Made by a program: the position numbers and the translations under genes. Shown here one piece after another: positions 1 to 64,000 of a DNA stretch of 64,000 bases. Source of the stretch: an uncultured Leptospirales bacterium (GTDB lineage: Bacteria; Spirochaetota; UBA4802; UBA5550); the NCBI GenBank assembly GCA_964450405.1, contig CAYVCQ010000010.1, positions 69,610 through 133,609 of the forward strand, in the 5' to 3' direction. The notes beneath the pieces are model-generated. The model saw only the letters and a program-made list of their open reading frames with translations. It searched no databases and was not told where the DNA came from. Within the stretch, counting starts at the first letter, position 1. The number at the start of each line of letters is the position of its first letter.

Positions 1-1
1 A

Positions 2-760
2 AGAACTGTTAAATTATATGTTTATCGCGACTCAAAAGATAATTATCTTAACCCTACAAAGGGATATAGAATAGGGTTTACCTCTGCTTTTACAGGTGGT
101 GCTATAATGAGAGGGGATGACCATTTTACACAGCACTCACCGGAGTTTTATCTGTATTTTTCACCATTCCATATCCCGTTTCTTAAAACACATCCGACAG
201 TTTTTGAATTTAGAGCCAGTGCTGATTTTATCACTCCGCCGCTTGGAAGTAATTGGACCAAAAATAATAAACCTTTCAAGAAAAACGAATGGCTGGAAGC
301 TGAGGACAGATTGGATATAGGCGGACCTGAAACTGTAAGGGGGTGGGATTATAGTGATTCTACAATGCCTGCTTCATGGAGATATGTAGGTCTTTATCAT
401 CGAATTCTATACGGTGGTGAATATCGTATACCTCTGCATCCTCAGATGCTCTGGCTGGTTCTTTTCTTCGATGCAGGCTCCTTGTGGTCTGATAAGTATT
501 GGGAAGAACAGTTAAGTGATACAAACAAGGTTTATGTTGATAAAGATATTGCATCGGGTAAATTAAGAAGAATAGATGAAATAACAAAAGGTAATCTTCT
601 TCCGTATTTTATTTATTCATATGGTTTCGGTTTTAAAGTGCAGGTTCCGATGATGCCTCTTAGATTCTGGTTTGCTAAGAAAATGATTTATGAAGATGGT
701 TTTAAAACTATCAGTAAAGACTATAAGTTCCAATTCTCCATAGGAGATGTAAGATTCTGA
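2..760 (+). CDS. bamA: Outer membrane protein assembly factor BamA, C-terminal beta-barrel portion (5' end outside window)
   Basis: The reading frame is open from the window start with no stop before 760. The translation has Omp85/BamA C-terminal barrel motifs (NPTKGYRIGFTSAFTGGA, RGWDY, FFDAGSLW) and ends in an aromatic residue (F). The downstream gene is skp, the usual bamA-skp arrangement. Confidence 0.75.
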   Translation, partial: RTVKLYVYRDSKDNYLNPTKGYRIGFTSAFTGGAIMRGDDHFTQHSPEFYLYFSPFHIPFLKTHPTVFEFRASADFITPPLGSNWTKNNKPFKKNEWLEAEDRLDIGGPETVRGWDYSDSTMPASWRYVGLYHRILYGGEYRIPLHPQMLWLVLFFDAGSLWSDKYWEEQLSDTNKVYVDKDIASGKLRRIDEITKGNLLPYFIYSYGFGFKVQVPMMPLRFWFAKKMIYEDGFKTISKDYKFQFSIGDVRF

Positions 761-1233
761 TGAGATTTTTCCCGATGACAGTTATTATTGTTTTCTTTTT
801 GACTGTCTTCTCATGTACAACCGGTAAAAATAATACTTCCGGTGATTATGTTATAAAATACATAAATATGAACTCAATTTATGAATATGTCTTTAATAAC
901 AGTAATGAGGCTCAGGATATAAAAAGAAAAATTGATTCAATGAATAAAAAAATAGATGAGCTTGATAATTCCGGCGTAAACATATCAAAAACAGAACTTG
1001 TTTATTATAAAGGTGAAACCGCGAAATTGAAGGAACAGGAAAATAAGCTTAAGTCAGAGTTTTATGCCAGGATAAAAACCGCAGTAAATAATATTGCAGT
1101 AAAATATAATGCGGATTTCATCCTTAATTCAGGCGATGGTGTGGTCTATTCAAGACCGGCATATGATCTTACAAATGAAGTGATCAAAGATTTGAAAAGT
1201 ATTAACGAAAGAACATCTCCTGTTTATAAATAG
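760..1233 (+). CDS. skp: OmpH/Skp family periplasmic chaperone
   Basis: 157 aa with a signal peptide and a coiled-coil middle. The C-terminal segment (KYNADFILNSGDGVVYSRPAYDLTNEVIKDL) matches the Skp consensus. Its start overlaps the bamA stop (ATGA), the canonical bamA-skp context. Confidence 0.6.
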   Translation: MRFFPMTVIIVFFLTVFSCTTGKNNTSGDYVIKYINMNSIYEYVFNNSNEAQDIKRKIDSMNKKIDELDNSGVNISKTELVYYKGETAKLKEQENKLKSEFYARIKTAVNNIAVKYNADFILNSGDGVVYSRPAYDLTNEVIKDLKSINERTSPVYK

Positions 1234-1332
1234 CAGTCCTGCTGCAAGGGACTTTTTATTGTACAGCTTACCGTAACTCCGCAGGATCTGCCCGGTTGTC
1301 ACTATAGCAGCTAACGCTTGAATTAGTTGTTT

Positions 1333-1492
1333 GTCATTCCGGCTGGAGCGATAGCGGAATGCCGGAATCGCACAGTTGATGCATTATAAATTAGATTCCG
1401 GTATTTGGCCAGCATTAATGTAACATCGTGTTACTTGCAGGCAGGCAAACATCCTGTTTGCTCCAAAATTGAAGCCGCAAAACCGGAATGAC
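1333..1492. mobile_element. MITE-like non-autonomous element, copy 1 (160 bp) with perfect 10-bp terminal inverted repeats GTCATTCCGG / CCGGAATGAC
   Basis: Seen directly in the sequence. The element is intergenic between skp and the L,D-transpeptidase gene. It shares its termini and internal blocks (GAATGCCGGAATC, AGATTCCGGTATTTG, AATTGAAGC-GCAAAACCGGAATGAC) with the copy at 29262-29364. It carries no ORF. Confidence 0.6.
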
Positions 1493-1597
1493 AGAAAATG
1501 GTCTAATCAATTCGTAAACTGCTGTATTTAATTCATTAAGTTCTATGGAATAAAGTTTTTTAGCACAGTTCAACGGTCTAATAATGGTAAAGGTGTT

Positions 1598-2266
1598 ATG
1601 AAAAAAATATATTTAATACTATTTGTGATTTTAATGATAAATTCATGCGGTGATTCCAAAAAGGAATCATTGAAGAAGGTTTTCTCCACTCATAGGGGCG
1701 GATATGCTCTGGTGATTATCAAGAAACAATTCAGGCTGGAAGTATATAATTCGAGTCTGGAAAAAGTTGCTTCATATAAAATAGGCTTTGCTCATAATCC
1801 CGATATGAAGCCGAAACTCTATGAGAATGATAATAGAACTCCCGAGGGAGTTTATGAGATAAATGAGATTCTAAGTATGGATGCAGGAAAAGAATCTGAA
1901 TCTTATAGAAAACTGCTGAATATGAATAAGGTATTTTTCAAAAAATCAAAGGGTTATCATCGATTTGGTCATCCGGAATTTGATCTTGGAGATAATGCCT
2001 ATGGTCCCAGATACTTTGGGTTAAACTATCCGAATGAGGAAGACAAACAGCATTACAAAGATGCTCTTGCTAAGGGTGAGATACCTTCAGTTAATGGCAA
2101 ATTTGCAGACATAGGTTATGGTATAGCCATACATGGGAATAATGATGAGGATTCAATAGGGAATCTCTGTTCCAGCGGATGTATTAGAATGTTCAATAGA
2201 GATGTTGTAGATCTTGAGAAATATATAATGCTATCTTCGCCGGTTATTATTTTACATGATAAGTAA
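1598..2266 (+). CDS. L,D-transpeptidase (YkuD domain) lipoprotein
   Basis: Lipoprotein-like signal peptide (MINSCG). Catalytic YkuD signature (TPEGVYEI ... IAIHG ... SSGCIRM) with the conserved His and Cys. Confidence 0.7.
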   Translation: MKKIYLILFVILMINSCGDSKKESLKKVFSTHRGGYALVIIKKQFRLEVYNSSLEKVASYKIGFAHNPDMKPKLYENDNRTPEGVYEINEILSMDAGKESESYRKLLNMNKVFFKKSKGYHRFGHPEFDLGDNAYGPRYFGLNYPNEEDKQHYKDALAKGEIPSVNGKFADIGYGIAIHGNNDEDSIGNLCSSGCIRMFNRDVVDLEKYIMLSSPVIILHDK

Positions 2267-2426
2267 TGATTTATTATTATCCTTAATGTTGTCATAAAAG
2301 TGATTAATCTCTTAAATTCCTGAATAAGCCCTGTTATTCTGCATTTATAATAGGTCAAAATTAATAAGTTGACATAACCGCCTTGTTATTGAGTATTGAA
2401 AATACTCAAAGAATTTATTTTATAGG

Positions 2427-2720
2427 ATGTGTAATATGTTTGGATCAGCTTCCGCACAGGGACAATCAAGTTGGATGAGTTTTGTTCCGATTGTGCTTAT
2501 GATTGTTATTTTTTATTTCCTTCTGATCAGACCTCAGCAGAAAAAAGAAAAACAGCGTCTGGCAATGATTAATAATTTAAAAAACGGTGATAAAGTCATT
2601 ACTGCAAGCGGCATGTATGGTGTTGTAACCGGAATTAAAGATGACATTATAACAGTTAAAGTAGCATCTAACACTAATATCGAATTTGCAAAAAGTGCAA
2701 TCCAGGCAAAAATTTCCTGA
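2427..2720 (+). CDS. yajC: Preprotein translocase subunit YajC
   Basis: Single TM helix followed by the YajC consensus (IVLMIVIFYFLLIRPQQKKEKQ ... GDKVITASGMYGVVTGIKDD). It sits directly upstream of secD-secF. The true start may be an internal Met (2436 or later). Confidence 0.85.
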   Translation: MCNMFGSASAQGQSSWMSFVPIVLMIVIFYFLLIRPQQKKEKQRLAMINNLKNGDKVITASGMYGVVTGIKDDIITVKVASNTNIEFAKSAIQAKIS

Positions 2721-2743
2721 AGAACAGGTGTGAAGAATAAATT

Positions 2744-3364
2744 ATGAAATTGTTAAAAGTATTAACAATCGTTTTGTTTTCACTAACTCTCTGTTTTTCT
2801 GCTTTATCAGCGCAGGAAAACAGTACAGCAGATACTGTAGTGGATCAGAATACCGGTTCCGGTACCGTGATAGAAAAAACAGTTCCGGTTGAGAAAACTG
2901 AAACTGTTAAAGTCATACCGGAAACAACTAATACAAAAAAAACTTCGACTAATGAAAAGAAAAGTGAAAGCCGGAAAAACACAGTCAAAAAAAACGTAGA
3001 AAAAAAAGCTGCACCGGTAGCTGTTGAAGTTAAAGAAGAGAAAACTAATCAGGTGAAAATGGAAGGAGATCTTCTTCCTATAAATGAGGGTAATTTTAAA
3101 TATAAAAGAATCCCCGATATTAAACTGATAGATATAAAACCTGAAGCTGCTGAATCTAACACTCAGGTTGCAGAAGTGCCGAAATCCGCACCGAACACAT
3201 CGGGCGGGTTTTTAGGATTAAGTAAAACAGCTTCGGACGTAATTGTCAAGGGTGGAGCTCTTCTTCTTATACTCTTGATTTTTGTTTTATACAAATCAAG
3301 AATGTCCCGTCCGGGCAGTAAGATTTCAAAAAAAAGAAATGTTTTGAATAGTTACAGGAAATAA
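2744..3364 (+). CDS. Hypothetical secreted, Lys/Thr/Glu-rich low-complexity protein with a C-terminal TM anchor
   Basis: N-terminal signal peptide, a long K/E/T/V-rich low-complexity region, and a C-terminal hydrophobic helix (GGALLLILLIFVLY) with a basic tail. No recognisable catalytic motif. Confidence 0.45.
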   Translation: MKLLKVLTIVLFSLTLCFSALSAQENSTADTVVDQNTGSGTVIEKTVPVEKTETVKVIPETTNTKKTSTNEKKSESRKNTVKKNVEKKAAPVAVEVKEEKTNQVKMEGDLLPINEGNFKYKRIPDIKLIDIKPEAAESNTQVAEVPKSAPNTSGGFLGLSKTASDVIVKGGALLLILLIFVLYKSRMSRPGSKISKKRNVLNSYRK

Positions 3365-3383
3365 TATTTCATAGAGGATTTAA

Positions 3384-5039
3384 ATGACTAAAGGAATGGT
3401 ATATAAGAGTATTTTTATATTACTGCTGATTACGTTAGCTGTACTCCTTATTCTTCCAACTGTGGGAACAAAGAAGATGGAGATCAGGCTGAATAACTCA
3501 GCAACACTGCAGGATATTGAAATTGTTAAAAAACGTTTTGAATCCAGTAGTTATAAAATTGAAATGAATGATAAAATAATTACAGTTTCAGGGACAAATA
3601 TAACTGATGCTATAATGAATGAAATGAAAATTTATCCTGGCGTTGCGGATGTGAAACTTCTGAAACATTGGGTAGAGTCTGCATTTCTTGCAAAAAAAAT
3701 TAACCTGGGTCTGGATCTGCAGGGTGGTATGTATCTTGTTCTTCAAGCTGATTTTGATAGTATCAAGGCAAAACTCGGGAGAGAACTTACTGAAAAAGAT
3801 AAAAATGAGATTACTCAGCAGGCTCTTGAACTTTTAAGGAACAGGATTGATAAATTCGGAGTTGCTGAGCCGTCTATAAGACCAAGAGGTAATGATGCGA
3901 TTGAAATACAGCTTCCCGGTGTAAAAGATCCGGCTGGTGTGAAAAAAGCATTTGGTGAAACCGGAAGTCTGGAATATAGACTGGTTGATGATAAATATAC
4001 AGCATCGGCATCAGCATGGTTTGCCCAGCATTACAAGGATAAACCTCTCCCCGAAACTTATGAAGAATTGCAGGTAATACTAACCGAAATTTCAAAAAGT
4101 ATAGTACTTCCTGAAAATCTTGAAACTTTATTCTTCTATAATCGTAATAAAAATACAGGATTAGTAGTACCAGAGTATCCTATCGTTCTGAATAAGACCA
4201 TTGCATTAAACGGAACAGATATCCAGGAAGCAACTGTTGACAAAGACGAATATGGCCAGGTAGTTGTTTCTTTTAAAACAACTGCTGATGGAGCTGTAAA
4301 ATTTGCAGATGCTACTTCGGATAAAAATCATGGAAAGAAACTTGCCATTGTTCTTGATAATAAAGTCAGAAATGCTCCGAACATTAAAGAGACAATCGGA
4401 TCAGGAAGCGGTAATATAAGCGGCGGATTTTCTTATGAAGAAGCTCAAACTCTATCGAGGATTATTAAAGAAGGAGCTCTTCCTGTAAGATTGAAAATAG
4501 TAGAAGAGAGAACTGTCGGGCCATCTCTCGGACAGGATTCTATCGAATCAGGTGCAAAGGCATTTATGATCGGTATAATAGGAATCATGCTCTTCTGTAT
4601 TGCTTATTACAAAATGGGAGGAGTATTTGCAGTTTTCGGCTTAATATTGAATATGATTTTCATAGTTGCTGTTCTTTCTCTACTTGGTTTTACGCTGACA
4701 GTTCCAGGTATAGCAGGTTTTCTTCTTTCAATAGCGATGGCAACAGATGCGAATGTAATTATATATGAAAGAATAAAAGAGGAGCTGCGGAAAGGAAAAT
4801 CAATAAGAATTGCCATTGAAAATGGTTTTGACCGTGCTTTCTGGACTGTTTTCGATTCAAATCTCACTGTTCTGCTTGCCGCATTTATAATGTTTCAGTA
4901 TGGCACAGGACCGGTTAAAGGGTTTGCAGTAATGCTTTTTATTGGAAACATCGTAAGTATGTTTGTATCGCTTTATCTTACACGATTTGTTTACGAACTG
5001 TTGTCTCTCAATAAAAAAATGAAGAAATTGAGTATATAA
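3384..5039 (+). CDS. secD: Protein translocase subunit SecD
   Basis: 551 aa. N-terminal TM helix, a large periplasmic domain, and a C-terminal 6-TM SecD/SecF core (LGLDLQGGMYLVLQ, conserved C-terminal TM bundle). It is followed by secF. Confidence 0.9.
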   Translation: MTKGMVYKSIFILLLITLAVLLILPTVGTKKMEIRLNNSATLQDIEIVKKRFESSSYKIEMNDKIITVSGTNITDAIMNEMKIYPGVADVKLLKHWVESAFLAKKINLGLDLQGGMYLVLQADFDSIKAKLGRELTEKDKNEITQQALELLRNRIDKFGVAEPSIRPRGNDAIEIQLPGVKDPAGVKKAFGETGSLEYRLVDDKYTASASAWFAQHYKDKPLPETYEELQVILTEISKSIVLPENLETLFFYNRNKNTGLVVPEYPIVLNKTIALNGTDIQEATVDKDEYGQVVVSFKTTADGAVKFADATSDKNHGKKLAIVLDNKVRNAPNIKETIGSGSGNISGGFSYEEAQTLSRIIKEGALPVRLKIVEERTVGPSLGQDSIESGAKAFMIGIIGIMLFCIAYYKMGGVFAVFGLILNMIFIVAVLSLLGFTLTVPGIAGFLLSIAMATDANVIIYERIKEELRKGKSIRIAIENGFDRAFWTVFDSNLTVLLAAFIMFQYGTGPVKGFAVMLFIGNIVSMFVSLYLTRFVYELLSLNKKMKKLSI

Positions 5040-5049
5040 GGAGAGAATT

Positions 5050-5958
5050 TTGAAAAAGACTATCAATTTTCTTAAGTATCAATATATAGCTATCGGAGCT
5101 TCCTGGCTTTTTATTATAGGACTGACAGCAGGTACTATTCTCAGCGGCGGTTTTAATTATGGAATAGACTTTGTCGGTGGTTATAAAATAATTGCAAAGT
5201 TTCAGGACAGCTCAGTGTCTGAGCATGTAATCAGAAAAGTGTTAGATGATTTTAATCCTACAGTACAAAAAATAGGTGAGGAATCAAAAAACCAGTATAT
5301 TATAACAACAAAGCTGGAAGATACTGCCGTAGCCTCGGTGAAAGGTTCTGCAGATCAGACTTCAGTTTCAAAATATGAAATAATGAAAAAGACTTTAAAT
5401 GAAAAATTTCCCGGTATTTCAATTATGAGTGAAGAAACTGTAGGTCCATCAATCGGAGATTATCTCAGAAAGTCAGCATGGAAACTGACTCTCATGGCCG
5501 TTATTATGATGTCGATTTATCTTTCTTTCAGATTTGAGGTAAAGTATGCCTTTGGTGGAATGGTCTGTTTATTTCATGACATGGCTATGACAGTTGCTTT
5601 TTGCGGTATCATGGGTATTGAAATAAACATAACAGTACTTGCAGCGTTACTAACCTTGTATGGTTACTCGATAAACGACACTATAGTTATTTTTGACAGG
5701 ATAAGGGAGACCGATAAACTTCGCGCAAAAACAACTTTTAAAGATGTGATAAATAAAGCCATTACAGAAACCCTCTCAAGAACACTTATTACAGGTGTTA
5801 CAACACTGTTTTCTGTACTTGTTCTCTATCTTATCGGAGGAGAGGCTTTGCATGATTTTGCTTTTGTGCTTCTATTTGGTATAATTTTAGGAACTTATTC
5901 ATCGATATATATTGCGTCTCCCGCAGTACTCTGGTGGGAAAAGTGGAGAGCTAAATAG
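5050..5958 (+). CDS. secF: Protein translocase subunit SecF
   Basis: 302 aa with the SecF pattern (GIDFVGG, 6 TM core, DTIVIFDRIRE). Apparent TTG start 11 nt after the secD stop. A ribosome-binding site (AAGGAGAGA) lies upstream. Confidence 0.88.
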   Translation: MKKTINFLKYQYIAIGASWLFIIGLTAGTILSGGFNYGIDFVGGYKIIAKFQDSSVSEHVIRKVLDDFNPTVQKIGEESKNQYIITTKLEDTAVASVKGSADQTSVSKYEIMKKTLNEKFPGISIMSEETVGPSIGDYLRKSAWKLTLMAVIMMSIYLSFRFEVKYAFGGMVCLFHDMAMTVAFCGIMGIEINITVLAALLTLYGYSINDTIVIFDRIRETDKLRAKTTFKDVINKAITETLSRTLITGVTTLFSVLVLYLIGGEALHDFAFVLLFGIILGTYSSIYIASPAVLWWEKWRAK

Positions 5959-6011
5959 TAAAATAAATTTCCGGTTTATTTTAATCAAAAACCGGATAAC
6001 AGATTAGTTAA

Positions 6012-6884
6012 TTGAAAAATTTAAAAGTATTTTTTTTTATAATCTTTGTAATCCTGAATACAATGGTGTCTGCTAAAGAAGAGACGCCATTGTATGACGA
6101 TTTTACACCGGATAAAATTTCAACCTTCGCATGTTCACTTATTGAAAAAGGTGAGTATTACAGGGCTTATGTAGAACTTCTCCGTCTTAATTCATATTAC
6201 CCGTCATCTCTTAGTGTTTCAGTTTTTGATATTACCTCCAATTATCTATTTTATAAAAGTAAAAGATTTGATGATCTGCTGGAATTTGATTCTTCCGGAA
6301 TTGCTGATAATATTTTTATACCTGTCTCACTGTTTAGAATAGACAGTCTCTTTAAATTAAATAGAAGAGATGAAGCTGAATCTGAATTGGATGTACTAAA
6401 CAAACGAGCGGACTCAGAAAGTTATCACGAATATTTAAAGAAAAGATCTGCATACATTAAAATTCTAAAAAATGAAAAAAATGAATTTTCAGGTTATGAT
6501 GAACTTTTTGAATATTCTGAAAATATTTACGGAAGTAAAAAGAATCCATATCTCGGAGCATTGGCAGGAGTAATTCCAGGAATGGGATTTATCTATGCCG
6601 GGGAGACTGGTACCGGTATTGTTGCACTGATTTTAATCAGTGCCGGTTCAGCGATCACATATTCATCATACAGAGATGGCTGGGATTCTTTGGCAATAAT
6701 TTCAGGGACAATAACATTTTTTTTCTATGGCGGGAGTATTCTTGGAGGATACATGCAGACAACAAGATACAACGATAGTCTCATGAAAACTCTGGAAATG
6801 AAACTTAATAGAGAGTTAATGCCTGAAAAAGATCTTGAAGAGATTTATATTAAATTCGGGTTAAATTCAAATGATTGTAAATGA
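6012..6884 (+). CDS. Hypothetical membrane protein (signal peptide, helical periplasmic part, C-terminal Gly-rich TM pair)
   Basis: Apparent TTG start. Signal peptide, and a C-terminal hydrophobic region (GALAGVIPGMGFIYAGETGTGIVALILISAGS). Its 3' end overlaps the ribD start by 14 nt. Confidence 0.4.
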   Translation: MKNLKVFFFIIFVILNTMVSAKEETPLYDDFTPDKISTFACSLIEKGEYYRAYVELLRLNSYYPSSLSVSVFDITSNYLFYKSKRFDDLLEFDSSGIADNIFIPVSLFRIDSLFKLNRRDEAESELDVLNKRADSESYHEYLKKRSAYIKILKNEKNEFSGYDELFEYSENIYGSKKNPYLGALAGVIPGMGFIYAGETGTGIVALILISAGSAITYSSYRDGWDSLAIISGTITFFFYGGSILGGYMQTTRYNDSLMKTLEMKLNRELMPEKDLEEIYIKFGLNSNDCK

Positions 6885-8097
6885 TCTATACATGAAACGG
6901 GCGTGTGAAATCGCTTTTTCGAGAATAGGAAAAACTTCTCCTAATCCTGCTGTTGGTGCAGTCATCGTAAAGGGCGGAGTTATAATCGGAGAGGGGGGCA
7001 CTGGTATATATGGAAGTGACCATGCTGAGGTAACTGCAATAAAGGATGCCCGAAACAGGGGAAATGATACTAATGGTGCGGAGATCTATGTGTCGCTTGA
7101 GCCGTGCAGTCATTTTGGCAAAACTCCTCCATGTACTGATGCGATTATTAATTGTGGAATAAGCAAGGTATATATACCGATTCTTGATCCAAATCCTGTT
7201 GTCTCAGGGAGTGGTGTAAGGAAGCTTATAGAGGCAGGAATAGAAGTTAAGATAATGCACAATTATTTTCATGAAGCTTCTGACCTGATTAGAAGTTTTA
7301 AAAAATATATACTGCGAGGTCTGCCATTTGTTATTAACAAATGCGCAGTTACTTTAGATGGCAGAATAGCTGCAAATTCAGGTGATTCTAAATGGATTTC
7401 GAATGAATATACCAGGTTATTTGTTCATAAGCTAAGATCAAAGGTTGATGCAGTCATTGTCGGGAGCAATACACTGATTAAGGATAATCCGATGCTCAAT
7501 GTCCGGATTAACGATTTCGGAAACGATATAAGAACCGTTTTAAAAGAGAGCAGCAGCCGGATCAGCGGCAGAGATAATTTTTTTCTTGCAGAATTATTAA
7601 AAACAGAGATAACTGATTACAAAGATCCTTTAAGAGTTCTCGTAGGATTGCCGCAGGAAATTTCAGGTGGATGCAGTTTTTTGCGTGATGATAATTATAT
7701 AATCATTTCAAGTGAAGAAGAGTTTAACACAGCACTGCGGGTAAATAAGGATTTTAACAGTTTATCTGATAAATTGAATATTGTTAAAGGACATTTCACC
7801 TCGCACGAAGAGAGTATACATTTCGCATTGGATATTCTTAAAGGGAAAGGGGTAATGACAGCTCTTCTCGAAGGCGGAGGTACCTTGAATGGTTCATTTT
7901 TAGATGCAGGTGCTATAGATCAGTTTATGTATGTTATTGCTCCAAAAGTGCTGGGAAGCGGTCTTTCTCCAATCAGAGGGAGAGAAAGTGAAAAGATGTC
8001 AGATTCACTTGATCTTAGAGATGTATCAACGGTTATGATTGGAGACAACCTGCTGTTTAACGGCTACAAAGAAGAATATAATTTCGAGATGATGTGA
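6871..8097 (+). CDS. ribD: Bifunctional riboflavin biosynthesis protein RibD (pyrimidine deaminase / reductase)
   Basis: Cytidine/dCMP deaminase zinc motif (HAEVTAI ... SLEPCSHFGKTPPC). RibD C-terminal reductase motif (VTLDGRIAANSGDSKWIS). It is followed by the riboflavin synthase gene. Confidence 0.85.
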   Translation: MIVNDLYMKRACEIAFSRIGKTSPNPAVGAVIVKGGVIIGEGGTGIYGSDHAEVTAIKDARNRGNDTNGAEIYVSLEPCSHFGKTPPCTDAIINCGISKVYIPILDPNPVVSGSGVRKLIEAGIEVKIMHNYFHEASDLIRSFKKYILRGLPFVINKCAVTLDGRIAANSGDSKWISNEYTRLFVHKLRSKVDAVIVGSNTLIKDNPMLNVRINDFGNDIRTVLKESSSRISGRDNFFLAELLKTEITDYKDPLRVLVGLPQEISGGCSFLRDDNYIIISSEEEFNTALRVNKDFNSLSDKLNIVKGHFTSHEESIHFALDILKGKGVMTALLEGGGTLNGSFLDAGAIDQFMYVIAPKVLGSGLSPIRGRESEKMSDSLDLRDVSTVMIGDNLLFNGYKEEYNFEMM

Positions 8098-8104
8098 GGC
8101 TGCT

Positions 8105-8764
8105 GTGTTTACAGGTTTAATAGAAGAAACAGGTTCAGTTCTGAGTATAAGAAATTCCGGTGAAGGTAAGATTCTGGAAATTGCTGCGGATAAAGTTTTA
8201 AAAGAAACTGCAATAGGGGATTCAATTTCAATTAATGGAGCATGTCAGACTGTGACTGATATCTCCCCGAAAAGTTTTTCTGTTTTTGTTTCCAGAGTTA
8301 CACTTGATATTACAACTCTGGGGGACTTTAATCCCGGAAGAATTGTAAATCTGGAAAGGGCTCTGACTCTTAGTTCAAGACTTGGCGGACATATTGTCCA
8401 GGGTCATGTCGATTTGCGCGGCAAGGTAAAGAATATTAAAAAGGACAACAGGGGTGTAGAGATAGATGTTGTTTTAAGCGGCGATTATATGAAATATATA
8501 GTTGAAAAAGGTTCGATAACAGTTGATGGGATTTCATTGACTGTGGTTTCTACCAGCGGGAATGATTTTAAATTATATCTTATTCCGGAAACAATTGAGA
8601 ATACTATTATTAAAACCTGGAAACCTGGCACTGAGGTTAATATTGAGACGGATATTCTCGCAAGATATGTTGAACAGATGCTTAAGCATGGGAAAAACAA
8701 TCAAAATGATGAGAGTAACGATATTCAACTTATGAGTAAGCTTATGGAAAATGGTTTTGCCTAG
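8105..8764 (+). CDS. ribE: Riboflavin synthase alpha chain
   Basis: N-terminal MFTGLIEETG and an internally duplicated lumazine-binding fold. About 219 aa, as expected for this family. Confidence 0.85.
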   Translation: MFTGLIEETGSVLSIRNSGEGKILEIAADKVLKETAIGDSISINGACQTVTDISPKSFSVFVSRVTLDITTLGDFNPGRIVNLERALTLSSRLGGHIVQGHVDLRGKVKNIKKDNRGVEIDVVLSGDYMKYIVEKGSITVDGISLTVVSTSGNDFKLYLIPETIENTIIKTWKPGTEVNIETDILARYVEQMLKHGKNNQNDESNDIQLMSKLMENGFA

Positions 8765-8771
8765 TGCTTAA

Positions 8772-9857
8772 TCACGAAAGATTGAAAATCTTTTTTAGAT
8801 TAATAGATCCGGTTTTAAGAGGAAGTTCAATTTTTTTCCTTCCAATATGTGATGAATAATACACTGCATGAATAATTTCGAGGGCCTTGTAACCGTCAAT
8901 AATACCGGATATCTCCTGTACTTCTTTACCTTTAAGCATTGACGATGCTGATTTATATAATTCTGTAAAACAGTTCTTTTGTTTTACCATGGGGAATTTT
9001 GTTTCGTTTATATCATTAAAGCCGGTATATAGAACAGATTTCTTTTTTAAAAAGAGTTTATTGCAGCCGTTACCTATTACAATTTTACCCTCTGTTCCCC
9101 ATATTTCCAGTTCAAACTGAAAATATTTTCTTCCTCCGCCGGCTTCGAGAAAAATATTAATTCCCCCTTCACTTTGAAGCCACGCTGATGCAGCATCCTC
9201 GAACCCTGAACTTCTGTTAAATCTTGTAAACTCCCCCTGAACTGTAACTATCTCTCCAAAGAAAAATCGTATTATATCTACAAGATGAGTACCGTCATGA
9301 AGTAGTGGTCCGCCTCCCTCTTCGATATGAGATTTCCCCCTGTACGAACCGGTAAGTATCCGTGCATTTACAGATTTAATTTCGCCGATTACTCCGTCAT
9401 TAATCATCTCTCTTACTTTATTGTATCTGCCGTCAAACCGTCTTTCATGATTTACAATGATCCGGCATCCGGTTTTATCTGCCTCTGTGATAATTTGTTT
9501 TATAAGAGGGAGAGACGATGATGCAGGTTTTTCAAGGATAAGAATTTTAGCTCCGTTTTTAATTGATTCCAGCGCAATTTCCGCATGAGTATCTGTCCAT
9601 GTCGTGATTATAGCCATCTGCGGTTTTTTGTTTCTCAGCAGTTTTTTGTAATCTGTAAACAGCGATTCGCCTGGAATGCCGGAGGTTTTACCGAATTCAT
9701 TCAGTCTGTCAATATTGAGGTCGCAGGCTGAGGTAATCTTCATGCCAATGGATGAAGCTCCACCGAAGTGAGTGCAGGGTTTATTCCGCAATCTGTCATT
9801 CTCCAGAAGAAAACCTATCCTTCCGCATCCGATAAGTGATATTTCAGTATGAGACAT
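8772..9857 (-). CDS. Gfo/Idh/MocA family NAD(P)-dependent oxidoreductase
   Basis: N-terminal Rossmann motif (ISLIGCGRIGF), the family EKP motif (ILILEKPAS), and a C-terminal alpha/beta domain. Confidence 0.7.
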   Translation of the reverse strand: MSHTEISLIGCGRIGFLLENDRLRNKPCTHFGGASSIGMKITSACDLNIDRLNEFGKTSGIPGESLFTDYKKLLRNKKPQMAIITTWTDTHAEIALESIKNGAKILILEKPASSSLPLIKQIITEADKTGCRIIVNHERRFDGRYNKVREMINDGVIGEIKSVNARILTGSYRGKSHIEEGGGPLLHDGTHLVDIIRFFFGEIVTVQGEFTRFNRSSGFEDAASAWLQSEGGINIFLEAGGGRKYFQFELEIWGTEGKIVIGNGCNKLFLKKKSVLYTGFNDINETKFPMVKQKNCFTELYKSASSMLKGKEVQEISGIIDGYKALEIIHAVYYSSHIGRKKIELPLKTGSINLKKIFNLS

Positions 9858-9858
9858 G

Positions 9859-11169
9859 TTAGAGTCTCGGGAGGTATGTTTTTATCTCATAATCAGTTAT
9901 ATATTTATTAAACTGTTCCTGTTCGAAAACTTTGTTGTCGATAATATTCTGGTGAATGAATTCGCCAAGCGTTTCTTTCATAAACTCACTTTTAGAAAAA
10001 TTGGTCAAAGCCTCATGCAGCTGCAGAGGCAGTGGCGGGAATTTCTCCGGGTTATTTTTAAAAATACTTGATTCAACAGGGTCGGGTAATTCATATTTTT
10101 CTTCGATACCCTTCAATCCTGCGGCAAGCATTACTGAAAACGCAAGGTAAGGATTACATGCCGGATCGGGATTCCGGAGCTCAACTCTCATTGATGCCGG
10201 TTTATCCTGCCTGCATTGCGGGATACGTATCAGTGCCGATTGACTTTTTCTGCTCCATGTCGCGTGAGTCGGTGATTCATATCCTGCAACAAGTCTTTTA
10301 TATGAATTAATCCACTGATTTGTTATTATAAAGTATTCACTGCTATGTCGCAATAATCCGGCAATAAAATGTTTTCCTTCATCTGAAAGATAAAATTCAC
10401 TTTTTTCATCGAAGAAAATATTAACATCTTCTCTGAATAGAGACTGATGAATGTGGAGACCTGATCCATTCTGTCCTTTAAGAGGTTTGGGCATGAATGA
10501 TGCATAAATATTATTCAGCTGTCCTATTTCCTTAGCGATCACTTTAAATGTCATAATGTTGTCTGCTGTAGTCAGTGCGTCTTCATGTCTAAGATCAATT
10601 TCATGCTGACTGTGAGAGCCCTCATGATGTGATGAGATAACATCTATACCCATTTTCTCAAGAGTAAGTACTGTCTGTCTCCTGTAATCCGCTGCAACAT
10701 CGAGAGGAGTAAGATCGAAATATCCTCCCTGGTCGAGGACTTCGGGTTTATCAAAACTCTTAAAAAAGAAAAATTCTATTTCCGGTCCGGTATAAAAAGT
10801 AAGACCTTTTGCTGCAGCTTTTTTCAGATTTTTTTTCAAGATATATCTTGAATCACCTTCGAAGGGCGTTCTATCAATTCTATAAATATCGCAGAAAATT
10901 CTTGCAACAGAATCTTCTTTTGGTCTCCAGGGGAGAAGCTGGAATGTAGATACATCTGGCATTGCAATCATTTCTTCTTCATCTGATCTGATAAAGCCGA
11001 GTAGAGTGGATCCGTCAACACGGACACCTTCATTTAATGCGTCTTCAAACTCATCAATAGTAATGGCAAAACTCTTTAAGAAGCCAAGTGTATCCGTGAA
11101 CCATAATCTTATAAATTTTATTTTATTTTCGTGAGCAAATTTGAGGATATATTCTTTGTCGGTATTCAT
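9859..11169 (-). CDS. glnA: Glutamine synthetase, type I (about 436 aa)
   Basis: GS beta-grasp N-terminus (IKFIRLWFTDTLGFLKSF, VDGSTLLGF). Catalytic-domain motifs (TFYTGPEIEFFFF, GSGLHIHQSL, NPYLAFSVMLAAGLKGIE). Confidence 0.8.
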   Translation of the reverse strand: MNTDKEYILKFAHENKIKFIRLWFTDTLGFLKSFAITIDEFEDALNEGVRVDGSTLLGFIRSDEEEMIAMPDVSTFQLLPWRPKEDSVARIFCDIYRIDRTPFEGDSRYILKKNLKKAAAKGLTFYTGPEIEFFFFKSFDKPEVLDQGGYFDLTPLDVAADYRRQTVLTLEKMGIDVISSHHEGSHSQHEIDLRHEDALTTADNIMTFKVIAKEIGQLNNIYASFMPKPLKGQNGSGLHIHQSLFREDVNIFFDEKSEFYLSDEGKHFIAGLLRHSSEYFIITNQWINSYKRLVAGYESPTHATWSRKSQSALIRIPQCRQDKPASMRVELRNPDPACNPYLAFSVMLAAGLKGIEEKYELPDPVESSIFKNNPEKFPPLPLQLHEALTNFSKSEFMKETLGEFIHQNIIDNKVFEQEQFNKYITDYEIKTYLPRL

Positions 11170-11194
11170 TTTGTTCCTTTGTAATAATAAGATT

Positions 11195-12184
11195 TTACCA
11201 GCTCAGCGCGATAAGAATTATAAACAGCAATAGTATAACTCCAAACAGAGAAGCCATTATTACTATACTTTTTCCTGATCCGGCAGTATCTGTGTTTGAG
11301 TTTGAGGCCGAACTTTCTTTTTTTACTGCTGCTTTTGGTTTTTCATTTATTCCGCTGTCTGTTTTCTGGTCATACATTTTTAGTTTAATAAGTTTCTCAT
11401 CCTCTCTGCAGAGGCCGAAAACTCCCGGCATGATTTCGGCAAGGATTTCAATAGGATTGCTCTTACCGGCCGATGACTTGATGTCAACAACAGTTGCAGG
11501 GATCATCCTTATGCTTTTATCATCCTTCAGGTTGTAGAGGTCAATGTAATAATTCTCTTTGTTGGTGGCGGGGATAATTCTTACCATGATCCTGTCACCA
11601 ATTCGTAATTCATATATCGGCTTACCATTTAGGGGAGCCAGTATAGGCTTAACCTGCAGTATTGTACCATGGGGATCTTTTTTTATCTGATCACTTTCAT
11701 CATTCTGATTCTGTGGTTTGGATCTATCCTCTTTTACACTCTGAAGTTCCTGCAGCGAAATCTCCTGTATCAGAGATTCCATCACAAGGTTTTTATCATG
11801 AATAATCCGGTTTATCAAATCGTAAATAATAAGATCCATCTTATCATAATCATAATTATATACATGTTCATAAAGAACTTTTAAACTTCTTACATCGTTT
11901 GATATGTTATTAAATGCCTCCATTATCGAGGCTGTCATGCTGTTGTTGAAGTTGCCTTTCCATTTACGGTCGACAATATATTCTTCGAATTTATGCCAGG
12001 ATGTGCCGGGCTCTAAATCGTACATATCAGAATATGAGGAGACTATCGCATGATGGCTGTCGAGTCTTTTCATCGCATTGAAAGTTAGAAGGAAAAGACC
12101 ATAGAGATTCATTGAAGTAGACTTGAATCGACCCTTTACAATAAGAATATTACCTTCGGCCTGAGCTGATAATTCTGAATCCAT
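11195..12184 (-). CDS. Hypothetical tail-anchored membrane protein
   Basis: 329 aa with no recognisable motifs. Single C-terminal TM helix (IVIMASLFGVILLLFIILIALSW). It is preceded by a 530-bp AT-rich upstream region. Confidence 0.4.
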   Translation of the reverse strand: MDSELSAQAEGNILIVKGRFKSTSMNLYGLFLLTFNAMKRLDSHHAIVSSYSDMYDLEPGTSWHKFEEYIVDRKWKGNFNNSMTASIMEAFNNISNDVRSLKVLYEHVYNYDYDKMDLIIYDLINRIIHDKNLVMESLIQEISLQELQSVKEDRSKPQNQNDESDQIKKDPHGTILQVKPILAPLNGKPIYELRIGDRIMVRIIPATNKENYYIDLYNLKDDKSIRMIPATVVDIKSSAGKSNPIEILAEIMPGVFGLCREDEKLIKLKMYDQKTDSGINEKPKAAVKKESSASNSNTDTAGSGKSIVIMASLFGVILLLFIILIALSW

Positions 12185-12716
12185 ATTTGTTTACCACGGA
12201 AAATTATTTTTAAACTGATAGATATGCAGTGACTCAAAAACATAGGGAAATTGTTTTTCCTGTAGTTTATGGATAACTGCATAATATTAGTAATTATTAT
12301 CTCAGGGAAACATAATGTCAATATAAAAAAGAGCATGAGAAAACAATTATTAAGCTTGTATTTAATAAGGAGGATGGAATCTTTTAGTGTCAATTATTGA
12401 AAATAATTGAAAACTCAGTAAAAATAGTTATTGTGTTTAAAACATTTTTTCTAAATTAAGAAGTGCTGAACTCAAATGTTATATAAGGGTATGCTCAAAA
12501 CCGGCTGCAATAGAAGGCATAGCTTTATTCTCAGCTGCTGTGACTTGTTTTTGCAATGGTTTTTACAATGTATGGTTATTAATGCTCTGAATCTATAATT
12601 TTTGATTTACAATAAAAAGATTTTATTTTACTTTATTAAAGTCGATATATTAGATACATGCAAAGATCCAGACTTAAACAAGTAACATGGATTTCATTTC
12701 AAGGGGATAATAAGTA

Positions 12717-14066
12717 ATGAGAATCATAACATATCTTTCATCATTAGCAGTTATATTAATTTTTGGGGTAACAAGTTCTTTTGCAGCTGTTGATCAGACT
12801 TTTGTTGAAAGGATATTAAAGGAAAACAGGGAGTTTGTAGATTTTATAGATCTCAGTGTTACAAATTTCGCTCCTGCAAAGAAAAACGAACTATTTACTA
12901 TATACCAGAAACATTTTAATGCTGAAGTTGCTTTCCTTCAGGGTGATTACAAAAGAGCTTTTGACAACGTTTATGATTCACAAAAAGATATGGTGGCAAT
13001 GTATGAGTTAATACTTACTGAATACTACCTTGAGGACTCCAAAAATATACTAGATGGTTTTGCTGCTGATATAATCAGATCAAAAAATACCGCTGCTAAA
13101 CAATACCTTACACTGGGGTACCGGGACAGGACTCTCAGCAGGACATTTTATATTTCAGGAGAAGCCTCTCACCCCAGACTCTATTCTTATAAAATATTTA
13201 AATATCTCGAAGCTATAAACATGGCCAGAAGAGCAAAAAGGTATGCTTTTATTGCTTTATATACCGGCCAGAATGCAAAAGGGAAATTGAGAATTTACAA
13301 TCAGATGTTTAAAAGTGAGAACGAGAAGGGCGGTCTTTTCTTTAAAAGATTTGTAGATAAAAATGAAAAAGACTATATTATCGAGATGAACAAAACGTAT
13401 GAAGAGTCAGAAAAGGAGTTAGCACAGAAGACCCCCGCCGGGATTACTGATGTTAAGCCTGTTGAAGGAGATAAGAAAACTGAAACTCCCGATGCAGCAA
13501 ACAACGCAGCTTTTGAAAAAAAAATGGAAAGAAGTGTCAGATTCAGAAAAGAACAGAGAGTTGCTCAATACATTATGAATGAGGAATTTGATAAAGCTGA
13601 GACTATAATCAGATCGTATGTCGAAGATTATAATTTCAAGCTTATAACGGCTACGTTTTTAGCACTTGATTCAGGAGAAACTCACACAGAGGGTGAAGCT
13701 GCTGCAACGGCTAAAAAGGATTATAAAAAGTTTGTTCAGCATCATAATGATAATTATAAAATCTTTAATACTAAATCTGTACTTGATAGTGTTACAGGAG
13801 ATGTAAAGGTTATCGATTCAGTAAAAAAGGATGACAAAAAAGTTGAAGATATACAAAAAATCGAAGGCAGCAGCAGTAAAATCCCAGATGCTGAAGCGAA
13901 TAAGAAACTTGAAGAAGCTGCAAAAGATAATAAAGACATAAAAGATAATAAAGATATAAAAGATAATAAAGATATAAAAGATAATAAAGATATAAAAGAT
14001 AATAAAGATATAAAAGATATAAAAGATATAAAAGATATAAAAGATAATAAAGATTTAAATAAATGA
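12717..14066 (+). CDS. Hypothetical secreted protein with a C-terminal (D/N)KDIK tandem repeat tail
   Basis: Signal peptide, and a charged helical body. The C-terminus is encoded by 18-bp and 9-bp DNA tandem repeats giving KDNKDIK x6 followed by DIK x3. Confidence 0.5.
   Translation: MRIITYLSSLAVILIFGVTSSFAAVDQTFVERILKENREFVDFIDLSVTNFAPAKKNELFTIYQKHFNAEVAFLQGDYKRAFDNVYDSQKDMVAMYELILTEYYLEDSKNILDGFAADIIRSKNTAAKQYLTLGYRDRTLSRTFYISGEASHPRLYSYKIFKYLEAINMARRAKRYAFIALYTGQNAKGKLRIYNQMFKSENEKGGLFFKRFVDKNEKDYIIEMNKTYEESEKELAQKTPAGITDVKPVEGDKKTETPDAANNAAFEKKMERSVRFRKEQRVAQYIMNEEFDKAETIIRSYVEDYNFKLITATFLALDSGETHTEGEAAATAKKDYKKFVQHHNDNYKIFNTKSVLDSVTGDVKVIDSVKKDDKKVEDIQKIEGSSSKIPDAEANKKLEEAAKDNKDIKDNKDIKDNKDIKDNKDIKDNKDIKDIKDIKDIKDNKDLNK
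13922..14050 (+). repeat. Tandem repeat inside a CDS: about 5 units of 18 bp (GATAATAAAGATATAAAA) followed by 9-bp GATATAAAA units
   Basis: Seen directly in the sequence. It encodes the DNKDIK/DIK peptide repeat and is a candidate slipped-strand length-variable tract. Confidence 0.8.
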
Positions 14067-14452
14067 TGCCATTGAGAAGGATTTCTATGAAGAAAATTTA
14101 TCCTGTAATTCCGTTATTGCTACTGGTTGTTTTACTTTTTCCATCATGTACACAGCGTAACAGTAACGGTATACTGGGAATTGAGGTTCCGGTTGGTATC
14201 GGAAAAGTAAGTGAAAATACACCTTATATAATCAGTGGAGTCTATGAGGATACCCCGGCTTATAAAGCAGGTATAAAACCCGGGGATAGAATCATTCAGG
14301 TTAATGATTTGATAGTATCTAATGGAATGAGATTTGACGATATTTTTTCTAAACAACTTTCCGGGAAACCCGGTACGAAAGTTACCATTTATGTACGGCG
14401 CGGATCGGATAACCTTGTATTTGAAGTAGTAAGGGCTGAAAGAGAGAATTAA
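14063..14452 (+). CDS. PDZ-domain lipoprotein
   Basis: Lipoprotein-type signal (LLFPSCTQ). PDZ core (GIKPGDRIIQVNDLIV ... GTKVTIYVRRG). No protease domain. Confidence 0.55.
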   Translation: MMPLRRISMKKIYPVIPLLLLVVLLFPSCTQRNSNGILGIEVPVGIGKVSENTPYIISGVYEDTPAYKAGIKPGDRIIQVNDLIVSNGMRFDDIFSKQLSGKPGTKVTIYVRRGSDNLVFEVVRAEREN

Positions 14453-14619
14453 TGACGGTGTACAGGTTAATAGTTTAAATTATAAATAGGAAATTGACTG
14501 AATATATGAAGAATATTGCGATTAAAGTTTTTAAGATTTTTACGTACTTTTTTATTGTTATGATTGCACTGGATATTATTTACTGGTATTTTTATTAATA
14601 ATTCTGTGAAATTTTTAAT

Positions 14620-14665
14620 AAAGGCAGGATAAGTGTGAAGTAAAAAAATAATTTTATCCTGCCGA
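14620..14665. terminator. Hairpin (10-bp stem GGCAGGATAA / TTATCCTGCC) between convergent genes
   Basis: Inverted repeat seen in the sequence, immediately downstream of the minus-strand 192-aa gene stop (14674) and after the plus-strand PDZ gene. Confidence 0.4.
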
Positions 14666-14673
14666 ATACTCTT

Positions 14674-15252
14674 TTAGTTTTTTCCTTTTACATTATACTC
14701 CCATAGTTCTACAAGCTTATCAAATTCTCTATCAGATGGTTTATTCTCATACGCCTCATTTCTTCTTTTTATAAGATAGTAGACCGTTGAATCTTCCAGA
14801 AGGAATTTTTCACCAAGCTCATTCAGTTTATTAATAATGTAAATGAGATTGTAGGTGTTAAAACTCCCGAGTATTTCAGTGGATGCAACTGTCGGTTCAT
14901 ATTTCAGTAGAAGTTCAGTGAAGTAAAGAGCACTCCTCCATGAATCATTTATTCCGGCAAGACCCGACTTAAAGTGCATACTCAGTTTTTCAAACAGCTC
15001 CATATTTTTATAATAAGAGTCATATATGAATTTGATATATTGAGGAAAATTATTTTGAACTTCCATAAGATCGATCGGTTCATTTATAGTTGTGAACAGC
15101 TCAAAAATTTCGCGGCTTTTCTCATTGTTCGGTTCAACATCGATCAATTCAATTTTTAAGTCTTTTATTATAGTACGGACAATACCTGCTTTTTTCAGGT
15201 AGATTTCAATTTCAACAGGCTCAACATAATATTTTTTTTTGCTAATACTCAT
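14674..15252 (-). CDS. Hypothetical protein (192 aa), last gene of the antiporter operon
   Basis: No recognisable motif. Soluble. A 3-nt gap separates it from the upstream 805-aa gene, which suggests co-transcription. Confidence 0.4.
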   Translation of the reverse strand: MSISKKKYYVEPVEIEIYLKKAGIVRTIIKDLKIELIDVEPNNEKSREIFELFTTINEPIDLMEVQNNFPQYIKFIYDSYYKNMELFEKLSMHFKSGLAGINDSWRSALYFTELLLKYEPTVASTEILGSFNTYNLIYIINKLNELGEKFLLEDSTVYYLIKRRNEAYENKPSDREFDKLVELWEYNVKGKN

Positions 15253-15255
15253 TTT

Positions 15256-17673
15256 TTATTCTTTGATTCTTTTTTTATAAATATTTAAAATCTCTATCTG
15301 CTGTTTAATGTACGAAAATTTTTCGGCCTCGGCAATCAATGCACTGATTTTATTCTTGTCGGCAGAATCTGTTTTGTCAATTTGATCAATTATTGTGTAA
15401 AAATCAGCATTCATCTTCTCAAGCTTTGCGCGACAAAGATCCCAGAGAGTATCTCCTTTCTGTACAACGACCTTTTCTCCATCAAGCATGATGAATATAT
15501 TGGATGGAAAAATCCAGTGAGGATTTTTATCTTTTAATCCTTTATAAGAAATTTTCTGGTATCCATTTTTTACTGCAACATCATTTGAGTAGTTATATAT
15601 ATCCAGTTCGCTGATTTTTACTTTATGTTTTAAAAGAAGTTCTTTCTCCTGTTCATTAACTCTTTTTACCGTAACAACAATGTTTTTGTTTTCAGAGGTC
15701 TGCAAAGAAGAATCCTTAGCTAAGTTTGCCGTTTCATGTTTTTTTATTTTAACAATATAATATCCGGAAGCCAGGAGAAGAAGAAAAAGCAGCAGGAGTG
15801 CAGAGGGAATAATTATTCTCTTCTTTAAAGATTTATTTGATACATCTGCATCAATAATATTATTTTTATTGCTATTACTATTGCTGTTGCTCTTATTCTT
15901 CTTCTGTTTTTTTGATTCAGAACTGCTGATAGAATAGAATTCACTGGTGTAAACGTCTTTTCTGTTGGATATTTCATTTTTAAGAAGAGACATCTCTTTT
16001 TCTATTTTGCTGAAAGATGGTAAATGTGTTATTCCGCTATAAAACAAACTGAGAAGTTTATTTAATCTTTCCCTGTCTTCAATTATTCTTTTTCCTAGAA
16101 TTCGCTGTTCAGGGTTTAGTGTAATTTCTTCAACATTGGATTGGTTGTACTCGTCAATGAATCTCTCTTCCGTTGGAGATGGTACCTGTTTGAATATTGT
16201 GCAGCAGAAATTATTATGCAATGCGAGTATGATTTTTATTGAAGATTTCATTCCGGTTGTTGGAGTGAAAATTATTGTTGAATGAAAATTCTGATAAATA
16301 TCTTTCAGTGCGGAATATTTTTTTCTATCAGTGATATTTCCCATGTAAGCTTTTAACAGACCGGGAAGATTAAGGAGCTCCAGAGATTGCTGGTTGTTAG
16401 CGATAAGTGAGCTGATTAAACCGTCCAGTTTTTCGCGGTCAAAATCTTCAATGGCAGATTTAATTTCATCCAGTCCGGTGAATTCCTTCATTAGTTCTTC
16501 AAAAGATTTATATTTTTTCAAATCATATTGAATTCCGGATTTGAGAATAATTTTATCGGAGTCGCTGATTTTTTTAATATTGCGGTTTCCATCATCGATT
16601 ACTAATACAGGAACTTCGGTAGATTTAAAAAGAAGTGCAGATTCCTCATAAGCTGTATATGTAATCAGTACAGCATCTGATTTTTCTTTCAAAATCCTGG
16701 CTGTATCTGCGGGAGATTTGATGAACGGAATAATAATTTCATCATCTTTCTCATCTGATTGTCTGAATGAAAGTTTGATATTAGGAGAGTTTATATATGA
16801 ATTGATTTTTAAACCTTCACCAGTATTCATATGCAGGTTTGAAAACTTTTCATCACTAACCGTGGCCTTTTTAAATAACTTTTTGATTAATCCTATCTGT
16901 TCGAAATTGTCTGAATATAATTTAATTTTTCCACCGCGCTGATTTTTGAATTTCATAAAACCGGAAATATTAATCAGATTTTGTGAAGGGAGAAGCAGTT
17001 CACGGATATAACTTGGATCAATCTGCAGTGTTGAAAAATCAAGAAGACATTTGTCAGGGAACTGATAAGATGTAAAACATCCTTTCTGATAAAAAATCGG
17101 GTTGTTGTCTATGACTACAAGACCGGCTCCTTTATATCTATCGGTGTTTTTTGAGTTTGCAGATATTCTGTTTAGTATCTCTGCGTTGTTAAGATTGTCG
17201 CGATCTATTATATTAAGATCAAAGATATTGTTTCCGCCATGATTGATTTTTATATTGCCATCACTGTAAAAAATTCCAATAAACTGATCCCTGTTTGAAA
17301 CATTTTTCTGGCTCGATAACTCGGGAATATCCTTCTCGATATTTACTAGCGAGACATTTGTAAGATCCAGACCGAATATTCTCTGATACTCAAGAAATCT
17401 TTTTAGAATGGATTCACCACCGATGTAACGGTTAGCTTCAAGATTACGCACATCAATGTTAAACTGTTCGTAGGATGGATTACCGAGAATTTTATCTGAA
17501 ACAATAATATTTTCAACAAGCGGTATTATCTCAACCGGGAGGTCATACCATGTACCGATTCTGATAAAAGGTCTTTCATCGTTGATTGATCCTCCGGTAA
17601 AAATAATAAAACATTCGGTATCTACTATGAATAATCTGTCAGAGTTGCTTTTAATAATGTCGCTGAGCTGCAT
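15256..17673 (-). CDS. Large hypothetical membrane protein (805 aa) with a ~600-aa cytoplasmic region, one TM helix, and an extracytoplasmic tail carrying a LysM-like motif
   Basis: One hydrophobic helix (IIIPSALLLLFLLLLASGYYIV) follows an SN-rich linker. The C-terminal VVVQKGDTLWDLCRAKL resembles the LysM core. No ATPase or nuclease motif found. Confidence 0.45.
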   Translation of the reverse strand: MQLSDIIKSNSDRLFIVDTECFIIFTGGSINDERPFIRIGTWYDLPVEIIPLVENIIVSDKILGNPSYEQFNIDVRNLEANRYIGGESILKRFLEYQRIFGLDLTNVSLVNIEKDIPELSSQKNVSNRDQFIGIFYSDGNIKINHGGNNIFDLNIIDRDNLNNAEILNRISANSKNTDRYKGAGLVVIDNNPIFYQKGCFTSYQFPDKCLLDFSTLQIDPSYIRELLLPSQNLINISGFMKFKNQRGGKIKLYSDNFEQIGLIKKLFKKATVSDEKFSNLHMNTGEGLKINSYINSPNIKLSFRQSDEKDDEIIIPFIKSPADTARILKEKSDAVLITYTAYEESALLFKSTEVPVLVIDDGNRNIKKISDSDKIILKSGIQYDLKKYKSFEELMKEFTGLDEIKSAIEDFDREKLDGLISSLIANNQQSLELLNLPGLLKAYMGNITDRKKYSALKDIYQNFHSTIIFTPTTGMKSSIKIILALHNNFCCTIFKQVPSPTEERFIDEYNQSNVEEITLNPEQRILGKRIIEDRERLNKLLSLFYSGITHLPSFSKIEKEMSLLKNEISNRKDVYTSEFYSISSSESKKQKKNKSNSNSNSNKNNIIDADVSNKSLKKRIIIPSALLLLFLLLLASGYYIVKIKKHETANLAKDSSLQTSENKNIVVTVKRVNEQEKELLLKHKVKISELDIYNYSNDVAVKNGYQKISYKGLKDKNPHWIFPSNIFIMLDGEKVVVQKGDTLWDLCRAKLEKMNADFYTIIDQIDKTDSADKNKISALIAEAEKFSYIKQQIEILNIYKKRIKE

Positions 17674-17680
17674 AATGTCC

Positions 17681-19381
17681 TCACTTTAGTTTTGAATAAG
17701 CCGGTTTAATTGAAGCTATAAATTCATTGAATGACTTAGTTTTAAAAATTCTTTCCCGTGTTTCCCTGTCTTGAAAGACTGAAGATATATCCGCCAGTAT
17801 CTGGATTTGAGATTGATGGTCCTGGAGCGGTGTTAGAATCATGAATATCATTTTAGCCGGTTTGCCGTCAATTGAGTTAAAGTCAACTCCAGCCTCGGAT
17901 TTTGCAACAACAATAATTGGTTTTGTCAATCCCGCTAATTTTGCGTTGGGTATTGCAATGCCCAGTCCGATACCTGTGCTCATCAGCTTTTCACGTTCGA
18001 TTGCAAGAAGTGCGGCGTTTTCGAAGTCGATAGAAGTTTTATCTTTTAACGTTTTAGACATGGTTTTAATTGCACTGAACTGGTCTTCAGATTTAAGATG
18101 GCCGATGTAGAATCTGCTGTCAAAAAGTTCCAGAAGGTTCAGTTTTTCCACTGGTTTAAGAAAGTATTTGATCAATGGTCCGCTTGTCATGGAGGTTATC
18201 ACAGCAGTTAGTATAATAGCCTCAAATACCTGACCATTAATCAGTCCGTAACGGAGTGCAACAACGCCAAGTATAATACCCATGGCTCCGCTTGAACTCA
18301 TTGCAGCACCAATTGCCATCGACTCTCTGAGATTATATCCCGCAACTCTACCTGAAATTACGGTACTGCTGAATTTTCCTGCAAAAATTATGGCAAGAAA
18401 AATAATGACAAGAAGCGGATTGAAATTAGAGATGAAGTCAGTACGTAGTCCGATTGATACGAAAAAGAGCGGTGCAAAGATATTGTCTATGAATTGAGTT
18501 ATGATGTTTCTTGTCTGCTCTCTTAAATGTGGAGAGTCGCCTATTGCTATTCCGGCAAGAAATGCTCCGAGTATTGCATGGGTTCCTGCGGACTCCGCCA
18601 CGGCGGATAGAATCAGCCCTATTACTATGGTGAATGTAATCACACCGCCGGGCCATTCAGTTTTGGCCTGAATCCATGGTAATGTTAAATTGATAAGATA
18701 TCTCATTACTGTAAGAGTTAGCGCCGCTATTATAATTGTAAGAGTAATAGACTTGATCAGACCATAAAAATTAACAGATCCTGTCTGAAGAAGCTGTATG
18801 TTTACAGAAAAGATAAGCCATCCAATGAGATCTTTAACGACAGCCGAGGCCATAATAAGCATTCCAAACTCGGTATGAAAAAGCTTTAGATTGAGAAGTA
18901 TTTTTGCAATAAGAGGGAGCGCGGTAATTGAAAGAGATATTCCGATAAAAATAACTAAAGAGAAACTCCCTTTTTCCACACTGAATAATTGCGGGAATAG
19001 TAGAACCACGCATGCTCCAATAGCAAATGGAAATATTAAACTCAATGAACTTACTATAGCTACAGATTTCCCCTGTTTAATAACGGAGGAGAGTTCCACC
19101 TCGAGTCCCGCAGTAAGAAGTAGAAATACAACTCCTATAAGAATAAAAGCTTCAAGAGCAAAATATATTCTGGAATCTCCCGTTGGGAAGAAAGAGGCGT
19201 AAACACCGGGTGATATGCGGCCAAGAATTGTAGGTCCTAAAATAATCCCAGCAAGAATTTCTCCGATAACGGCAGGGAGCTTCATCCGTACGAATAATTC
19301 GCCGATTAATTTCGCAAGCCCCAGCATAAGTGCAAGGGAGAGAAATAATATAATTATATCGCTTTTATCAAATACGCTCAT
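17681..19381 (-). CDS. CPA2-family cation/proton antiporter (KefB/NhaP-like) fused to a C-terminal PTS EIIA type-2 (EIIA-Ntr-like) domain
   Basis: Twelve or more TM helices with a Na_H_exchanger-type core (GEILAGIILGP). The C-terminal ~150 aa match PTS_EIIA_2 (LAIEREKLMSTGIGLGIAIPNAKL ... AGVDFNSIDGKPAKMIFMILTP). Confidence 0.75.
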   Translation of the reverse strand: MSVFDKSDIIILFLSLALMLGLAKLIGELFVRMKLPAVIGEILAGIILGPTILGRISPGVYASFFPTGDSRIYFALEAFILIGVVFLLLTAGLEVELSSVIKQGKSVAIVSSLSLIFPFAIGACVVLLFPQLFSVEKGSFSLVIFIGISLSITALPLIAKILLNLKLFHTEFGMLIMASAVVKDLIGWLIFSVNIQLLQTGSVNFYGLIKSITLTIIIAALTLTVMRYLINLTLPWIQAKTEWPGGVITFTIVIGLILSAVAESAGTHAILGAFLAGIAIGDSPHLREQTRNIITQFIDNIFAPLFFVSIGLRTDFISNFNPLLVIIFLAIIFAGKFSSTVISGRVAGYNLRESMAIGAAMSSSGAMGIILGVVALRYGLINGQVFEAIILTAVITSMTSGPLIKYFLKPVEKLNLLELFDSRFYIGHLKSEDQFSAIKTMSKTLKDKTSIDFENAALLAIEREKLMSTGIGLGIAIPNAKLAGLTKPIIVVAKSEAGVDFNSIDGKPAKMIFMILTPLQDHQSQIQILADISSVFQDRETRERIFKTKSFNEFIASIKPAYSKLK

Positions 19382-19833
19382 ATATGCTTTCTTTTCTGAA
19401 ATTTCAAAAAGTTTGTAATCCTATGATATTTAATCTCAGTAGCTGCTCATAAACGGGTGGGAAAAATTGCTTCCCCGCGGCTATGGCGCGGGGAGGCATT
19501 ATTTGCCTTCAGTTTATGATTAGTTACTAATCTGCCTAGTTTATATAAATTAAATAATGTTGCAATAAAAATTTATATAGATGAAGATCCTTTTGCAGCC
19601 TGTTCGGGCTTTTGGTGTAACTGATTAATTTGTAATAATTCTTAAAATGCTGGTAAGATTGCTCTCTGACGCACCATGCACGACTCAGCTAAATCCACAA
19701 CTTATCCCAACTGATGAGCTCCCACCGCTTTTCATTGATAAACTTTCAAGGAGCATTTTTGGCCGTGGTTAATAAAAATAAATATGCTTCCTGTTGCCGC
19801 AGAAGGAGACCCAAATTCACATATAGAAAAAAG

Positions 19834-19862
19834 TTGACAATGTGCGCACATACCAATAAATT
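19834..19862 (+). promoter_or_regulatory. Sigma-70-type promoter (TTGACA - 17 bp - TAAATT) with a perfect 12-bp palindrome ATGTGCGCACAT filling the spacer; putative antitoxin operator
   Basis: Seen in the sequence 7-35 nt upstream of the first toxin-antitoxin gene's ATG (19869). The palindrome abuts the -35 hexamer. Confidence 0.5.
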
Positions 19863-19868
19863 GTATTT

Positions 19869-20144
19869 ATGAAATACAATTTCGATAAATCTAAAAACGA
19901 ATTATTGATAAAAGAACGCGGTATATCATTTTATCAGGTCATAGAAACAATTGCCGAAAAGGGAATTTTATTAAATATTGAACATCCGAATAAAGTAAAA
20001 TTTCCGAATCAGTACATGCTTGTTATTGAATATGATAATTATACTTATTGTATCCCGTATGTTAAAAATAAAGATACAATATTTTTAAAAACAATTTTTC
20101 CAAATCGCGATTTTATGTATTTGTTAAAGGAGACTAAAAAATGA
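19869..20144 (+). CDS. BrnT-like (DUF497) type II toxin
   Basis: 91 aa. The N-terminal FDKSKNELLIKERGISFYQV fits the BrnT consensus (W/F-D-x-x-K-N-x-x-N-x-x-K-H-G-I-S-F). It overlaps the downstream gene by 4 nt (ATGA). Confidence 0.55.
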   Translation: MKYNFDKSKNELLIKERGISFYQVIETIAEKGILLNIEHPNKVKFPNQYMLVIEYDNYTYCIPYVKNKDTIFLKTIFPNRDFMYLLKETKK

Positions 20145-20431
20145 AAACTACAAAATATCTTGATAAAGAAGAACAGGAATTAATCGAATCATTTTCAAAT
20201 GTTGACAAAAAGGATTTAAAGCATCCGACAAAAAAGGATCAGCAGGTCTTTAAAAAAGCCGCCAGACAATATATTGCGAAAGAAACGAAGATGAATATTC
20301 GAATCGATCCATATGAATTGAAAATTATTAAAAAATTCGCAGATGAAGCTGGTTTGAAATACCAGACATTCATCAAAAGCATAGTTCATAAATACATCAC
20401 AGGTCAGCTTATTGAAAAGAGAACAAAATAA
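20141..20431 (+). CDS. BrnA-like (COG3514, RHH/CopG-type) antitoxin
   Basis: 96 aa. The C-terminal MNIRIDPYELKIIKKFADEAGLKYQTFIKSIVHKYI matches the BrnA ribbon-helix-helix pattern. It is translationally coupled to the toxin. Confidence 0.55.
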   Translation: MKTTKYLDKEEQELIESFSNVDKKDLKHPTKKDQQVFKKAARQYIAKETKMNIRIDPYELKIIKKFADEAGLKYQTFIKSIVHKYITGQLIEKRTK

Positions 20432-20549
20432 AGTAGACCCGCTTGTATTCCGTAGAATGATTAAATTTAATTTAAAAAAGCCGTATTGAAGGATTAATGA
20501 CATGTTTGTTATTGTATGAAACTTCCGATAACTTTCATTATGATCATTT

Positions 20550-20584
20550 AATACACAGAGAGGTATGTTAAATCTCTGTGTATT
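20550..20584 (+). terminator. Hairpin (11-bp stem AATACACAGAG / CTCTGTGTATT) followed by a T-rich run
   Basis: Inverted repeat seen about 120 nt downstream of the antitoxin stop. Confidence 0.45.
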
Positions 20585-20726
20585 ATCGTATTTTCCTAAT
20601 TAGATATAAGCCCCGCCGTGCTTCCTGTAGTTTCCAACTCGTAGTTTTTGAAACCACCCATTAATTTGACTTGATCCTGGAAATGTATTATCCGATAATA
20701 TAAATTAGAGAAATAATGCAAAAATT

Positions 20727-23102
20727 ATGAATAGAATATCTGGATATATATTAAACCTCTATTTCCGTTTTCCCGGGATAAGAATGTTTTTCATGATGAT
20801 GATTATTTTTATAATCTTCAGCATTATCAGTGTTGTGGTAATGATATCTGATGAAGTGAAAACAGATCCTGTGGGCTGGGATAAGATGAAAATACTCTCA
20901 CCCGCAGGTGTTACCGCAAGGAATGTTCATGCAGACCGCAAAGGTAATCTTGTAGCTGCAGTATTTGAAGGTGCTTCGAAGGGTAATACCGGAATATATG
21001 TAACTCTATCATTTGATGGAGGGACAAGTTTTATTGATTCTATAAAAATAGCTGATTTTAAATCTGAAATAAGCAACAGTCCCCGGATTGCAATTTCCAG
21101 TAAGGGTGAGATTTACGCCACCTGGTATGTTCTTTCAGGGGATGAATCAAACAGCAGTATATACTATTCGATGTCCGGTGATATGGGTGTCACATGGAGT
21201 GCGCCGGCTGTAATAACATTCGGCATGCAGATGGAGATACTCCCGGAACCGGCATTTGATGATCAGAACAGATTCCATCTGTTTTTTATATCATACAGCG
21301 GGAACAGTTTTAATCTTTTTCACACCAGAATGGATGAAAAAAAAGTATTCGATAAACCTGAACCTGTGGTAAAAATTAAAGGAAGTATCAAAGGAGCATT
21401 TTTTCCCGCAGTAAAATTTATTAAAAATTATATCATTGTGGTGTGCCAGGGGAAGGAGGAGAGCTACTCGGATCATCTGTTCTTTACAATTTCTGATAAT
21501 TACGGCGGCAGCTGGAGCGGAGTTGAAAAACTAACTTCAGGGAAGTTTAATAATCAGGCCCCGTCAATCGAAGTATATGATGATATAATTTATCTTGTTT
21601 ACATGAGCAACAGTGACAAGAACTGGAGCATCAACATGCTTCGAGGGTACAGACTTGGAGAAAGATGGGACCCGGCACCTTTAAAAATTTCCACAACAAA
21701 TGCAAACTGCTACTCTCCGGATATTGCAAGTTCACCGGATAACGAACTGTTTATCACGTGGCATGATCTCCGCGAAAAAGGGAGCAGGATTTTTTATAGA
21801 AAATACTCCGTCAAAACAAAGGAACTTCTTCCTGAAAGCAAACTCTCGGTAAAACAGACTGCCGGAAGAAATCCTCTCTGTGTAAGTACTGCAAAAAAAC
21901 TTGTGGTGTTATGGGAGGAGGGTGGAAGGATTGCAGCAAACTATAGTGATACATATGTTGCTGCACCTGCAGTTTTTTCTTCAACTCACAGGGAGGACAA
22001 GTGGAGCAGGGAAAATTCAGCAGTAATAAACTGGAAAAAACCCTTTGATGAATCGGGAATTGCCGGCTACGCAGCAATTACAGATAAGAATCCATATACA
22101 AATCCGACAATACAGAACCAGCGGAGTGATTCATCCAGCATTCTTGTCACAGGTCTTGATGATGGAATAACATATTTTCATATAAGAGCGATTGACGGCG
22201 CTGGAAATATGAGCCGCACAGTTCACTACAGACTTCAGGTAAGTTCTAATCCGCTTGCAATGCCGATTGTAATATCTACAACACATCCGGAGAACGGAAA
22301 TTCTCCGGCAACTGATGCTGTTTTCAGATGGGCTGTAAATGATTCCAGAAGATTAAAAGGATTTGTATACAGCATATCAAAAGATACCGCTCTCAAGCCG
22401 GAAAAGTTTATTAAAGACTTTGAGATTAAATTCAGCGAGCTTGAGAATGGGGTGTATTATTTCAATATAGCAGCAGTGAGTACAACAGATCAATTCAGCA
22501 GGATTTCAACATATAGTTTTGTTGTTGGTGAAGGTTCAATTAATACAGATTATTTAAAGAATCTGGCAAATAAAGATTACGATAAGGGTGAGAAGAGAAA
22601 AATTATTTATCTCCCCGCCCTGGAAGTGAATCTTCCTTTTGGAGATACAGGTAAATATAATATCGGGAGTTTCACTGCGCTGCTGAAACCGCTTAATATT
22701 GCACTTGAGAATGTCAGCGGGTATTCTGTGGTTATAGGAAACGAAAAAAAAGTTCCAGCCGATAAAATAAATCTGATGTCCGGTGTTTTGAACATTGCAG
22801 GGCTGAGTAAGGGAAATTATACCCTTGGTATTAAATGCCGGTATTTTAAAATTGTTAACGGAAGAAAAAAGTACTTCTGGACCGAGCCGGTCTACAGGAG
22901 TTTTACAATTGCTCCCGATCCGGTAATCACACCCTTTGATAGAATTTATGCCAGATTGATGAAAAAATTCAATTCATCCCCGATTGTTTTTTCAATGATT
23001 ATATTTCTATTTTCAGCTACAGTTGTCTACAGAGGATATGGAAATAGAATCAGTTTTTATCTGAAAATGGTTAACTACAAAGTTAAGTATTATTTCGGTT
23101 AA
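20727..23102 (+). CDS. Membrane-anchored BNR/Asp-box repeat protein (sialidase-like beta-propeller) with Ig/Fn3-like distal domains and a C-terminal TM helix
   Basis: N-terminal TM helix. Several Asp-box motifs (SFDGGTSF, SGDMGVTWS, SDNYGGSWS). A beta-rich C-terminal half. The terminal hydrophobic segment is SPIVFSMIIFLFSATVV. Confidence 0.6.
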   Translation: MNRISGYILNLYFRFPGIRMFFMMMIIFIIFSIISVVVMISDEVKTDPVGWDKMKILSPAGVTARNVHADRKGNLVAAVFEGASKGNTGIYVTLSFDGGTSFIDSIKIADFKSEISNSPRIAISSKGEIYATWYVLSGDESNSSIYYSMSGDMGVTWSAPAVITFGMQMEILPEPAFDDQNRFHLFFISYSGNSFNLFHTRMDEKKVFDKPEPVVKIKGSIKGAFFPAVKFIKNYIIVVCQGKEESYSDHLFFTISDNYGGSWSGVEKLTSGKFNNQAPSIEVYDDIIYLVYMSNSDKNWSINMLRGYRLGERWDPAPLKISTTNANCYSPDIASSPDNELFITWHDLREKGSRIFYRKYSVKTKELLPESKLSVKQTAGRNPLCVSTAKKLVVLWEEGGRIAANYSDTYVAAPAVFSSTHREDKWSRENSAVINWKKPFDESGIAGYAAITDKNPYTNPTIQNQRSDSSSILVTGLDDGITYFHIRAIDGAGNMSRTVHYRLQVSSNPLAMPIVISTTHPENGNSPATDAVFRWAVNDSRRLKGFVYSISKDTALKPEKFIKDFEIKFSELENGVYYFNIAAVSTTDQFSRISTYSFVVGEGSINTDYLKNLANKDYDKGEKRKIIYLPALEVNLPFGDTGKYNIGSFTALLKPLNIALENVSGYSVVIGNEKKVPADKINLMSGVLNIAGLSKGNYTLGIKCRYFKIVNGRKKYFWTEPVYRSFTIAPDPVITPFDRIYARLMKKFNSSPIVFSMIIFLFSATVVYRGYGNRISFYLKMVNYKVKYYFG

Positions 23103-23271
23103 GGTTTAACTCTAAGTGCTTCGGAGCTGTATTTTCCTGCCGGTTTTTTAGCAGTTACGGTATAATTTCAATTATTTCTTTAACAATTGATTGATATTTT
23201 TTTCGTATATGGTATAAGAGTTATAATTATAACTTCTTATGTTAATATTTGTACGATAATATAATAACTTT

Positions 23272-25245
23272 ATGAAAACAAAAATAAAAACATATAATAT
23301 TATTCCGGCATTGCTGATGGCGGCACTGTTTTTAACTCCGCTGCCGATTTATACGCAGAGTACAGATGAGATGAACAGACAGGCACAGGAATATTTTGAT
23401 AATAAAGAGTTTTCAAAAGCCGCTGCTCTGTGGCTGAATATCCTTGATATTGATCCGAACAATATGGAGGTTCAGAAAAAGGTTGAGTTTCTTTATGAAT
23501 CGAAGCAGAAAAAAGACCTTGAACTCGAAAAATCAAAAATGAACTACAAAATTGCCAAAAGGGAGATTGTTAAGAATTTTACTCAAGGTGTATCCTTTGA
23601 GTCTGCTGAGGAAAATCTCAATGCGTCGAGAGAGAAGGCAAAAGTAGCATTTGAGAGTTTTATTATTGCATATAGAATTGATCCCAAAGATGCAGATATG
23701 CAGTTAATCCGGGAGGATATGCAGAAGCTAGAAAAGATAATAGCCTCTGAAAATAAGAGACTTGCATTATCCAAAGAGCAGCGTGAAAAAGCAAAAGCTC
23801 TGACGATTCTTGCAAATGCTGCCATGGATGAATCCAGATACCCGGACGCTCTTGGATACTGGAAAGAGATAATCTCATTTATGCCTGAAAACATCGATGC
23901 TGTCGAGGGTAAAAGGCAGTGCGAAATTGCAATAGATAACATTATCAGATACGAAAGCATAAAGAAATTTCTGGCCAGCGGAAAGAGTTTTTTTGAGCTG
24001 AATAGTTTTAAACTTGCACGTGATGATTTTATGAATGTTCTCCAGCTTGATCCGGAGAATACTGCTGCTCAGGATTATATTGAGAAAATAGAAGAAATAT
24101 TAAACAGCAAGAAAAAATACGAGCAGAGACTCAGAGAGGCCGAAACATTTTATATATCCGGTGTAAAAAATTTAAAAGATAATAAATTTGATGAAGCAAG
24201 AGATGAACTGGAAAATACCATTACTCTGATTGCAAATTATAAGGACGCTAAAGAAAAACTTGCAAGTATTCCCAGATTGAAACTTGAATTTGAAAGAAGA
24301 GAAAAAGAAAAAAGATTAAAACAGATAAATGAAGAGTTTCAGAGCGGTCTGATAGCTCTTGCCGATTTAAAATATCAGGATGCTATTTCCGCTTTTGAAA
24401 ATACTTTAAAACTCGATCCGGGAAACAAATTGGCGCCTATTTATATACTAAGGGCGAAGGACGCACAGAAGCTTGTGGAAGAGGAGGTTGTTGATGAAAA
24501 CTCCACCTATTATGATCTGGTAAATTCTCTTGTTGTGTCGGGCCGCCGGCTTTTTGAAACGGGTAAATATGAAGAATCAAAAAAAAGATGGAATCAGATT
24601 CTCGAACTGTTTCCATCTAACAGGCTGGCTAATGAATATATTTTCAAGTGTGAATTAAGACTCAATCCGGCGGAGGGTGATGCAGTAGTAAAAAAAATTG
24701 TTATTGAGGGTGAGGATTTTCTGAAAAAAAGGGAGTACAGAAATGCCTACAGAAAATTTGAACTGGTTAAATCTATATATCCCGATTATCCGGATATACA
24801 GAATCTGCTGAAAAAAGCAGAGAGAGAACAGACCTTTACGGGAACTGCTGCATTAACCCAGGAAGAGAAGGGTGATCTGGATCGAAGATATAATCTCGGT
24901 ATGGCATATTATCAAAAGGGCGGAGATGACAATTTAAAGAAAGCATTAGTTGAACTCAAATGGGTTGCCGCGAAGGATCCTAATAATATCAAGGCGGTTG
25001 TTGCTGTTAATAAAATTGAATCACAGTCAAGGGCCGGGTCAACTACAGCGAAGAGTGAAGGTTCCAAGCTTACTCCGGAACAGGAGATTTTAGTTAGAAA
25101 GTTTTATTATAACGGAATTAATTATTATTCTAATAACGATTTCAAGAGGGCAATTGCCGAGTGGAGAAAAGTAATTGCAATTGACCCAAATCATACAAGG
25201 GCAAAAAATAATATAAGAAAATGTCTGGCGCTGCTGGGTCAGTAG
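23272..25245 (+). CDS. Secreted tetratricopeptide (TPR) repeat protein
   Basis: Signal peptide, and repeated TPR-like 34-aa helical units (A...Y......A...L...P.N). Confidence 0.65.
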   Translation: MKTKIKTYNIIPALLMAALFLTPLPIYTQSTDEMNRQAQEYFDNKEFSKAAALWLNILDIDPNNMEVQKKVEFLYESKQKKDLELEKSKMNYKIAKREIVKNFTQGVSFESAEENLNASREKAKVAFESFIIAYRIDPKDADMQLIREDMQKLEKIIASENKRLALSKEQREKAKALTILANAAMDESRYPDALGYWKEIISFMPENIDAVEGKRQCEIAIDNIIRYESIKKFLASGKSFFELNSFKLARDDFMNVLQLDPENTAAQDYIEKIEEILNSKKKYEQRLREAETFYISGVKNLKDNKFDEARDELENTITLIANYKDAKEKLASIPRLKLEFERREKEKRLKQINEEFQSGLIALADLKYQDAISAFENTLKLDPGNKLAPIYILRAKDAQKLVEEEVVDENSTYYDLVNSLVVSGRRLFETGKYEESKKRWNQILELFPSNRLANEYIFKCELRLNPAEGDAVVKKIVIEGEDFLKKREYRNAYRKFELVKSIYPDYPDIQNLLKKAEREQTFTGTAALTQEEKGDLDRRYNLGMAYYQKGGDDNLKKALVELKWVAAKDPNNIKAVVAVNKIESQSRAGSTTAKSEGSKLTPEQEILVRKFYYNGINYYSNNDFKRAIAEWRKVIAIDPNHTRAKNNIRKCLALLGQ

Positions 25246-25360
25246 GTATAAAAGGTTTTAATTATAATCTGGATGTAGTTGTTGTATAAGTTACCTGTTA
25301 ATTTAAAGTTTATATAGTTGCATATTGATTTTGTAAAAAAAATTATGAGGTTATAGTATG

Positions 25361-25533
25361 CTTCGACAGGCTCAGAATGACAAATAGAATGATAATCAGT
25401 ATGACAAATAGAATGACAAACAGCAGGACAGATAGAATGACAAGCTCAGAATAATAATCAGCATAACAGGCAGTATGACAAATAGAAAGACAAACAGAAT
25501 GAAAAATGGTTTGTCACCCTGAGCCTGTCGAAG
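25361..25533. repeat. Composite repeat: 15-bp inverted repeats (CTTCGACAGGCTCAG / CTGAGCCTGTCGAAG) bracketing about 11 tandem 12-nt units (consensus AATGACAAATAG)
   Basis: Seen directly in the sequence. It lies 53 bp upstream of the RsbU-like sensor gene. Its GAATGACA core also occurs at the MITE termini (1333-1492, 29262-29364). Confidence 0.75.
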
Positions 25534-25586
25534 GGAGACTTGTTTAACTGATTGAAAAAACACTGATTAGAAAAGGATACTATAAG

Positions 25587-27161
25587 ATGAAAGAAGATTC
25601 TTCAAAGATTAAGCATTCTGCAGATAAGCCTGCACATAAAAAAATCAGATTCGGGATAAGTCTTAAGTTTTCTCTTGCGATCATTGCCCTTGTATCTGTT
25701 ATTATATTAACCATTGCAGTATTTATTGTATACAGGGAGAGCGGTCTTTTTAAAGAACAGGTTTTTAATTTTACTAAAAGGGAGATTGTTCATCTTGGGA
25801 ATACCGCTCAGCAGACTATAGGCTATGAAGAACTAACTCTTTCAGATGCAGTAAATGAATTGAAGAAAATTGACTATTACAAATATGTTTTTGTTCTGGG
25901 GAGTAATAATGAAGTGCTATATTACTTTGACAGAAGAGGGCCGGAGGGTGATGTAAAGCATGAAGTCAGAAAACAATTCAACGATTCGATAGTAAGAAAT
26001 CTTGATAATAGAACTGATCATGACTCTATTGATATCCTTGAGAACAAAGATGCTGCATCAAAAGGGGCGATTTTCGATTTTTCTAAAGTCGTCTACAACA
26101 GAGCAGATAGTAAGAAAAAATCAGGTGTTGTAATTATAGGAATGTCGGATATAATAATCCGTAATGAAATTGCAAATATTAAGCGTCTTATAATGTTTAT
26201 TTTCCTCGGCTACATGGTTATCTCCACAATCGGAGCAGTTATCCTATCACTTATCATTATCAGACCGATTAAAAAAATATCATATGGTGCGTCGGTAATC
26301 GGGAAGGGGGATTTTTCTTATAGGATAGAAGTAAACAGTTCTGATGAATTGGGGGTGCTTGCCTCGGAATTCAATCAGATGACGGAGATGATTCAGGATT
26401 CGAAGGAAAAGGAGATTGAATCACGGATTATGAATGAACAGCTGGAGATTGCCCGGGATATTCAGGAAGGGCTTAATCCAATGGGTTATTACAATAAAAA
26501 AGGGATACAGATAAAGGGTAATACAAAAGCAGCTAAAGGGGTAGGAGGGGATTATTTCGATTACATAGATATTGATGAAAACAGAGTATGTGCACTCATT
26601 AGTGACGTATCTGGTAAAGGTGTACCGGCATCTCTGGTAATGGTTATGATTCGAACCGTTTTTACATCATATATTACAAGAAAGGATATTGACTGTGCAA
26701 GTGTTGTGAAGGCGATTAATGATTCTCTCAGTGCAGACTTCGCCATAGATAAATTTGCCACGCTGTTTTTTATGATTTATAACAGGGAAACAGAGGAACT
26801 GTCATTTTCAAATGCAGGTCATGGTCCGCTTTTCTGCTACAGAGCTGCTGAGAATGTCTGCACCAGAACATCACTTGACGGGGTTCCAATTGGTATTATG
26901 GATGAAGTGGATTATAAACAGGCTAAGGTTAAGCTGCATCCGGGAGATATGGTTGTTCTTTATACTGATGGTATTACGGAAATGAGGAATAGTTCCAAAG
27001 AGGAATACGGATTGGGGAGAGTCCATAAGTTGATGATGGAAAATCACCATTTAAGTGCCGAGGATTTTCTTGCGCTTCTTATTAGTGAAGTGGAAGTATT
27101 CCGTGGGGAAACTCCTCCTCATGATGATACTACGGCAATGGTATTTAAACGTGATAAATAA
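25587..27161 (+). CDS. Membrane sensor with HAMP and a PP2C-type Ser/Thr phosphatase domain (RsbU/SpoIIE family)
   Basis: Two TM helices flank a periplasmic domain. HAMP-like linker. C-terminal SpoIIE signature (GVGGDYFDYI ... LISDVSGKGVPASLVMV ... LYTDGITE ... HDDTTAMVFK). Confidence 0.8.
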   Translation: MKEDSSKIKHSADKPAHKKIRFGISLKFSLAIIALVSVIILTIAVFIVYRESGLFKEQVFNFTKREIVHLGNTAQQTIGYEELTLSDAVNELKKIDYYKYVFVLGSNNEVLYYFDRRGPEGDVKHEVRKQFNDSIVRNLDNRTDHDSIDILENKDAASKGAIFDFSKVVYNRADSKKKSGVVIIGMSDIIIRNEIANIKRLIMFIFLGYMVISTIGAVILSLIIIRPIKKISYGASVIGKGDFSYRIEVNSSDELGVLASEFNQMTEMIQDSKEKEIESRIMNEQLEIARDIQEGLNPMGYYNKKGIQIKGNTKAAKGVGGDYFDYIDIDENRVCALISDVSGKGVPASLVMVMIRTVFTSYITRKDIDCASVVKAINDSLSADFAIDKFATLFFMIYNRETEELSFSNAGHGPLFCYRAAENVCTRTSLDGVPIGIMDEVDYKQAKVKLHPGDMVVLYTDGITEMRNSSKEEYGLGRVHKLMMENHHLSAEDFLALLISEVEVFRGETPPHDDTTAMVFKRDK

Positions 27162-27190
27162 ATAATTGTTAATAAACCAGTGGTATTTTA

Positions 27191-27220
27191 TCTCCGCCGC
27201 GCCTTAGGCGCGGCGGAGAG
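27191..27220. terminator. Perfect GC-rich hairpin (TCTCCGCCGCGCC-TTAG-GGCGCGGCGGAGA) between convergent genes
   Basis: 13-bp perfect stem seen 30 nt after the sensor gene's stop. It is a member of the CGCGCC...GGCGCG hairpin family. Confidence 0.55.
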
Positions 27221-27250
27221 TAATTTCAGCACCAGTTTTTGAGTAGATAT

Positions 27251-27286
27251 AAAAAAACCGGTTTAATAACCGGTTTTTAATTTTTT
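27251..27286. terminator. Bidirectional intrinsic terminator (AAAAAACCGGTT-TAAT-AACCGGTTTTT with flanking A- and T-tracts)
   Basis: Stem-loop with an A-run on one side and a T-run on the other. It sits between convergent genes (+ sensor, - STAS). Confidence 0.6.
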
Positions 27287-27302
27287 AGTTTAAATAGTAT
27301 TC

Positions 27303-27626
27303 TTACAACAGTTCATCTTCTGAGTCATAAATTGTAAAAAATTTATCAAGAGTAGCCAGTTTTAAAATGTTCAAAACATCATCGTGTATGTTCATAAGAG
27401 CAAATTTGCCATTATGAGCTTTCATTTTTTTCATGCCTGCAACAAGCGCACCTATACCGGATGAATCCATATAGTTCACTTTTTTCATGTCAACAATAAC
27501 ACTATTATGCTGTCCATCGGTTATGCTGAAAAGGGCTTTTTTTAATTCACTGACATTATATAGATCGACTTCGCCGCTTACGTCGATTATTTTATGTTCA
27601 CTAAAGTCTCTAAATTCGATGTTCAC
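27303..27626 (-). CDS. STAS-domain anti-sigma-factor antagonist (RsbV/SpoIIAA family)
   Basis: 107 aa with the STAS consensus, including the phosphorylatable Ser in the YMDSSGIG motif. It is a paralog of the gene at 58422-58769. Confidence 0.85.
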   Translation of the reverse strand: MNIEFRDFSEHKIIDVSGEVDLYNVSELKKALFSITDGQHNSVIVDMKKVNYMDSSGIGALVAGMKKMKAHNGKFALMNIHDDVLNILKLATLDKFFTIYDSEDELL

Positions 27627-27814
27627 GAATTCCTCCGAATTTAATTATCACTTTACTCTGTTATAACGGGTTTTATTTGTAAAGTAATAATTTTATTAAT
27701 GCATTTGATAGATAAAATATTTTAAAATATTCTTAAATTGCTTTTGATCAGTTATAAAAAACGGAATTATAATATTACTTGTTTACTAATAGTACATTTA
27801 AGATACAATCATTT

Positions 27815-29182
27815 TTATTTAATGTCAATAAATAATTTATCGATAAATCCGGAAAGATCAAGGAAATTATTAACTTCTTTCATTTCTTTACAGTAGTGTC
27901 CATAAATTGAAGCAATGCTGTCATTCCAGTCCCAGAGATGTTTTTTATCGGGATTAAGCCAGAAAACATTTTTTGTTTTATCATGAATTTTCTGAAATGA
28001 ATTGAGACCCGGATCGTTGTCATTATTTCTTGCATCTCCCAGTATAAGAACGGAAGTTTTTTTTGTCAATGAATCACTGTGATTTTCGACAAACTGATCG
28101 AAACATCTTCCGTAATTGCTTCCCCATCCGTAGGTAAAATTAGCATCAGTAAACATCGAATTTATTGCTCTTTCCGGATCCATTTCTCTGAACAGATCGG
28201 TTATTTCCACCATATTACTTATAAACGCAAAGGTTCTAACCTTGGAAAAAAGACTCTGAAGGCTATATGTAAGGAGAAGCATAAAACGTGAATACTGGTT
28301 AACTGATCTTGAAACGTCCACCATTACAACCAGCTGCGGGCGGTCTATTTTCTTAGTTTTAAAAAAAAGTTTAAATGGGACTCCGCCATATTGTAAATTT
28401 GTACGGAAAGTACGCTTAATATCTATTCCGCCATGTTTAACCCTTTTTTTTCTCAGAGAGATTCTGTTTTTCAGTTTCTGTCCGAATCTTTTAATTATCT
28501 CTCTCATCTCCTTTACTTCCTGAGGAGACAACTGGTAGATAAACTTATTCAGAAGAAAATCCTCTCTGTTCTTAAGTGTCTTACCAATATTTCTTTTTGA
28601 AACTTTCAGCTTTACAAGACTTTTAATAAGTGCAAGAAGATCCTCATTGCTTCTCTGGTCAGGCTCTCCATCTTCACTCTCTGAGTAATATGATCCTGCA
28701 GCTCCACCTTTAGACCGGAAGATTCCCATTCCCTCTCCTCCGCCTGAAGCATCTGATTCGGGAAGGTCATCGAGAAACATCTGCATAATTTCATCTGCGG
28801 ATTTCTCTAACAATATTGCCGGATCGAGCGACTCGATAAATTTATCAAGCTGAGAGTCTATTTCATTTATCAGATTACCGGGAACTTTATCGGCAAACTT
28901 CTGGAGGTCATCGCTGTCCATTCCGTCGAGGAACCTCTCGCGTCTGCTGAAGTATTCTTCGAAGCATCTGTCAAATACAGGAATGTCGGTGTAATCTTTA
29001 ACAAGTGTAGTTTTGAGAGTCTGTCTGAATATGACTTTGTCTTGAAGATCTATCTCTGTTATGGCCTTAAACACAGCAATAACTTCATCTGCAGAAATTG
29101 TAACATTCGCATCTCTTAAAATTTCTATAAATTCAAAGAGTTTGTCAGATATATAACTATGATTAATCATTTCGTTTGTCAT
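27815..29182 (-). CDS. VWA-domain protein of the CoxE/MoxR-partner type
   Basis: 455 aa. C-terminal von Willebrand A fold with a MIDAS-like DVSRS motif (VVMVDVSRSV). The N-terminal helical region is typical of CoxE-like partners of MoxR ATPases. It lies downstream of the MoxR gene on the same strand. Confidence 0.65.
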   Translation of the reverse strand: MTNEMINHSYISDKLFEFIEILRDANVTISADEVIAVFKAITEIDLQDKVIFRQTLKTTLVKDYTDIPVFDRCFEEYFSRRERFLDGMDSDDLQKFADKVPGNLINEIDSQLDKFIESLDPAILLEKSADEIMQMFLDDLPESDASGGGEGMGIFRSKGGAAGSYYSESEDGEPDQRSNEDLLALIKSLVKLKVSKRNIGKTLKNREDFLLNKFIYQLSPQEVKEMREIIKRFGQKLKNRISLRKKRVKHGGIDIKRTFRTNLQYGGVPFKLFFKTKKIDRPQLVVMVDVSRSVNQYSRFMLLLTYSLQSLFSKVRTFAFISNMVEITDLFREMDPERAINSMFTDANFTYGWGSNYGRCFDQFVENHSDSLTKKTSVLILGDARNNDNDPGLNSFQKIHDKTKNVFWLNPDKKHLWDWNDSIASIYGHYCKEMKEVNNFLDLSGFIDKLFIDIK

Positions 29183-29261
29183 TGTATTTTCAGTAGTAAT
29201 CCCTAAACTTTTTTATAATAGAAAAATCTCTATTCGGCACTGATTCATAAGTATAATCATT

Positions 29262-29364
29262 GTCATTCCGGCTGCAGTGAAACGAAATGCCGGAATCTCA
29301 TACTACAGATTCAATCAGGAGATTCCGGTATTTGCAAGAATTGAAGCAGCAAAACCGGAATGAC
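29262..29364. mobile_element. MITE-like element, copy 2 (103 bp), same GTCATTCCGG / CCGGAATGAC termini as copy 1
   Basis: Seen directly in the sequence in the 239-bp spacer between the MoxR and VWA genes. It is co-linear with copy 1 but lacks a ~55-bp internal segment. Confidence 0.6.
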
Positions 29365-29421
29365 AAATGTTTAAAATGCAAACTTTTAGACAACTCCTGT
29401 AAAATCTTTTATGAATTCAAA

Positions 29422-30330
29422 TCAGTTAAGGAACAGCTCTTTGGACTGGGATACTGCAAGCTGTATATCCTTCTCATACTTTAGAATAAAGTTCAGTGTC
29501 TCCATCGCTATGGCCGGATCGAGATCCTGGTACCCGAGTATAACAAGCGCTTTTGCCCAGTCGAGAGTTTCGCTTATGCTCGGTTCTTTTTTCAGCTGGA
29601 GTTTTCTAATTCTCTGAACAGTTTCAACAATCTGTCTTATCATTTTAGGTCCGCTTTCAGGTACTTTTAATGATACAATTTTTTCCTCAAGCTCGATTGT
29701 GGGGTAATCTATATAGAGATGAAGACATCTTCTCTTCAATGCATCGGACATTTCTCTCTGGCTGTTTGATGTGAGGAATACAAAGGGTTTTACATCAGTC
29801 TTAAAAGTTCCAAGTTCAGGAATTGTTACCTGGAAATCAGAGAGAACTTCAAGTAGAAACGCCTCGAATTCGGAATCAGATTTATCTATTTCATCGATAA
29901 GAAGTACAGATCTTCTGTTGTTGGTTATCGATTTTAAAATCGGCCGTGGAATAAGAAAGTTTTCCGAGAAGAATACATCCTCGGTTGATGTAAGTTTGGC
30001 AATGGCACCCTTAAGAGTCTGTTCCGAGCCCATGATCTCCGACAGTTTATCTTTTAATATCTGAGTGTAAAGGAGCTGTTTGGCATACTCCCACTCATAA
30101 AGGGCTTTTGATTCATCCAGTCCTTCATAACACTGCATTCTGATTAAATCGATGTTAAGGGCAGAGGCGATGCATTTGGCAAGTTCTGTTTTTCCAACAC
30201 CGGCCGGTCCTTCTACCAGTACCGGTCTCTCCAGCTTCATTGCGAGATATACGGTAGTGGCGATCTCTTTGGAGGCGATATATTGTACTTTTTCAAGTTC
30301 TTTAATTGTTTCATCTACACTTTTAAACAT
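29422..30330 (-). CDS. MoxR-family AAA+ ATPase (CoxD-like)
   Basis: Walker A (LVEGPAGVGKTELAK), Walker B (LLIDEIDKSD), an AAA_5-type architecture, about 300 aa. Confidence 0.8.
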   Translation of the reverse strand: MFKSVDETIKELEKVQYIASKEIATTVYLAMKLERPVLVEGPAGVGKTELAKCIASALNIDLIRMQCYEGLDESKALYEWEYAKQLLYTQILKDKLSEIMGSEQTLKGAIAKLTSTEDVFFSENFLIPRPILKSITNNRRSVLLIDEIDKSDSEFEAFLLEVLSDFQVTIPELGTFKTDVKPFVFLTSNSQREMSDALKRRCLHLYIDYPTIELEEKIVSLKVPESGPKMIRQIVETVQRIRKLQLKKEPSISETLDWAKALVILGYQDLDPAIAMETLNFILKYEKDIQLAVSQSKELFLN

Positions 30331-30466
30331 AACCGCACCATCATTTTTTAATTTAACTCAACATTGTATTGGTTAGTTTTTTTTTCAAGAAATAAATCGG
30401 AAAGGGTGGGTAAAACCAGGTTTTATGGGAGGGGGATGTTAATAGGCGGCCGGAATCATTTTTACT

Positions 30467-30507
30467 GAATTTCGTTATATGCTAATGATGAGCATATAAC
30501 GAAATTC
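30467..30507. promoter_or_regulatory. 17-bp perfect-stem hairpin/palindrome (GAATTTCGTTATATGCT-AATGATG-AGCATATAACGAAATTC)
   Basis: Seen in the sequence about 140 nt upstream of the MoxR start (minus strand) and 90 nt upstream of the plus-strand lipoprotein gene. No flanking U-tract, so it is more likely an operator or structured RNA than a terminator. Confidence 0.4.
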
Positions 30508-30599
30508 AATAAAAAGTATATATTTAGAAAAAACTTTGTCAATTTTCCTGTTGTATTTCAACTACTTAAAAAAGCGTAATTATTTAAAAAGGGGTTTTA

Positions 30600-31025
30600 A
30601 TGAAATTTGTAAGTATAATTAAATGTTTTAATATGAAATTATTTTATATATTTTTTATCTCAGCTTTCATTTTCATATCTTGCGGCGGGAATAGGGTTGA
30701 AGATGCCGGGGGTGGGGTATCAACTCGTGTTACTACAACTTTCAAATATGCTGATATTCCTGGAGATGATGCTTCGGTGAACATCGGTTCAGAAACAATT
30801 TACATGATTTATGCTAAAGCCACTGATGGTAAAACTTTAATTGCAGCATCTAACGATTCATCCTTTCTAACTGAAAATAAAAATTTTAGAGATGAGACAG
30901 AAGTAACCCATGAACTGTGGTACATAGTTTACAGATGGGCAACCGGAGAAAAGAATATGAATCACTTTATAGATGCCGGAGAAATGGGGCAGGATAATCT
31001 GAATGATACAAACCACCATTTCTGA
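30600..31025 (+). CDS. Hypothetical small secreted/lipoprotein (141 aa)
   Basis: Signal peptide with a lipobox-like ISCGG. No other motif. Confidence 0.45.
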   Translation: MKFVSIIKCFNMKLFYIFFISAFIFISCGGNRVEDAGGGVSTRVTTTFKYADIPGDDASVNIGSETIYMIYAKATDGKTLIAASNDSSFLTENKNFRDETEVTHELWYIVYRWATGEKNMNHFIDAGEMGQDNLNDTNHHF

Positions 31026-31226
31026 GTAGGTAGAAAATTTTTTTGCAACCGGAATAATTACAGAATTGTCTTTAATATAAATGAGCAATTGTGATGAGTT
31101 ATAGTTAATAAAACCCTTTTTCATCCATTTCGTTTTTTTGTATAACCTGCCAGATTGTAAATTTAAGATGCAATAACCGTGTATCACTGACCTTTATTGT
31201 ACTATCAATAAAATGAAGGTTAGGCC

Positions 31227-32741
31227 ATGAAGAAAAAAATTCTAATGATCTATCCCGAATTTCCCGCAACTTACTGGAGCTACAAATATTCAATGCCATT
31301 TGTCGGGAAAAAAGCTGTAATGCCGCCGCTCGGGCTGCTTACGATTGCATCAATGCTCCCGGACAGCTTCGAAGTAACTCTGATTGATATGAATACTTCT
31401 CAGATTTCCATCCGTGACATAGAGAATTCAGATATGGTATTTATATCGGCGATGATAATCCAGAAAGATTCTTTTAATCGAGTGATAGAGATGTGTAATG
31501 AATGCGGTGTGACAGTAGTGGCCGGTGGACCATACCCGACGTCTTCATATCAAATTATAGATGGTGTTGATCATTTTATACTTAATGAAGCTGAAATAAC
31601 ACTCCCTATGTTTCTCCGTGATTATGAAAATGGTATTCCAGAGAGAGTTTATGAAGATAAAACCAAACCTGATCTTGCGCTGACTCCGCCTCCGAGGTTT
31701 GATCTTATTGATGTTTCTGATTATCTGAATATGACTCTTCAGTTTTCTAGAGGATGTCCCTTTAACTGTGAGTTTTGCGATATTATTGAAATGTTCGGTA
31801 GGAATCCGCGCACAAAAGTCCCTGATCAGTTTATAGGAGAAATGGAGATAGTCTACAATTCCGGATTCCGTGGCCCTATATTTATTGTTGATGATAATTT
31901 TATCGGGAACAAAAAAGAGGTTAAAAAACTGCTGGAACTTATAATATTGTGGCAGGAGATTCACAAGTTTCCATTTACATTCTTTACCGAAGCGAGTGTA
32001 AACCTTGCGGAGGATGACGAGCTTATGGGGTTGATGGTACAGGCAAATTTTGATATGGTGTTTGTCGGCATAGAGACTCCGGATACGGCGACGTTAACAG
32101 TGACACACAAAAATCAGAATGCAGCGGTGGATCTTTTTGAAAGTATAAAAAAAATTCAGAACAGCGGGCTTGAGGTTTGTGGAGGATTTATAATTGGTTT
32201 TGATACAGATCCGGATAATATCTTTGATCTTCAGATTAATTTTATACAGAGATCGGGAATACCAATTGCGATGATAGGTCTGCTGATTGCTTTACCGAGG
32301 ACTCAGCTATATCGCCGGCTTCAAAGTGAGCACAGACTGACATCTGAAACTAACGGGAATAATACACACCAGATGACGATGAATTTCAAAACTGTGATGC
32401 CTGCGGGAAAAATAGTAGAGGGTTATAAACGTGTGATTGCAGAACTCTATTCACCGCAAAAATTTTTTGAACGAAGCCTGGTTCTGATCAGGAGGCTTTC
32501 GAAAAATAAAAGCAGGAGCACTAAACTTTACTGGAGTGATATACGTGCTCTGATGCTCTCACTTTTAAGGCAGAGTTTCAGCAGATACGGATACTGGTAT
32601 CTGAGGTTTGTTATAAAATCGATACGTTATAATTACAGGCGGTTCCCTCAGGCTATTGGTATGGCTGTTATGGGTTATCACTTTTTTAAAATAACAAGGG
32701 AGATTCTTTCTAAAGAAAATCGTTTAGCTGGAAATATGTAG
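31227..32741 (+). CDS. B12-binding domain-containing radical SAM protein (class B, DUF4070-type C-terminus)
   Basis: N-terminal cobalamin-binding Rossmann region (KILMIYPEF ... PPLGLLTIASML). Radical SAM motif CPFNCEFCD (CxxxCxxC). About 500 aa, typical of this family. Confidence 0.8.
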   Translation: MKKKILMIYPEFPATYWSYKYSMPFVGKKAVMPPLGLLTIASMLPDSFEVTLIDMNTSQISIRDIENSDMVFISAMIIQKDSFNRVIEMCNECGVTVVAGGPYPTSSYQIIDGVDHFILNEAEITLPMFLRDYENGIPERVYEDKTKPDLALTPPPRFDLIDVSDYLNMTLQFSRGCPFNCEFCDIIEMFGRNPRTKVPDQFIGEMEIVYNSGFRGPIFIVDDNFIGNKKEVKKLLELIILWQEIHKFPFTFFTEASVNLAEDDELMGLMVQANFDMVFVGIETPDTATLTVTHKNQNAAVDLFESIKKIQNSGLEVCGGFIIGFDTDPDNIFDLQINFIQRSGIPIAMIGLLIALPRTQLYRRLQSEHRLTSETNGNNTHQMTMNFKTVMPAGKIVEGYKRVIAELYSPQKFFERSLVLIRRLSKNKSRSTKLYWSDIRALMLSLLRQSFSRYGYWYLRFVIKSIRYNYRRFPQAIGMAVMGYHFFKITREILSKENRLAGNM

Positions 32742-33020
32742 GAGAATTGTTCGAATTCAAAAATCCTTTTTTAATTTGTTTTAAAAATGGATTAAAAAAA
32801 AGAATGGGATAATGATACATTTAGCAGCAGAGAAATCTGATGATCCCAATTGCATCATTTCGCATAACTGAAAAATGAAGGACGATTCGAAATGAGTTTG
32901 ATCTGAAGCAATCGTTTCCCGCTATAATGTTTTGTAAATTGATATATAGATAATATCAGGTTGACTTTTCCACATCCGGTGTTTATTATAAACTGATTAA
33001 AATAATGGAAGGTAGACCTG

Positions 33021-33878
33021 ATGTTTGAATCCGCCTTGTATAAACCGCTTTTGGCTGTACTTTCGATAATACTGGTTTTCACTTTTTTAAAATGTGCTTC
33101 TGGTAGAAAAAATGTACGAACGCTGCAGTGTTCGGATAATTCAACACTTTCCCTCACAGTTGAAAAAGTATTTGTAGAACTCTCGTATCAGAGTGTCTAT
33201 GATTTGTCATATAAAAAAAATTCTGATAAAACTCCGCGAATGGTGACCGGTAATATCTCAGTTCTTCCAACTGCAAAAAGATATAGGGACATGATCAGTG
33301 TTAGAGATTTTTTACCGGGAAAACCGAAATCCGTATTTCAGCATCACTATTTATTTCCGTCAGAATTTACATCGGATGAATTTAACGAGATATGCGGCTG
33401 TTTTGAAAAAAATAAAAATTCATTTCCTGAACTGAAAAATAAGGTAGGAGCGCTAATCCATGGAGATTATAACTCTTTCCGTGAAGCCTTTAAACTTCCT
33501 GATGGATTCTATATTGTGACGGAGTATAATGGGAACCTCACCATAGTAAAAGATCCCTCCCGCGAGGCGATGACAATACCCGCTGAACTCAAAAACTTCG
33601 CTCATATCGGATATTTCGATGACAGCAGCAGACTCCATCTTCGAAAAGGGAGGATTGTCTCCGGTGAATTCAAAGGACTTTTCGAAAGGCCTGTTAAACA
33701 GGTGTTATATGTTACAGAAGACGGGAAGGAGGATTACACCGGAGAGGTTGATACAACTTTCTGCAATATCTTATATAAAGAGAATGTAACAGGTGTAAAT
33801 AGTGAATATCTTCTTTCTGCAGTAAATGATAAGGGTGTAAAAATCGGCTCAGTGTTTATGACGGGCGGTAAGGAATAG
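33021..33878 (+). CDS. Hypothetical secreted protein (285 aa)
   Basis: N-terminal signal/TM segment. No recognisable motifs. Confidence 0.4.
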   Translation: MFESALYKPLLAVLSIILVFTFLKCASGRKNVRTLQCSDNSTLSLTVEKVFVELSYQSVYDLSYKKNSDKTPRMVTGNISVLPTAKRYRDMISVRDFLPGKPKSVFQHHYLFPSEFTSDEFNEICGCFEKNKNSFPELKNKVGALIHGDYNSFREAFKLPDGFYIVTEYNGNLTIVKDPSREAMTIPAELKNFAHIGYFDDSSRLHLRKGRIVSGEFKGLFERPVKQVLYVTEDGKEDYTGEVDTTFCNILYKENVTGVNSEYLLSAVNDKGVKIGSVFMTGGKE

Positions 33879-33991
33879 GTATATAGTTATAAATTTGACT
33901 CTAAAAATAAAATTATTGACTATCTTTTTCTCTGCAGTAATAATATCTCATAACTACTTCTTTAAATAAGATATTCCGGTTGGATTAAAAT

Positions 33992-36900
33992 ATGCAGGGA
34001 ATTCAAGACATTCTTAATATTTTTATGATTCCGCCCATCCTATTTTTAATCACAGGAGTTTCTGTCGGTGTTTTTTCCTTCATAAAGGGAAAGCGTCAGT
34101 TGGAGACTGTTTTATTCGCTCTTATATGTGTCTGGTATTCGCTTCTTATGCCTGTCTTTATATCTCATCACATCTTTAAGGGGAATATATCTCTCATAAT
34201 GAAAATAGAGAGATGTATTCATGTTCTCTACGTATACGGCCCTGCAATTTTAATACTTTTCTCGCATTCACTGGTTAATAAAAAAAACAGAATCATAGAG
34301 ATAGGTGCTTTTATTTTTGCTTTTATCATTTCTCTTTTTGTTTTTACTGATTATTACTTTTCTGGAATTTGGATATACAATTGGGGGTACATAGCCAAGG
34401 GGGGGAATGTATTTCAAATATTCGGCCTATTTGCCATGAGTGCCATTGTATATTCTTTTGTGTTATCTATAAAAAAATTAAAAACTGATATTGATATTCA
34501 AACCCGTCTTAAAATAAAATTTATTATGTTTGCCGTTTTGGCTATAGGTATTCTGACATTAGGGAATATGCCTGCTTTGAATGGAATTAATATTTATCCG
34601 CCCGGGAACTTTGCCTTTATACCGATGCTCTTCATGGCGTGGGGAATTTTCCGGCATGACGCAATAAAGATTAATCTTTATACAAAGCGGAGAATTGCCG
34701 GAACTATTGTGCGTATATTTATTACCCTGATGCTTTTAGCTGCAATACCCATCGGCTTCTGGGCCATTGGAAGTTATAGTTTTAGTCATATTATTGATAA
34801 AACTTTACATTATGGAATTCCTCCTTTCATATCTTTTCTGTGTTGTGTTTTTTTATCTTATCTCTCTCTGCGATTGGGGGATTACCGCAAAGAATCAATT
34901 ATCTTCAGTCTTCTGATGTTAGTTTATGCACTATTAAGTATCGATATTTATCTCAACTGTATTATTACGGATCCTGTCATCGGGCTTCGGGTGAGCAGGT
35001 TCAGTCATCCTTTTGTTGTTTTTCTTCCGGCACTGGGGATGCACCTGATACGCGTGGTCACAGGGCGTCGTTCTGTGAACAGATTACTTTGTTTGAATTA
35101 TATCATATCAATATTTCTTTTAGCTTTTTCGCAATCTAACTATTATCTGCAGGGGATGAATGTATATTCATGGGGATTATTTGCAAAGAAGGCAATTCTG
35201 TTTGATGTAATGAGCGTCGTTTCAGCTTCAACACTCATATACAATATTGTGATTCTTATCAGTGCTTATCGGCATAGCGGCAACCGTTTTTTCAGACACC
35301 GTTTTCTTTTTCTTCTTATCGGTTTTGCAAGTACTGCTATTTTGTCGCTTGGGAATATACCTGCGATGAACGGGTACGGATTTTATCCTGTAGGCAATTT
35401 CATTTTTATTCCGGTAACATTTTTCGCCATAGCGCTTTTCAGGCACAACATCCCTGAGCTGATCCGTTTTGGAGGATCTTTTTCATATTTCGGAGTAATG
35501 TCAGGCGGAGTTTTTGCTGCTGTTTATTTACTTTCTGTAAAACACTCTGATAAATATTTACCCTTATATACCGGACTTTCAATTTTCAGTATTTTGATTT
35601 TTGATTTTTTTCTCCGCCGGCTTCGTGATGGGATATCGGGCAGACATATTAAACATTTACAGATTGCTCTGGAGAATCTTAGTGATAAGCTTTCCAGAGT
35701 CCGGACTCTGGATGATATTGCCGGATGCATTTCACAGTCATTCTTTTATGATCTGGATTGCGGTGAATGCTCTGTTCTGATCCACCAGGAAAACACAGGG
35801 GAATATAAAGGGAACAAGTTCATGAACAGAAGGCATGAATTTATTTCCGGCAAGAATTTAGATGAACGTTTATCATTTATTACAATTCCTTCCGATCATC
35901 CGCTTCTCGGTTATGTTGAGACTAAGTATTCTCCCGTTAAACAGGAGAATATTGAGTTCTGGCTTCTCAATAACGAGAGGGCCGTGGAGATGAATGATCC
36001 ACTCCGGAGGGCCGAAATAATTCTCCCGGTTTTTTTCGAGAACCGTCTCTCTGCTATAATACTGCTTGGTGTGAAAAGTTCAGGTTCGATGTATTCCAGT
36101 TATGAAACAGCATTTCTCTATCAGCTTGGAATTATTCTTGGTCCGCATATTGAAAATGCAGGAATTCTTCAGAGACTTGAAAATACTCTGGAGGAACGGA
36201 CAGGAAAACTGCGGGATTCGGAAAAAAAATACAGGACACTGCTTCAGACCAACAACGTGGGATTTTTCGAAATTGATTTAAGCGGAAAAATAGTATCCTG
36301 CAACGATGTTGTTCTTTCCTTTACCGGGTATACTCAAGAGGAATTCATAGGTATGAGCTTCTTAAAAATAATGACTCCGGAAATTTCTAAAAAGATTTTT
36401 TCCGAATATCATCGTGTTTTTTTAAAAGAAGTCGGACTGGGATCAATTGAGCATGAAGTAATAAGAAAAGATGGTTCATTAGGATTTGTTGAAACAACAG
36501 TATCTGCGATAATAGATAAATCAGGTAATGTTACAGGGTTCAGTACAATTGCAGTTGATGTTTCCAACAGGAAATCAGTTGAAAATGCCTTGAGGGAAAG
36601 TGAAAAAAAATACCGTCACTTTATTGAAAACGCAAATGAGATAATATATAAGTCTGACTGGCGCGGTAACTTCATTTACTCAAATCCGGCCTGTCAGAAA
36701 ATGGTGGAATATAGCAATGATGAAATCAGTCATATGAATTATCTTGATTTTATTCCACCCGAAAACCGCGAAACTGAATATGAGTTTTACAAAAATCAGT
36801 TAAAAAATAAAATTGATGAAACACATCGTGAACTTTCTTTAATAACTAAATCCGGAAAGATTTTATGGGTTGAGCAGGATGTAAGATCTGTAAAAGATGA

Positions 36901-39346
36901 AAACGGACGAATTGTCGAATTCGACAGCATTGTACACGATATAACAGAGAGAAAAGCCGCTGAGGATGCCTTGCGTGAAAGTGAAATGCGCTATCAGCAG
37001 CTCATGGAGAATGTAAGTGATTGTGTTTTTATCTGCAAGCTTGATGGTCATTTCAAATATATTAATCATGCAATTACCCGGATATTCGGCATGAGTCAGA
37101 GCGATTTAATAGGGGCACACTTTTTATCAATCGTACATCCGGATTATCGTGATAAGCAGATTGAATTTTATCGAAAGCAGGTGATGGAAAATATCGAAAT
37201 AACCCGTTGTGAATTTCCCGTTCTAATGAAAAACGGTGAAATTGTTTGGGTTGGTCAGACTGTCAGAATGATAAAAAATAATGAGGGAGAAATAGAATTT
37301 TACGGTATAGCCCGGGATATTTCCAATCTTAAAAAAGCTGAGGATGCACGCCGTGATCTGGAGGAGGCGAAAACCCGTTTTTTCGCAAACATCTCCCACG
37401 AAATACGAACACCGCTAACTCTTATGCTCGGGCCGATTGAATCTGTCCTTCAGGGGGACTATGGAAAAGAGATCGGGAATGATTTTTTTAAAAGTCTTCA
37501 TCGTAATACATTGAGTCTATTAAAACTTGTGAACAATCTCCTCGATTTTTCTAAAATTGAAGCCGGTAAAATGGTTTTGAATGTACAGGAAGGGGATATG
37601 GTCTATTTTGCAAATCATTATATATCCAGTATTCAGCAGGCAGGCAAATTAAAAAATATTAATCTGAATTTGAAATCATCTGCCGATTCGATTATGATCT
37701 TCTTTGATCCTGAAAGGCTGGATAAAGTTTTTATGAATCTTCTTTCAAATGCGTTAAAGTTTACCGGAGAGGGCGGAACAATTTCTATCAATCTTATTGA
37801 TGATGAGGATTATTGTCGAATAGTAGTGTCCGACACCGGAGAGGGAATACCTGAGAACAGCATGGAGGTAATATTCGACCGCTTCAGTCAGGCGGATACA
37901 ACTTCTACCAGGAAGTATGAAGGTACAGGTATAGGTCTTGCACTGGTGAAGGAACTAGTGGAACTGCACGGAGGATCGATCACTCTGGAAAGCCGATATA
38001 TCGAAAAATACCCCGATGATCACGGGTCAGTCTTTACTGTGAGTCTGCCGAAGGGTATAGCTCACCTTGAAAACAGGGCATATGTTAAATTTTCCGAAAA
38101 GAGCAATCTTGATGATTATGTAAAAGATTACCGGTTAATTGGAATCCGCGAGATTGAATCATCAGGAAATTCTGAACCGGTTCCTTCTGCCGGGGTGCAG
38201 GTCGATGAAATGTTAAACTCCGGTATGAAAAAAACTGTACTGGTTGTTGATGACAATGAGGACATGCGGAATTTCATGAAGGTACTTCTCCGGAAGCATT
38301 ACCGTATAATACTTGCAGTGAATGGAGAGGAAGGGATCAGCATCGCCAGAAGTCAGAGACCTGATCTCATTCTAACAGATGTTATGATGCCTGTAATGAA
38401 CGGTTTTGAGATGACATCGATAATAAAGAACGATGACGATCTAAAAACAATCCCTGTAATAATGCTCACGGCAGATACCGAACTTATGAATAAAGTAACA
38501 GGACTTGAAAATGGAGCTGATGATTACCTGCATAAACCTTTTAACTCAATGGAGCTTATCACGCGCATCTCTTCACTTATGAAAAATTATGAATATCAGC
38601 AGATCATAAGCCGCAGGAATTCAGATATTGAAAGCGAACTTGAAGTGGCCCGACAGCTGCAGCATCGTCTTCTACCGCTATCGATGCCTGAAATTTCCGG
38701 ATATAATGAATATGCAGTCTATATTCCAATGGACAAAATCGGCGGAGATTTTTACGATATCGAAAATCGTGATGGATTTCTTAATCTGTTTATTGCCGAT
38801 GTCTCCGGGCATGGTCTTCCGGGTGCTTTTCTGGCAACAGTGACAAAAATTGCTCTTGATAATATTGCTGTCCGCACCGCATCAAACAAAGTCCTCTATC
38901 TACTAAATAATGTTATTCTCCGGCATACTGTGAAGAGTCATTTTGTTACAGCATTTTTTGCAATGATTGACATCAGTACAAATGTTATGCGGTACGCAAA
39001 TGCAGGTCACACACCTTCGATTCTTTATCGTAAAAAAAATGATGAATTAATTGAGCTTCGTACCAAGGGAAAACCTCTGGGCTGGTTTAATGATATTCAT
39101 ATTGAAGAAAAAACAATTCAGCTTGAATCCGGTGATAGAATAATATTCTATACAGACGGTATTACAGAGTGCAGCAATTCTTCTGATGAGCTTTATGAGG
39201 ATGAGCGATTTATAAAAGCAATTAAAGATTATTCCGGATTGTCTGCCGAAATGTTTTCAAAAGAACTCATGAAGGAGCTTGAGTTATTTAACGGCGGCAG
39301 CTCATTCGATGATGATATTACAATGATGGTAATTGACGTACTATGA
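33992..39346 (+). CDS. Giant multidomain signalling protein: duplicated polytopic membrane module, GAF-like region, about 4 PAS/PAC domains, histidine kinase (HisKA+HATPase_c), receiver domain, and a C-terminal PP2C (SpoIIE) phosphatase
   Basis: About 14 N-terminal TM helices with an internal duplication (LGNMPALNGINIYPPGNFAFIPMLFMAWGIFRH vs LGNIPAMNGYGFYPVGNFIFIPVTFFAIALFRH). HisKA H-box (FFANISHEIRTPL). HATPase G-boxes (DTGEGIP, GTGIGL). REC (LVVDDNEDMRNF ... DLILTDVMMPVMNGFE). PP2C (GGDFYDI ... IADVSGHGLPGAF ... FYTDGITE). Confidence 0.85.
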   Translation: MQGIQDILNIFMIPPILFLITGVSVGVFSFIKGKRQLETVLFALICVWYSLLMPVFISHHIFKGNISLIMKIERCIHVLYVYGPAILILFSHSLVNKKNRIIEIGAFIFAFIISLFVFTDYYFSGIWIYNWGYIAKGGNVFQIFGLFAMSAIVYSFVLSIKKLKTDIDIQTRLKIKFIMFAVLAIGILTLGNMPALNGINIYPPGNFAFIPMLFMAWGIFRHDAIKINLYTKRRIAGTIVRIFITLMLLAAIPIGFWAIGSYSFSHIIDKTLHYGIPPFISFLCCVFLSYLSLRLGDYRKESIIFSLLMLVYALLSIDIYLNCIITDPVIGLRVSRFSHPFVVFLPALGMHLIRVVTGRRSVNRLLCLNYIISIFLLAFSQSNYYLQGMNVYSWGLFAKKAILFDVMSVVSASTLIYNIVILISAYRHSGNRFFRHRFLFLLIGFASTAILSLGNIPAMNGYGFYPVGNFIFIPVTFFAIALFRHNIPELIRFGGSFSYFGVMSGGVFAAVYLLSVKHSDKYLPLYTGLSIFSILIFDFFLRRLRDGISGRHIKHLQIALENLSDKLSRVRTLDDIAGCISQSFFYDLDCGECSVLIHQENTGEYKGNKFMNRRHEFISGKNLDERLSFITIPSDHPLLGYVETKYSPVKQENIEFWLLNNERAVEMNDPLRRAEIILPVFFENRLSAIILLGVKSSGSMYSSYETAFLYQLGIILGPHIENAGILQRLENTLEERTGKLRDSEKKYRTLLQTNNVGFFEIDLSGKIVSCNDVVLSFTGYTQEEFIGMSFLKIMTPEISKKIFSEYHRVFLKEVGLGSIEHEVIRKDGSLGFVETTVSAIIDKSGNVTGFSTIAVDVSNRKSVENALRESEKKYRHFIENANEIIYKSDWRGNFIYSNPACQKMVEYSNDEISHMNYLDFIPPENRETEYEFYKNQLKNKIDETHRELSLITKSGKILWVEQDVRSVKDENGRIVEFDSIVHDITERKAAEDALRESEMRYQQLMENVSDCVFICKLDGHFKYINHAITRIFGMSQSDLIGAHFLSIVHPDYRDKQIEFYRKQVMENIEITRCEFPVLMKNGEIVWVGQTVRMIKNNEGEIEFYGIARDISNLKKAEDARRDLEEAKTRFFANISHEIRTPLTLMLGPIESVLQGDYGKEIGNDFFKSLHRNTLSLLKLVNNLLDFSKIEAGKMVLNVQEGDMVYFANHYISSIQQAGKLKNINLNLKSSADSIMIFFDPERLDKVFMNLLSNALKFTGEGGTISINLIDDEDYCRIVVSDTGEGIPENSMEVIFDRFSQADTTSTRKYEGTGIGLALVKELVELHGGSITLESRYIEKYPDDHGSVFTVSLPKGIAHLENRAYVKFSEKSNLDDYVKDYRLIGIREIESSGNSEPVPSAGVQVDEMLNSGMKKTVLVVDDNEDMRNFMKVLLRKHYRIILAVNGEEGISIARSQRPDLILTDVMMPVMNGFEMTSIIKNDDDLKTIPVIMLTADTELMNKVTGLENGADDYLHKPFNSMELITRISSLMKNYEYQQIISRRNSDIESELEVARQLQHRLLPLSMPEISGYNEYAVYIPMDKIGGDFYDIENRDGFLNLFIADVSGHGLPGAFLATVTKIALDNIAVRTASNKVLYLLNNVILRHTVKSHFVTAFFAMIDISTNVMRYANAGHTPSILYRKKNDELIELRTKGKPLGWFNDIHIEEKTIQLESGDRIIFYTDGITECSNSSDELYEDERFIKAIKDYSGLSAEMFSKELMKELELFNGGSSFDDDITMMVIDVL

Positions 39347-39771
39347 TTTTATAAATATTAAAGCGCTTAAAAAAATAATCCGGTTCTCCAGTAAATATTC
39401 TCCCGAATTTTAAAAAAGAGAAAAGTCTGAAGAGTAGATATATTAATCTCGACAAGATAAATAGAGCATTCTGTCAATCGAAACAAATCCTGCGCTTATA
39501 GTAACCTGTTTAAGAAATAATTATTTTAATTAAAATTCTACTATGAATATATTTATAATTAAGAAATTTTTGTAATTATGGAACTTTTCTATTGCAAAAA
39601 GGGTCTAAATATGGTAGCTGTTTTAAAACTGATGTGTTTAGTTTGTAAATATGCTACTTAACAAGATCGTGAAATTTATTTTTAAAAAAACCGGACTTAA
39701 TCAGAACACCATCAGTTTCAATTTAGATTATTGATAATTACAAAATAAATTAAATAAAAGCAGGAATCATT

Positions 39772-40692
39772 ATGAAAAAGAAAATTCTGTTTATCAGCTG
39801 TCTGATAATCATTTTTTCGATAATAGGGTTTAACATCTATCAGAAAATACAGAAGTCCAAACGTGCTCCAAGGTCAAACGAGTTTGCCGTAGGTGTACAG
39901 CTTCTAAAAAAGGAAATGGTGGATATTTCTTATGAGTTTAACGGTATTTTAGAGGGAGATCCTCAGGTGAAAGTTTACTCTGATATCACCGGAAAATTTA
40001 TACGTAATGCAGTTTCAGAAGGCGGGTATGTTAATAGGGGCGGTGCTATTGCCTTTATAGACAGGGATATCATCGGGCAGGAATTTCAGCCGGCAATGAT
40101 CGTTTCACCAATCAGTGGAATGGTTAAGAAACTTTACTTCTCGGACCGTGGAGCTGCTGTAAACACAGCTCTACCTATTGCGGAAATTGCCAATACGGAG
40201 AGGGTAAAAGTAGTAGTGAATATAGGTCAGGAGAATATCGGAAAAATCAGAAAAGGAATGCAGGCACGGATATCTCAGGTTTTTGATTCTTCAATAAGTA
40301 TTTATTCATCCGTTTCTTCTGTAACTCCATTTGTAGATAGTGATACTCTTACTGGTTCATTTGAAGTTAAAGCTCCGGGAGTTAAGAGTATGACTATCGG
40401 TTCTTCTGTTACGGTAAGTGTTGTAACCGGAAAAATTAGCGCTTTCATGGTTCCCCTGGGAGCGGTTAATATGGGAATCAATGAGGTATATGTTTTTGTA
40501 AATGACAAAGGTAAAGCGCGTAAGGTCGCTGTTACTCAGGGATATATAAGCAGAGATAAAGTTCAGATATCCGGAGATTTTAAAGAGGGAGATGAGCTTA
40601 TAACTGATGGAAGTTTCAAATTATCAGAAGGATCAAGTGTGAAAATTGTGGGAGATCAGCAGAAAGGTGACGATAAAGGGACGCAGAAATGA
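39772..40692 (+). CDS. RND efflux periplasmic adaptor (membrane fusion protein, HlyD family)
   Basis: N-terminal TM anchor, lipoyl/beta-barrel adaptor architecture. Its stop overlaps the start of the RND pump gene. Confidence 0.7.
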   Translation: MKKKILFISCLIIIFSIIGFNIYQKIQKSKRAPRSNEFAVGVQLLKKEMVDISYEFNGILEGDPQVKVYSDITGKFIRNAVSEGGYVNRGGAIAFIDRDIIGQEFQPAMIVSPISGMVKKLYFSDRGAAVNTALPIAEIANTERVKVVVNIGQENIGKIRKGMQARISQVFDSSISIYSSVSSVTPFVDSDTLTGSFEVKAPGVKSMTIGSSVTVSVVTGKISAFMVPLGAVNMGINEVYVFVNDKGKARKVAVTQGYISRDKVQISGDFKEGDELITDGSFKLSEGSSVKIVGDQQKGDDKGTQK

Positions 40693-43600
40693 ATATAGCT
40701 CAACTTGCAATTAAAAAACCGGTTTTCATTGTGATGATACTTGCTTCGATTATCACTCTCGGTGTTATCGGATATACAAGACTTCCTGTTGATCTTCTTC
40801 CGAATGTCGAATTTCCCACGCTGGTTGTGACAACACAATATCCCGGAGCTTCATCTGCTGAAATTGAAACTCTCATCACAAAACCTCTTGAGAATGCTCT
40901 GGCCAATGTTGAGGGACTGGATACTCTCTCTTCACAATCGCGTGAAGGTGTATCGAGAGTAAATATTACATTCCGGATTGGAGTAGATATTAAATTTGCA
41001 GAGCTTAAGGTTCGTGCCAAGGTCGATCAGGCTAGGCAGAAACTTCCTGACGATGTAACAGATCCGGTAATCAACCGCTTCTCGACAGATGACAGTCCCA
41101 TTATGTTCCTGTCAATTCAGGGGAATAAATCTCTCAGCGATCTGCGTGAAATTCTGGAGAATAATATCCAGCCGAAGATTGAATCTATCAATGGTGTCGG
41201 ATCAATTTCAATTCAGGGCGCTCAGCAGAAAATAATAAAAATTACTGTAAATGGAGATCTTTTAAGGGCGAACGGAATCAGTTATACTCAGATCAAAGAT
41301 GCTATTACCAAAAAAAATGTAAGTATCCCTGTGGGTGACATCAGGCCGATGAGCAAATTCACAACATTGCGGGTCTACGGTAAGGCCGAATCGATAACTG
41401 AAATTGCAGGTAAAACTATTTCAACATCAAGCGGTAAAATTATCAGGATTTCCGATGTTGCGAAAGTTGAAATGTCATCGGTCGATCCCGATACCCGGGC
41501 CCGGGTCAAAAGTGAAAACGCAGTTATGTTCCGTCTTTACAAACAAAGCGGTAGCAATACAGTTGAAGTTTCGAAAGCCTTGCGAAACGAACTTCCGGCA
41601 ATTCAAAAACTTCTTCCGCCTGATGTGAAGATAAAAATTGTAAGTGATACTGCAGATGCAATAAATAGAAGTATTCAGGGTGTACAGCATGATATTCTTT
41701 TAGGAGCATTCCTTTCGATTATTATTGTATGGTTTTTTCTCGGTAATTTCCGTTCAACAATTATTACTGCAGTCGCTCTCCCTACATCTATTCTGGGTGC
41801 ATTCTTTTTTGTGAATGCTGCAGGTTTTTCGATTAATACAATGACACTACTGGCTCTCTCGCTCTCTGTGGGGCTGTTGATAGATGACTCGATTGTCGTG
41901 CGGGAAAATATTTTCAGATATATAGAGCTTGGTGATGATCCGAAGACCGCTGCGGTGAAGGGTACAAACGAGGTCGCCCTTGCGGTTATCTCTACAACGC
42001 TTTCGATTATGGCGGTCTTTATTCCCATCTCATTACTACAGGGTGTTATCGGACAGTTTTTCAAAGAGTTCGGATTTACAATTGCGTTTGCTCTGGGAAT
42101 TTCACTTATAGATGCGTTCACCTCTGCGCCGATGCTCTCCGCCTACTGGTACAGGCATACCGACAAGGCCCATGCAAAGGGGATGAGTCTTTTTTTTATA
42201 AATCTTTCCGGCCAATGGAATACAATTTATGAAAGAATAAATGAATTATATCATAGAGTTCTTCACTGGAGTCTTGATAACAAGAAAATTGTTATGATCC
42301 CGATTATATTCCTTTTCGTTATCTGTATGTATGCATCGCGTTTTATAGGAAGCAACTTTATGTCAAATACAGATTCAGGATCAATCGGATTTGATATTCA
42401 GGCATACCCCGGCGCTTCATTTGATGAGGTAGATCAGTATCTGAAAAAAATAGAAGAATATGTTGCACAACAGAAAGAAGTGGCAGTGTTTTACACTACA
42501 CTTGGCGATCAGGGTCTAATCAATGCCGGAGCGGTTGATATCGAACTAAAACCAATTAAAGATAGAGAAATAACCACGCAGCAGATGATTGCACGGCTCC
42601 GGAAGTTCACAAAGGGCACTCTTGAAAAAAATCTTGTTATCCGGATATCTGAAAAGACAGTGAATATGACTGGAACAGGCGGAGGCGGATCCGGAATTCA
42701 ATTGATTCTTAATGGCTCCGACCTCAAGGTGCTGGATGAACTGGCTCAAAGAGTATTTGCTGTTGTCTCTGCAACGCAGGGTGCAACAGACGCTAATTCA
42801 TCGTCTCAACCCGGAAATCCGGAGATAGTTATCAAACTGGATCCGGTTAAGGCAGAGAAACTCGGATTTAACGAAAATGAACTTGGAACTTCTCTTCGCG
42901 ATCTTATACAGGGCTCAACGATATCAACCTTTACACTTGCTGATAAAGAATATGACATCATCCTGCGTCTGAGAGAAGAAGACCGGAACAGTGTTGAAGA
43001 TATAAAAAATATAATCATCACCGCAAAAAATGGAACAAAACTTCCTCTGTCGGCAATTGCAGACTTTTCGTATTCATCATCACCCGTACGCATTGCCCGT
43101 GAAAACAAACAGCGCATTGTGCGGATCAGCGCGAATATTGCTGATGGATCTTCCATGACCGAAGTCATCAGCAGGATTGACGAAGGCATCTCGAAAAATA
43201 TAGTATTCCCCAATGGATACGGATATTACTACAGCGGACAACAGAAACAATTCGCGGATCTTCAAAAGCAGATTATATTTGCAGTATTCATTGCGCTTAT
43301 ATTTATGTATATGATTCTTGCTTCGCTGTATAACTCTTTTGTTCAGCCGATAGTCCTCATGGCATCGATTCCGCTTGCAATTATCGGATCATATCTGGCA
43401 CTGCTGCTGACAAATGTAGATCTTGATATCTACGGTTATATAGGACTACTGCTTGTTCTGGGACTTGTTGCAAAGAACGCAATTCTACTGATAGACTTTA
43501 CCAACAAGATGCGTGACGATGGGATGACTATACGGGAAGCTCTTCTTCACGCGAGTCCAATCCGGCTTAGACCGATTTTAATGACAAGTTTTGCGATGAT

Positions 43601-43874
43601 TTTCGGGATGCTCCCCCTTGCGCTTGGAATGAATGAAGGATCACGCGGCCGGGAAGCGCTGCCGGTCACTGTAATCGGAGGTATTATAACCTCTACATTC
43701 CTTACACTGATAGTTATACCGGTTCTCTATGAATGGGTTGAAGCAATACTTGAAAAAAGAAAGATCCATGCGGAAATTTCAGATGATGTTATAAGTAATA
43801 TCTATATATCACCTTTGCCTGATTTACCGGAAGAGAAACCGAAACGCAAAAAGAAAAAAAACACCCGGATTTGA
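40689..43874 (+). CDS. RND family efflux transporter permease (AcrB/CzcA-like, 1061 aa)
   Basis: 12-TM architecture with two large periplasmic loops. Conserved AcrB motifs (ALSLSVGLLIDDSIVVREN, LVLGLVAKNAILLIDF). Confidence 0.85.
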   Translation: MNIAQLAIKKPVFIVMILASIITLGVIGYTRLPVDLLPNVEFPTLVVTTQYPGASSAEIETLITKPLENALANVEGLDTLSSQSREGVSRVNITFRIGVDIKFAELKVRAKVDQARQKLPDDVTDPVINRFSTDDSPIMFLSIQGNKSLSDLREILENNIQPKIESINGVGSISIQGAQQKIIKITVNGDLLRANGISYTQIKDAITKKNVSIPVGDIRPMSKFTTLRVYGKAESITEIAGKTISTSSGKIIRISDVAKVEMSSVDPDTRARVKSENAVMFRLYKQSGSNTVEVSKALRNELPAIQKLLPPDVKIKIVSDTADAINRSIQGVQHDILLGAFLSIIIVWFFLGNFRSTIITAVALPTSILGAFFFVNAAGFSINTMTLLALSLSVGLLIDDSIVVRENIFRYIELGDDPKTAAVKGTNEVALAVISTTLSIMAVFIPISLLQGVIGQFFKEFGFTIAFALGISLIDAFTSAPMLSAYWYRHTDKAHAKGMSLFFINLSGQWNTIYERINELYHRVLHWSLDNKKIVMIPIIFLFVICMYASRFIGSNFMSNTDSGSIGFDIQAYPGASFDEVDQYLKKIEEYVAQQKEVAVFYTTLGDQGLINAGAVDIELKPIKDREITTQQMIARLRKFTKGTLEKNLVIRISEKTVNMTGTGGGGSGIQLILNGSDLKVLDELAQRVFAVVSATQGATDANSSSQPGNPEIVIKLDPVKAEKLGFNENELGTSLRDLIQGSTISTFTLADKEYDIILRLREEDRNSVEDIKNIIITAKNGTKLPLSAIADFSYSSSPVRIARENKQRIVRISANIADGSSMTEVISRIDEGISKNIVFPNGYGYYYSGQQKQFADLQKQIIFAVFIALIFMYMILASLYNSFVQPIVLMASIPLAIIGSYLALLLTNVDLDIYGYIGLLLVLGLVAKNAILLIDFTNKMRDDGMTIREALLHASPIRLRPILMTSFAMIFGMLPLALGMNEGSRGREALPVTVIGGIITSTFLTLIVIPVLYEWVEAILEKRKIHAEISDDVISNIYISPLPDLPEEKPKRKKKKNTRI

Positions 43875-43895
43875 TATGCGGCAGGAGAATATTTC

Positions 43896-45254
43896 ATGAA
43901 GAGACTTTATATAACCGCAGCAATATGTTTACTGCCGTTTATTATTCTTACAGCGCAGGATGCCGGAAAGCTGAGCCTGCGTGATGCGATTACTCAGGCA
44001 TTGACCGAGAACAATTCCTATAAAAGCAACAGGTCAAAGGTTGCTGAGTCTCAGGCACAGCTTGACGAAGCATGGGGAGCTCTCTGGCCGGTGCTGGCTT
44101 CTGATGCTTCATATCTTAAATCAGGTGAAGAGTCCGCGTCGGGGACAAAGATTGATTCACAGTACCTTTTAAATATTGTAAATTGTTCAATATCGTTAAA
44201 TCCCGGAACAGTTTATAATTCAATTATGGCAGCACGTGATGAGAGGATCATTGCAGAAAATAATCTGCGGGTTACGCGGGGAGAAATTGAGAAGTCAACA
44301 ATTAAGCTTTTCTACAACCTGATTCTAGCCCGAGAAACAGTGAGGATCCAGACAGAGTCGGCTGATTCTCTGAGGGAAAACTTAAAATTAGTCTCTGCTG
44401 CATATGAACGAGGAAGAGCATCCCGTCTTGATTTTCTTACTGCAAAATTGACCCTGGCAAATTCCGAAACTGATCTTCATAATGCAGAGAGCAGCGCCGA
44501 GACTGCACTGGCAGCACTAAATATTAATCTTGGCAATAGTGTAGATATGGCTATTGTACAGGATGACTCCTTTAAGGAAATTCCATCCGATGAAAAAGAA
44601 ATTATGATGCTCGATCCGGAAAAACGGTCGGCGTTCATAAACACTCTGGCATCTGAATCTTTAAAAAACAGACCGGAGCTTATAATAAAGAGAACTACCG
44701 TAGAGCAGTATAAACATAATGAAGGAATTCAGTCCGCAACGTATCTCTGGCCCTCTTTTTTTGTAAACGGAAAATACAGTAAATCCAGATATAATCCCGA
44801 GTCCGGATTGACTGCTTCGGGCGTCATGAATGAACAATGGACTGATTCATGGTCTGTCGCAATGGGCGCTACTTACAGATGGGGTTCCGTTGTACCATGG
44901 GATGCCTCAAATTCGCGGAAGCGGCAGCAGGAAGAAAAAAAGAAACAGGCACAATATGATCTGGATGACTTTGTGAAACAGATTACCCTTGATGTAATTC
45001 AGAACTACTCAAGTATGAGAGCCGCTTACAGCGCGATAGTTTCTCAGAAGGCTAATGTTATGATTGCAGAAGAGAATATGAAGGCCGCACAGGCGCAGTT
45101 CAGAAATGGTGTAATCGACAATAGTAAACTTCTTGAAGCAAATATTCAGCTTATTAAAACAAGAAGCAATTATATTCAGGCGCTTGTTTCATATTCAATT
45201 GCCAAGTCTTCACTTAATAACATTATCGGGCGTGAATATTTCAATCTGTATTGA
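43896..45254 (+). CDS. TolC-like outer membrane efflux protein
   Basis: Signal peptide. Two-repeat OEP architecture with coiled-coil segments. Final gene of the MFP-RND-OMP operon. Confidence 0.7.
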   Translation: MKRLYITAAICLLPFIILTAQDAGKLSLRDAITQALTENNSYKSNRSKVAESQAQLDEAWGALWPVLASDASYLKSGEESASGTKIDSQYLLNIVNCSISLNPGTVYNSIMAARDERIIAENNLRVTRGEIEKSTIKLFYNLILARETVRIQTESADSLRENLKLVSAAYERGRASRLDFLTAKLTLANSETDLHNAESSAETALAALNINLGNSVDMAIVQDDSFKEIPSDEKEIMMLDPEKRSAFINTLASESLKNRPELIIKRTTVEQYKHNEGIQSATYLWPSFFVNGKYSKSRYNPESGLTASGVMNEQWTDSWSVAMGATYRWGSVVPWDASNSRKRQQEEKKKQAQYDLDDFVKQITLDVIQNYSSMRAAYSAIVSQKANVMIAEENMKAAQAQFRNGVIDNSKLLEANIQLIKTRSNYIQALVSYSIAKSSLNNIIGREYFNLY

Positions 45255-45485
45255 GTGTTTATAATTCACCGTTGTTCCAGATGACTTATGTGATTTATCT
45301 GAAGGGGCAATGTCTGATTTTTATTTATAAAATGGGCTCTTTCCGGAAAGTTGGGAAAATAAATAATTTAATTCAAACCTTCAAGCCCCCTATCCCCGGT
45401 CGGTTGCACCGGGTATATCAGTTATATCGCTGTTAGTTTTAATATTGTTATGATTCATAAATTCACTAATAATTTCTCTCTTGCG

Positions 45486-45503
45486 TGCCCCCTCCGGGGG
45501 GCA
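45486..45503. terminator. GC hairpin (TGCCCCC-TCCG-GGGGGCA) between convergent genes
   Basis: Seen in the intergenic region shared by the 3' ends of the TolC-like (+) and ACAD-like (-) genes. A second CCCGGT/ACCGGG hairpin lies about 90 bp upstream. Confidence 0.4.
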
Positions 45504-45578
45504 GGGGGATATAGGAATGTCAATTATCCAAACATTCCGGAAGGAGCTGTAAAATGTTAATAAATAGAAATTAGAAAC

Positions 45579-46529
45579 CTATCCTTTAAAATTATCAAAT
45601 AAGAATACGTCTTTGAGTTTAACTCTCTCTGCTTCAGAAAGATTGCCTTCAACTTTTGAGTATGCTTTTTTAAATGTATCAACTATAAGGAAAAGTTTCT
45701 GGATCGGAATATTTTCAGTTTCAATCCTGTCGCTGTATGTACCTTCATCAATCTGTTTTGTCACTGAATCGGACTGGGTTTCTATGATAGAATAAATTTC
45801 TTCAGATTCAGAAATTTCTGCACCGGCATCAATGAGTATTTTTTCCGCATAAAGCAGAAACGCAAGGAATGCCTCAACGATTAATGACCGTTCCAGTATT
45901 GCCCATTTTTTCAGCATTCTTCTTACTTCCGATGGATTAATTCGCGGTATCTGGAAGTGCTTTAAAAATGTGTCACTCAAATGCAGTCTGGTATGGCTGA
46001 CACTGTTTAGAATTTCAAGTTTCAGGTCGGGGAGAGAGTCATCAGCTATTGAGGTCGGATCTATCACTGCAATACGGCTGATTTTTGCGTCTCCAGGCAT
46101 CCGGCATGATACTATCATCAGATCTGAACTTTTTCCTGCAGTGACAAATTTTTTTTCTCCTGTTACCTTAAATCCATCACCTGACTCCGTTAGTATCACA
46201 GGAGCCGCGGAATTTTCAGAGTGAGCAAGAGCACATAGAGAATTATGGTCTACTCTGCTCAGCATAGAGGATAGTTCTTTATCATTCTCAGATTTTAGTA
46301 CAATATCTTTAAGGATCGGTCTTATCAGGGCCGCCTGTACAATCCACAATACCGAGAGCCCAAGATCGCCGGTTTCTTTTGCTATAAGCATCGATGGCCG
46401 GCCTGTTCTGTAGAGTGTCAGATCCGGTCTGAATTGTCCTGAGAGACTGGTCCATATTTTCTTCTGTTCACCTATATCGGCGGTTCTTTGCAGATAGTTT
46501 GACTTAATCAGTTCCAGAAGTTCTGTCAT
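45579..46529 (-). CDS. Acyl-CoA dehydrogenase-fold protein (divergent, N-terminally short)
   Basis: Middle beta-domain pattern (GDGFKVTGEKKFVTAGKSSDLMIV) resembling ACADs (G-x-K-x-[FW]-[IV]-T-N/A-G). Only 316 aa and the catalytic Glu is not evident, so the call is weak. Confidence 0.35.
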   Translation of the reverse strand: MTELLELIKSNYLQRTADIGEQKKIWTSLSGQFRPDLTLYRTGRPSMLIAKETGDLGLSVLWIVQAALIRPILKDIVLKSENDKELSSMLSRVDHNSLCALAHSENSAAPVILTESGDGFKVTGEKKFVTAGKSSDLMIVSCRMPGDAKISRIAVIDPTSIADDSLPDLKLEILNSVSHTRLHLSDTFLKHFQIPRINPSEVRRMLKKWAILERSLIVEAFLAFLLYAEKILIDAGAEISESEEIYSIIETQSDSVTKQIDEGTYSDRIETENIPIQKLFLIVDTFKKAYSKVEGNLSEAERVKLKDVFLFDNFKG

Positions 46530-46782
46530 GTTGGCACCTCTTTGATCTCAGGATTAAAAGTATCTGCCCATAAACCAGCAGTTTAATTTCTTTACCCGCG
46601 CCTTCGGCGCGGGGAAAACCGTAATTACCTGCTGTCTTTGAGTAGTTACGATTTAAATTTTGAAAATTTACAGCAGTAGTATTGAATATTAAAACTGCAG
46701 GATAATGTCAAGCGATCTATTGAGATTATGGGAATAAAAGTTTAATGCTTTACATGCTTATTGAGAGCCTGATTCTTGTTTT

Positions 46783-47238
46783 ATGAAAAGAAATTATATA
46801 TTTACTAATGTATATCATATTGATAAAGAAGCGGAAGAGGTCTGGCGGAAGGTTGTCGATGTAGAATCATGGCCGGGCATCTGGAAGTACTTTCGGTATG
46901 TGGCTATTCAGGGGAATGAAAAGAATCTTCGATATGGAAGTATTATTCATTGCAGGGTAAGAGCCGCAATGTTTTATAAACTGGAATTTGCCGTAACGGT
47001 AAAAGAGATTGTTCCCTATGATAAATTGGTGGTTACGTGCAGCGGCGATCTTGAAGGGGAGGGAACCTGGCTCCTGAATAGTGACGGAGGCTCAGTGGAA
47101 TCACATTTTGAATGGAATGTTACAACAGATAATGTATTTTTAAAATTTATTGAGATGCTCCCTTTAGGTAGAAAATTTCTGCAGTTCAACCATAGAATAG
47201 TTATGGAAGAGGGCTACAGATCATTTCTCCGGGAGTAA
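46783..47238 (+). CDS. SRPBCC-superfamily (polyketide cyclase/START-like) small protein
   Basis: 151 aa with an alternating beta-rich pattern and conserved Trp residues typical of the Bet v1-like fold. Weak call. Confidence 0.4.
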   Translation: MKRNYIFTNVYHIDKEAEEVWRKVVDVESWPGIWKYFRYVAIQGNEKNLRYGSIIHCRVRAAMFYKLEFAVTVKEIVPYDKLVVTCSGDLEGEGTWLLNSDGGSVESHFEWNVTTDNVFLKFIEMLPLGRKFLQFNHRIVMEEGYRSFLRE

Positions 47239-47865
47239 AAATTTCTTTAATCCGGAAAGTGTTTTATAAGGTATAGTCCATCCTCCTAATCGTACCATAA
47301 AATCCGGTATCGTTCCCCCTGATTCACCTGCTACGGAAAACTTAACTTCTGTCAATCCCGGGTTGGTTTCTATAAGAGTGACCGTACTTGACATAGTGTA
47401 AATGCGCACATTTTCATTATTGACCGGTTTATATTTTTCAGCATCACCTTTTGGAAGAGCACTTATCGTGAAGGTAATTGTGCCTGATTCTTCAGCAGTT
47501 TTTATAATTACAACCGTATCTCTCCTGCTGACCGGCCATGGCGGAGCTGTGATATAGTATGCAATCTTATCGCCTGAGTTAGATCCTGCAAGTAACTCCG
47601 AGTGAATGCAGTCTGCCATCCAGTACCTATTTGCGGGTATGTCCAGAATTGCCTTCAATATAATATCAGCCGGTTTGTTTATTGTTGTAATTGCAAGAAA
47701 TTCGTAAATACCGTCAGTTACTCCTTCACGATGGAAAATTTTTATATCAGAGATAGTGCGGGAATATTTCCAGGGTTTATCATTTCTTAACGGATCAGTA
47801 AATGCCGATGAAAAAATCAGAAGGAATATAGTTAGAGTTAAATATTTTTTCATTAAGATATCCAC
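47221..47865 (-). CDS. Secreted START/lipid-binding-like domain protein
   Basis: Signal peptide. Helix-grip-like length and pattern (PWKYSRTISDIKIFHREG ... WMADCIHSELL). Weak call. Confidence 0.4.
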   Translation of the reverse strand: MDILMKKYLTLTIFLLIFSSAFTDPLRNDKPWKYSRTISDIKIFHREGVTDGIYEFLAITTINKPADIILKAILDIPANRYWMADCIHSELLAGSNSGDKIAYYITAPPWPVSRRDTVVIIKTAEESGTITFTISALPKGDAEKYKPVNNENVRIYTMSSTVTLIETNPGLTEVKFSVAGESGGTIPDFMVRLGGWTIPYKTLSGLKKFLLPEK

Positions 47866-48004
47866 ATTTGATTTAGTTACTTTATGCGTTTTTTATATAT
47901 AGTCATTAACCGTATCTCAACGGCCTATTAAATCCCCCGGAGTGGGACTTGAGTATTGAATTCATCATAGTAATAATTAAAATTGAAAGTTTTTATCAAC
48001 AATG

Positions 48005-48027
48005 CCTTGCCCCCTCCGGGGGCAAGG
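48005..48027 (-). terminator. GC hairpin (CCTTGCCCCC-TCC-GGGGGCAAGG) downstream of argG
   Basis: 10-bp perfect stem seen 66 nt after the argG stop on the minus strand. No strong U-tract. Confidence 0.4.
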
Positions 48028-48092
48028 CTGAAGTGATTGTTTAATTTGGACAGATTAAAATTAAGTCGGCTCCGGAGGTCGGGGCATCTGAA

Positions 48093-49304
48093 TTATTTTT
48101 TCTTTTTGTTTCTCAATAGAGATTCCACTTTGAGTGGAAGCCCGTAGATGTTAAGAAAACCTGTTGCATCTTTCTGATCGTAAAGTTTGCTCGCGTCAAA
48201 AGTTGCGATATCCGGTTCATAAAGAGTGTCTTCGGACTTTCTGCCCACCAGCGTGCAGTTTCCTTTATAAAGTTTTAATCTGACTACGCCGTTAACATAT
48301 TCCTGAGTCTTATTGATGAGCAGGTCAAGTGCCTCACGTTTTCTGCTGAACCATAAACCGTTATAAATCAGTCTGGAATACTCATTCGCAAGGTCATCCT
48401 TGAAATGCTGAGTGTCTCGATCTAGAGTGATCGACTCCAGATCGCGGTGTGCAATCATAAGAACCGTTCCTGCAGGAGTTTCATAAACACCTCGTGATTT
48501 TATTCCCACTAGTCTGTTCTCAACTATATCAACACGACCGATTCCGTTTTCGCCGGCAATTTTGTTAAGCTTCTTCATCAGTTCGACTGGTTTGAGCTTT
48601 TTCCCGTCGATTGCAACCGGTTCACCTCTTTTGAATTCGATCTCAATATACAAAGGTTTGTCCGGAGCTTTTTCTGGAGATTTTGTAAGGAGAAACATGC
48701 TCTCGTCAGGCTCACGGTACGGATTCTCCAGAATGCCTCCTTCGTATGAAATGTGCAGAATATTTCTATCCATGCTGTATGGTTTGTCCTTGGTTACCGG
48801 TAGTGGTATATTGTGTTTCTCGGCGTAATCGAAGAGTTTTGATCTTGAATCGAGTTCCCATTCTCTCCATGGTGCAATAATCTGAAGATCAGGAGCGAGA
48901 GATTTGAACGCCATCTCGAATCGCACCTGGTCATTACCTTTGCCGGTTGCGCCATGACACACAGCATCAGCCTTCTCTCTTCTTGCTATCTCAATCTGAC
49001 GTTTTGCAATTACAGGGCGCGCCAGAGAGGTGCCAAGAAGATATCTGTCTTCATAAATTGCATTAGCTTTTATAGCCTGGAATATATAGTCTGTAACAAA
49101 CTCTTCGGTAAGATCTTCGATGTAGCATTTGCTGGCACCGGTTTTTTTTGCTTTTGCCTTAAGCCCGTCCAGCTCCTCCTCCTGTCCGATGTCTGCAGCG
49201 TATGCAATTACTTCACAGTCATAAGTCTCAACCAGCCATTTGAGTATTATCGATGTGTCCAGTCCGCCGGAATATGCAAGTACAACTTTTTTTATTTTTT
49301 TCAT
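48093..49304 (-). CDS. argG: Argininosuccinate synthase
   Basis: N-terminal PP-loop ([12 protein letters not shown]), a length of about 400 aa, and conserved ArgG motifs throughout. Confidence 0.9.
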
Positions 49305-49321
49305 TTATATGTTCCTCTCTT

Positions 49322-50275
49322 TTATTTCCCCATCAGTGCGCAGAGTACTGCTTTCTGGCAGTGCAGTCTGTTCTCCGCCTGATCAAATATTATTGATTGT
49401 TTTCCGTCCATAACCTCGCCGGTTATCTCTTCCCCTCTGTGTGCTGGAAGACAGTGGAGAACTTTTGTATCTTTACCGGTTTTATTCAGGAGATTTGTAT
49501 CTACAATATATTTTGAAAAAATCTTTTTTCTCTTCGCGGCTTCTTTCTCCTGTCCCATGCTAACCCACACATCTGTATAAATATAATCTGCCCCTTCAAC
49601 GGCTTTGTCAATATCATTTGTGATAACGATCTTTGAATATGAATTTGCAGCCAGCTTATAGGCCTTTTCAACTATTGCCATTTCAGGTTCAAATTTTTTC
49701 GGACAGGCGATTGTAATATCTGTGCCGAGTATCGCCGCACCCATAAGGAGAGAGTTTGCTACATTGTTTCCATCCCCAATGTAAGTGAGCTTAACTTTTG
49801 CGATATCTTTCTCTCTCTCGAAAATAGTAAAGTAATCTGCCAGTGCCTGGCATGGATGATACGAGTCTGTCAGTCCGTTTACTACGGGAATATCCGCATG
49901 CTTTGCAAGCTCTACAACTTTATCGTGAGCGAAAGTTCTTATCATAATACCGTCATTGTACCTGGAAAGAACTTTTGCCGTGTCAGCAATTGTTTCACCA
50001 CGTCCAAGCTGAATTTCATTACTGCTGAGAAAAAGTGCGTGTCCGCCAAGCTGAAGCATTCCGGTTTCAAAGGATACTCTTGTGCGTGTGGAGTTTTTTT
50101 CAAAGATCATTGCCAGAGTTTTGTTCTCAAGCACTTTTCTGAATTTACCTTTCTTTACCTCTTTCTTAAGAGAAGCTGAACATTCGAAGAGTCTGAATAT
50201 ATCATCTCTCGACAGGTCTGCAAGTGTAAGAAAATCTTCAGTGCTTATTCGAGGAATTTTCATATGATTCACCAT
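49322..50275 (-). CDS. argF: Ornithine carbamoyltransferase
   Basis: Carbamoyl-phosphate-binding STRTRVSFE. Ornithine-binding DxxxSMG (VWVSMGQE) and HCLPAHRGEE. Confidence 0.88.
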   Translation of the reverse strand: MVNHMKIPRISTEDFLTLADLSRDDIFRLFECSASLKKEVKKGKFRKVLENKTLAMIFEKNSTRTRVSFETGMLQLGGHALFLSSNEIQLGRGETIADTAKVLSRYNDGIMIRTFAHDKVVELAKHADIPVVNGLTDSYHPCQALADYFTIFEREKDIAKVKLTYIGDGNNVANSLLMGAAILGTDITIACPKKFEPEMAIVEKAYKLAANSYSKIVITNDIDKAVEGADYIYTDVWVSMGQEKEAAKRKKIFSKYIVDTNLLNKTGKDTKVLHCLPAHRGEEITGEVMDGKQSIIFDQAENRLHCQKAVLCALMGK

Positions 50276-51476
50276 TCTTTAAAATTAATTTTTCAAAAAT
50301 ATCCATACCCTCTTCGAGAGTCTTCATACTTATGTTCAGAGGGGGCATTATTCTTATAACGTTTCCGGCTACACAGTTTAAAATTAGTTTCTCTTCGAGT
50401 GCATCTTTAACAAACTGTTTGCCCTCTTCAGCTATTTCAACTCCGATGTGAAGTCCCATTCCCCGAAGACTCTTTATGTAACCGGTCTTCTGTTTAATCT
50501 TTTTCAGTCTGTCGAACATGTAGTTTGATGACGCATTGACAGATAATACAAACTGTTTCTTTTTTACTTCATTTAATACAGCTGAAGCGGCTGCGCATGC
50601 AAGATGATTGCCACCGAATGTTGTTCCATGCGTCCCCTGCGGAAGATGTTCCGAGAGAAAATTTTTTGCATGAATTGCACCGATGGGAACACCGCCGCCG
50701 AGACCCTTCGCCAGTGTGAGAATATCCGGTGTAACATTAAAGTGCTGGTGAACATAAGTCTGACCGGTTCTTCCAATGCCGGTCTGAACCTCGTCGATGA
50801 TTGTAAGTATTCCCTTCTGGTTGCAGGTTTCAAAAATCTCTCTTACAAAATCGGCATCGGCAACATTGATTCCGCTTTCACCCTGTATAAGCTCAAGCAT
50901 TACCGCCGCTATATGTTTATCGTGCTTTAATATTTTTCTGATCGCTTTTTTATTGTTGTATGGCGCATATATAAAACCTGGAACTATAGGTCCGAATCCT
51001 CCATGAATTTTTGTCTGTGCAGTGGCGGACATCGATCCGAAAGTTCTTCCATGAAATGAGCCTGTAAAGGTTACTATCTTATATTTTTTTCTGTGAATGC
51101 TTAATCCGTAACGTCTAGCGAGTTTTATAGCAGCTTCATTGGCTTCGGTCCCGCTGTTCACGAAGAGAGACTTTCCCGGAAATGAAGTTTCCGAGATGAG
51201 TTTTGCGGTTTCAATCTGTTCCTGATTTAAAAACAGGTTTGATGAGTGAATTAACTTGTCGATCTGACCGTGAAGCGCCTTCTGATATGACTTATCAGAA
51301 TATCCAAGAGCGGATACAGCAATGCCCGATAAAAAATCGACATATTTTTTATTATCCTGATCGTAGAGATATGAACCGTCACCCTTTACAAATGAAACCG
51401 GGAGTCTATCTCCGTAATTCTGGAAAAGAAACTCTTTGTCGTCGTTCATAATTTTTGTAAGTTTTGATGAACCCAC
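50238..51476 (-). CDS. argD: Acetylornithine aminotransferase (class III PLP aminotransferase)
   Basis: PLP-enzyme motifs (GSFHGRT, DEVQTGIGRTG, TLAKGLGGGVPIGA). It sits in an operon with argF-argG. Its stop overlaps the annotated argF start by 38 nt. Confidence 0.8.
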   Translation of the reverse strand: MGSSKLTKIMNDDKEFLFQNYGDRLPVSFVKGDGSYLYDQDNKKYVDFLSGIAVSALGYSDKSYQKALHGQIDKLIHSSNLFLNQEQIETAKLISETSFPGKSLFVNSGTEANEAAIKLARRYGLSIHRKKYKIVTFTGSFHGRTFGSMSATAQTKIHGGFGPIVPGFIYAPYNNKKAIRKILKHDKHIAAVMLELIQGESGINVADADFVREIFETCNQKGILTIIDEVQTGIGRTGQTYVHQHFNVTPDILTLAKGLGGGVPIGAIHAKNFLSEHLPQGTHGTTFGGNHLACAAASAVLNEVKKKQFVLSVNASSNYMFDRLKKIKQKTGYIKSLRGMGLHIGVEIAEEGKQFVKDALEEKLILNCVAGNVIRIMPPLNISMKTLEEGMDIFEKLILKNGESYENSSNKH

Positions 51477-51538
51477 TTTTTAACTCCGTTTAGAAAAGAT
51501 TAAGAATGCTTTGACTCTCTGATTCTGAAAACACATAT

Positions 51539-51570
51539 AACTCCCGCTCGATTAAATCAGTCGGGAGTTG
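51539..51570 (-). promoter_or_regulatory. Hairpin (AACTCCCG ... CGGGAGTT, 15-nt loop) in the argD leader
   Basis: Seen 60-95 nt upstream of the argD start on the minus strand. A neighbouring 7-bp inverted repeat AAATCAA...TTGATTT is also present. Confidence 0.3.
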
Positions 51571-51720
51571 TAAATCAACACAGATGTATTTATAAAGTAT
51601 TGATTTTATCGGGATTTTGCTGTCAATTATTAAAATAAAAACGGTGGAAATTTACCGGTATCTACTTATAAATCCCCCCGTTTCACTCCGTTCAACATTC
51701 CCCTTTGGTTAAAGGGGGTT

Positions 51721-51759
51721 AAAAAATCCAACAGGTAAAACCCCCTTTAACAAAGGGGG
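51721..51759 (-). terminator. Intrinsic terminator for rsmI (CCCCCTTT-GTTA-AAGGGGG followed by a T-tract on the minus strand)
   Basis: Hairpin plus U-run on the coding strand about 110 nt after the rsmI stop. A second similar hairpin CCCCTTTGGTTAAAGGGG lies at 51700-51717. Confidence 0.5.
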
Positions 51760-51867
51760 TAGCCTACAGGCCGGTGGATTTTTAGTTTATTAACATGACG
51801 AAATTTGTGCTTAATTTTATCAAGTTTTGTTTTTCAAGTTTAATATATGAGTTATAAAGTGGGAGCA

Positions 51868-52587
51868 TCAGTCATCCTCTCCGTCGTCATCATCTCTGAA
51901 TTTAAGATCCTTGTTGAGTATCCCTATTGCAAACTCACCCTTTTCTGTTAATTTATCAATAATGGAGGTCATGCAGTCGGCGTTGAAACTGATATATTCC
52001 TCAAATTTTTTTGTCATCTCTCTCCCTATTACAATTTCCTTTCCGGGAAAGACTTCACCTACATCTTTGAGAGTTTTTTTTATTCTGTGGGGAGATTCAT
52101 AAATCATTATAATTCCTTCATGTGTTTTAAGCCTGTTGAGTTCGTTAACTCTCTTCCCCGGTTTTTTACTTAAAAATCCGCCGAAGAGAACTGTTTTCTC
52201 TGGAAATCCTGAAACTGAAATAAGTGTTGTCAGTGCAGAAACTCCCGGAACCGGGATTACGTTTATACCCTCTTTCCGCGCCATGGATACAATTTTGCTT
52301 CCGGGATCAGAGAGTCCCGGAGTTCCAGAGTCGGTCATATAACCTATATTGATATTATTCTTTACTTCATCGATGAGCGACAGAATTTTCCTGTCATCGG
52401 AATGCATATGCAATGAACGGAGAGGTTTGTTTATGCCGTGATGCGAAAGTATCCGCGCGGTCTGCCGTGTGTCTTCACAGTAGATTATCGCAACAGTCTC
52501 TTTTATTATACGGAGAGCCCGGAGTGTGATATCTTCGGGATTTCCAATTGGTGCTGCTATAATGTAGAGAGATGCACTTTCGGTCAT
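51868..52587 (-). CDS. rsmI: 16S rRNA (cytidine1402-2'-O)-methyltransferase RsmI
   Basis: Tetrapyrrole-methylase-fold motifs (LYIIAAPIGNPEDITLRAL, SDAGTPG-like GTPGLSDPG). Confidence 0.8.
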   Translation of the reverse strand: MTESASLYIIAAPIGNPEDITLRALRIIKETVAIIYCEDTRQTARILSHHGINKPLRSLHMHSDDRKILSLIDEVKNNINIGYMTDSGTPGLSDPGSKIVSMARKEGINVIPVPGVSALTTLISVSGFPEKTVLFGGFLSKKPGKRVNELNRLKTHEGIIMIYESPHRIKKTLKDVGEVFPGKEIVIGREMTKKFEEYISFNADCMTSIIDKLTEKGEFAIGILNKDLKFRDDDDGEDD

Positions 52588-52809
52588 ATTGTTTTCCTCT
52601 TTATAATTGTACTAAACGAACCTCACTTATGTTTCTGTCTGCCATGTCATAAAATAGAAAGGTGTGAGGTTTAATTATTTTTCATTCTTAATTTGAGATG
52701 AAGGTTTATTTCTGGCAATGCTTTTTTATTCTATGAATTTAATTTGATATTAAATCATTTATTATTATTATAATAGTATAGTTTCTTAATCTAGTATCTC
52801 AAAAAAACA

Positions 52810-55800
52810 GTGATATTCTCTCCATCGCGAGGGAGAGGAATAGTTTATGAGTGCGTACGTTTCTTAACGTTTAAAGGCGGTGGACCTTTGCTTGATCAAC
52901 ACACATTACGTATAATTAATGCAATTAATGTCCCGGTTCTTGTAACGGATGAATCGGGTATTATACTGGCAGGCAATAAATCTGCAGTCAGTTTTTTTCA
53001 TCAGGATAATTTAACCGGAACAGGTATACTTGAGTTTATACCGTCGATAATTTTTGAGGGAAACAGCCGGATTCTTTCGCTCAAAGAAGGTGAGGATTGT
53101 TATTTTTTTGGTGTAGAAGCTAAGGTAAATGGCAAGATCAGGGAAACGGATCTGGATGTTGTTCTTTTTGAAAGCGGAGAACACCGTATATATATCTGCA
53201 CAATACAGGATATTACAATCTATTCAGAGCTGATGAATAGTATAAATAAATTCAGCACGATAATTGAGAACAGCCCCGCTTCTGTTTTAATAACTGATAC
53301 TGATGGAAATATTGAATTTGTAAATAGTAATTTTCAGCAGCTTACCGGATACAGTTATGATGAGCTGACAGGTTCAAATATCAGTATGCTCGGCTCTCAT
53401 TTTCAGAAGAAAGAGTTCAGAAAAAGTATAAGGGAGAGTCTTAAAGAGGGAGATAAATGGAAAGGGGAGCTTCTTAATATTACTAAGAATGGAACACCCT
53501 ATTGGGTGATAGCAACAATCGCGCCGATTTTCAATAAAAACAATGAGATAGCTAATTATATATCTATTCAGGAGGATATAACCTACCTGAAAAAAATTGA
53601 AGAGGAATTAAAACAGTCGGAAGAGAAGTTCAGAGTTGTATTTGAGACTCTTCCCGAGGGCATTGCGGTTACCGATCTTTCTGGTGTTATAATTCAGGTT
53701 AACCAGGCATATATGAATATTCACGGGCATGACGTCAGAGGAGAGCTTGTCGGTAAAAACATATACGACGTTGCCGATGAAAAGATGAGTATTCTTTTAC
53801 ATTCACTTTTTGAAAAGGCCGGGAAAAACGGTTACAGTGAAATTGTAAGTTACGAAATAATTAATAACGGCAAAGTCTATGTTGAGCTGCAGGCGGCATT
53901 AATGACCGGCGGAAAAGGTCCAATCGGTTATGTTATACTGGCGGCGGATCATACAGTGAGAAGAAAAGCTGAGATTGCTCTCCGCGAGAGTGAAGCAAAA
54001 AACCGCGCCCTTATCGAAGCTGTTCCGGATATAATGTTCAGAGTAAACAATCAGGGAATATACCTGGATAAAATGCTGGGCACTAAAATAAGCGAGGTAT
54101 TTCCTGAAAGTATCGCGGTTGATTCGGTGCGATATATCTCGGCAGCTATTACGTCACGGGAGATACAGATTTTTGAATATCCGGTTGTATCTGCCGGAAA
54201 GAATGAATTTTATGAATCGAGATTTATTGCAATTGAAGATGATGAAGTGCTGATAATCCTCCGCAATGTAACTGAAAGACATACTGCCATGATGCAGATT
54301 GAAGATGCGCGCCGTGAAGCCGAACTTGCGAACCGTTCCAAAAGTGAATTCCTCGCCAATATGAGTCATGAAATTCGAACACCTCTTCATAGTATAACTG
54401 GATTTATAGAACTTCTAATGCGCGGCAGACTTGATGAAGATCAGCGGGAATATCTTGGTATAATAAATAAAAGCGCTTCAAATCTACTCGGGATAATCAA
54501 CGACATTCTGGATTTTTCAAAAATCGAGAGCCACAAACTTGAATTAAATAAAATAGAATTCAATCCCTTTACCGAATTTGAGTCTGTGGTGAGACTCTTT
54601 TCCATAAAAGCACGCGAGAAGGGGATGAAATTTTTTGCTTTCATTGATCCGGGGATACCCGAGGGTATTATTTCAGATCCGCTCCGGATTAAACAGGTGC
54701 TCTCCAATCTTTTAAGTAATGCTATTAAGTTTACTCCAGAAGACGGTGTTGTAATAGTTGAAATTAATCTATCGAGAAATAAGGATGGATTCTGTCTGAT
54801 TAATTTTTCAGTAACTGATACCGGAATAGGAATTCCTGAACGAAAACAGAAGCAGATATTTGAAGCATTTGCACAGGCCGACAGTTCAATCACCCGGCGC
54901 TTCGGCGGGACCGGTCTTGGTCTAAGTATAAGCACCAGTCTGGTACGGCTGCTCGGGAGTGAAATTGTCCTTGAGAGTTCAATGGGGGTGGGGAGTAAAT
55001 TTTATTTTACTCTGGAAGCTGAAGTTACAATTGATTCTTCTCCTGCGGAATTAATCAGAAAATCATATATTAAGGCATCGGTTATAACCGGGGATGCCGG
55101 GGACCATTCGTTTAAATATCTCTATGCATATCTTACAGCATGCGGCTGCGCAATACAAGTCTTTGAGAGCATCCCGCCGGCAGCCGGACAAGAGAGCGAT
55201 GTTGTATTTATCATCAAACCATCCTTGCCGCTGTATAATGTGTCAGTTGAAGATATTAAAAATCTGAAATCTCCGGTAATTGCAGTAGCAGATGGTGATG
55301 AAACAGATGATTATACTCCTGATGTTAAGATGCTTTTTTTTGAAAAACTAAGTCATCCTTTATCACCTGAAATTATATTTAAAACCTTATCCGAAGTTGC
55401 AGATTTAAACCGACCTCAGAACATTATATATGGTGAAACTGAAGAGCATATAAATTTAAAATTTTCAGGAAAAATTCTGGTAGGTGAGGATAACAGTATT
55501 AATCAGAAACTTATGATGCTGCTTCTGAAAGATTATGGACTGGAGGTCGATCTTGCCGGCAACGGACTTGCAGTTTTTGAAAAATTCAGCAAAAACAGAT
55601 ATGATCTTATACTGATGGATATAAATATGCCTGTTGCAGACGGTATTGAAACGGCCCATATGATACGTGAATATGAAATTGAAAATGGATCTGGTGCTAC
55701 ACCGATTGTTGCACTCACGGCAAAGGCACTAAAGGGTGATCGTGAGATGATAGATCAAAGCGGAATGAATGATTATCTTTCAAAACCGATAGAAATGGAT

Positions 55801-56217
55801 AAACTGGAGGCAGTACTGCTCAAATACCTCCCTTGTATAAAACGGGAAAAACAATCCGATCATCTTATGAGAAATGATGCTGATTCAGCATCTGTCGTTT
55901 ATTATGATTTGAAGAAAACCGCAGCCGAGTTGAAAATTCCGGTAAATGTTCTTTTGAATATAGGGCGGGATTTTTTTGAGGACACAATGAAAGCTATTGA
56001 TGATATCCGGGTGGCAGTTGAATCAGATACATATAAAGAGATTACCGCTTTTTCTCACAAAATTAGGGGAGCATCGGCAAATTTAAGATTTGTGAAACTA
56101 ACGGAATTTTTCTCGGAGCTCGAGGAGAATTCTTTGAAATCTGAAAATAATTTTGATTATTCCGCAATGCTTGATATTATATTAAATGAAATAGATCTTC
56201 TTAAAAAATATTTCTAG
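52810..56217 (+). CDS. Hybrid sensor histidine kinase: multiple PAS/PAC, HisKA, HATPase_c, receiver and C-terminal HPt domains
   Basis: H-box EFLANMSHEIRTPL. G-boxes (DTGIGIP, GTGLGLSI). REC (ILVGEDNSINQKLMMLLL ... DLILMDINMPVADGIE). HPt (SHKIRGASANL). The start codon is uncertain: GTG at 52810 or a downstream TTG/ATG. Confidence 0.85.
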   Translation: MIFSPSRGRGIVYECVRFLTFKGGGPLLDQHTLRIINAINVPVLVTDESGIILAGNKSAVSFFHQDNLTGTGILEFIPSIIFEGNSRILSLKEGEDCYFFGVEAKVNGKIRETDLDVVLFESGEHRIYICTIQDITIYSELMNSINKFSTIIENSPASVLITDTDGNIEFVNSNFQQLTGYSYDELTGSNISMLGSHFQKKEFRKSIRESLKEGDKWKGELLNITKNGTPYWVIATIAPIFNKNNEIANYISIQEDITYLKKIEEELKQSEEKFRVVFETLPEGIAVTDLSGVIIQVNQAYMNIHGHDVRGELVGKNIYDVADEKMSILLHSLFEKAGKNGYSEIVSYEIINNGKVYVELQAALMTGGKGPIGYVILAADHTVRRKAEIALRESEAKNRALIEAVPDIMFRVNNQGIYLDKMLGTKISEVFPESIAVDSVRYISAAITSREIQIFEYPVVSAGKNEFYESRFIAIEDDEVLIILRNVTERHTAMMQIEDARREAELANRSKSEFLANMSHEIRTPLHSITGFIELLMRGRLDEDQREYLGIINKSASNLLGIINDILDFSKIESHKLELNKIEFNPFTEFESVVRLFSIKAREKGMKFFAFIDPGIPEGIISDPLRIKQVLSNLLSNAIKFTPEDGVVIVEINLSRNKDGFCLINFSVTDTGIGIPERKQKQIFEAFAQADSSITRRFGGTGLGLSISTSLVRLLGSEIVLESSMGVGSKFYFTLEAEVTIDSSPAELIRKSYIKASVITGDAGDHSFKYLYAYLTACGCAIQVFESIPPAAGQESDVVFIIKPSLPLYNVSVEDIKNLKSPVIAVADGDETDDYTPDVKMLFFEKLSHPLSPEIIFKTLSEVADLNRPQNIIYGETEEHINLKFSGKILVGEDNSINQKLMMLLLKDYGLEVDLAGNGLAVFEKFSKNRYDLILMDINMPVADGIETAHMIREYEIENGSGATPIVALTAKALKGDREMIDQSGMNDYLSKPIEMDKLEAVLLKYLPCIKREKQSDHLMRNDADSASVVYYDLKKTAAELKIPVNVLLNIGRDFFEDTMKAIDDIRVAVESDTYKEITAFSHKIRGASANLRFVKLTEFFSELEENSLKSENNFDYSAMLDIILNEIDLLKKYF

Positions 56218-56244
56218 AGTGGTTATAGTAACAGGGAGTTTAAT

Positions 56245-56979
56245 ATGCATACAGTTCTTGCAATTGATGATGATAAGACAACATTGGGAATTCTTGAATC
56301 TCAGCTTAACGGATTGGGATATAGAGTCTTTACAGAGAGAGCTGCCGTAAAGGGTCTGGAAATCGCAAAGGGATTCAACCCTGATGTTATACTTCTTGAT
56401 CTGAATATGCCGGTTATGGATGGTTTCGCTGTGCTCGGTGCTTTAAGACGGGATAAGGAAACACGGGATATTCCGGTTATAATGTTAACATCAAACAAAG
56501 AGAAGGAGACAGTAGTTGAAGCAATGCGTCATGGAATTGTTGATTATATTGTCAAACCGCACAATCCGGATAAACTCAACCTTAAGATTCGTGCTGCAAT
56601 TAATTATGGCGGAATGAAAAAGCAGCAGAATACAGATGTATTTATAGAGATCAGCAGAAAGGGGGAGATGTCCGTAATTGTAATGAGAGGGAGTATAAAC
56701 GAAAAGGGATTCCAGAGGGATGTGAAAACTGTATTTAATAATTTTTTCATGAAGCAGATTCATGGGAAAATATGTATTTTTGATATAAGAAATGTTGGAG
56801 AAATGCAGAAACAGGATATTGAAGAGTTCGTGAACATCGTCAATATGTTTTCCGGTACCACAAAAAAGATAGTGGCCGGCAGACATTACGGTGCAATAGT
56901 AGCATCGACAAACCTTGAGGAGATAGCAGAACTATTTCTCTCATTCGGAGATCTTGAGCTTGAAATGAATACTGAATAA
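56245..56979 (+). CDS. Response regulator: CheY-like receiver plus a C-terminal ~120-aa STAS-like domain
   Basis: REC motifs (LAIDDD ... DVILLDLNMPVMDGF ... IMLTS ... K). The C-terminal region fits a STAS-like alpha/beta pattern (inference only). It lies 27 nt downstream of the hybrid kinase. Confidence 0.7.
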   Translation: MHTVLAIDDDKTTLGILESQLNGLGYRVFTERAAVKGLEIAKGFNPDVILLDLNMPVMDGFAVLGALRRDKETRDIPVIMLTSNKEKETVVEAMRHGIVDYIVKPHNPDKLNLKIRAAINYGGMKKQQNTDVFIEISRKGEMSVIVMRGSINEKGFQRDVKTVFNNFFMKQIHGKICIFDIRNVGEMQKQDIEEFVNIVNMFSGTTKKIVAGRHYGAIVASTNLEEIAELFLSFGDLELEMNTE

Positions 56980-57023
56980 CATAATCTGTTGACACAAAAA
57001 ACCCCCGTTGTATCTTTTGCATT

Positions 57024-58136
57024 ATGAAACTATCTATAATTAAAAAAGATGACAAAACCTCAGCCAGAGCATGTGAGCTTGAGACTTCCAGAAGTGTAAT
57101 AAAAACCCCTGTGTTTATGCCTGTTGCGACCCGAGGAGCAATCCGTGCGCTCACACAGGCCGATGTCGAAAGCCTTGGATTTGATATTATTCTTGCAAAC
57201 ACATACCATATATATATGCGTCCCGGAACAGATGTGATATCTGCAGCAGGGGGCTTGCATAAATTCATGAATTATGAAAAGTCGCTCCTGACCGACTCCG
57301 GCGGATTTCAGGTTTTTTCGCTGAGCAATCTCTGCAAAGTAAGAGAGGACGGTGTTGAGTTCAGTTCGCATCTTGACGGATCTAAACATTTTTTTACGCC
57401 GGAGAAGGTTCTCGATATTCAAAAGGTAATAGGCTCTGACATAATGATGGTGCTTGATCAGTGTACCGATTATCCGATAGAAAAGAATAAGGCCGTATCT
57501 GCAATGGAAAAAACAATCGCATGGGCAGAGAGATCTAAAATATATTACGACAATACCTTTGACAGGGAACTCCAGGCATGCTTTGCCATTATACAAGGTA
57601 GTGTTTTTACAGATTTGCGGAAAGAGTGTGCAGACAGGCTTGTCGACCTCGATTTCCCCGGATATGCAATCGGAGGATTATCCGTAGGTGAGCCTAAGGA
57701 GATATATCGTGATATCACGGAAAATCTTCTCCCTCATATGCCCGAAAATAAGCCGAGATATATGATGGGTGTCGGAAGCCCGTTAGAAATACTTTTTGCA
57801 ATCCGTCATGGCGTCGATATGTTCGATTGTGTAATGCCCACGCGTATCGCACGTAACGGCACTCTCTATACAACTAACGGACGTGTAAATATTAAAGCTG
57901 CACAGTTTGAAAAGGATTTTGGTCCCCTTGATGAAAACTGCAGCTGTTATGTCTGCAGAAATTTTTCCAGAGCTTATCTGCGTCATATATTCAGGGCGGG
58001 TGAAATAGCTGCTCTTACTTATAACACCTACCACAATCTTCATTTTATGAAACAATTTATGGATGAGATCCGACAGTCAATAATCGATGGAACTTTCAGT
58101 GAAACTGAAGCAAAATGGCTCGCTGTGTTTAGTTAA
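57024..58136 (+). CDS. tgt: Queuine tRNA-ribosyltransferase (tRNA-guanine transglycosylase)
   Basis: Conserved Tgt motifs (TPVFMPVAT, DSGGFQ, LDQCT). Zn-binding CxCxxC...H (CSCYVCRNFSRAYLRH). Confidence 0.9.
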   Translation: MKLSIIKKDDKTSARACELETSRSVIKTPVFMPVATRGAIRALTQADVESLGFDIILANTYHIYMRPGTDVISAAGGLHKFMNYEKSLLTDSGGFQVFSLSNLCKVREDGVEFSSHLDGSKHFFTPEKVLDIQKVIGSDIMMVLDQCTDYPIEKNKAVSAMEKTIAWAERSKIYYDNTFDRELQACFAIIQGSVFTDLRKECADRLVDLDFPGYAIGGLSVGEPKEIYRDITENLLPHMPENKPRYMMGVGSPLEILFAIRHGVDMFDCVMPTRIARNGTLYTTNGRVNIKAAQFEKDFGPLDENCSCYVCRNFSRAYLRHIFRAGEIAALTYNTYHNLHFMKQFMDEIRQSIIDGTFSETEAKWLAVFS

Positions 58137-58363
58137 ATTTTAGTATTATTCCCTTGCTCCCTCCTCGCCAATTTTCAAATAAGAAATCTAATTTTATTTA
58201 TGATTATATAACTTATTATGAAAAAGATTCTGAACAAATCCGGGGGGCTTCCATGGTTTTGAAGAACAATCAATTTTAAAAAAATCTTATACCATTAATA
58301 TTAAAAATTGTATGTTTTTTAAATAAACTATATTAATCTTAATAAAGAATCGTTTTATAAAGC

Positions 58364-58392
58364 TTGACAAGCTATTTAATATGAGATTATAG
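58364..58392 (+). promoter_or_regulatory. Sigma-70-type promoter TTGACA - 17 bp - TTATAG upstream of the second STAS gene
   Basis: Hexamers seen in the sequence. A strong RBS AAGGAGG lies at 58414-58420. Confidence 0.45.
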
Positions 58393-58421
58393 TGTTTACT
58401 ATAGATGTGCTGTAAGGAGGA

Positions 58422-58769
58422 ATGATCTCTATGGACATAAGTTCCAGAGCAAAAGGGGAGGTCGTCATACTTGATATTTCAGGTGAGATTGATTTGTACA
58501 ATGCGCCCGAGATAAAAGATATTATTAACAAGTTGATTGAACAGAAAAGATATAATGTTGTAATTAATCTTAAAGAAGTAACCTATATCGATTCTTCCGG
58601 CATAGGGGCGCTTATTTCGAGTTTATCAAATCTCAAAAAGTATCAGGGGGGATTGAAAATAATCAATGTTTTTGCCTCCGTACGAAAGGTTTTTGAGCTC
58701 ACAAAGTTGACATCATTTTTTGATATTTATGATAATGAAGATGATTCCGTTAAGGCTTTCCAGCAGTAA
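58422..58769 (+). CDS. STAS-domain anti-sigma-factor antagonist (paralog of 27303-27626)
   Basis: STAS consensus with YIDSSGIGAL. RBS spacing favours the internal ATG at 58431 (MDISSRAKGEVV...) as the true start. Confidence 0.85.
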   Translation: MISMDISSRAKGEVVILDISGEIDLYNAPEIKDIINKLIEQKRYNVVINLKEVTYIDSSGIGALISSLSNLKKYQGGLKIINVFASVRKVFELTKLTSFFDIYDNEDDSVKAFQQ

Positions 58770-58803
58770 TTTTTTTAAGATATTTTAATACAGAGGTTTA
58801 ACT

Positions 58804-60030
58804 ATGAAACTAAAATTTGCAACCGCATTGGTATTGTTTTTAACTTTTTTTCTTGCAGCATGTGAGGATAAAATTCCAATTAAAGAATTCTCAAAGGCAA
58901 AAGAAGCTATCGATTTAGCTCTATCTGTTAAGGCTGACCAGTATAGCCCGGCAGAACTAAAAGAGGCTAATGATCAGCTGATAAAGGCTCATGAGGTCTT
59001 AATAAAAGACGATAAGCTTGATGATTCAGTTAAAAATTCTGAACAGTCATATGTTAAAGCAATGGAAGCTTACAATAAATCTGCAGTTCTTTTCGCAGCT
59101 GATGCACTTAAGAAAGCGGATGATGCAATCACTGCCGCTGATGTTGTGTATGCTGAGAAACTCTCTCCTGAACTTTATACTCAGGCAAAAGAATTATACA
59201 CTCAGGCAAATGAGAAATTCGAAGCTAAAGATTACATGGCTTCAAATGCGCTTTCTGTAGAGTCGTACAAAAAAGCTGTAAAAGCGAAAGAGGAGTCTCT
59301 TGATAATAAGTTTCAGCTTCAGGTTAAAATCGACGAGGTACACGCTACTTTATCAAAAATTGAGCAGTATGATTATGAAGAGTATGCCGGTGAAAAATAT
59401 AGTATAGCAAAAACTAAAACTGCAGTTGCAGAGAAGGGCTTCAGCAGTGATGCACTGAAAGAAGGTTTTGAATCTATTGAGACAGCTAAAATTAACGCTG
59501 ATGAAGCCTATACATTGACAATGGACGGAGTTACTTCCAGAAAGTTGACTGAGGCAGAAGATGTTGTTAGTGAAGCAGAAAACTCCAAGGGTGCCGCATC
59601 TGCTCAGGAGGATCTTGCTGCTGCTAAAGAAGCGCTTAATAATGCTAAAAATCTTAAAAGCAACGGAAGTTATGAAGAATCTATAACGTATTCAAACGAA
59701 GCTATCAGACTTGGAAATAGTGTTATAGAAGAAGGAAAAAAATCTAATGTCGCTGTAAAAAATCAGAATACAGATGCTGATAAAGACAAAGACAAAGATA
59801 AAGTTGTATCAACAAAAACTAAAAGCGGATTTGTAGAAGAAGATGAGAACTACTATTACTACAAAGCGAAATCATGGGAAAAGTATAAAGAGTGTCTTTC
59901 ACGAATAGCAGAGAAATATTATAAAAATGCAAAAGCGTGGAAAGGTATCCAGAAAGCTAATAAAAATATTAAAAATCCGGATTTAATCCAGCCGGGACAG
60001 ATTATAAGAGTACCAAAAGTAAGAAAATAG
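58804..60030 (+). CDS. Lipoprotein with a helical Ala/Lys/Glu-rich body and a C-terminal LysM domain
   Basis: Lipobox (FLAAC). C-terminal LysM pattern (KECLSRIAEKYY ... WKGIQKAN ... IQPGQIIRVP). Confidence 0.6.
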   Translation: MKLKFATALVLFLTFFLAACEDKIPIKEFSKAKEAIDLALSVKADQYSPAELKEANDQLIKAHEVLIKDDKLDDSVKNSEQSYVKAMEAYNKSAVLFAADALKKADDAITAADVVYAEKLSPELYTQAKELYTQANEKFEAKDYMASNALSVESYKKAVKAKEESLDNKFQLQVKIDEVHATLSKIEQYDYEEYAGEKYSIAKTKTAVAEKGFSSDALKEGFESIETAKINADEAYTLTMDGVTSRKLTEAEDVVSEAENSKGAASAQEDLAAAKEALNNAKNLKSNGSYEESITYSNEAIRLGNSVIEEGKKSNVAVKNQNTDADKDKDKDKVVSTKTKSGFVEEDENYYYYKAKSWEKYKECLSRIAEKYYKNAKAWKGIQKANKNIKNPDLIQPGQIIRVPKVRK

Positions 60031-60068
60031 ATAAAAAGTAATACAGGTTGGTGCAGATCTGATCAATT

Positions 60069-61061
60069 ATGAGCCAGAGATATAATAATAGCGACTTTAA
60101 TGATGCGGATGATGATAGAAATCCCGATGCAGCGCGGTCTCATTCCAGAGATGATGTAATGGATGAGGCTGAGATGCAGGAGGATTCAGATCTTAAAAAT
60201 GAAGATAATGTAAAAAGCTCGGGAAAAGATTTTACTGATTCCTCAATTTCATGGTATCTGGATCAGATTAACAGAATTCCTCTCTTAACAAGAGTACAGG
60301 AAGATACACTGGCCAGGGCTTCAAGAGACGGCAGTGAAAAGGCCAAAGATGAATTAATCAAATCTAATCTTCGTTTTGTTGTGTCCATTGCCAAGAAATA
60401 TCAGACCAGCGGTATATCCCTTCTTGATCTTATCAATGAAGGGAATCTTGGATTAATTAAAGCAGCTGAGAAATTCGATCCCGATAGAGGTTTTCATTTT
60501 ATCTCTTACGCTGTATGGTGGATAAGACAATCCATAATGCTTGCGATTTCACAGAAAGCATCGCTTATAAGACTCCCGCTGAACAGAACTGCTGATCTTC
60601 AGAAAATTGAAAGAGTCCACAAGAAACTTGAAAATAAATTCGGTCGTGAACCCTCTGCCAGTGAAATTGCAGAAGAGCTCGATATGGATAATGAAGAAAT
60701 TAATCATCTTCGTAATATAACCCAGGATTTTGTTTCTCTCGATTCAACTCTTGGTGATTCAGAAGATACAACAATACTCGATATGATAGTTGACCCGAAG
60801 GCCGACTCACCCGATGAGCATGTCTTTGAGGAGTCTCTTGTTAACTCGCTTAACGAGGTTCTTGCAACTCTTACAGATTCCGAAAAAGAGATTCTCTGTA
60901 TGAGATACGGACTTAACGGATACGAACCTATGTCTCTTCAGCAGATAGGGGACAAGTTCAATCTTTCTAAAGAGAGAATCAGGCAGATTGAGAAAAAGGC
61001 AATAAGGCGGCTACGTCACCCTTCGAGAAGCAGCAAATTAAAAAGTTTTATGCAGGACTAA
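60069..61061 (+). CDS. RNA polymerase sigma factor, sigma-70 family (RpoD/SigA-like, group 1/2)
   Basis: Region 1.2-2 (YLDQINRIPLLT ... NLRFVVSIAKKY ... DLINEGNLGLIKAAEKFD ... YAVWWIRQSI). Region 3 (IRLP). Region 4 helix-turn-helix (SLQQIGDKFNLSKERIRQIEKKAIRRLR). Acidic N-terminal extension. Confidence 0.85.
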   Translation: MSQRYNNSDFNDADDDRNPDAARSHSRDDVMDEAEMQEDSDLKNEDNVKSSGKDFTDSSISWYLDQINRIPLLTRVQEDTLARASRDGSEKAKDELIKSNLRFVVSIAKKYQTSGISLLDLINEGNLGLIKAAEKFDPDRGFHFISYAVWWIRQSIMLAISQKASLIRLPLNRTADLQKIERVHKKLENKFGREPSASEIAEELDMDNEEINHLRNITQDFVSLDSTLGDSEDTTILDMIVDPKADSPDEHVFEESLVNSLNEVLATLTDSEKEILCMRYGLNGYEPMSLQQIGDKFNLSKERIRQIEKKAIRRLRHPSRSSKLKSFMQD

Positions 61062-61065
61062 AAAA

Positions 61066-62142
61066 ATGAGATATCTTTTTGCAGGAATTCTGGCGGGGGC
61101 ACTTGCCGGTATATTCTTTTTCCAGGGAGTTTCAGCTTCTGAAATTATTCCCGAATTTTATAATTCACTGGCAGCACTTGAAATAAAAGCAAATTCTGAT
61201 AATCGTAAACTCCCCGAATCTTTCGTACTGCCCATGGATGGTAAAGCATTTCTCATCGATACATCAGGTAATGCAGTTAAAAAGGTTGAATTTAAAGGTT
61301 CACTTGTGGAATTAAGCGGTAATGGAAATTTCTATATAGAGTATGGGCAGGTCGGTACAAAGATAGGTCTTTTCGGAATTGACGGTGAAAGATACTGGCA
61401 GAAGGATTCCATGGAGAAACCTTTTCTGTCGTATAACGGAAAGCTTATTTTTCTTCTGAACGGAGATCATAGCGGATTAAGAATTTTTGACACCAACGGC
61501 AACACCGTGGGAACCGGTCAAATTACCGGAAGACTATGTACATCTGTTGAGTTTTCAGAAAAGAATGACTTTGGTGCCTGCGGATTTATCGATGGATCGT
61601 ATCATTTTATTAATCAGGATGGAGTTGTCATCAATAGCGGAACATCTCCGGCGGGAACGGCTGTCAAAGGGATCAGAATCAGCAGTAATGGAAAGTACGG
61701 TTTTGTACATTACGGCAATACAGTGAAAGATGGTGTAAGAATTGTCGACATTGCAGGTAAAGACTTTGATGATTCAGAAATCGAAAATGTTCATCCTGTT
61801 AAAACAGCAATGAATATATCTGATGAAGGATATGGCGCAATTTTTGATAATGACAAAGTTCTGCTTTTTGACGATGACTGTGATCTGCAGTTTAAACTCA
61901 ATGTTCCTAAGAAAAGGGCAGGTTTTTCCACATTGGCGCTTGAAAATGGAATTTATGCACTCGGCTATACAAAAATTACCGGTGAATCGCAGCTGATTGT
62001 TTTTCGAAAAAGCGGGGAGATATTTTATACAAAAGAGTATCCCGGTGAGTCTTTCTTGAGCAGCAGTATCAAAGATGGACTTATATTTCTAAGAGGTTCG
62101 GATAATCTGTTTGCTTATAGAATCCAGCTTCAAGCTGAGTGA
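61066..62142 (+). CDS. Hypothetical secreted beta-rich protein (358 aa)
   Basis: Signal peptide, with Gly/Asp-rich repetitive beta-strand segments suggesting a propeller- or sandwich-like fold. No catalytic motif. Confidence 0.4.
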   Translation: MRYLFAGILAGALAGIFFFQGVSASEIIPEFYNSLAALEIKANSDNRKLPESFVLPMDGKAFLIDTSGNAVKKVEFKGSLVELSGNGNFYIEYGQVGTKIGLFGIDGERYWQKDSMEKPFLSYNGKLIFLLNGDHSGLRIFDTNGNTVGTGQITGRLCTSVEFSEKNDFGACGFIDGSYHFINQDGVVINSGTSPAGTAVKGIRISSNGKYGFVHYGNTVKDGVRIVDIAGKDFDDSEIENVHPVKTAMNISDEGYGAIFDNDKVLLFDDDCDLQFKLNVPKKRAGFSTLALENGIYALGYTKITGESQLIVFRKSGEIFYTKEYPGESFLSSSIKDGLIFLRGSDNLFAYRIQLQAE

Positions 62143-62953
62143 TTATATTCATTAATATTTTCGACTGAGTTTCATTTCCTCTTTTATCTGATCCGTTCAG
62201 CAGAATTTTCCCTTTCTTTATCGCGTTATCTACTGTGGCCATTCTATATGATATATTCATCTTCTCACCGGAGTTATCAAGCAGTTTAAGAATTGAATAA
62301 AGCCTGAATCTGTCCATCCCCCAGAATGATGAAGAGAGCTGATCATCGTGACCGGCATATCTCGTTATGAGTTTCTCTCTTATCAGACCAATCTCCTCAA
62401 AGGGAGTAATTCGCAACCATAGATCGTAATCTTCACAAGCCGGGAGTTTTTCATCAAAGAGACCATATTTATTAAAAATTTCTCTTGAGATGCAGACTGA
62501 TGAGGGGCTTATCATACATAAATCGAGGGACTGCGGGAATATTTTTCCATCTGTCTTTAAATGCTTTACTCCCGGATTGACTCTTACACCGTTTCTAATC
62601 CATATATCTTCAGTCTGATGTAATAGTATCTGCGGGTTCTTCGCAATAAATTCCCGGTGTTTACTAAGTTTTTTTTTATCCCATGTGTCATCGGAGTCAA
62701 GCAGTGTAATGTTTGGAGCGCAGCTTGATACAATTCCTTTGTTCCGGGCCGCACTGACTCCTGAATTTTCCTGAAAGATATAGGTAATCCGGTTGGAGTA
62801 TTCATCTGCAAAGGATGATGTTCCGTCATCCGATCCATCATCAACAACGATTAGTTCAAAATCAATATCACTCTGAGCAAGAACAGAATCAATGGCATTT
62901 TTTAATTTCTCTTTTCTGTTGTAAGATGGAATTATTACACTAAAATAAGGCAT
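62081..62953 (-). CDS. Family 2 glycosyltransferase
   Basis: GT-A N-terminus (FSVIIPSYNRKEKLKNAIDSVLAQS ... ELIVVDDGSDDGT) and DxD-type motifs. Confidence 0.85.
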   Translation of the reverse strand: MPYFSVIIPSYNRKEKLKNAIDSVLAQSDIDFELIVVDDGSDDGTSSFADEYSNRITYIFQENSGVSAARNKGIVSSCAPNITLLDSDDTWDKKKLSKHREFIAKNPQILLHQTEDIWIRNGVRVNPGVKHLKTDGKIFPQSLDLCMISPSSVCISREIFNKYGLFDEKLPACEDYDLWLRITPFEEIGLIREKLITRYAGHDDQLSSSFWGMDRFRLYSILKLLDNSGEKMNISYRMATVDNAIKKGKILLNGSDKRGNETQSKILMNIITQLEAGFYKQTDYPNLLEI

Positions 62954-63382
62954 CTATAAGTAATAAAGTTCACTATCGGAAATGATCGAAAAGCCCGCTT
63001 CTTTAAGAATTTTCTCAGTAAGCGGTATATCCTCAACCTGAAATACGAAAACAGCCTGATTCTTTTCTCGAATTGTAAAACCATATGCATCTTCAACATT
63101 AATATTTCTGTTTGATAGCAATGCTGCTGCTTTATGCAAACCTCCGGGAGTGTCGTCAATTGTTATTGCTACAATATCCTTTAGTGTTGAAGTGATACCT
63201 TCATTCTTGAGACATTCATTACCCTCGGCCGGTTTGTCAAGAAGGAGTTTTATGATTCCGTAATCGCCGGAGTCAGATATTGTTATAGCTCTTATATTAA
63301 TATTATTTCTGCTCAAGACTTCGGTTATCCTGCTTATTTTACCCGGTTTATTTTCTGCGAATACAGATACCTGATGTGGCAT
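62954..63382 (-). CDS. ACT-domain protein (tandem ACT)
   Basis: Two ACT-like beta-alpha-beta-beta-alpha-beta units (VSVFAENKPGKISRITEVLSRNNINIRAI). It is adjacent to a PaaK-like ligase, a common pairing. Confidence 0.65.
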   Translation of the reverse strand: MPHQVSVFAENKPGKISRITEVLSRNNINIRAITISDSGDYGIIKLLLDKPAEGNECLKNEGITSTLKDIVAITIDDTPGGLHKAAALLSNRNINVEDAYGFTIREKNQAVFVFQVEDIPLTEKILKEAGFSIISDSELYYL

Positions 63383-63391
63383 AACTCCCCC

Positions 63392-64000
63392 CTATATTAT
63401 CCTTTTATCAATTACTCTTTTTGCTTTACCTTCACTGGGCGGAAGTGATCCGGGCTCCATGAATTCAACTTTCGGATTAATGACAATCAGCGCGCGGAGT
63501 TTTTCAACAATATCTTTGTTGAGCCTCTGCAATGCCTTGATATCACCCTGGAAAAGTTTGGAATATAATTCCACTTGAATATGCATTTTATCAAGTCCCT
63601 CTTCTCTATTCATAACTATGACATAATTATTTCCGACTTCAGGAATATTCATTAGAACGGATTCTATCTGGGATGGAAATACATTCACACCTCCGACAAT
63701 AATCAGGTCATCTGTTCGTCCCATGATTCTTTCTATTCTTCTGTGAGTCTTTCCGCATTTGCACTGCTCGGGAATTATGCGGGTACGGTCTCTTGTTCTG
63801 TACCTTATTATAGGCATAGCATCTCTGTATATGTGAGTAAGTACGAGTTCACCCTCTTCTCCATCGGGGAGCTGTTCACATGTTTCAGGATCAATAATCT
63901 CTGCGATATAGTAATCTTCACAAAGATGCATGCCCCCCTTGTAAATACAGTCTGCTGCAACGCCCGGGCCGTTCATTTCGGAGAGCCCGTACATGTTATA
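63392..64000 (-). CDS. paaK: Phenylacetate-CoA ligase (PaaK / coenzyme F390 synthetase family), C-terminal part; N-terminus lies beyond the window
   Basis: PaaK C-terminal motifs (YGLSEMNGPGVAADC ... IRYRTRDRTRI ... GRTDDLIIVGGVNVFPSQIE). The minus-strand ORF stays open to the window edge. Confidence 0.75.
   Translation of the reverse strand, partial: YNMYGLSEMNGPGVAADCIYKGGMHLCEDYYIAEIIDPETCEQLPDGEEGELVLTHIYRDAMPIIRYRTRDRTRIIPEQCKCGKTHRRIERIMGRTDDLIIVGGVNVFPSQIESVLMNIPEVGNNYVIVMNREEGLDKMHIQVELYSKLFQGDIKALQRLNKDIVEKLRALIVINPKVEFMEPGSLPPSEGKAKRVIDKRII

What the first reader, a model, noticed from the sequence alone, without database searches (positions are those of the whole stretch)
1333..1492. 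A MITE-like element family with perfect GTCATTCCGG/CCGGAATGAC terminal inverted repeats (two copies in the window)
Two intergenic copies (1333-1492, 160 bp; 29262-29364, 103 bp) share perfect 10-bp TIRs. They also share a left-arm internal hairpin (CATTCCGGC...GCCGGAATC), a central AGATTCCGGTATTTG block and a 3' block AATTGAAGC(C/A)GCAAAACCGGAATGAC. The longer copy carries an extra ~55-bp insert. Neither encodes a protein. The window has no transposase, so these look like non-autonomous miniature elements or a structured repeat family (REP/MITE-like). They could be genome-wide markers, regulatory RNAs or recombination hotspots.
Basis: seen in the sequence. Interest (0 to 1): 0.6.

Follow-up and report, generated by a model that had tools for sequence, protein, structure and literature searches.

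The report
Hairpin-pair repeats for Ssn nucleases
The two intergenic elements are real copies of a repeat whose core is a back-to-back pair of DNA hairpins of the type recently shown to be recognised by small single-strand-DNA-cutting Ssn nucleases; they are a gene-less, MITE-like version of the cassette that carries that nuclease gene in related bacteria.

Summary
Both copies are intergenic, share the stated blocks and occur far more often than chance.

Each "TIR" belongs to a hairpin of the form T-GTC-ATTCCGG…CCGGAAT-C. This is the signature of the NTS/SRM repeats bound and cut as ssDNA by Ssn GIY-YIG nucleases (Chenal 2025, PMC11893778). Each element is an inverted pair of such hairpins.

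- **Gene-carrying relatives.** In related Leptospirales MAGs the same two ends enclose a 95-aa GIY-YIG gene. Copy B's right end matches that cassette at 45 of 48 nt.
- **Spread.** The left hairpin is almost invariant across at least seven phylum-level groups, in genomes of 37–70% GC.
- **Position.** It is intergenic in 84 of 87 cases, in all orientations relative to genes. It has no target-site duplication at these ends.
- **Copy A is longer than reported.** It spans 1303–1526 and has an outer ~30-nt inverted-repeat shell.
- **True MITE shells exist elsewhere.** Related doublets sit inside shells with perfect 8-bp duplications in 7 of 7 copies.
- **The window lacks the enzymes.** It has no transposase and no ssn gene. 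Whether the source genome has ssn is unknown.
- **Variant status.** The published SRM search string misses these long-loop hairpins.

Verdict: a new variant of a known kind, of moderate interest.

The parts
1303..1526 (.). Copy A, full repeat unit (224 bp): outer inverted-repeat shell plus the core hairpin pair.
   Evidence: The left flank 1303-1332 is conserved in paralogous copies L096 and L100. The module TAYAGCAGYTWACG..TTAG..TGTCATTCCGG is found at both ends. The outer arms align at 23/35 positions and 0 of 2000 shuffles reach that score.
1303..1332 (+). Copy A outer left arm (TATAGCAGCTAACGCTTGAATTAGTTGTTT). This shell module is shared by Spirochaetota elements.
   Evidence: The same module occurs in L039, L060, L086, L096, L100, L108, L111 and L119.
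1332..1369 (+). Copy A hairpin H1, an SRM-like motif on the + strand: T-GTC-ATTCCGGC-(17-nt loop TGGAGCGATAGCGGAAT)-GCCGGAAT-C.
   Evidence: The same hairpin lies directly upstream of ssn in L071, L057, L207 and L110.
1394..1493 (-). Copy A hairpin H2, an SRM-like motif read on the - strand: T-GTC-ATTCCGGTTTTGC...GCAAATACCGGAAT-C, with an expanded loop.
   Evidence: ssDNA fold -19.1 kcal/mol, z = -3.35. The last 30 nt match the right end of the L071 ssn cassette at 26/30.
1408..1462 (.). Extra ~55-nt segment in the loop of copy A's H2. It carries two small hairpins (1420-1434 and 1445-1461).
   Evidence: It is shared only with the element in L044, where one stem shows G-C to A-T changes on both sides.
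1493..1526 (-). Copy A outer right arm (reverse complement TACAGCAGTTTACGAATTGATTAGACCATTTTCT).
29249..29368 (.). Copy B, the extent shared with its closest relative. The core is 29262-29364 and no outer inverted repeat is detectable.
   Evidence: It is 91.7% identical over 120 nt to L052 in a different genomic context. The outer arms align at chance level.
29261..29297 (+). Copy B hairpin H1: T-GTC-ATTCCGGC-(16-nt loop)-GCCGGAAT-C.
   Evidence: It matches the left end of the L071 cassette at 38/45.
29321..29365 (-). Copy B hairpin H2, read on the - strand: T-GTC-ATTCCGGTTTTGC...GCAAATACCGGAAT-C.
   Evidence: -10.6 kcal/mol, z = -5.9. The right 48 nt are 45/48 identical to the right end of the L071 ssn cassette.

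Best explanation
Each element is a gene-less, inverted pair of Ssn-related-motif (SRM/NTS-type) hairpins.

**Shown here.**
- Each arm reads T-GTC, then a palindromic stem starting ATTCC, then a loop, then the return stem ending GGAAT, then C. One arm is on each strand, and both point inward.
- The same two arms enclose a 95-aa single-domain GIY-YIG gene in related Leptospirales and in other phyla.
- The window copies therefore relate to that cassette as a MITE relates to its autonomous element: same ends, gene missing.

**Inferred from Chenal et al. 2025.**
- When the region becomes single-stranded (replication, repair or DNA uptake), each arm folds.
- A cognate Ssn nuclease binds the stem and the 3' C. 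It cuts the ssDNA a few nucleotides 5' of GTC.
- That places the cuts just outside the core, near 1329 on the + strand and near 1496 on the - strand for copy A. For copy B they fall near 29258 and 29368.
- With one correctly oriented motif per strand, either strand would be cleavable. The expected effect is on ssDNA processing and recombination around the flanked genes, not on transcription.

**Spread (inferred).**
- The core doublets have no target-site duplication of their own.
- Copy A, and related copies in other genomes, sit inside outer inverted-repeat shells. Some of these shells carry clean duplications.
- Multiplication within genomes is therefore probably by transposases acting in trans on those shells, with the hairpin pair as the conserved cargo.

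Whether the source genome encodes an Ssn is not known.
For: **Motif anatomy.**
- GTC + ATTCCGG stem + C is present in all four arms.
- This is the same flank and stem logic as the NTS, CGTCATTCCCGCGMAVGCGGGAATCYRG. In that motif the GTC governs cleavage and the C after the palindrome governs binding (PMC11893778).

**Motif-first scan of 185,579 species genomes.**
Their GC content ranges from 37 to 70%.
- Six GIY-YIG genes occur in these ~0.7 Mb (PF01541, E 1e-14 to 1e-16). All lie between or beside the hairpins.
- Copy B's right end matches the L071 cassette (2016-2405) at 45/48. The left ends match at 38/45 (copy B) and 40/45 (copy A).
- A 93%-identical ssn cassette occurs in SRR13723394, one of the runs that hold the window's own genes.

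**Protein-first test on 80 metagenomic homologues.**
- 58 of 79 have a forward SRM upstream, 50 of 74 have an inverted SRM downstream, and 47 have both. Only 5 of 80 control windows have any.
- The commonest stem is ATTCCCG, the Neisseria NTS stem.

**Other support.**
- The catalytic residues Y7/Y18/E65 sit one position from the Nm SsnA residues Y6/Y17/E64.
- 68 of 102 assessable H1 copies have an inverted partner, mostly 25-125 nt away.
- The H2 stem covaries: seven complementary variants, with 41 of 45 elements fully complementary against 1.8 of 4 positions for shuffled partners.
- 84 of 87 copies are intergenic, in all four orientations relative to the neighbouring genes.
- The ssDNA folds have z-scores of -4.7 to -6.5.
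- Outer shells: an 8-bp duplication in 7 of 7 copies, and a 3-bp duplication in 5 of 8.
Against: - No ssn gene lies in the 64-kb window. I could not establish that the source genome has one. The ssn found in the same sample belongs to a different Leptospirales lineage (L207 is close to L057 and L071, whereas the window is only ~70% identical to that lineage).
- The published degenerate SRM search string finds nothing in the window or in the L071/L207 cassette, although it finds 80 sites in the protein-first loci. The loops here are 16-81 nt against 0-5 nt in that string.
- No Ssn has been tested on a long-loop hairpin.
- I could not run a CDD search, so assignment of the associated proteins to cd10448 rests on size, domain, catalytic spacing and SRM flanks.
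- The minimum-energy ssDNA fold of the whole element is a nested long hairpin in which GTC is paired, not two local hairpins.
- Only two copies are visible in the window.
Confidence: 0.72

Rival explanations
1. Ordinary MITE. On this reading GTCATTCCGG / CCGGAATGAC are the binding ends of a DDE transposase encoded elsewhere in the genome, and the hairpins are incidental.
For: - The elements are short, non-coding, intergenic and have perfect inverted ends.
- Related doublets do sit in elements with clean 8-bp duplications (7 of 7).
- Copy A has a longer ~40-nt inverted repeat.
Against: - No duplication abuts the GTCATTCCGG ends in 52 of 57 distinct elements, the same as shuffled controls.
- The duplications that exist flank separate outer shells, which differ between genomes.
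- The gene enclosed by these very ends is a GIY-YIG nuclease, not a transposase.
- A 36-nt hairpin that is near-identical across phyla and GC contents is not what lineage-specific MITE ends look like.
Confidence: 0.1
2. Decayed relics. On this reading the doublets descend from an Ssn cassette, or from a MITE carrying one. The genome no longer has the nuclease and the elements do nothing now.
For: - There is no ssn in the window.
- Copy B has lost any outer inverted repeat.
- The two copies are only ~76% identical in the left half.
- One relative carries a frameshifted ssn (L090).
Against: - All four hairpins keep the GTC, an 8-13-bp stem and the 3' C intact.
- The ends are 94% identical to an intact cassette in co-resident Leptospirales.
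- In the paper, 81% of genomes with more than 200 SRMs encode an Ssn.
Confidence: 0.12
3. REP/REPIN-type elements, maintained by a RAYT (a Y1 HUH transposase).
For: - They are intergenic palindromic doublets that can fold into one long hairpin.
- They have no target-site duplication.
- The paper itself draws the analogy.
Against: - The motif begins GTC rather than the GTAG head known for REPs (my own knowledge).
- The adjacent gene is GIY-YIG in 6 of 6 motif-first cases, and SRMs flank 47-58 of 80 protein-first cases.
- No RAYT-type gene came to notice next to any copy, though I ran no dedicated RAYT (Y1 transposase) search on the loci.
- Near-identity across phyla is unlike the species-specific REPs.
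Confidence: 0.03
4. A cis-regulatory or structured RNA (leader, attenuator, terminator or sRNA) of the neighbouring genes.
For: The structure is strong (z-scores to -6.5). Copy B lies inside a moxR-vwa gene pair.
Against: - There is no Rfam match even at E = 1.
- No T-tract follows the hairpins. The skp-like gene has its own terminator at 1235-1253.
- The two copies have opposite orientation relative to transcription. Across 87 copies all four orientations occur.
- The gene neighbours are unrelated between copies, and the orthologous junction is empty in L074.
- SsnA does not bind the RNA form of the NTS.
Confidence: 0.03

Closest known systems
NTS / Ssn-related motifs (SRM) and the NTS-ssnA-NTS cassette (Chenal et al. 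2025, Nat Commun, PMC11893778)
   Same: - The 5' (C/T)GTCAT, a palindrome starting ATTCC and a C after the palindrome.
- Hundreds of intergenic copies in some genomes.
- Inverted copies flanking a ~95-aa single-domain GIY-YIG gene.
- Distribution across phyla.
   Different: - The stem is ATTCCGG rather than ATTCCCG.
- The loops are 16-17 nt (H1, with a conserved GCGAAGC-type mini-hairpin) and 26-81 nt (H2), against 0-5 nt. The published search string therefore misses them.
- Here the motifs occur as gene-less inverted doublets.
- The host is a spirochaete. The paper's main text mentions neither Spirochaetota nor MITE-like forms.
- Cleavage has not been tested.
Neisseria dRS3 repeats and NIMEs (Neisseria intergenic mosaic elements; my own knowledge)
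   Same: Short ATTCC(C)…GGAAT palindromes bracket 50-150-bp variable segments in intergenic DNA, giving a mosaic build.
   Different: - The host phylum is different.
- Here the two hairpins are strictly inverted and share their ends with an ssn cassette.
- Some copies lie inside transposon-like shells with target-site duplications.
- dRS3 is also a phage integration target, which was not examined here.
REPINs / BIMEs with RAYT transposases
   Same: Intergenic palindromic doublets, no target-site duplication, a single associated small nuclease-type gene flanked by the repeats, and presumed recognition as ssDNA hairpins.
   Different: The associated enzyme is GIY-YIG, not an HUH Y1 transposase. 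The motif head is GTC, not GTAG. The motif is conserved across phyla.
Classical MITEs (for example IS66-, IS5- or IS630-derived; ISfinder conventions, my own knowledge)
   Same: - A 100-220-bp non-coding unit with inverted ends.
- Related doublets lie in shells with 8-bp duplications (GTAA… ends) or 3-bp duplications.
- Copy A has a ~40-nt inverted repeat beginning TA-YAGCAG.
   Different: - For the window copies no duplication longer than a possible TA is seen.
- No cognate transposase has been identified.
- The conserved part is the internal hairpin pair, not the outer ends.

Membership tests
Ssn-related motif (SRM/NTS) repeats | A conserved oriented 5' flank (H)GTC immediately before the palindrome. 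In the paper this flank governs cleavage. | tested here: met
   T-GTC precedes the stem in all four arms. Position -1 is T in 52 of 57 related elements.
Ssn-related motif (SRM/NTS) repeats | A semi-palindromic hairpin core of the ATTCC…GGAAT type, followed directly by C. In the paper this C is crucial for binding. | tested here: met
   ATTCCGG(C)…(G)CCGGAAT-C is present in all four arms. The stem covaries in relatives. The ssDNA folds are shown.
Ssn-related motif (SRM/NTS) repeats | A match to the published degenerate search string HGTCWYN(0-2)YYVSBRHN(0-5)WNVSBRGN(0-2)RNCYNB. | tested here: not met
   There are 0 matches in the window and 0 in the L071/L207 cassette. The positive control gave 80 matches in 177 kb of ssn loci, and canonical NTS strings match. 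The cause is the loop length of 16-81 nt.
Ssn-related motif (SRM/NTS) repeats | Spatial association with an ssnA homologue, including motifs on both sides of the gene. | tested here: met
   This is met in relatives but not in the window. All six ssn genes in the motif-first loci lie between or beside the hairpins. L071/L207 carry the same ends as the window copies. The protein-first test gave 47 of 80 loci with motifs on both sides, against 5 of 80 controls.
Ssn-related motif (SRM/NTS) repeats | The host genome encodes an Ssn (a cd10448 GIY-YIG protein). | tested here: inconclusive
   There is none in the 64-kb window. One occurs in the same sequencing run but belongs to another Leptospirales lineage. 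Five further look-ups gave unrelated samples. The rest of the genome was not available.
Ssn-related motif (SRM/NTS) repeats | Binding and cleavage by Ssn as ssDNA only, strand-specifically, a few nt 5' of the motif. | not testable with these tools
   This needs biochemistry. The predicted cut sites are given in the report.
Ssn nuclease family (the proteins associated with the repeat in relatives) | A single-domain GIY-YIG protein of ~94 aa, with the catalytic Tyr/Tyr/Glu and cd10448 membership. | tested here: inconclusive
   PF01541 is the only domain of note, at 95-100 aa. Y7/Y18/E65 compare with Nm Y6/Y17/E64. Sources name the homologues 'GIY-YIG nuclease family protein'. No CDD search and no Neisseria sequence were available. 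There is no PDB relative.
Classical transposase-mobilised MITE | Target-site duplications directly flanking the terminal inverted repeats. | tested here: not met
   At the GTCATTCCGG ends there is none beyond chance. At the outer ends of copy A (1303 and 1526) there is none beyond a possible TA. The feature is met only for the outer shells of relatives in other genomes.
Classical transposase-mobilised MITE | An autonomous partner with the same ends that encodes a transposase. | tested here: not met
   The partner with the same ends encodes a GIY-YIG nuclease. No transposase was found in the window. No transposase partner was found for the outer shell, but the search was limited to the fetched loci.
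REP/REPIN-RAYT | A GTAG-type head and an adjacent Y1 (HUH) transposase gene flanked by the repeats. | tested here: not met
   The head is GTC(A). The flanked gene is GIY-YIG. No dedicated RAYT search was run on the loci.

The most novel reading that the evidence does not exclude
SRM-ssn-SRM cassettes are themselves a mobile-element class driven by a GIY-YIG ssDNA nuclease and spread horizontally across phyla. Their gene-less hairpin doublets, such as the two in this window, are repeatedly captured by, or home into the centres of, unrelated classical MITE shells. Three shell types were seen: GTAA ends with 8-bp duplications, a shell with 3-bp duplications, and the spirochaete TAYAGCAG shell. 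On this reading the hairpin pair gives those MITEs, or their hosts, a selectable property, for example Ssn-dependent control of ssDNA recombination at the insertion site.
Probability: 0.3. Interest if true: 0.75.

Novelty: new variant of a known kind. Interest (0 to 1): 0.45.

Why it matters
Ssn nucleases and their hairpin repeats were described only in 2025. Their role outside Neisseria, and whether the cassette is a mobile element, remain open questions.

This window shows the family in a spirochaete, in a long-loop form that the published search string misses. Genome surveys using that string therefore undercount it.

The window also shows the gene-less doublet form. Its ends match an intact nuclease cassette. 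In other genomes the same doublet rides inside true MITE shells.

Together these give concrete, testable material for how such repeats multiply: defined oligonucleotides, a cognate protein, and three shell types with or without duplications.

For annotation, such elements should be labelled SRM-type repeats. They should not be labelled transposon ends or regulatory RNAs.

Tried and rejected
- **Known RNA families.** Rfam gave nothing at gathering threshold over the whole window, or at E ≤ 1 on both elements.
- **Hammerhead-like core in the H1 loop.** I checked this by eye. The loop lacks the CUGANGA…GAAA core and varies at the required positions, so I rejected it.
- **Terminator or promoter role.** There is no T-tract, and the upstream gene has its own terminator.
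None were found.
- **Outer inverted repeat for copy B.** The alignment was at chance level.
- **The ~55-nt insert of copy A as an independent repeat.** It is found only in L044.
- **Outer shells around ssn cassettes.** They are absent in 51 of 52 cassettes.
- **Locating ssn in the source organism.** The homologue search plus six contig look-ups and a cluster listing found a cassette in the same run. It belongs to another lineage, and the cluster listing carries no sample names.
- **Solved structures.** There is none for the associated protein.
- **The paper's supplementary tables.** They are not held.

Full report
**1. Observation**

GTCATTCCGG and its complement occur without mismatch only at the four ends. 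The hairpin pattern ATTCCGG-N(3-33)-CCGGAAT occurs three times against 0.01 expected by chance. A self-BLAST of the window finds these two loci as its only dispersed repeat. The shared blocks and the ~55-nt extra segment of copy A are real.

Both copies are intergenic. Copy A lies after the terminator of an OmpH/Skp-like gene and before a YkuD gene. Copy B lies between a MoxR-type AAA gene and a VWA_CoxE gene.

The window is ordinary chromosomal DNA of 37% GC. None of 47 ORFs has a transposase, integrase or GIY-YIG domain. Its closest relatives among the fetched loci are Spirochaetota and Leptospirales MAGs.

**2. Anatomy**

Each element consists of two hairpins, not one unit with simple ends.
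- H1 on the + strand reads T-GTC-ATTCCGGC-(16-17 nt)-GCCGGAAT-C.
- H2, read on the - strand, is T-GTC-ATTCCGGTTTTGC…GCAAATACCGGAAT-C.

As ssDNA the elements fold strongly, with z-scores of -4.7 to -6.5. The lowest-energy fold pairs outer with outer and inner with inner half-stems. The two local hairpins are the alternative fold.

**3. What the motif is**

A literature search on the end sequences led to Chenal et al. 2025 (PMC11893778). The Neisseria NTS is CGTCATTCCCGCGMAVGCGGGAATCYRG and contains the old dRS3 repeat. Its relatives in other bacteria are called Ssn-related motifs (SRMs).

SsnA is a 94-aa single-domain GIY-YIG protein. It binds these motifs and cuts them a few nucleotides upstream, only when they are single-stranded DNA. 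The GTC governs cleavage and the C after the palindrome governs binding. The gene is typically flanked by the motif on both sides.

The window's four arms carry exactly this GTC / ATTCC-palindrome / C logic.

**4. Test of the link, motif first**

They come from Leptospirales/Spirochaetota, KSB1, Calditrichota, Ignavibacteriota, Bacteroidota, Fibrobacter, Alphaproteobacteria (Bosea, Hansschlegelia, Chelatococcus), Brocadia and Bryobacterales. GC content ranges from 37 to 70%. The 36-nt hairpin is often identical across these groups.

- 68 of 102 assessable copies have an inverted SRM partner, mostly 25-125 nt away.
- The partner's stem varies but stays complementary. There are seven variants, and 41 of 45 elements are fully complementary, against 1.8 of 4 positions for shuffled partners.
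- 84 of 87 low-GC copies lie outside long ORFs, in all four orientations relative to their neighbours.

Six GIY-YIG genes occur in these loci. All lie between or beside the hairpins, and one is frameshifted.

In L071 (Leptospirales) the 390-bp unit is H1, then a 95-aa gene whose stop codon overlaps H2, then H2. Copy B's right 48 nt are 45/48 identical to that unit's right end. The left ends match at 38/45 (copy B) and 40/45 (copy A). The window elements are therefore the same cassette without the gene.

**5. Test of the link, protein first**

I fetched eighty metagenomic homologues of the cassette protein.
- 58 of 79 have a forward SRM within 200 nt upstream.
- 50 of 74 have an inverted SRM downstream.
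- 47 have both, against 5 of 80 control windows 1 kb away.
- The commonest stem is ATTCCCG, the NTS stem.

The proteins have Tyr7/Tyr18/Glu65, one position from the residues mutated in Nm SsnA. I could not run CDD, so cd10448 membership is inferred.

**6. Mobility**

No target-site duplication abuts the GTCATTCCGG ends, and none abuts 52 ssn cassettes.

The site is not conserved among relatives. In L074 moxR and vwa overlap with no spacer. In L040 the same junction holds a different family member. Logan contigs of the window's organism end at window 1494 and at 29339/29347, at or inside the core, as expected for a repeat.

The repeat units are often larger than the core.
- **Copy A** extends to 1303-1526, with outer arms TAYAGCAGYTWACG…TTAG. 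These arms recur at the ends of elements in several Spirochaetota MAGs, once around a different core.
- **A second shell** (GTAAnAGTTCA) carries perfect 8-bp duplications in 7 of 7 copies.
- **A third shell** has 3-bp T-rich duplications in 5 of 8 copies.

The doublets therefore do travel inside genuine MITE shells, but the shells, not the GTCATTCCGG repeats, are the transposing ends. Copy B has no detectable shell repeat.

**7. Limits**

The window has no ssn. An ssn cassette 93% identical to L071's occurs in run SRR13723394, which also holds the window's genes. Its flanks place it in the L057/L071 lineage, not the window's lineage. Other look-ups led to unrelated samples.

The published SRM search string finds nothing in the window or in L071/L207, although the positive control works. 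These are long-loop variants, and their cleavage by an Ssn is untested.

**8. Verdict**

The elements are gene-less inverted doublets of Ssn-type hairpins, and copy A lies inside an additional inverted-repeat shell.

The most likely activity is to serve as ssDNA recognition and cleavage sites for a GIY-YIG Ssn nuclease, with consequences for ssDNA recombination rather than transcription. That step is inferred, not shown.

It is a new variant of a kind described in 2025, of moderate interest. The main open point it bears on is whether Ssn cassettes and their doublets are mobile in their own right.

Noticed in passing
window 25365-25423 and 25439-25497: A 59-nt direct repeat (81% identical), with copies starting 74 nt apart, lies in the intergenic gap upstream of the HAMP-SpoIIE gene 25587-27161.
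   Followed up: no
window 40342-40394 (- strand): The hairpin GTCATACTC…GAGTATC resembles the Neisseria NTSvar motif. It lies inside the HlyD-like ORF 39772-40692, so it is probably chance.
   Followed up: partly
L209 693-1013 and L210 1501-1821: An Ssn homologue (P0008, 73% identical to the L071 protein) sits between the bAvd and reverse-transcriptase genes of a DGR-like cassette (HRDC, bAvd, GIY-YIG, RVT_1). The nuclease cassette may have inserted into a retroelement.
   Followed up: no
L009, L036, L038, L054, L083, L088, L099 (for example L036 - strand 6682-6834): These are 153-172-bp elements with outer ends GTAAnAGTTCA, perfect 8-bp target-site duplications in 7 of 7 copies, and the same hairpin doublet as core. 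GTAA ends with 8-bp duplications are typical of IS66-family elements (my own knowledge).
   Followed up: partly
L111 3187-3355: The spirochaete outer shell (TATAGCA…ACGA…TTAG) encloses a different hairpin core here (GTCATTTCGA…). Shell and core therefore recombine as modules.
   Followed up: no
L046, L068, L079, L081, L085, L087, L089, L114 (Calditrichaceae MAG CAZFVV01): Near-identical 168-170-bp copies have ~27-nt outer inverted repeats (GGAGTGAT…/…GACCGATCC) around the doublet. Five of the eight have matching 3-bp T-rich flanks.
   Followed up: partly
L021, L027, L037 and 15 further loci of MAG CAZOBD01: This MAG is labelled 'uncultured Hyphomicrobiales' but has 39.6% GC over 125 kb and many low-GC-type doublets. 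The taxonomic label looks doubtful.
   Followed up: no
H1 loop, window 1344-1360 and 29273-29288: The loop holds a second GGAAT(G) return arm and a GCGAAGC-like mini-hairpin. The 5' arm CATTCCG can therefore pair with either of two 3' partners. This layout is conserved from Alphaproteobacteria to Spirochaetota, and its meaning is unknown.
   Followed up: no
window 62143-62953, 12185-12716 and 19382-19868: These are unusually long ORF-free gaps (811, 532 and 487 nt) with no Rfam match at gathering threshold. I did not examine them further.
   Followed up: no

Follow-up and report, generated by a model that had tools for sequence, protein, structure and literature searches.

A conserved gene pair in an uncultured spirochaete clade encodes a possible envelope anchor and its cytoplasmic partner

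The window analysed here, a stretch of 64,000 nucleotides from an uncultured Leptospirales bacterium, contains three consecutive open reading frames on the reverse strand. These encode an antiporter-EIIA fusion of 566 aa (17681-19381), a predicted bitopic inner-membrane protein of 805 aa, referred to below as the anchor (15256-17673), and a predicted cytoplasmic partner of 192 aa (14674-15252). The fusion gene is the first of the operon and an optional one. According to the ORF layout of the window, a gap of 7 nt separates the 566-aa and 805-aa reading frames, and a gap of 3 nt the 805-aa and 192-aa frames; the same-strand arrangement given in a preliminary description of this DNA thus stands. 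Each of the three has hundreds of homologues and the region is syntenic in many genomes, which means that they are real genes. In the window, they are probably co-transcribed.

The 805-aa and 192-aa proteins had been called uncharacterised, and neither could be assigned to a family in Pfam, NCBIfam, PADLOC or PHROGs. For the 805-aa protein, the only match in these collections is a weak one to the LysM-type YneA model of NCBIfam (residues 733-777, E 0.0019). Hydropathy and the translation place a single transmembrane helix at residues 621-644 (15742-15813, reverse strand), and the AF2 model has a helix at residues 622-645. No hydrophobic segment precedes residues ~621-644, and no signal peptide was found. 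Since this is the lone hydrophobic segment of the protein, approximately 620 residues are expected to lie in the cytoplasm and approximately 160 in the periplasm. One transmembrane helix, a large cytoplasmic region and a LysM-like periplasmic end had already been proposed, and that part of the topology is retained. The Ser/Asn-rich stretch, however, had been taken for a linker between the helix and the LysM-like end; it lies at residues ~594-604, N-terminal to the helix and on its cytoplasmic side, and is no such linker.

Inside the cell, the 805-aa protein begins with a domain of MBL-like fold (approximately residues 1-300; 16774-17673, reverse strand) and also has a helical region. The predicted domain has the alpha-beta/beta-alpha sandwich that defines the MBL fold, and residues 1-150 are the best-conserved segment of the whole protein. 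Its identity to members of the MBL superfamily (RNase Z/ELAC, Apyc1, PhnP, RNase J and CPSF73/CPSF100) is 8-12%. In contrast to these proteins, the 805-aa protein lacks the His ligands of the HxHxDH motif as well as the downstream His, and its MBL-like domain is fused to a transmembrane helix and a LysM-like tail. To our knowledge, an MBL protein built in this way has not been described.

It could be argued that the 805-aa protein works as an MBL-superfamily hydrolase at the membrane (e.g., a nuclease or phosphodiesterase), with a non-canonical catalytic site, and that the 192-aa protein regulates or inhibits it or serves as its substrate adaptor. The N-terminal domain is, after all, the best-conserved part of the protein, and its first 130 residues are unusually dense in invariant acidic, polar and Cys residues (the invariant polar positions of the domain are D12, R13, D18, C21, D32, R38, E54, N55, D60, E69, Q70, N72, N81, R82 and Y83). 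Such a cluster could be a non-canonical active site instead of an interface. However, no His is invariant, or nearly so, among 27 diverse members of the family. The positions equivalent to HxHxDH, assigned from the sequence and the predicted secondary-structure register without superposition, read I56-x-V58-x-D60-K61, and the protein has neither this motif nor the downstream His/Asp ligands of an MBL hydrolase. There is also no detectable sequence similarity to any MBL family: a Lactamase_B match is absent at E <= 0.1 in Pfam and NCBIfam, and no PDB sequence match was obtained. Hydrolase activity is thus unlikely. Because the metal-binding histidines have been lost, the N-terminal domain is most likely a scaffold or binding module.

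On the other side of the membrane, invariant alignment columns mark a conserved, presumably periplasmic LysM-like region (residues 676-750; 15424-15648, reverse strand) with the motifs NGY, NPxWIxPxNxF and GDTLW. Partial matches to LysM, YneA, LytE and TsaP fall here, all of them below threshold. The Pfam LysM model (PF01476) gives no match to the window protein at E <= 0.1, and in its relatives the match covers only positions 1-16 of 43, with scores of 16-19.5 bits against a cut-off of 20.9. The LytE and TsaP LysM matches to the 805-aa protein have an E value of 0.16 each, and PDB sequence-profile searches with the 805-aa and 192-aa families returned only marginal LysM fragments. The tail thus lies under every curated threshold, and it also looks atypical in the structural model. 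One relative of the 805-aa protein carries the name of a LysM protein at NCBI. The tail is LysM-like but divergent, and it would be positioned for peptidoglycan binding in the periplasm.

The 192-aa protein is extremely conserved. It is predicted to fold into a beta-hairpin and an eight-helix bundle, for which there is no known fold relative. Gene neighbourhoods were sampled across an uncultured Spirochaetota clade, here termed the core clade, with 80 genomes as species representatives. The 805-aa and 192-aa genes are adjacent and co-oriented at all 80 loci, mostly with gaps of <130 nt, and the same adjacency is seen in MAG locus tags and in the contexts L001-L005. The two proteins are not conserved to the same degree: the 192-aa protein retains 65-93% identity where the anchor has 25-80%. 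The constant unit of the locus is the 805-aa/192-aa pair, and not the three-gene set.

A deep profile search from the 805-aa family yielded 280 relatives, including a second tier of proteins with the same architecture. From these tier-2 matches, a sister family, the cfpA-linked anchor family, was defined in this analysis. The two families align over their full length (hhalign probability 100%, E 1.8e-67, 729 columns), and BLASTP of the 805-aa protein to one tier-2 member, P0425, matches the N-terminus with an E value of 1e-26 and the transmembrane helix plus tail with one of 3e-16. One transmembrane helix is present in 54 of the 55 tier-2 members, and the LysM-like motifs are common to both families, with the sister-family tail reading NGY...DPDWIYP...GDTxW. 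Directly downstream of the tier-2 anchor gene lies cfpA, at 30 of 33 assessable loci, and TP0747-like and then PPDK-like genes come next. The gene order after the sister anchor matches that of TDE0842-0844 in T. denticola (PMC3914990). CfpA is 67-86% identical, compared with 25-45% for its anchor, which is the same asymmetry as in the 192-aa/805-aa pair.

The treponemal cfpA locus (cfpA/TP0748, a TP0747-like gene and PPDK; TDE0842-0844) and the window are alike in that the gene for a fast-evolving bitopic anchor precedes that of a far better conserved cytoplasmic protein. They differ in the nature of this second protein, since the 192-aa protein is one third of the size of CfpA and has a different predicted fold. 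Neither cfpA nor a TP0747-like gene occurs within 10 kb at the window and at 86 core-clade loci; the 192-aa gene fills the downstream slot. It appears that the same anchor chassis is combined with a different, equally conserved partner. Remote homology of this partner to CfpA or TP0747 was considered and ruled out: there is no Pfam match to CfpA_C (PF27473) or TP_0747_N (PF27497), and the hhalign probabilities are 0.7% and 0.06%, respectively. The cytoskeletal analogy consequently draws on gene position and conservation pattern only. A further candidate, the cfpA neighbour TP0749 of T. pallidum, is not a member of the 805-aa family either, since it is an unrelated miniprotein of ~70 aa (PMC9200625).

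Cytoplasmic filaments are located just beneath the cytoplasmic membrane (PMC13398306). Among the titles in the reference list of the same article is one on 'bridging and anchoring components' of the filaments, as seen by tomography; proteins are not named in that entry (PMC13398306). In the literature reached on the treponemal cfpA locus, no description of the sister-family anchor gene was found. The cfpA locus is the nearest functional lead for the pair, rather than ion homeostasis.

A different reading of the same evidence would be that the pair regulates cell division or peptidoglycan remodelling, as YneA or LysM amidase activators do, without any cytoskeletal assembly. This would be in line with the weak LysM-type matches to YneA, LytE and TsaP and with a neighbourhood rich in envelope genes, and CfpA itself has been associated with cell division (PMC3398590). 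Yet proteins of the YneA type are small and lack an extensive cytoplasmic domain, and a purely regulatory role would leave both the very high conservation of the partner and the 620-residue cytoplasmic part unexplained. We consider this reading improbable; it overlaps with that of an envelope anchor and does not exclude it.

The remaining gene of the operon encodes a protein of two well-defined domains. Residues 25-408 form a Na_H_Exchanger transmembrane domain (18158-19309, reverse strand; PF00999, E 1.3e-51, 176 bits against a cut-off of 26.2), and residues 427-559 at the C-terminus an EIIA type-2, PtsN-like domain (17705-18103, reverse strand; PTS_EIIA_2, PF00359, E 1.2e-24, 87.3 bits against a cut-off of 27). 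With both domains above the Pfam threshold, the antiporter-EIIA fusion noted in the preliminary description is confirmed. The best NCBIfam match of the protein is TIGR00932 (CPA2), with an E value of 8e-40 and a score of 137 bits that falls under the cut-off of 238; the match to the YbaL model is likewise under its cut-off, as is that of the EIIA domain to TIGR01419 (PtsN; E 8e-18). The exchanger domain may accordingly be called CPA2-like, its best model being sub-threshold. The two-domain architecture has >2600 homologues in several phyla and was seen in 116 of 116 full-length homologues among the matches listed. It is also found widely where the 805-aa/192-aa pair is absent, as in Deltaproteobacteria, and is a commonplace stand-alone arrangement that receives routine annotation.

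A functional counterpart among the known systems compared is PtsN-YcgO of E. coli, in which an EIIA type-2 protein likewise partners an antiporter that exchanges monovalent cations for protons. The fusion resembles a covalent version of this trans interaction, and most fusion homologues keep the phospho-acceptor His. However, YcgO is a CPA1 protein with RCK and CorC domains that are bound by PtsN, whereas the window exchanger is CPA2-like and carries EIIA in their place. His73 of PtsN lies within the YcgO-PtsN interface, and the phospho-mimic H73E abolishes binding (bioRxiv 10.64898/2026.08.14.744764). In the window, a MAFFT alignment to PtsN, confirmed by the translation, places an Asn codon (Asn479; 17945-17947, reverse strand) at the position of this canonical phospho-acceptor, and the motif reads GIAIPN in place of GIAIPH (general form G-I-A-I/V-P-H). 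The equivalent residue is His in 106 of 117 fusion homologues and Asn in 11, and the latter comprise all 11 members of the subclade to which the window belongs. The exchange of the phospho-acceptor His for Asn makes PTS phosphorylation control at the canonical site impossible in this subclade, and the earlier suggestion that ion flux is controlled by the phosphorylation state does not hold for this copy.

That suggestion was part of a wider proposal, that of a three-gene module for ion homeostasis or envelope sensing. The wall would be sensed by the 805-aa and 192-aa proteins, and K+/Na+ efflux via the antiporter would be under their control, with EIIA in turn under the PTS-Ntr phosphorelay. 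Besides the tight spacing of the genes and the precedent of E. coli, where EIIA(Ntr) regulates the K+/H+ antiporter YcgO in trans (PMC11808508; bioRxiv 10.64898/2026.08.14.744764), the recurrence of the association speaks for the proposal. The antiporter gene is found upstream of the pair in 18 of the 72 species assessable for it, plus one further locus (L082). These loci are spread over all phylogenetic distances, with the antiporter always in the same slot, and across the 19 of them the divergence of the antiporter runs parallel to that of the pair (rho 0.92). At four antiporter-less loci, remnants of the 3' end of the gene persist, which shows that it was lost there, as opposed to never having been present. 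Given the shared slot, the co-divergence and the remnants, the antiporter appears ancestral to the locus. This ancestral presence, along with the tight spacing, leaves some room for a functional link to the pair.

On the other hand, the association recurs without being the rule. The pair stands without the antiporter in about 75% of species, three of the closest relatives (L006-L008) among them, and none of the 33 assessable sister-family loci carries it; that the pair might occur apart from the antiporter had been named in advance as evidence against the module, and this is mostly what was found. The fusion, in turn, is widely found apart from the pair, Asn takes the place of the phospho-acceptor His in the subclade, and no PTS relay genes are present among the 20 flanking ORFs scanned. 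The antiporter gene, although apparently ancestral in this clade, is dispensable for the pair and was deleted repeatedly. Of the module, a recurring and apparently ancestral association and a LysM-like end hold up; with an optional antiporter, Asn479 and the link to cfpA against it, the reading is weak and unlikely to be correct.

Upstream of the operon, an AT-rich block (19527-19580, reverse strand) is kept in the window and at three related loci (L009-L011), and also at the antiporter-less L008; it is a candidate promoter or operator. A riboswitch or other leader RNA upstream of the antiporter found no support: over the whole window, Rfam gave nothing at the gathering threshold, the antiporter leader yielded only noise with the limit relaxed to E <= 5, and a GC-rich hairpin is located in an insertion that is missing from close relatives. 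Farther out, a 791-aa BNR/fn3 protein (20727-23102, forward strand) is recognised by weak BNR_2 and fn3 matches and has predicted transmembrane segments at both ends. Its gene lies divergently upstream in 58 of the 80 core loci and is absent from the sister-family loci; it is a conserved syntenic neighbour of the pair. Envelope genes are plentiful nearby (L,D-transpeptidase, BamA, Skp, OmpL37, PDZ and BNR). Although the pair is a two-gene cassette without assigned function and is adjoined by a BrnT/BrnA-like toxin-antitoxin pair (19869-20431), a mobile defence, phage-derived or toxin-antitoxin-like module is scarcely credible, as there is no PADLOC match and only noise in PHROGs, the chromosomal position is strictly conserved with the same flanks clade-wide and vertical co-divergence, and the neighbouring toxin-antitoxin genes form an insertion confined to the window.

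The explanation that we tentatively prefer, while granting that it could well be wrong, is that of an envelope anchor by which a conserved structural partner in the cytoplasm is tethered to peptidoglycan. The 805-aa protein would be a bitopic anchor, with its cytoplasmic part of ~620 residues on one side of the transmembrane helix and the LysM-like tail reaching towards peptidoglycan on the other. Devoid of metal histidines, the MBL-fold domain would most likely serve as a scaffold or binding module, and the soluble 192-aa protein would most likely be held at the membrane by physical contact with the cytoplasmic part of the anchor. Together, the two proteins would fasten a structural assembly of the cytoplasm, perhaps of cytoskeletal nature, to the cell wall. 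In the sister spirochaete lineage, the same type of anchor would be combined with CfpA, the filament subunit, in the slot of the 192-aa protein. The antiporter-EIIA gene is an apparently ancestral operon member that was repeatedly deleted, and in the window its EIIA domain is locked in a non-phosphorylatable form.

An organisation of this general kind has parallels. FimV/HubP and TsaP are also bitopic or envelope proteins in which a LysM module is combined with a large organising domain, and TsaP is a weak sequence match to the 805-aa protein. FimV/HubP, however, is oriented the other way round: its LysM is N-terminal and periplasmic, and its C-terminus lies in the cytoplasm. None of these proteins shows homology to the 805-aa protein beyond the LysM-like motif, which in the latter is sub-threshold and atypical.

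It is tempting to speculate further that the core clade has a sub-membrane cytoskeleton not seen before, in which the 192-aa protein serves as subunit or obligatory adaptor and functionally replaces CfpA. The pseudo-MBL/LysM family would then be the missing anchor of spirochaete filaments, those made of CfpA ribbons among them, and would connect them to peptidoglycan across the inner membrane, next to the periplasmic flagella. In this extended form, the idea is improbable.

For the antiporter, the analysis corrects an attractive inference on ion control: the fusion is commonplace, not canonically switchable here, and dispensable for the pair. The 805-aa family and its conserved 192-aa partner may instead represent an undescribed peptidoglycan-tethered pair. 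The cytoplasmic filaments of spirochaetes have long been known, while their mechanism has remained obscure. A concrete candidate for their anchor is now at hand: a bitopic protein that exposes a dead MBL-fold domain to the cytoplasm and a LysM-like domain to the periplasm, the gene of which abuts cfpA on its upstream side in nearly all assessable sister loci. The swap of partner in one whole clade would point to a novel element of the cytoskeleton or else to a modular anchor with exchangeable cargo.

The locus consists of three co-oriented ORFs on the minus strand: a 566-aa antiporter-EIIA fusion (17681-19381), an 805-aa protein, here termed the anchor (15256-17673), and a 192-aa partner (14674-15252). 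The first two are separated by 7 nt and the last two by 3 nt, exactly as the preliminary description of this stretch had it. That description also treated the three genes as one unit, which the gene neighbourhood does not support. One genome per GTDB species was scanned with the 192-aa family, giving 80 loci, annotated by tblastn, from 106 matching species. In all 80, the 192-aa gene is immediately preceded by an anchor homologue of the same orientation, whereas the antiporter-EIIA gene directly precedes the anchor gene at only 18 of 72 assessable loci (25%), and additionally at L082. The pair is not dependent on the antiporter. Uncultured Spirochaetota/Leptospirales MAGs are the source of every homologue of the two proteins. 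At two loci, L083 and L084 (8485-10001), the 192-aa gene lies ~1.5 kb beyond the point where the anchor is last detectable, a gap of less than 200 nt elsewhere; this could be an extended anchor C-terminus or an inserted gene.

Neither protein of the pair has a recognisable family, as was first thought: Pfam, NCBIfam, PADLOC and PHROGs gave no match, and the sole hint is a weak match to the LysM-type YneA near the anchor C-terminus. Hydropathy shows one hydrophobic segment in the anchor (about residues 621-644), with no earlier one, which makes some 620 residues cytoplasmic and some 160 periplasmic. This agrees with the one TM helix and ~600-aa cytoplasmic part originally proposed; the Ser/Asn-rich stretch, which had been listed after the helix as a linker, lies on its cytoplasmic side. 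Conservation peaks in residues 1 to ~150, where many Asp, Arg, Cys, Glu, Asn, Gln and Tyr are invariant, and rises again at periplasmic residues 676-750, with the motifs NGY, NPxWIxPxNxF and GDTLW. LysM models match the tail partially and below threshold; the name 'LysM-like' is justified, and the tail may, judging from its sequence, bind peptidoglycan.

No invariant or nearly invariant His is found anywhere in the anchor family, and the HxHxDH positions, assigned by sequence and secondary-structure register and not by superposition, read I-x-V-x-D-K. Together, these features suggest a pseudo-MBL domain, which more probably serves as a scaffold than as a hydrolase. An MBL fold might also belong to an active, non-canonical hydrolase that works with a regulator; in a family in which no His is conserved, this is unlikely.

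The 192-aa partner has no TM segment and no signal peptide. It is 65-93% identical across genomes where the anchor is just 25-80% identical. The most extreme case of this asymmetry is L064 (OY760686.1, 7734-10561), a complete 3.16-Mb chromosome in which the anchor is 25% identical to that of the window and the neighbouring partner 71%. The AF2 model is confident (pLDDT 89, pTM 0.85) and predicts a beta-hairpin followed by eight helices. Foldseek gave no match at E <= 1e-3 and a PDB profile search found nothing; as modelled, the protein appears to be without a specific structural relative.

A profile of anchor residues 1-400, searched against 1.84 billion representative proteins, retrieved 280 relatives, 96 of them at E <= 1e-30. 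About 70 representatives of the core family, which carries the pair, are followed by a second tier, with E-values running from 1e-38 to 1e-19. Second-tier proteins share the conserved N-terminal block, a lone TM helix (~residues 560-700) is present in 54 of 55, and most carry a tail of the form NGY...DPDWIYP...GDTIW. Profile-profile comparison of the two groups gave a probability of 100% (E 1.8e-67, 729 columns). By these measures the second tier consists of full-length homologues of the anchor with the same architecture.

The second tier has a different partner. At L087 and L088 of this sister family, cfpA (Pfam CfpA_C) comes next after the anchor gene, then a TP_0747_N gene and a PPDK-like gene. 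Over the whole set, enlarged by 53 loci from a metagenome scan, cfpA is directly downstream of the anchor gene at 30 of 33 assessable loci, and a 192-like gene or the antiporter at none of the 33. The one sister-family locus with a different order, L140 (2-7622), has the cfpA, TP0747-like and PPDK-like genes upstream of the anchor gene, not downstream. CfpA is 67-86% identical where its anchors are 25-45%, an asymmetry like that seen for the pair in the clade of the window. The order cfpA-hypothetical-PPDK is also that of Treponema denticola TDE0842-0844, which are co-regulated (PMC3914990). The cytoplasmic filaments (CfpA) run parallel to the periplasmic flagella, immediately beneath the cytoplasmic membrane, and the reference list of the same source cites tomography that revealed 'bridging and anchoring components' (PMC13398306). 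TP0749 is ruled out as the equivalent of the anchor, being a ~70-aa miniprotein (PMC9200625).

The treponemal cfpA locus is the closest known system to the 805/192 pair, which differs in lacking cfpA and TP0747 and in having an unrelated partner. Neither cfpA nor a TP0747-like gene occurs within 10 kb in the window and 86 core-clade loci, and the 192-aa family has no homology to CfpA or TP0747. The pair belongs to no curated family, and no description of the anchor gene was found in the literature searched. Given that CfpA is paired with the same chassis in sister lineages, the window pair is best read as a wall-anchored structural module of the cytoplasm, which may be a sub-membrane assembly of a different kind. 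A regulator of division or peptidoglycan remodelling, with no assembly involved, is improbable.

Where present, the antiporter-EIIA gene never changes slot or orientation, and 11-118 nt lie between it and the next gene. Antiporter identity to the window copy rises and falls with anchor identity (Spearman rho 0.92, n = 19), and the gene occurs in every distance band from the window (3/7, 4/16, 4/35 and 8/22). Among close relatives, it is present in L009-L011 and absent from L006-L008, both sets being equally close to the window. Four antiporter-less loci still encode its last 30-65 residues, in frame, in the spacer upstream of the anchor: L065 (7435-7596; E 3e-18), L075 (~5305-5440), L076 (~7512-7652) and L012 (~3813-3900). 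Co-divergence, presence in all distance bands and these 3' remnants indicate that the antiporter is ancestral at the locus and has been repeatedly deleted. In all four loci the deletion stopped short of the final few dozen codons; these may hold signals that expression of the anchor requires.

The fusion of an antiporter to an EIIA type-2 domain was correctly recognised from the outset: Pfam finds Na_H_Exchanger (residues 25-408, E 1.3e-51) and PTS_EIIA_2 (residues 427-559, E 1.2e-24), and the top NCBIfam match is a CPA2 subfamily model, under its cut-off. This architecture is already known and widely annotated, with over 2600 homologues; among them, proteins of Deltaproteobacteria and Desulfuromonadales that are full-length and ~42% identical are named simply 'cation:proton antiporter' or 'KefB/PTS IIA'. 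In L086, a deltaproteobacterial MAG, the fusion occurs without the pair, directly after a complete Tol-Pal cluster (1181-7689; ExbB/TolQ, ExbD/TolR, TolA-like, TolB, Pal, YbgF-like); as a single case, this adjacency may be coincidence.

In E. coli, PtsN in its unphosphorylated form binds the K+/H+ antiporter YcgO and inhibits it; the interface includes PtsN His73, and binding is lost with the phospho-mimic H73E (PMC11808508; bioRxiv 10.64898/2026.08.14.744764). The fusion is plausibly a covalent version of this type of regulation. In an alignment to PtsN, the residue at the His73 position is His in 106 of 117 fusion homologues. It is Asn, within an otherwise intact GIAIP(N)AKL motif, in all 11 members of the subclade to which the window protein belongs (at least 82% identity), that protein included. 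Because of this Asn, phosphorylation at the canonical site cannot switch the EIIA domain of this organism. The central mechanistic inference of the preliminary description, control of ion flux by PTS phosphorylation, therefore fails for this copy and may hold for the family at large. No PTS relay genes were found among the 20 flanking ORFs scanned. The sole notable point of the fusion here is the clade-specific loss of the phospho-acceptor His. With the pair so often standing alone, the ion-homeostasis module first proposed is quite doubtful.

The window as a whole is ordinary, syntenic chromosomal DNA. BamA, Skp, L,D-transpeptidase, SecDF, riboflavin genes and glutamine synthetase are followed by a LIC10486-like gene, an OmpL37-like gene, a small PDZ protein and the three-gene set, and then by a BrnT/BrnA-like TA pair and genes for a BNR/fn3 membrane protein, a TPR protein, partner switching and signalling. 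The neighbouring TA pair might bring to mind a mobile defence or TA cassette; this reading is contradicted by the synteny and is scarcely credible.

At its C-terminus, the 449-aa protein of the OmpL37 family has a series of near-perfect KDNKDI/KDIKDI hexapeptide repeats (13900-14066, plus strand), likely a site of length variation. The two TA-like ORFs (91 and 96 aa, overlapping, 19869-20431, plus strand) have weak BrnT/DUF4258 and CopG/NikA-like antitoxin matches. They separate the BNR gene from the antiporter in the window only, relatives having a 100-730-nt spacer there, and look like a toxin-antitoxin insertion. The BNR/fn3 gene (20727-23102, plus strand) is transcribed divergently from the operon; its ~790-aa product has hydrophobic segments at both ends and matches BNR (sialidase-like propeller) and fn3 weakly. 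With homologues at 58 of 80 core loci and none at cfpA-linked loci, it is a conserved neighbour of the operon.

Between a conserved promoter-like block and the antiporter gene, ~90 nt before the start codon, is a perfect GC-rich hairpin, CCCCGCG-N7-CGCGGGG (19472-19494, both strands), with a T-run after it on the minus strand. It is within a ~86-nt insertion that the close relatives L009-L011 lack, and has no Rfam match; it might attenuate operon transcription or may be a leftover terminator. Similar hairpins at gene ends (27195-27215 and 46594-46614), with 1-2 mismatches to this pattern, are probably ordinary intrinsic terminators of this genome; the pattern with 1-2 mismatches had no match in 100 shuffles.

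In the most likely mechanism, the 805-aa protein would be a trans-membrane tether, with its LysM-like tail on peptidoglycan and a single helix joining this to a large cytoplasmic scaffold, the first domain of which has a dead MBL fold. Its conserved cytoplasmic cargo or partner would be the 192-aa protein; sister lineages pair the same anchor chassis with the filament protein CfpA. From the two genes being encoded together, we infer that their products bind each other, that the anchor binds peptidoglycan and that the role is structural. As a whole, a cell-wall-anchored cytoplasmic structural module is a tentative reading, its chances somewhat short of even.

What the first reader, a model, noticed from the sequence alone, without database searches (positions are those of the whole stretch)
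25361..25533. Inverted-repeat-bracketed array of ~11 tandem 12-nt units (AATGACAAATAG) immediately upstream of the RsbU-like sensor phosphatase gene
A 173-bp structure: 15-bp perfect inverted repeats (CTTCGACAGGCTCAG ... CTGAGCCTGTCGAAG) enclose roughly eleven degenerate 12-nt direct repeats that each end in AG. It is not CRISPR-like (no spacers) and not coding for a long product. The repeat core GAATGACA is the same sequence that forms the termini of the MITE-like elements elsewhere in the window, which suggests a shared binding protein or a shared origin. It ends 53 bp before the start of a membrane sensor-phosphatase gene. It could be a multi-site operator for a repeat-binding regulator, a phase-variable promoter spacer (unit-number changes), or a decayed mobile element.
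Basis: seen in the sequence. Interest (0 to 1): 0.6.

Follow-up and report, generated by a model that had tools for sequence, protein, structure and literature searches.

The report
Palindromic repeat pair with internal minisatellite
The structure is real, but it is extra DNA found only in this lineage: two inverted copies of a small hairpin repeat that occurs in many bacterial phyla, with the 12 bases next to one copy repeated eleven times, sitting between two genes that are almost touching in most relatives; it is not a conserved regulatory array.

Summary
There are 24-nt inverted arms (22/24 complementary, 15 nt perfect) at 25361-25384 and 25510-25533. They enclose eleven degenerate units, ten of 12 nt and one of 14 nt.

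Each arm is one copy of a short hairpin repeat: a TGTC tag, a 5-bp covarying stem and an 11-nt loop, GAGCYTGTCGA. This repeat occurs in at least ten phyla and in viral contigs. It has no Rfam family, and I found no paper that gives its sequence.

The two copies face each other head to head. The 12-nt unit (minus strand CTATTTGTCATT) is the tag plus stem start of the left copy, reiterated. About 8% of family members elsewhere carry similar reiterations of half a unit.

The block is specific to this lineage. In four relatives (82-87% identical phosphatase) the TPR gene and the HAMP-SpoIIE gene are 22-25 nt apart. Two other relatives have different fillers of 88 and 190 nt. Here the gap is 341 nt. 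Four assemblies of this organism are identical across it.

Best reading: a REP/BIME-like mobile-repeat dimer whose spacer grew by replication slippage. Any regulatory effect is probably incidental and at the RNA level. The operator and phase-variation ideas are not supported.

The parts
23272..25245 (+). Upstream gene: 657-aa TPR-repeat protein. In most relatives it is the immediate operon partner of the phosphatase gene.
   Evidence: ORF list; Pfam TPR families; same gene order in L004-L008 and L065-L067.
25246..25561 (.). About 316 nt of extra DNA specific to this lineage, between the TPR stop codon and the native 25-nt spacer. The boundaries are approximate. A possible imperfect 9-nt direct repeat, TATAAAAGG (25247-25255) / TAGAAAAGG (25567-25575), flanks it.
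   Evidence: The spacer is 22-25 nt in L004, L005/L006, L007/L008 and L067, against 341 nt here. The 25-nt spacer of L067 aligns to the last 25 nt of the window's spacer. No second copy in the window and no plasmid match.
25353..25384 (-). Left hairpin-repeat unit, read on the minus strand: TGTC tag (25379-25382), stem ATTCT/AGCAT (4 of 5 pairs), loop GAGCCTGTCGA (25363-25373).
   Evidence: Covariance model R1, built only from units of other organisms, scores it 33.9 bits, E=2e-6. Sequence.
25376..25509 (+). Array of 11 tandem units (10 x 12 nt, 1 x 14 nt), consensus AATGACAAATAG (minus strand CTATTTGTCATT). This is the reiterated tag plus stem start of the left unit. The first unit is part of the left hairpin itself.
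   Evidence: TRF; unit parsing and shuffle test; direct repeats.
25439..25512 (+). Second copy of a 74-nt higher-order repeat; the first copy is 25365-25438 (76% identity). It begins with GACAAGCTCAG, a second partial copy of the loop/stem piece GACAGGCTCAG.
   Evidence: the repeat finder family D1; blastn self-hits.
25510..25541 (+). Right hairpin-repeat unit: TGTC tag (25512-25515), stem ACCCT/AGGGA (4 of 5 pairs, extended by GTC:GAC), loop GAGCCTGTCGA (25521-25531). It faces the left unit head to head.
   Evidence: Covariance model R1 scores it 39.2 bits, E=8e-8; stem check.
25547..25576 (+). 15-nt tandem duplication, ACTGATTGAAAAAAC / ACTGATTAGAAAAGG. The second copy is the start of the native spacer.
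   Evidence: Sequence; alignment with the L067 spacer.
25562..25586 (+). Native spacer with the ribosome-binding region (AAAAGGATACTATAAG) of the phosphatase gene, conserved in all relatives.
   Evidence: Alignments A2 and A3 and pairwise alignments.
25363..25390 (+). Sigma-70-like promoter match, TCGACA-16 nt-TAGAAT (10 of 12), formed by the left unit's loop and the first array unit, pointing at the phosphatase gene. It is a consensus match only.
   Evidence: Promoter scan. The same scan found 10 promoter-like sites in this 900-nt AT-rich stretch against 3.8 expected.
25587..27161 (+). Downstream gene: 524-aa HAMP + SpoIIE (PP2C) phosphatase.
   Evidence: ORF list; Pfam; homologues named SpoIIE/RsbU family phosphatases in Spirochaetota.

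Best explanation
The structure is a head-to-head pair of small palindromic repeat units of the REP/BIME kind. Each unit has a conserved TGTC tag, a 5-bp stem of variable sequence and an invariant 11-nt loop, GAGCYTGTCGA.

The pair arrived, as part of about 316 nt of extra DNA, between the stop codon of a TPR gene and the ribosome-binding site of a HAMP-SpoIIE phosphatase gene. Most relatives have only 22-25 nt there.

The spacer between the two units then grew. The 12 nt next to the left unit's loop (CAG + AAT stem + GACA tag + AAA) was duplicated in tandem several times. A 74-nt block made of five such units plus a piece of the loop was later duplicated. The copies have since diverged.

What is shown: the anatomy, membership of both arms in the family, absence of the block from orthologous sites, recurrence of the same kind of half-unit array in other family members, and the lack of length variation.

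What is inferred: the block arrived by transposition through an unidentified enzyme acting in trans. The array arose by replication slippage or template switching at the hairpin. The array has no dedicated function. Its likely effect is incidental: the two genes are now joined by a transcript that can fold into a 24-bp stem, which could be processed or could alter translation of the phosphatase gene.
For: 1. Both arms are family members. A covariance model built from 110 units of other organisms scores them 39.2 and 33.9 bits; nothing else in the window reaches E<1.

2. The family is real and forms a hairpin. Stem pairs 8:26, 9:25 and 10:24 change on both sides in 49, 71 and 35 of 110 sequences. 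The helix is 87.6% paired, 0 of 500 shuffles reach the covariation score, and sliding the partner collapses it. Independent counts agree.

3. The family is dispersed. There are 29 stretches in viral contigs.

4. Units lie mostly between genes, more often between convergent genes (25) than divergent ones (10), with no strong strand bias. No neighbouring protein recurs within 1.5 kb.

5. Head-to-head partners occur in 16 of 259 units. Reiteration of half a unit on the tag side occurs in 20 of 259, and arrays of 3 or more copies in 7 of 259, with periods of 15-22 nt. L082, from a Treponemataceae genome, has the same AAT-type unit, one TAGAATGACA reiteration and an inverted CC-type unit, also between two co-directional genes.

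6. The orthologous junction is 22-25 nt in four relatives. It is 88 nt and 190 nt, with unrelated filler, in two others.

7. A second operon junction nearby (AAA/VWA) is also split by about 235 nt that contains a different TGTC-tagged element.

8. The array is degenerate and identical in four assemblies.
Against: No second copy of the 316-nt block or of the array was found in the window or in the collections scanned, so mobility of this composite as a unit is not shown.

Only two family units occur in 64 kb, and none in about 67 kb of relatives' syntenic DNA. Classical REPs are far more numerous.

The roughly 105 nt to the left of the pair and 28 nt to its right are unexplained.

The flanking direct repeat is imperfect and short. 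L065 shares short stretches with both edges of the window's spacer, so part of the spacer may be older than the repeat pair.

No transposase was identified. No expression data exist, so a regulatory role acquired later cannot be excluded.
Confidence: 0.66

Rival explanations
1. The element has been co-opted as an RNA-level regulator. In the read-through TPR-phosphatase transcript the two arms pair into a 24-bp stem. A further 9-bp outer stem (25351-25359 with 25577-25585) covers the stretch between the Shine-Dalgarno sequence and the AUG. The structure would then uncouple the two genes, either through cleavage by a double-strand-specific RNase or by blocking translation. This is compatible with a mobile-repeat origin.
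For: The minimum-free-energy fold of 25340-25590 pairs the arms and the outer 9-mers. It gives -48.4 kcal/mol (z = -3.0) on the plus strand and z = -4.6 on the minus strand. The inverted repeat I3 was also found independently. No intrinsic terminator is predicted, so read-through is plausible. Correia elements of Neisseria, by precedent, bind or are cut by RNase III and can create promoters (PMC2649163).
Against: It rests only on folding of a single sequence. The structure is absent from all relatives, so there is no comparative support. The outer 9-mer match could be chance in AT-rich DNA. There are no transcript data.
Confidence: 0.2
2. The twelve-mers are a multi-site operator (iteron-like array) for a DNA-binding regulator of the phosphatase gene. 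The regulator might recognise TGACA/TGTCA and might also bind the termini of the other elements in the window.
For: TGACA-containing units recur with a regular 12-nt phase, just over one helical turn. The same GAATGACAA motif sits at the termini of the elements at 1330-1493 and 29260-29367. The array lies 77 nt upstream of a signalling gene.
Against: It is not conserved at the orthologous promoter or junction in any of six relatives. Only about half the units keep TGACA. The motif is the tag of a dispersed repeat family found in many phyla, and similar arrays occur next to unrelated genes. No candidate binding protein is encoded next to family members.
Confidence: 0.08
3. The array is a phase-variable spacer. 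Gain and loss of 12-nt units changes promoter geometry or transcript structure and switches phosphatase expression.
For: It is a tandem array close to a gene start. In pneumococcal BOX elements, longer boxB arrays vary more in length between strains (PMC3049150).
Against: Units are only 58-100% identical to the consensus, adjacent-unit identity is 0.64, and one unit is 14 nt. Such imperfect tracts slip poorly. Three further assemblies from separate sequencing runs are identical to the window over all 371 aligned columns.
Confidence: 0.03
4. The region encodes a small hydrophobic protein on the minus strand (25396-25563, 55 aa, GTG start), or a 9-codon upstream ORF on the plus strand (ATG at 25358, MLRQAQNDK).
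For: The ORFs exist. GAGG lies 7 nt upstream of the plus-strand ATG.
Against: The minus-strand product is simply the translation of the repeat (LRQAQGDK... followed by reiterated LFVIL-type segments). The DNA is absent from all relatives. Period 12 is a multiple of three, so any frame that happens to lack a stop in the unit stays open along the array.
Confidence: 0.02

Closest known systems
REP / BIME / REPIN elements, especially the CGTC(TGTC)-tagged palindromic repeats of Di Nocera et al. 2013 (PMC3733652) and the REPIN doublets of Bertels and Rainey 2011 (PMC3116915)
   Same: It is a short extragenic palindrome with a conserved terminal tetranucleotide that is not part of the stem; the paper notes that the CGTC tag is often TGTC. 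The stem starts with A. Head-to-head dimers occur. Units are under-represented between divergent genes. No transposase gene lies next to the units, as reported for the CGTC class. That class was also reported in Bacteroidetes and Spirochaetes.
   Different: The stem is only 5 bp and its sequence varies, while the loop is 11 nt and almost invariant. The CGTC-1 to CGTC-4 families have 8-9-bp stems and 4-5-nt loops. The same loop sequence is shared across at least ten phyla, whereas REP families are usually confined to a genus or species. Copy number in this window is very low. The spacer of the dimer is filled with a tandem array.
BOX elements of Streptococcus pneumoniae (boxA-boxB(n)-boxC; Croucher et al. 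2011, PMC3049150)
   Same: Terminal modules that pair with each other enclose a variable number of tandem internal modules. The element is intergenic, mobile-element-like and able to fold as RNA.
   Different: BoxB is a 45-nt module distinct from the termini. Here the 12-nt module is a reiterated piece of one terminus. I did not test sequence similarity. BOX arrays vary between strains, and no variation was seen here.
Correia repeat-enclosed elements of Neisseria (PMC2649163)
   Same: A 26-bp inverted repeat encloses a short core. These elements insert between genes, can create promoters at their ends and form RNA hairpins that RNase III binds or cuts. This is the functional analogy used for the RNA-level rival explanation.
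   Different: The sequence is unrelated. Correia elements have a defined TA target duplication and hundreds of near-identical copies per genome, and no internal tandem array.
Phase-variable tandem-repeat (contingency) loci
   Same: A tandem array close to a gene start.
   Different: Contingency repeats are short and nearly perfect and vary in number between cells. This array is degenerate and invariant in the four assemblies available.

Membership tests
REP/BIME-type tagged palindromic repeats (GTAG/CGTC superfamilies) | Short imperfect palindrome able to form a stem-loop, with stem complementarity maintained | tested here: met
   The 5-bp helix is 87.6% paired across 110 units, with 35-71 double-sided changes at three pairs; 0 of 500 shuffles reach the score. 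The window's units pair at 4 of 5 positions each.
REP/BIME-type tagged palindromic repeats (GTAG/CGTC superfamilies) | Conserved terminal tetranucleotide tag (GTAG, or CGTC/TGTC) not involved in pairing | tested here: met
   In A5, G, T and C of the tag (columns 4-6) are at least 90% conserved and the first T (column 3) at least 70%. The opposite tail pairs with the tag in only 49.5% of cells. Both window units carry TGTC.
REP/BIME-type tagged palindromic repeats (GTAG/CGTC superfamilies) | Dimensions of the described CGTC-1 to CGTC-4 families: 8-9-bp stem, 4-5-nt loop, CCA-like tail (PMC3733652) | tested here: not met
   The stem is 5 bp, the loop is an invariant 11 nt (GAGCYTGTCGA), and the tail is variable, often GAC. 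It is therefore not a member of those four families.
REP/BIME-type tagged palindromic repeats (GTAG/CGTC superfamilies) | Tens to thousands of copies per genome | tested here: inconclusive
   Two units in this 64-kb window and none in about 67 kb of relatives' syntenic loci. Several units per contig occur in some other genomes. The rest of the source genome could not be scanned.
REP/BIME-type tagged palindromic repeats (GTAG/CGTC superfamilies) | Mostly extragenic; frequent head-to-head dimers | tested here: met
   Flanking-ORF analysis. Sixteen of 259 units have an inverted partner on the head side and 24 of 259 on the tail side. The window pair is head to head.
REPIN-RAYT system | A cognate RAYT (Y1/HUH transposase) gene flanked by the repeats | tested here: inconclusive
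   No protein family recurs within 1.5 kb of units across about 270 loci. That would miss a single-copy gene elsewhere in the genome. No whole-genome search was possible.
MITE | Terminal inverted repeats, target-site duplication, and multiple near-identical copies derived from an IS | tested here: inconclusive
   The inverted repeats are present. A possible imperfect 9-nt direct repeat flanks the larger 316-nt block, not the inverted repeats themselves. There is no second copy in the window, plasmids or scanned collections. No parent IS is known.
BOX-type modular repeats | Complementary end modules enclosing a tandem array whose copy number varies between strains | tested here: inconclusive
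   The architecture matches. Copy number is identical in four assemblies that probably come from one study. Sequence relatedness to boxA/B/C was not tested.
Phase-variable contingency repeat | Near-perfect short repeats with length polymorphism | tested here: not met
   Identity at lag 12 is 0.64, units match the consensus at 7-12 of 12 positions, and one unit is 14 nt. There is no polymorphism.
Operator or iteron array | Conserved position relative to the regulated gene in related genomes; a cognate binding protein | tested here: not met
   It is absent from the junction in all six related lineages examined. The binding protein cannot be tested with these tools.
CRISPR array | Repeats separated by unique spacers of similar length | tested here: not met
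   The units abut head to tail with no spacers.
Any curated RNA family (Rfam 15) | Match at gathering score | tested here: not met
   No hit in the window. Only chance-level snoRNA hits appear at E>1 in 25200-25700. Sixteen loci rich in family units gave only a tRNA.

The most novel reading that the evidence does not exclude
The TGTC-tagged hairpin with the invariant GAGCYTGTCGA loop may be an undescribed mobile palindromic family that crosses phyla. It was found in at least ten bacterial phyla and in viral contigs, has no Rfam family, and its sequence appears in no searchable paper. Its loop would then be the recognition site of a conserved enzyme acting in trans. The recurrent arrays of tag-proximal half-units, of which this 11-copy array has the most copies among those seen, would be footprints of that enzyme's nick-and-copy mechanism, not of ordinary slippage.
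Probability: 0.15. Interest if true: 0.7.

Novelty: new variant of a known kind. Interest (0 to 1): 0.33.

Why it matters
For this locus the result is mainly a caution. An eye-catching array upstream of a signalling gene turns out to be repeat-element debris specific to one lineage, and should not be annotated as an operator or a switch.

Two points have wider interest. First, the hairpin family keeps an almost invariant 11-nt loop while its stem covaries, and it does so across many phyla. That is unusual for REP-like repeats, which are normally lineage-specific, and it points to a conserved recognition partner that has not been identified. Second, this genome shows small palindromic elements inserted inside tight operon junctions (TPR/SpoIIE and AAA/VWA). 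Relatives carry other fillers at the TPR/SpoIIE junction. This makes a natural test case for how such insertions uncouple co-transcribed genes.

Tried and rejected
- Rfam, over the whole window at gathering score, locally at E up to 10, and over 16 family-rich loci: nothing relevant.
- Literature search for the core and loop as text strings, DNA and RNA, both strands: only chance primer matches. A keyword search for Bacteroidetes palindromic repeats found nothing.
- Search for a 12-mer doublet (ATGACAAAYAGNATGAYAA) in viral contigs: 27 stretches, all isolated chance matches, none inside an array.
- Search for the AAT-type unit in metagenomes: at least 120 stretches, none with an array of 12-nt period.
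- blastn of the 320-nt block against the window and against plasmids: no second copy.
- Search for a recurrent neighbouring gene, such as a transposase, within 1.5 kb of units: none.
- CRISPR, terminator and protein-coding readings were rejected.
- Clean terminal inverted repeats for the 316-nt block: none found.
- The alignment of the window's spacer with the 88-nt and 190-nt spacers of L065 and L066 is too weak to decide whether their edges are homologous.

Full report

Yes. The sequence at 25361-25533 reads CTTCGACAGGCTCAG, then eleven short units, then TTTGTCACC and CTGAGCCTGTCGAAG. The inverted repeat is 24 nt long (25361-25384 and 25510-25533) and 92% complementary. The perfect 15-mer occurs in the 64-kb window only at these two sites. 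Five matches with up to 3 mismatches were found against 0.82 expected, and 0 of 100 shuffles reached that number.

Tandem Repeats Finder reports period 12, 11.0 copies and 67% matches at 25374-25507. My own parsing gives ten 12-nt units and one 14-nt unit from 25376 to 25509, with consensus AATGACAAATAG; ten of the eleven end in AG. Self-identity at lag 12 is 0.64, a value that no shuffle out of 5000 reached at any lag. There is also a higher-order repeat: 25365-25438 and 25439-25512 are 76% identical. The second copy begins GACAAGCTCAG, a second partial copy of the arm.

The structure lies in the 341-nt gap between a TPR-protein gene (23272-25245) and a HAMP + SpoIIE phosphatase gene (25587-27161).

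**2. What the arms are**

Scanning public collections for CTTCGACAGGCTCAGNNTGACA returned 29 stretches in viral contigs. Hits came from many Bacteroidota, including cultured Pedobacter, Flavobacterium, Chryseobacterium and Mucilaginibacter. They also came from Vulcanimicrobiota/Eremiobacterota, Ignavibacteria, Calditrichaceae, Treponemataceae, Nitrospinaceae, Nitrospirota, Verrucomicrobiota, Thermomicrobiales, Clostridia and Alphaproteobacteria.

In 167 such units the two nucleotides on each side of the 15-mer are complementary in 94% and 89% of cases, against 35-37% expected, and all four pair types occur. A second set of 160 units was found in the same loci by their loop alone and was not used as bait. 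It gives the full picture:
- a conserved 5' TGTC;
- a stem A-x-x-x-T paired with A-x-x-x-T;
- an 11-nt loop, GAGCTTGTCGA or GAGCCTGTCGA.

On an alignment of 110 of these units (A5), the 5-bp helix is 87.6% paired. Three of its pairs change on both sides in 49, 71 and 35 sequences. No shuffle out of 500 reaches the covariation score, and sliding the partner by 1-3 columns collapses it. The TGTC tag is conserved but pairs with the opposite tail in only 49.5% of cells, so it is a tag and not part of the stem.

A covariance model built from these 110 foreign units scores the window's right arm at 39.2 bits (E = 8e-8, 25510-25541, plus strand). It scores the left arm at 33.9 bits (E = 2e-6, 25353-25384, minus strand). 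Nothing else in the window reaches E<1.

The '15-bp perfect inverted repeat' is therefore the loop, plus two closing pairs, of two copies of one repeat family. The copies are placed head to head, with their tags facing inward.

**3. What the 12-mers are**

On the minus strand the unit reads CTATTTGTCATT: the TGTC tag plus ATT, the start of the left unit's stem. The first array unit is part of the left hairpin itself. The array is thus the tag-proximal end of the left unit reiterated, and the 74-nt higher-order repeat shows that a block of five units plus a piece of the loop was later duplicated.

This is not unique to this locus. Among 259 non-redundant family members, 20 carry at least one extra copy of their own AGxxTGACA 9-mer within 60 nt on the tag side, against 8 on the other side. 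Seven carry arrays of three or more copies built from the tag-side half, with periods of 15-22 nt. Some are perfect, such as L150, L162 and L140. Three members carry arrays of the other half, (CCTTCGACAG)n.

The closest analogue is L082 from a Treponemataceae genome: CTTCGACAGGCTCAGAATGACA, one TAGAATGACA reiteration, then an inverted TGTCACCCTGAGCGAGGTCGAAGGG. It also lies between two co-directional genes. The window's array has the most copies (11) and the shortest period (12) of those seen. Its head-to-head spacer of 125 nt exceeds the 8-92 nt found elsewhere. No 12-nt array was found elsewhere.

**4. Is it a conserved part of the phosphatase locus?**

No. The organism belongs to Spirochaetota, judging from the source names of homologues. 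The phosphatase has orthologues at 82-87% identity in the same gene order: BNR-like or radical-SAM gene, TPR, SpoIIE, then STAS, VWA and AAA on the opposite strand.

The TPR stop and the SpoIIE start are 22-25 nt apart in L004, L005/L006, L007/L008 and L067. They are 88 nt apart in L065 and 190 nt apart in L066. The filler there is different; in L066 it includes an AATTCCGG...CCGGAATT hairpin.

The 25-nt spacer of L067 aligns to the last 25 nt of the window's spacer. The extra roughly 316 nt therefore sits directly after the stop codon and leaves the ribosome-binding region intact. An imperfect 9-nt direct repeat (TATAAAAGG / TAGAAAAGG) flanks it, and a 15-nt tandem duplication of the native spacer lies at its right edge.

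The covariance model finds no unit in about 67 kb of these relatives' loci. Three further assemblies of the same organism, from separate sequencing runs, are identical to the window over all 371 aligned columns. No copy-number variation is visible, but the samples probably come from one study.

**5. Context in the same genome**

Two other small elements, at 1330-1493 and 29260-29367, have termini TTGTCATTCCGG...CCGGAATGACAA. Their end units are TGTC + ATTCCGGC + loop + GCCGGAAT. That is the same tag and ATT stem start, but a longer stem closer to the described CGTC/TGTC-tagged REPs (PMC3733652).

The second of these elements sits in 239 nt between the AAA and VWA genes. Those genes are 1 nt apart in L004 and L005 and 24 nt apart in L065. 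This genome has therefore accumulated small palindromic elements inside at least two operon junctions.

**6. How it most likely works**

The anatomy, family membership, absence from orthologous sites and recurrence of half-unit arrays are shown. The rest is inferred.

I infer that a pair of units arrived by a trans-acting mechanism that remains unidentified, either alone or within the 316-nt block. No protein recurs next to units, as reported for CGTC-tagged REPs (PMC3733652). I also infer that the spacer then expanded by slippage or template switching at the hairpin and has since decayed.

Distribution relative to flanking ORFs shows no strong strand bias: 29 against 19 between co-directional genes. 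Units are depleted between divergent genes (10) compared with convergent genes (25). This fits a DNA-level dispersed repeat better than an RNA gene.

The consequence for the locus is probably incidental. The scan predicts no terminator, so the two genes are likely still co-transcribed. Such a transcript can fold into the 24-bp stem, extended by a 9-bp outer stem that reaches the start region of the phosphatase gene. The left unit plus the first array unit also make a TCGACA-16-TAGAAT promoter-like site. By analogy with Correia elements (PMC2649163), either feature could modulate expression, but nothing here tests that.

**7. Comparison with known systems**

The element works like a REP/BIME/REPIN dimer, and in architecture it resembles a pneumococcal BOX element, which has paired end modules around a tandem array (PMC3049150).

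It shares with the CGTC/TGTC-tagged REP superfamily the unpaired tag, a stem starting with A, head-to-head dimers, an extragenic location and the lack of an adjacent transposase. It fails the dimensions of the four described CGTC families (5-bp stem and 11-nt invariant loop, against 8-9 bp and 4-5 nt). Its loop is conserved across phyla, which is not typical of REPs.

It has no Rfam family, and text searches for its sequence found no paper. Sequences printed only in figures could not be searched, so I cannot state that it is undescribed.

**8. Verdict**

The interpretation as a decayed mobile element is supported. The operator and phase-variation ideas are not. The finding itself is ordinary repeat-element biology with an unusual internal array. 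The wider family is the more interesting lead.

Noticed in passing
window 29183-29421 (element at 29260-29367): A second operon junction is split. The AAA (29422-30330, minus strand) and VWA (27815-29182, minus strand) genes are 239 nt apart here but 1-24 nt apart in relatives. The extra DNA holds a 108-nt element with termini TTGTCATTCCGG...CCGGAATGACAA, made of two TGTC-tagged ATTCCGG(C) hairpins.
   Followed up: partly
window 1330-1493: Another element of the same TGTCATTCCGG...CCGGAATGACA type lies in the 364-nt gap between two co-directional ORFs (760-1233 and 1598-2266).
   Followed up: partly
L066 2881-3070 and L065 2914-3001: The same TPR/SpoIIE junction is expanded independently in two relatives. 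L066 has 190 nt with an AATTCCGGATTACCGGAATT hairpin and a CACCTGTGGATATATCCGCAGGTG hairpin. L065 has 88 nt. This junction seems to be a recurrent landing site for small palindromic DNA.
   Followed up: partly
L032, L070, L105, L140, L150, L162, L148, L184 (head side); L148, L172, L184 (tail side): Other members of the hairpin family carry tandem arrays of half-units, with periods of 11-22 nt. Some are perfect, which suggests recent expansion. Why half-units are reiterated is unexplained.
   Followed up: partly
L223, L282, L305, L110, L227 (flanks of the bait units): Other TGTC/CGTC-tagged hairpins with the same layout but different loops lie next to GAGCYTGTCGA-loop units. Examples are TGTCATTCTGAACGGAGTGAAGAATC and CGTCATTACGAGGAGGAACGACGAAGTAATC. 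This hints at a superfamily of tag + AT-stem + GA...GA loop repeats.
   Followed up: no
window 13922-14059: This is the best tandem repeat in the window (period 9/18, 95% matches). It is coding: it encodes a C-terminal (KDNKDI)n tail of a 449-aa protein whose N-terminus is hydrophobic and looks like a signal peptide (12717-14066).
   Followed up: partly
window 25358-25387 (+) and 25396-25563 (-): Two ORFs are created by the repeat. One is a 9-codon ORF, MLRQAQNDK, with GAGG 7 nt upstream of its ATG. The other is a 55-aa hydrophobic ORF on the minus strand that starts with the translated unit (…SLRQAQGDK…). Both are probably artefacts of the repeat. Such ORFs could be mis-annotated as hypothetical proteins.
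   Followed up: partly
window 30459-30515: A near-perfect 28-nt palindrome (93% complementary, 1 nt between the arms): TTTTTACTGAATTTCGTTATATGCTAAT / ATGAGCATATAACGAAATTCAATAAAAA.
   Followed up: no
window 45486-45505, 48008-48027 and 51700-51759: GC-rich hairpins: TGCCCCCTCCGGGGGGCAGG occurs twice (90% alike), and there is a 21-nt inverted repeat CCCCTTTGGTTAAAGGGGGTT / AACCCCCTTTAACAAAGGGGG. They may be terminators or another small repeat family.
   Followed up: no
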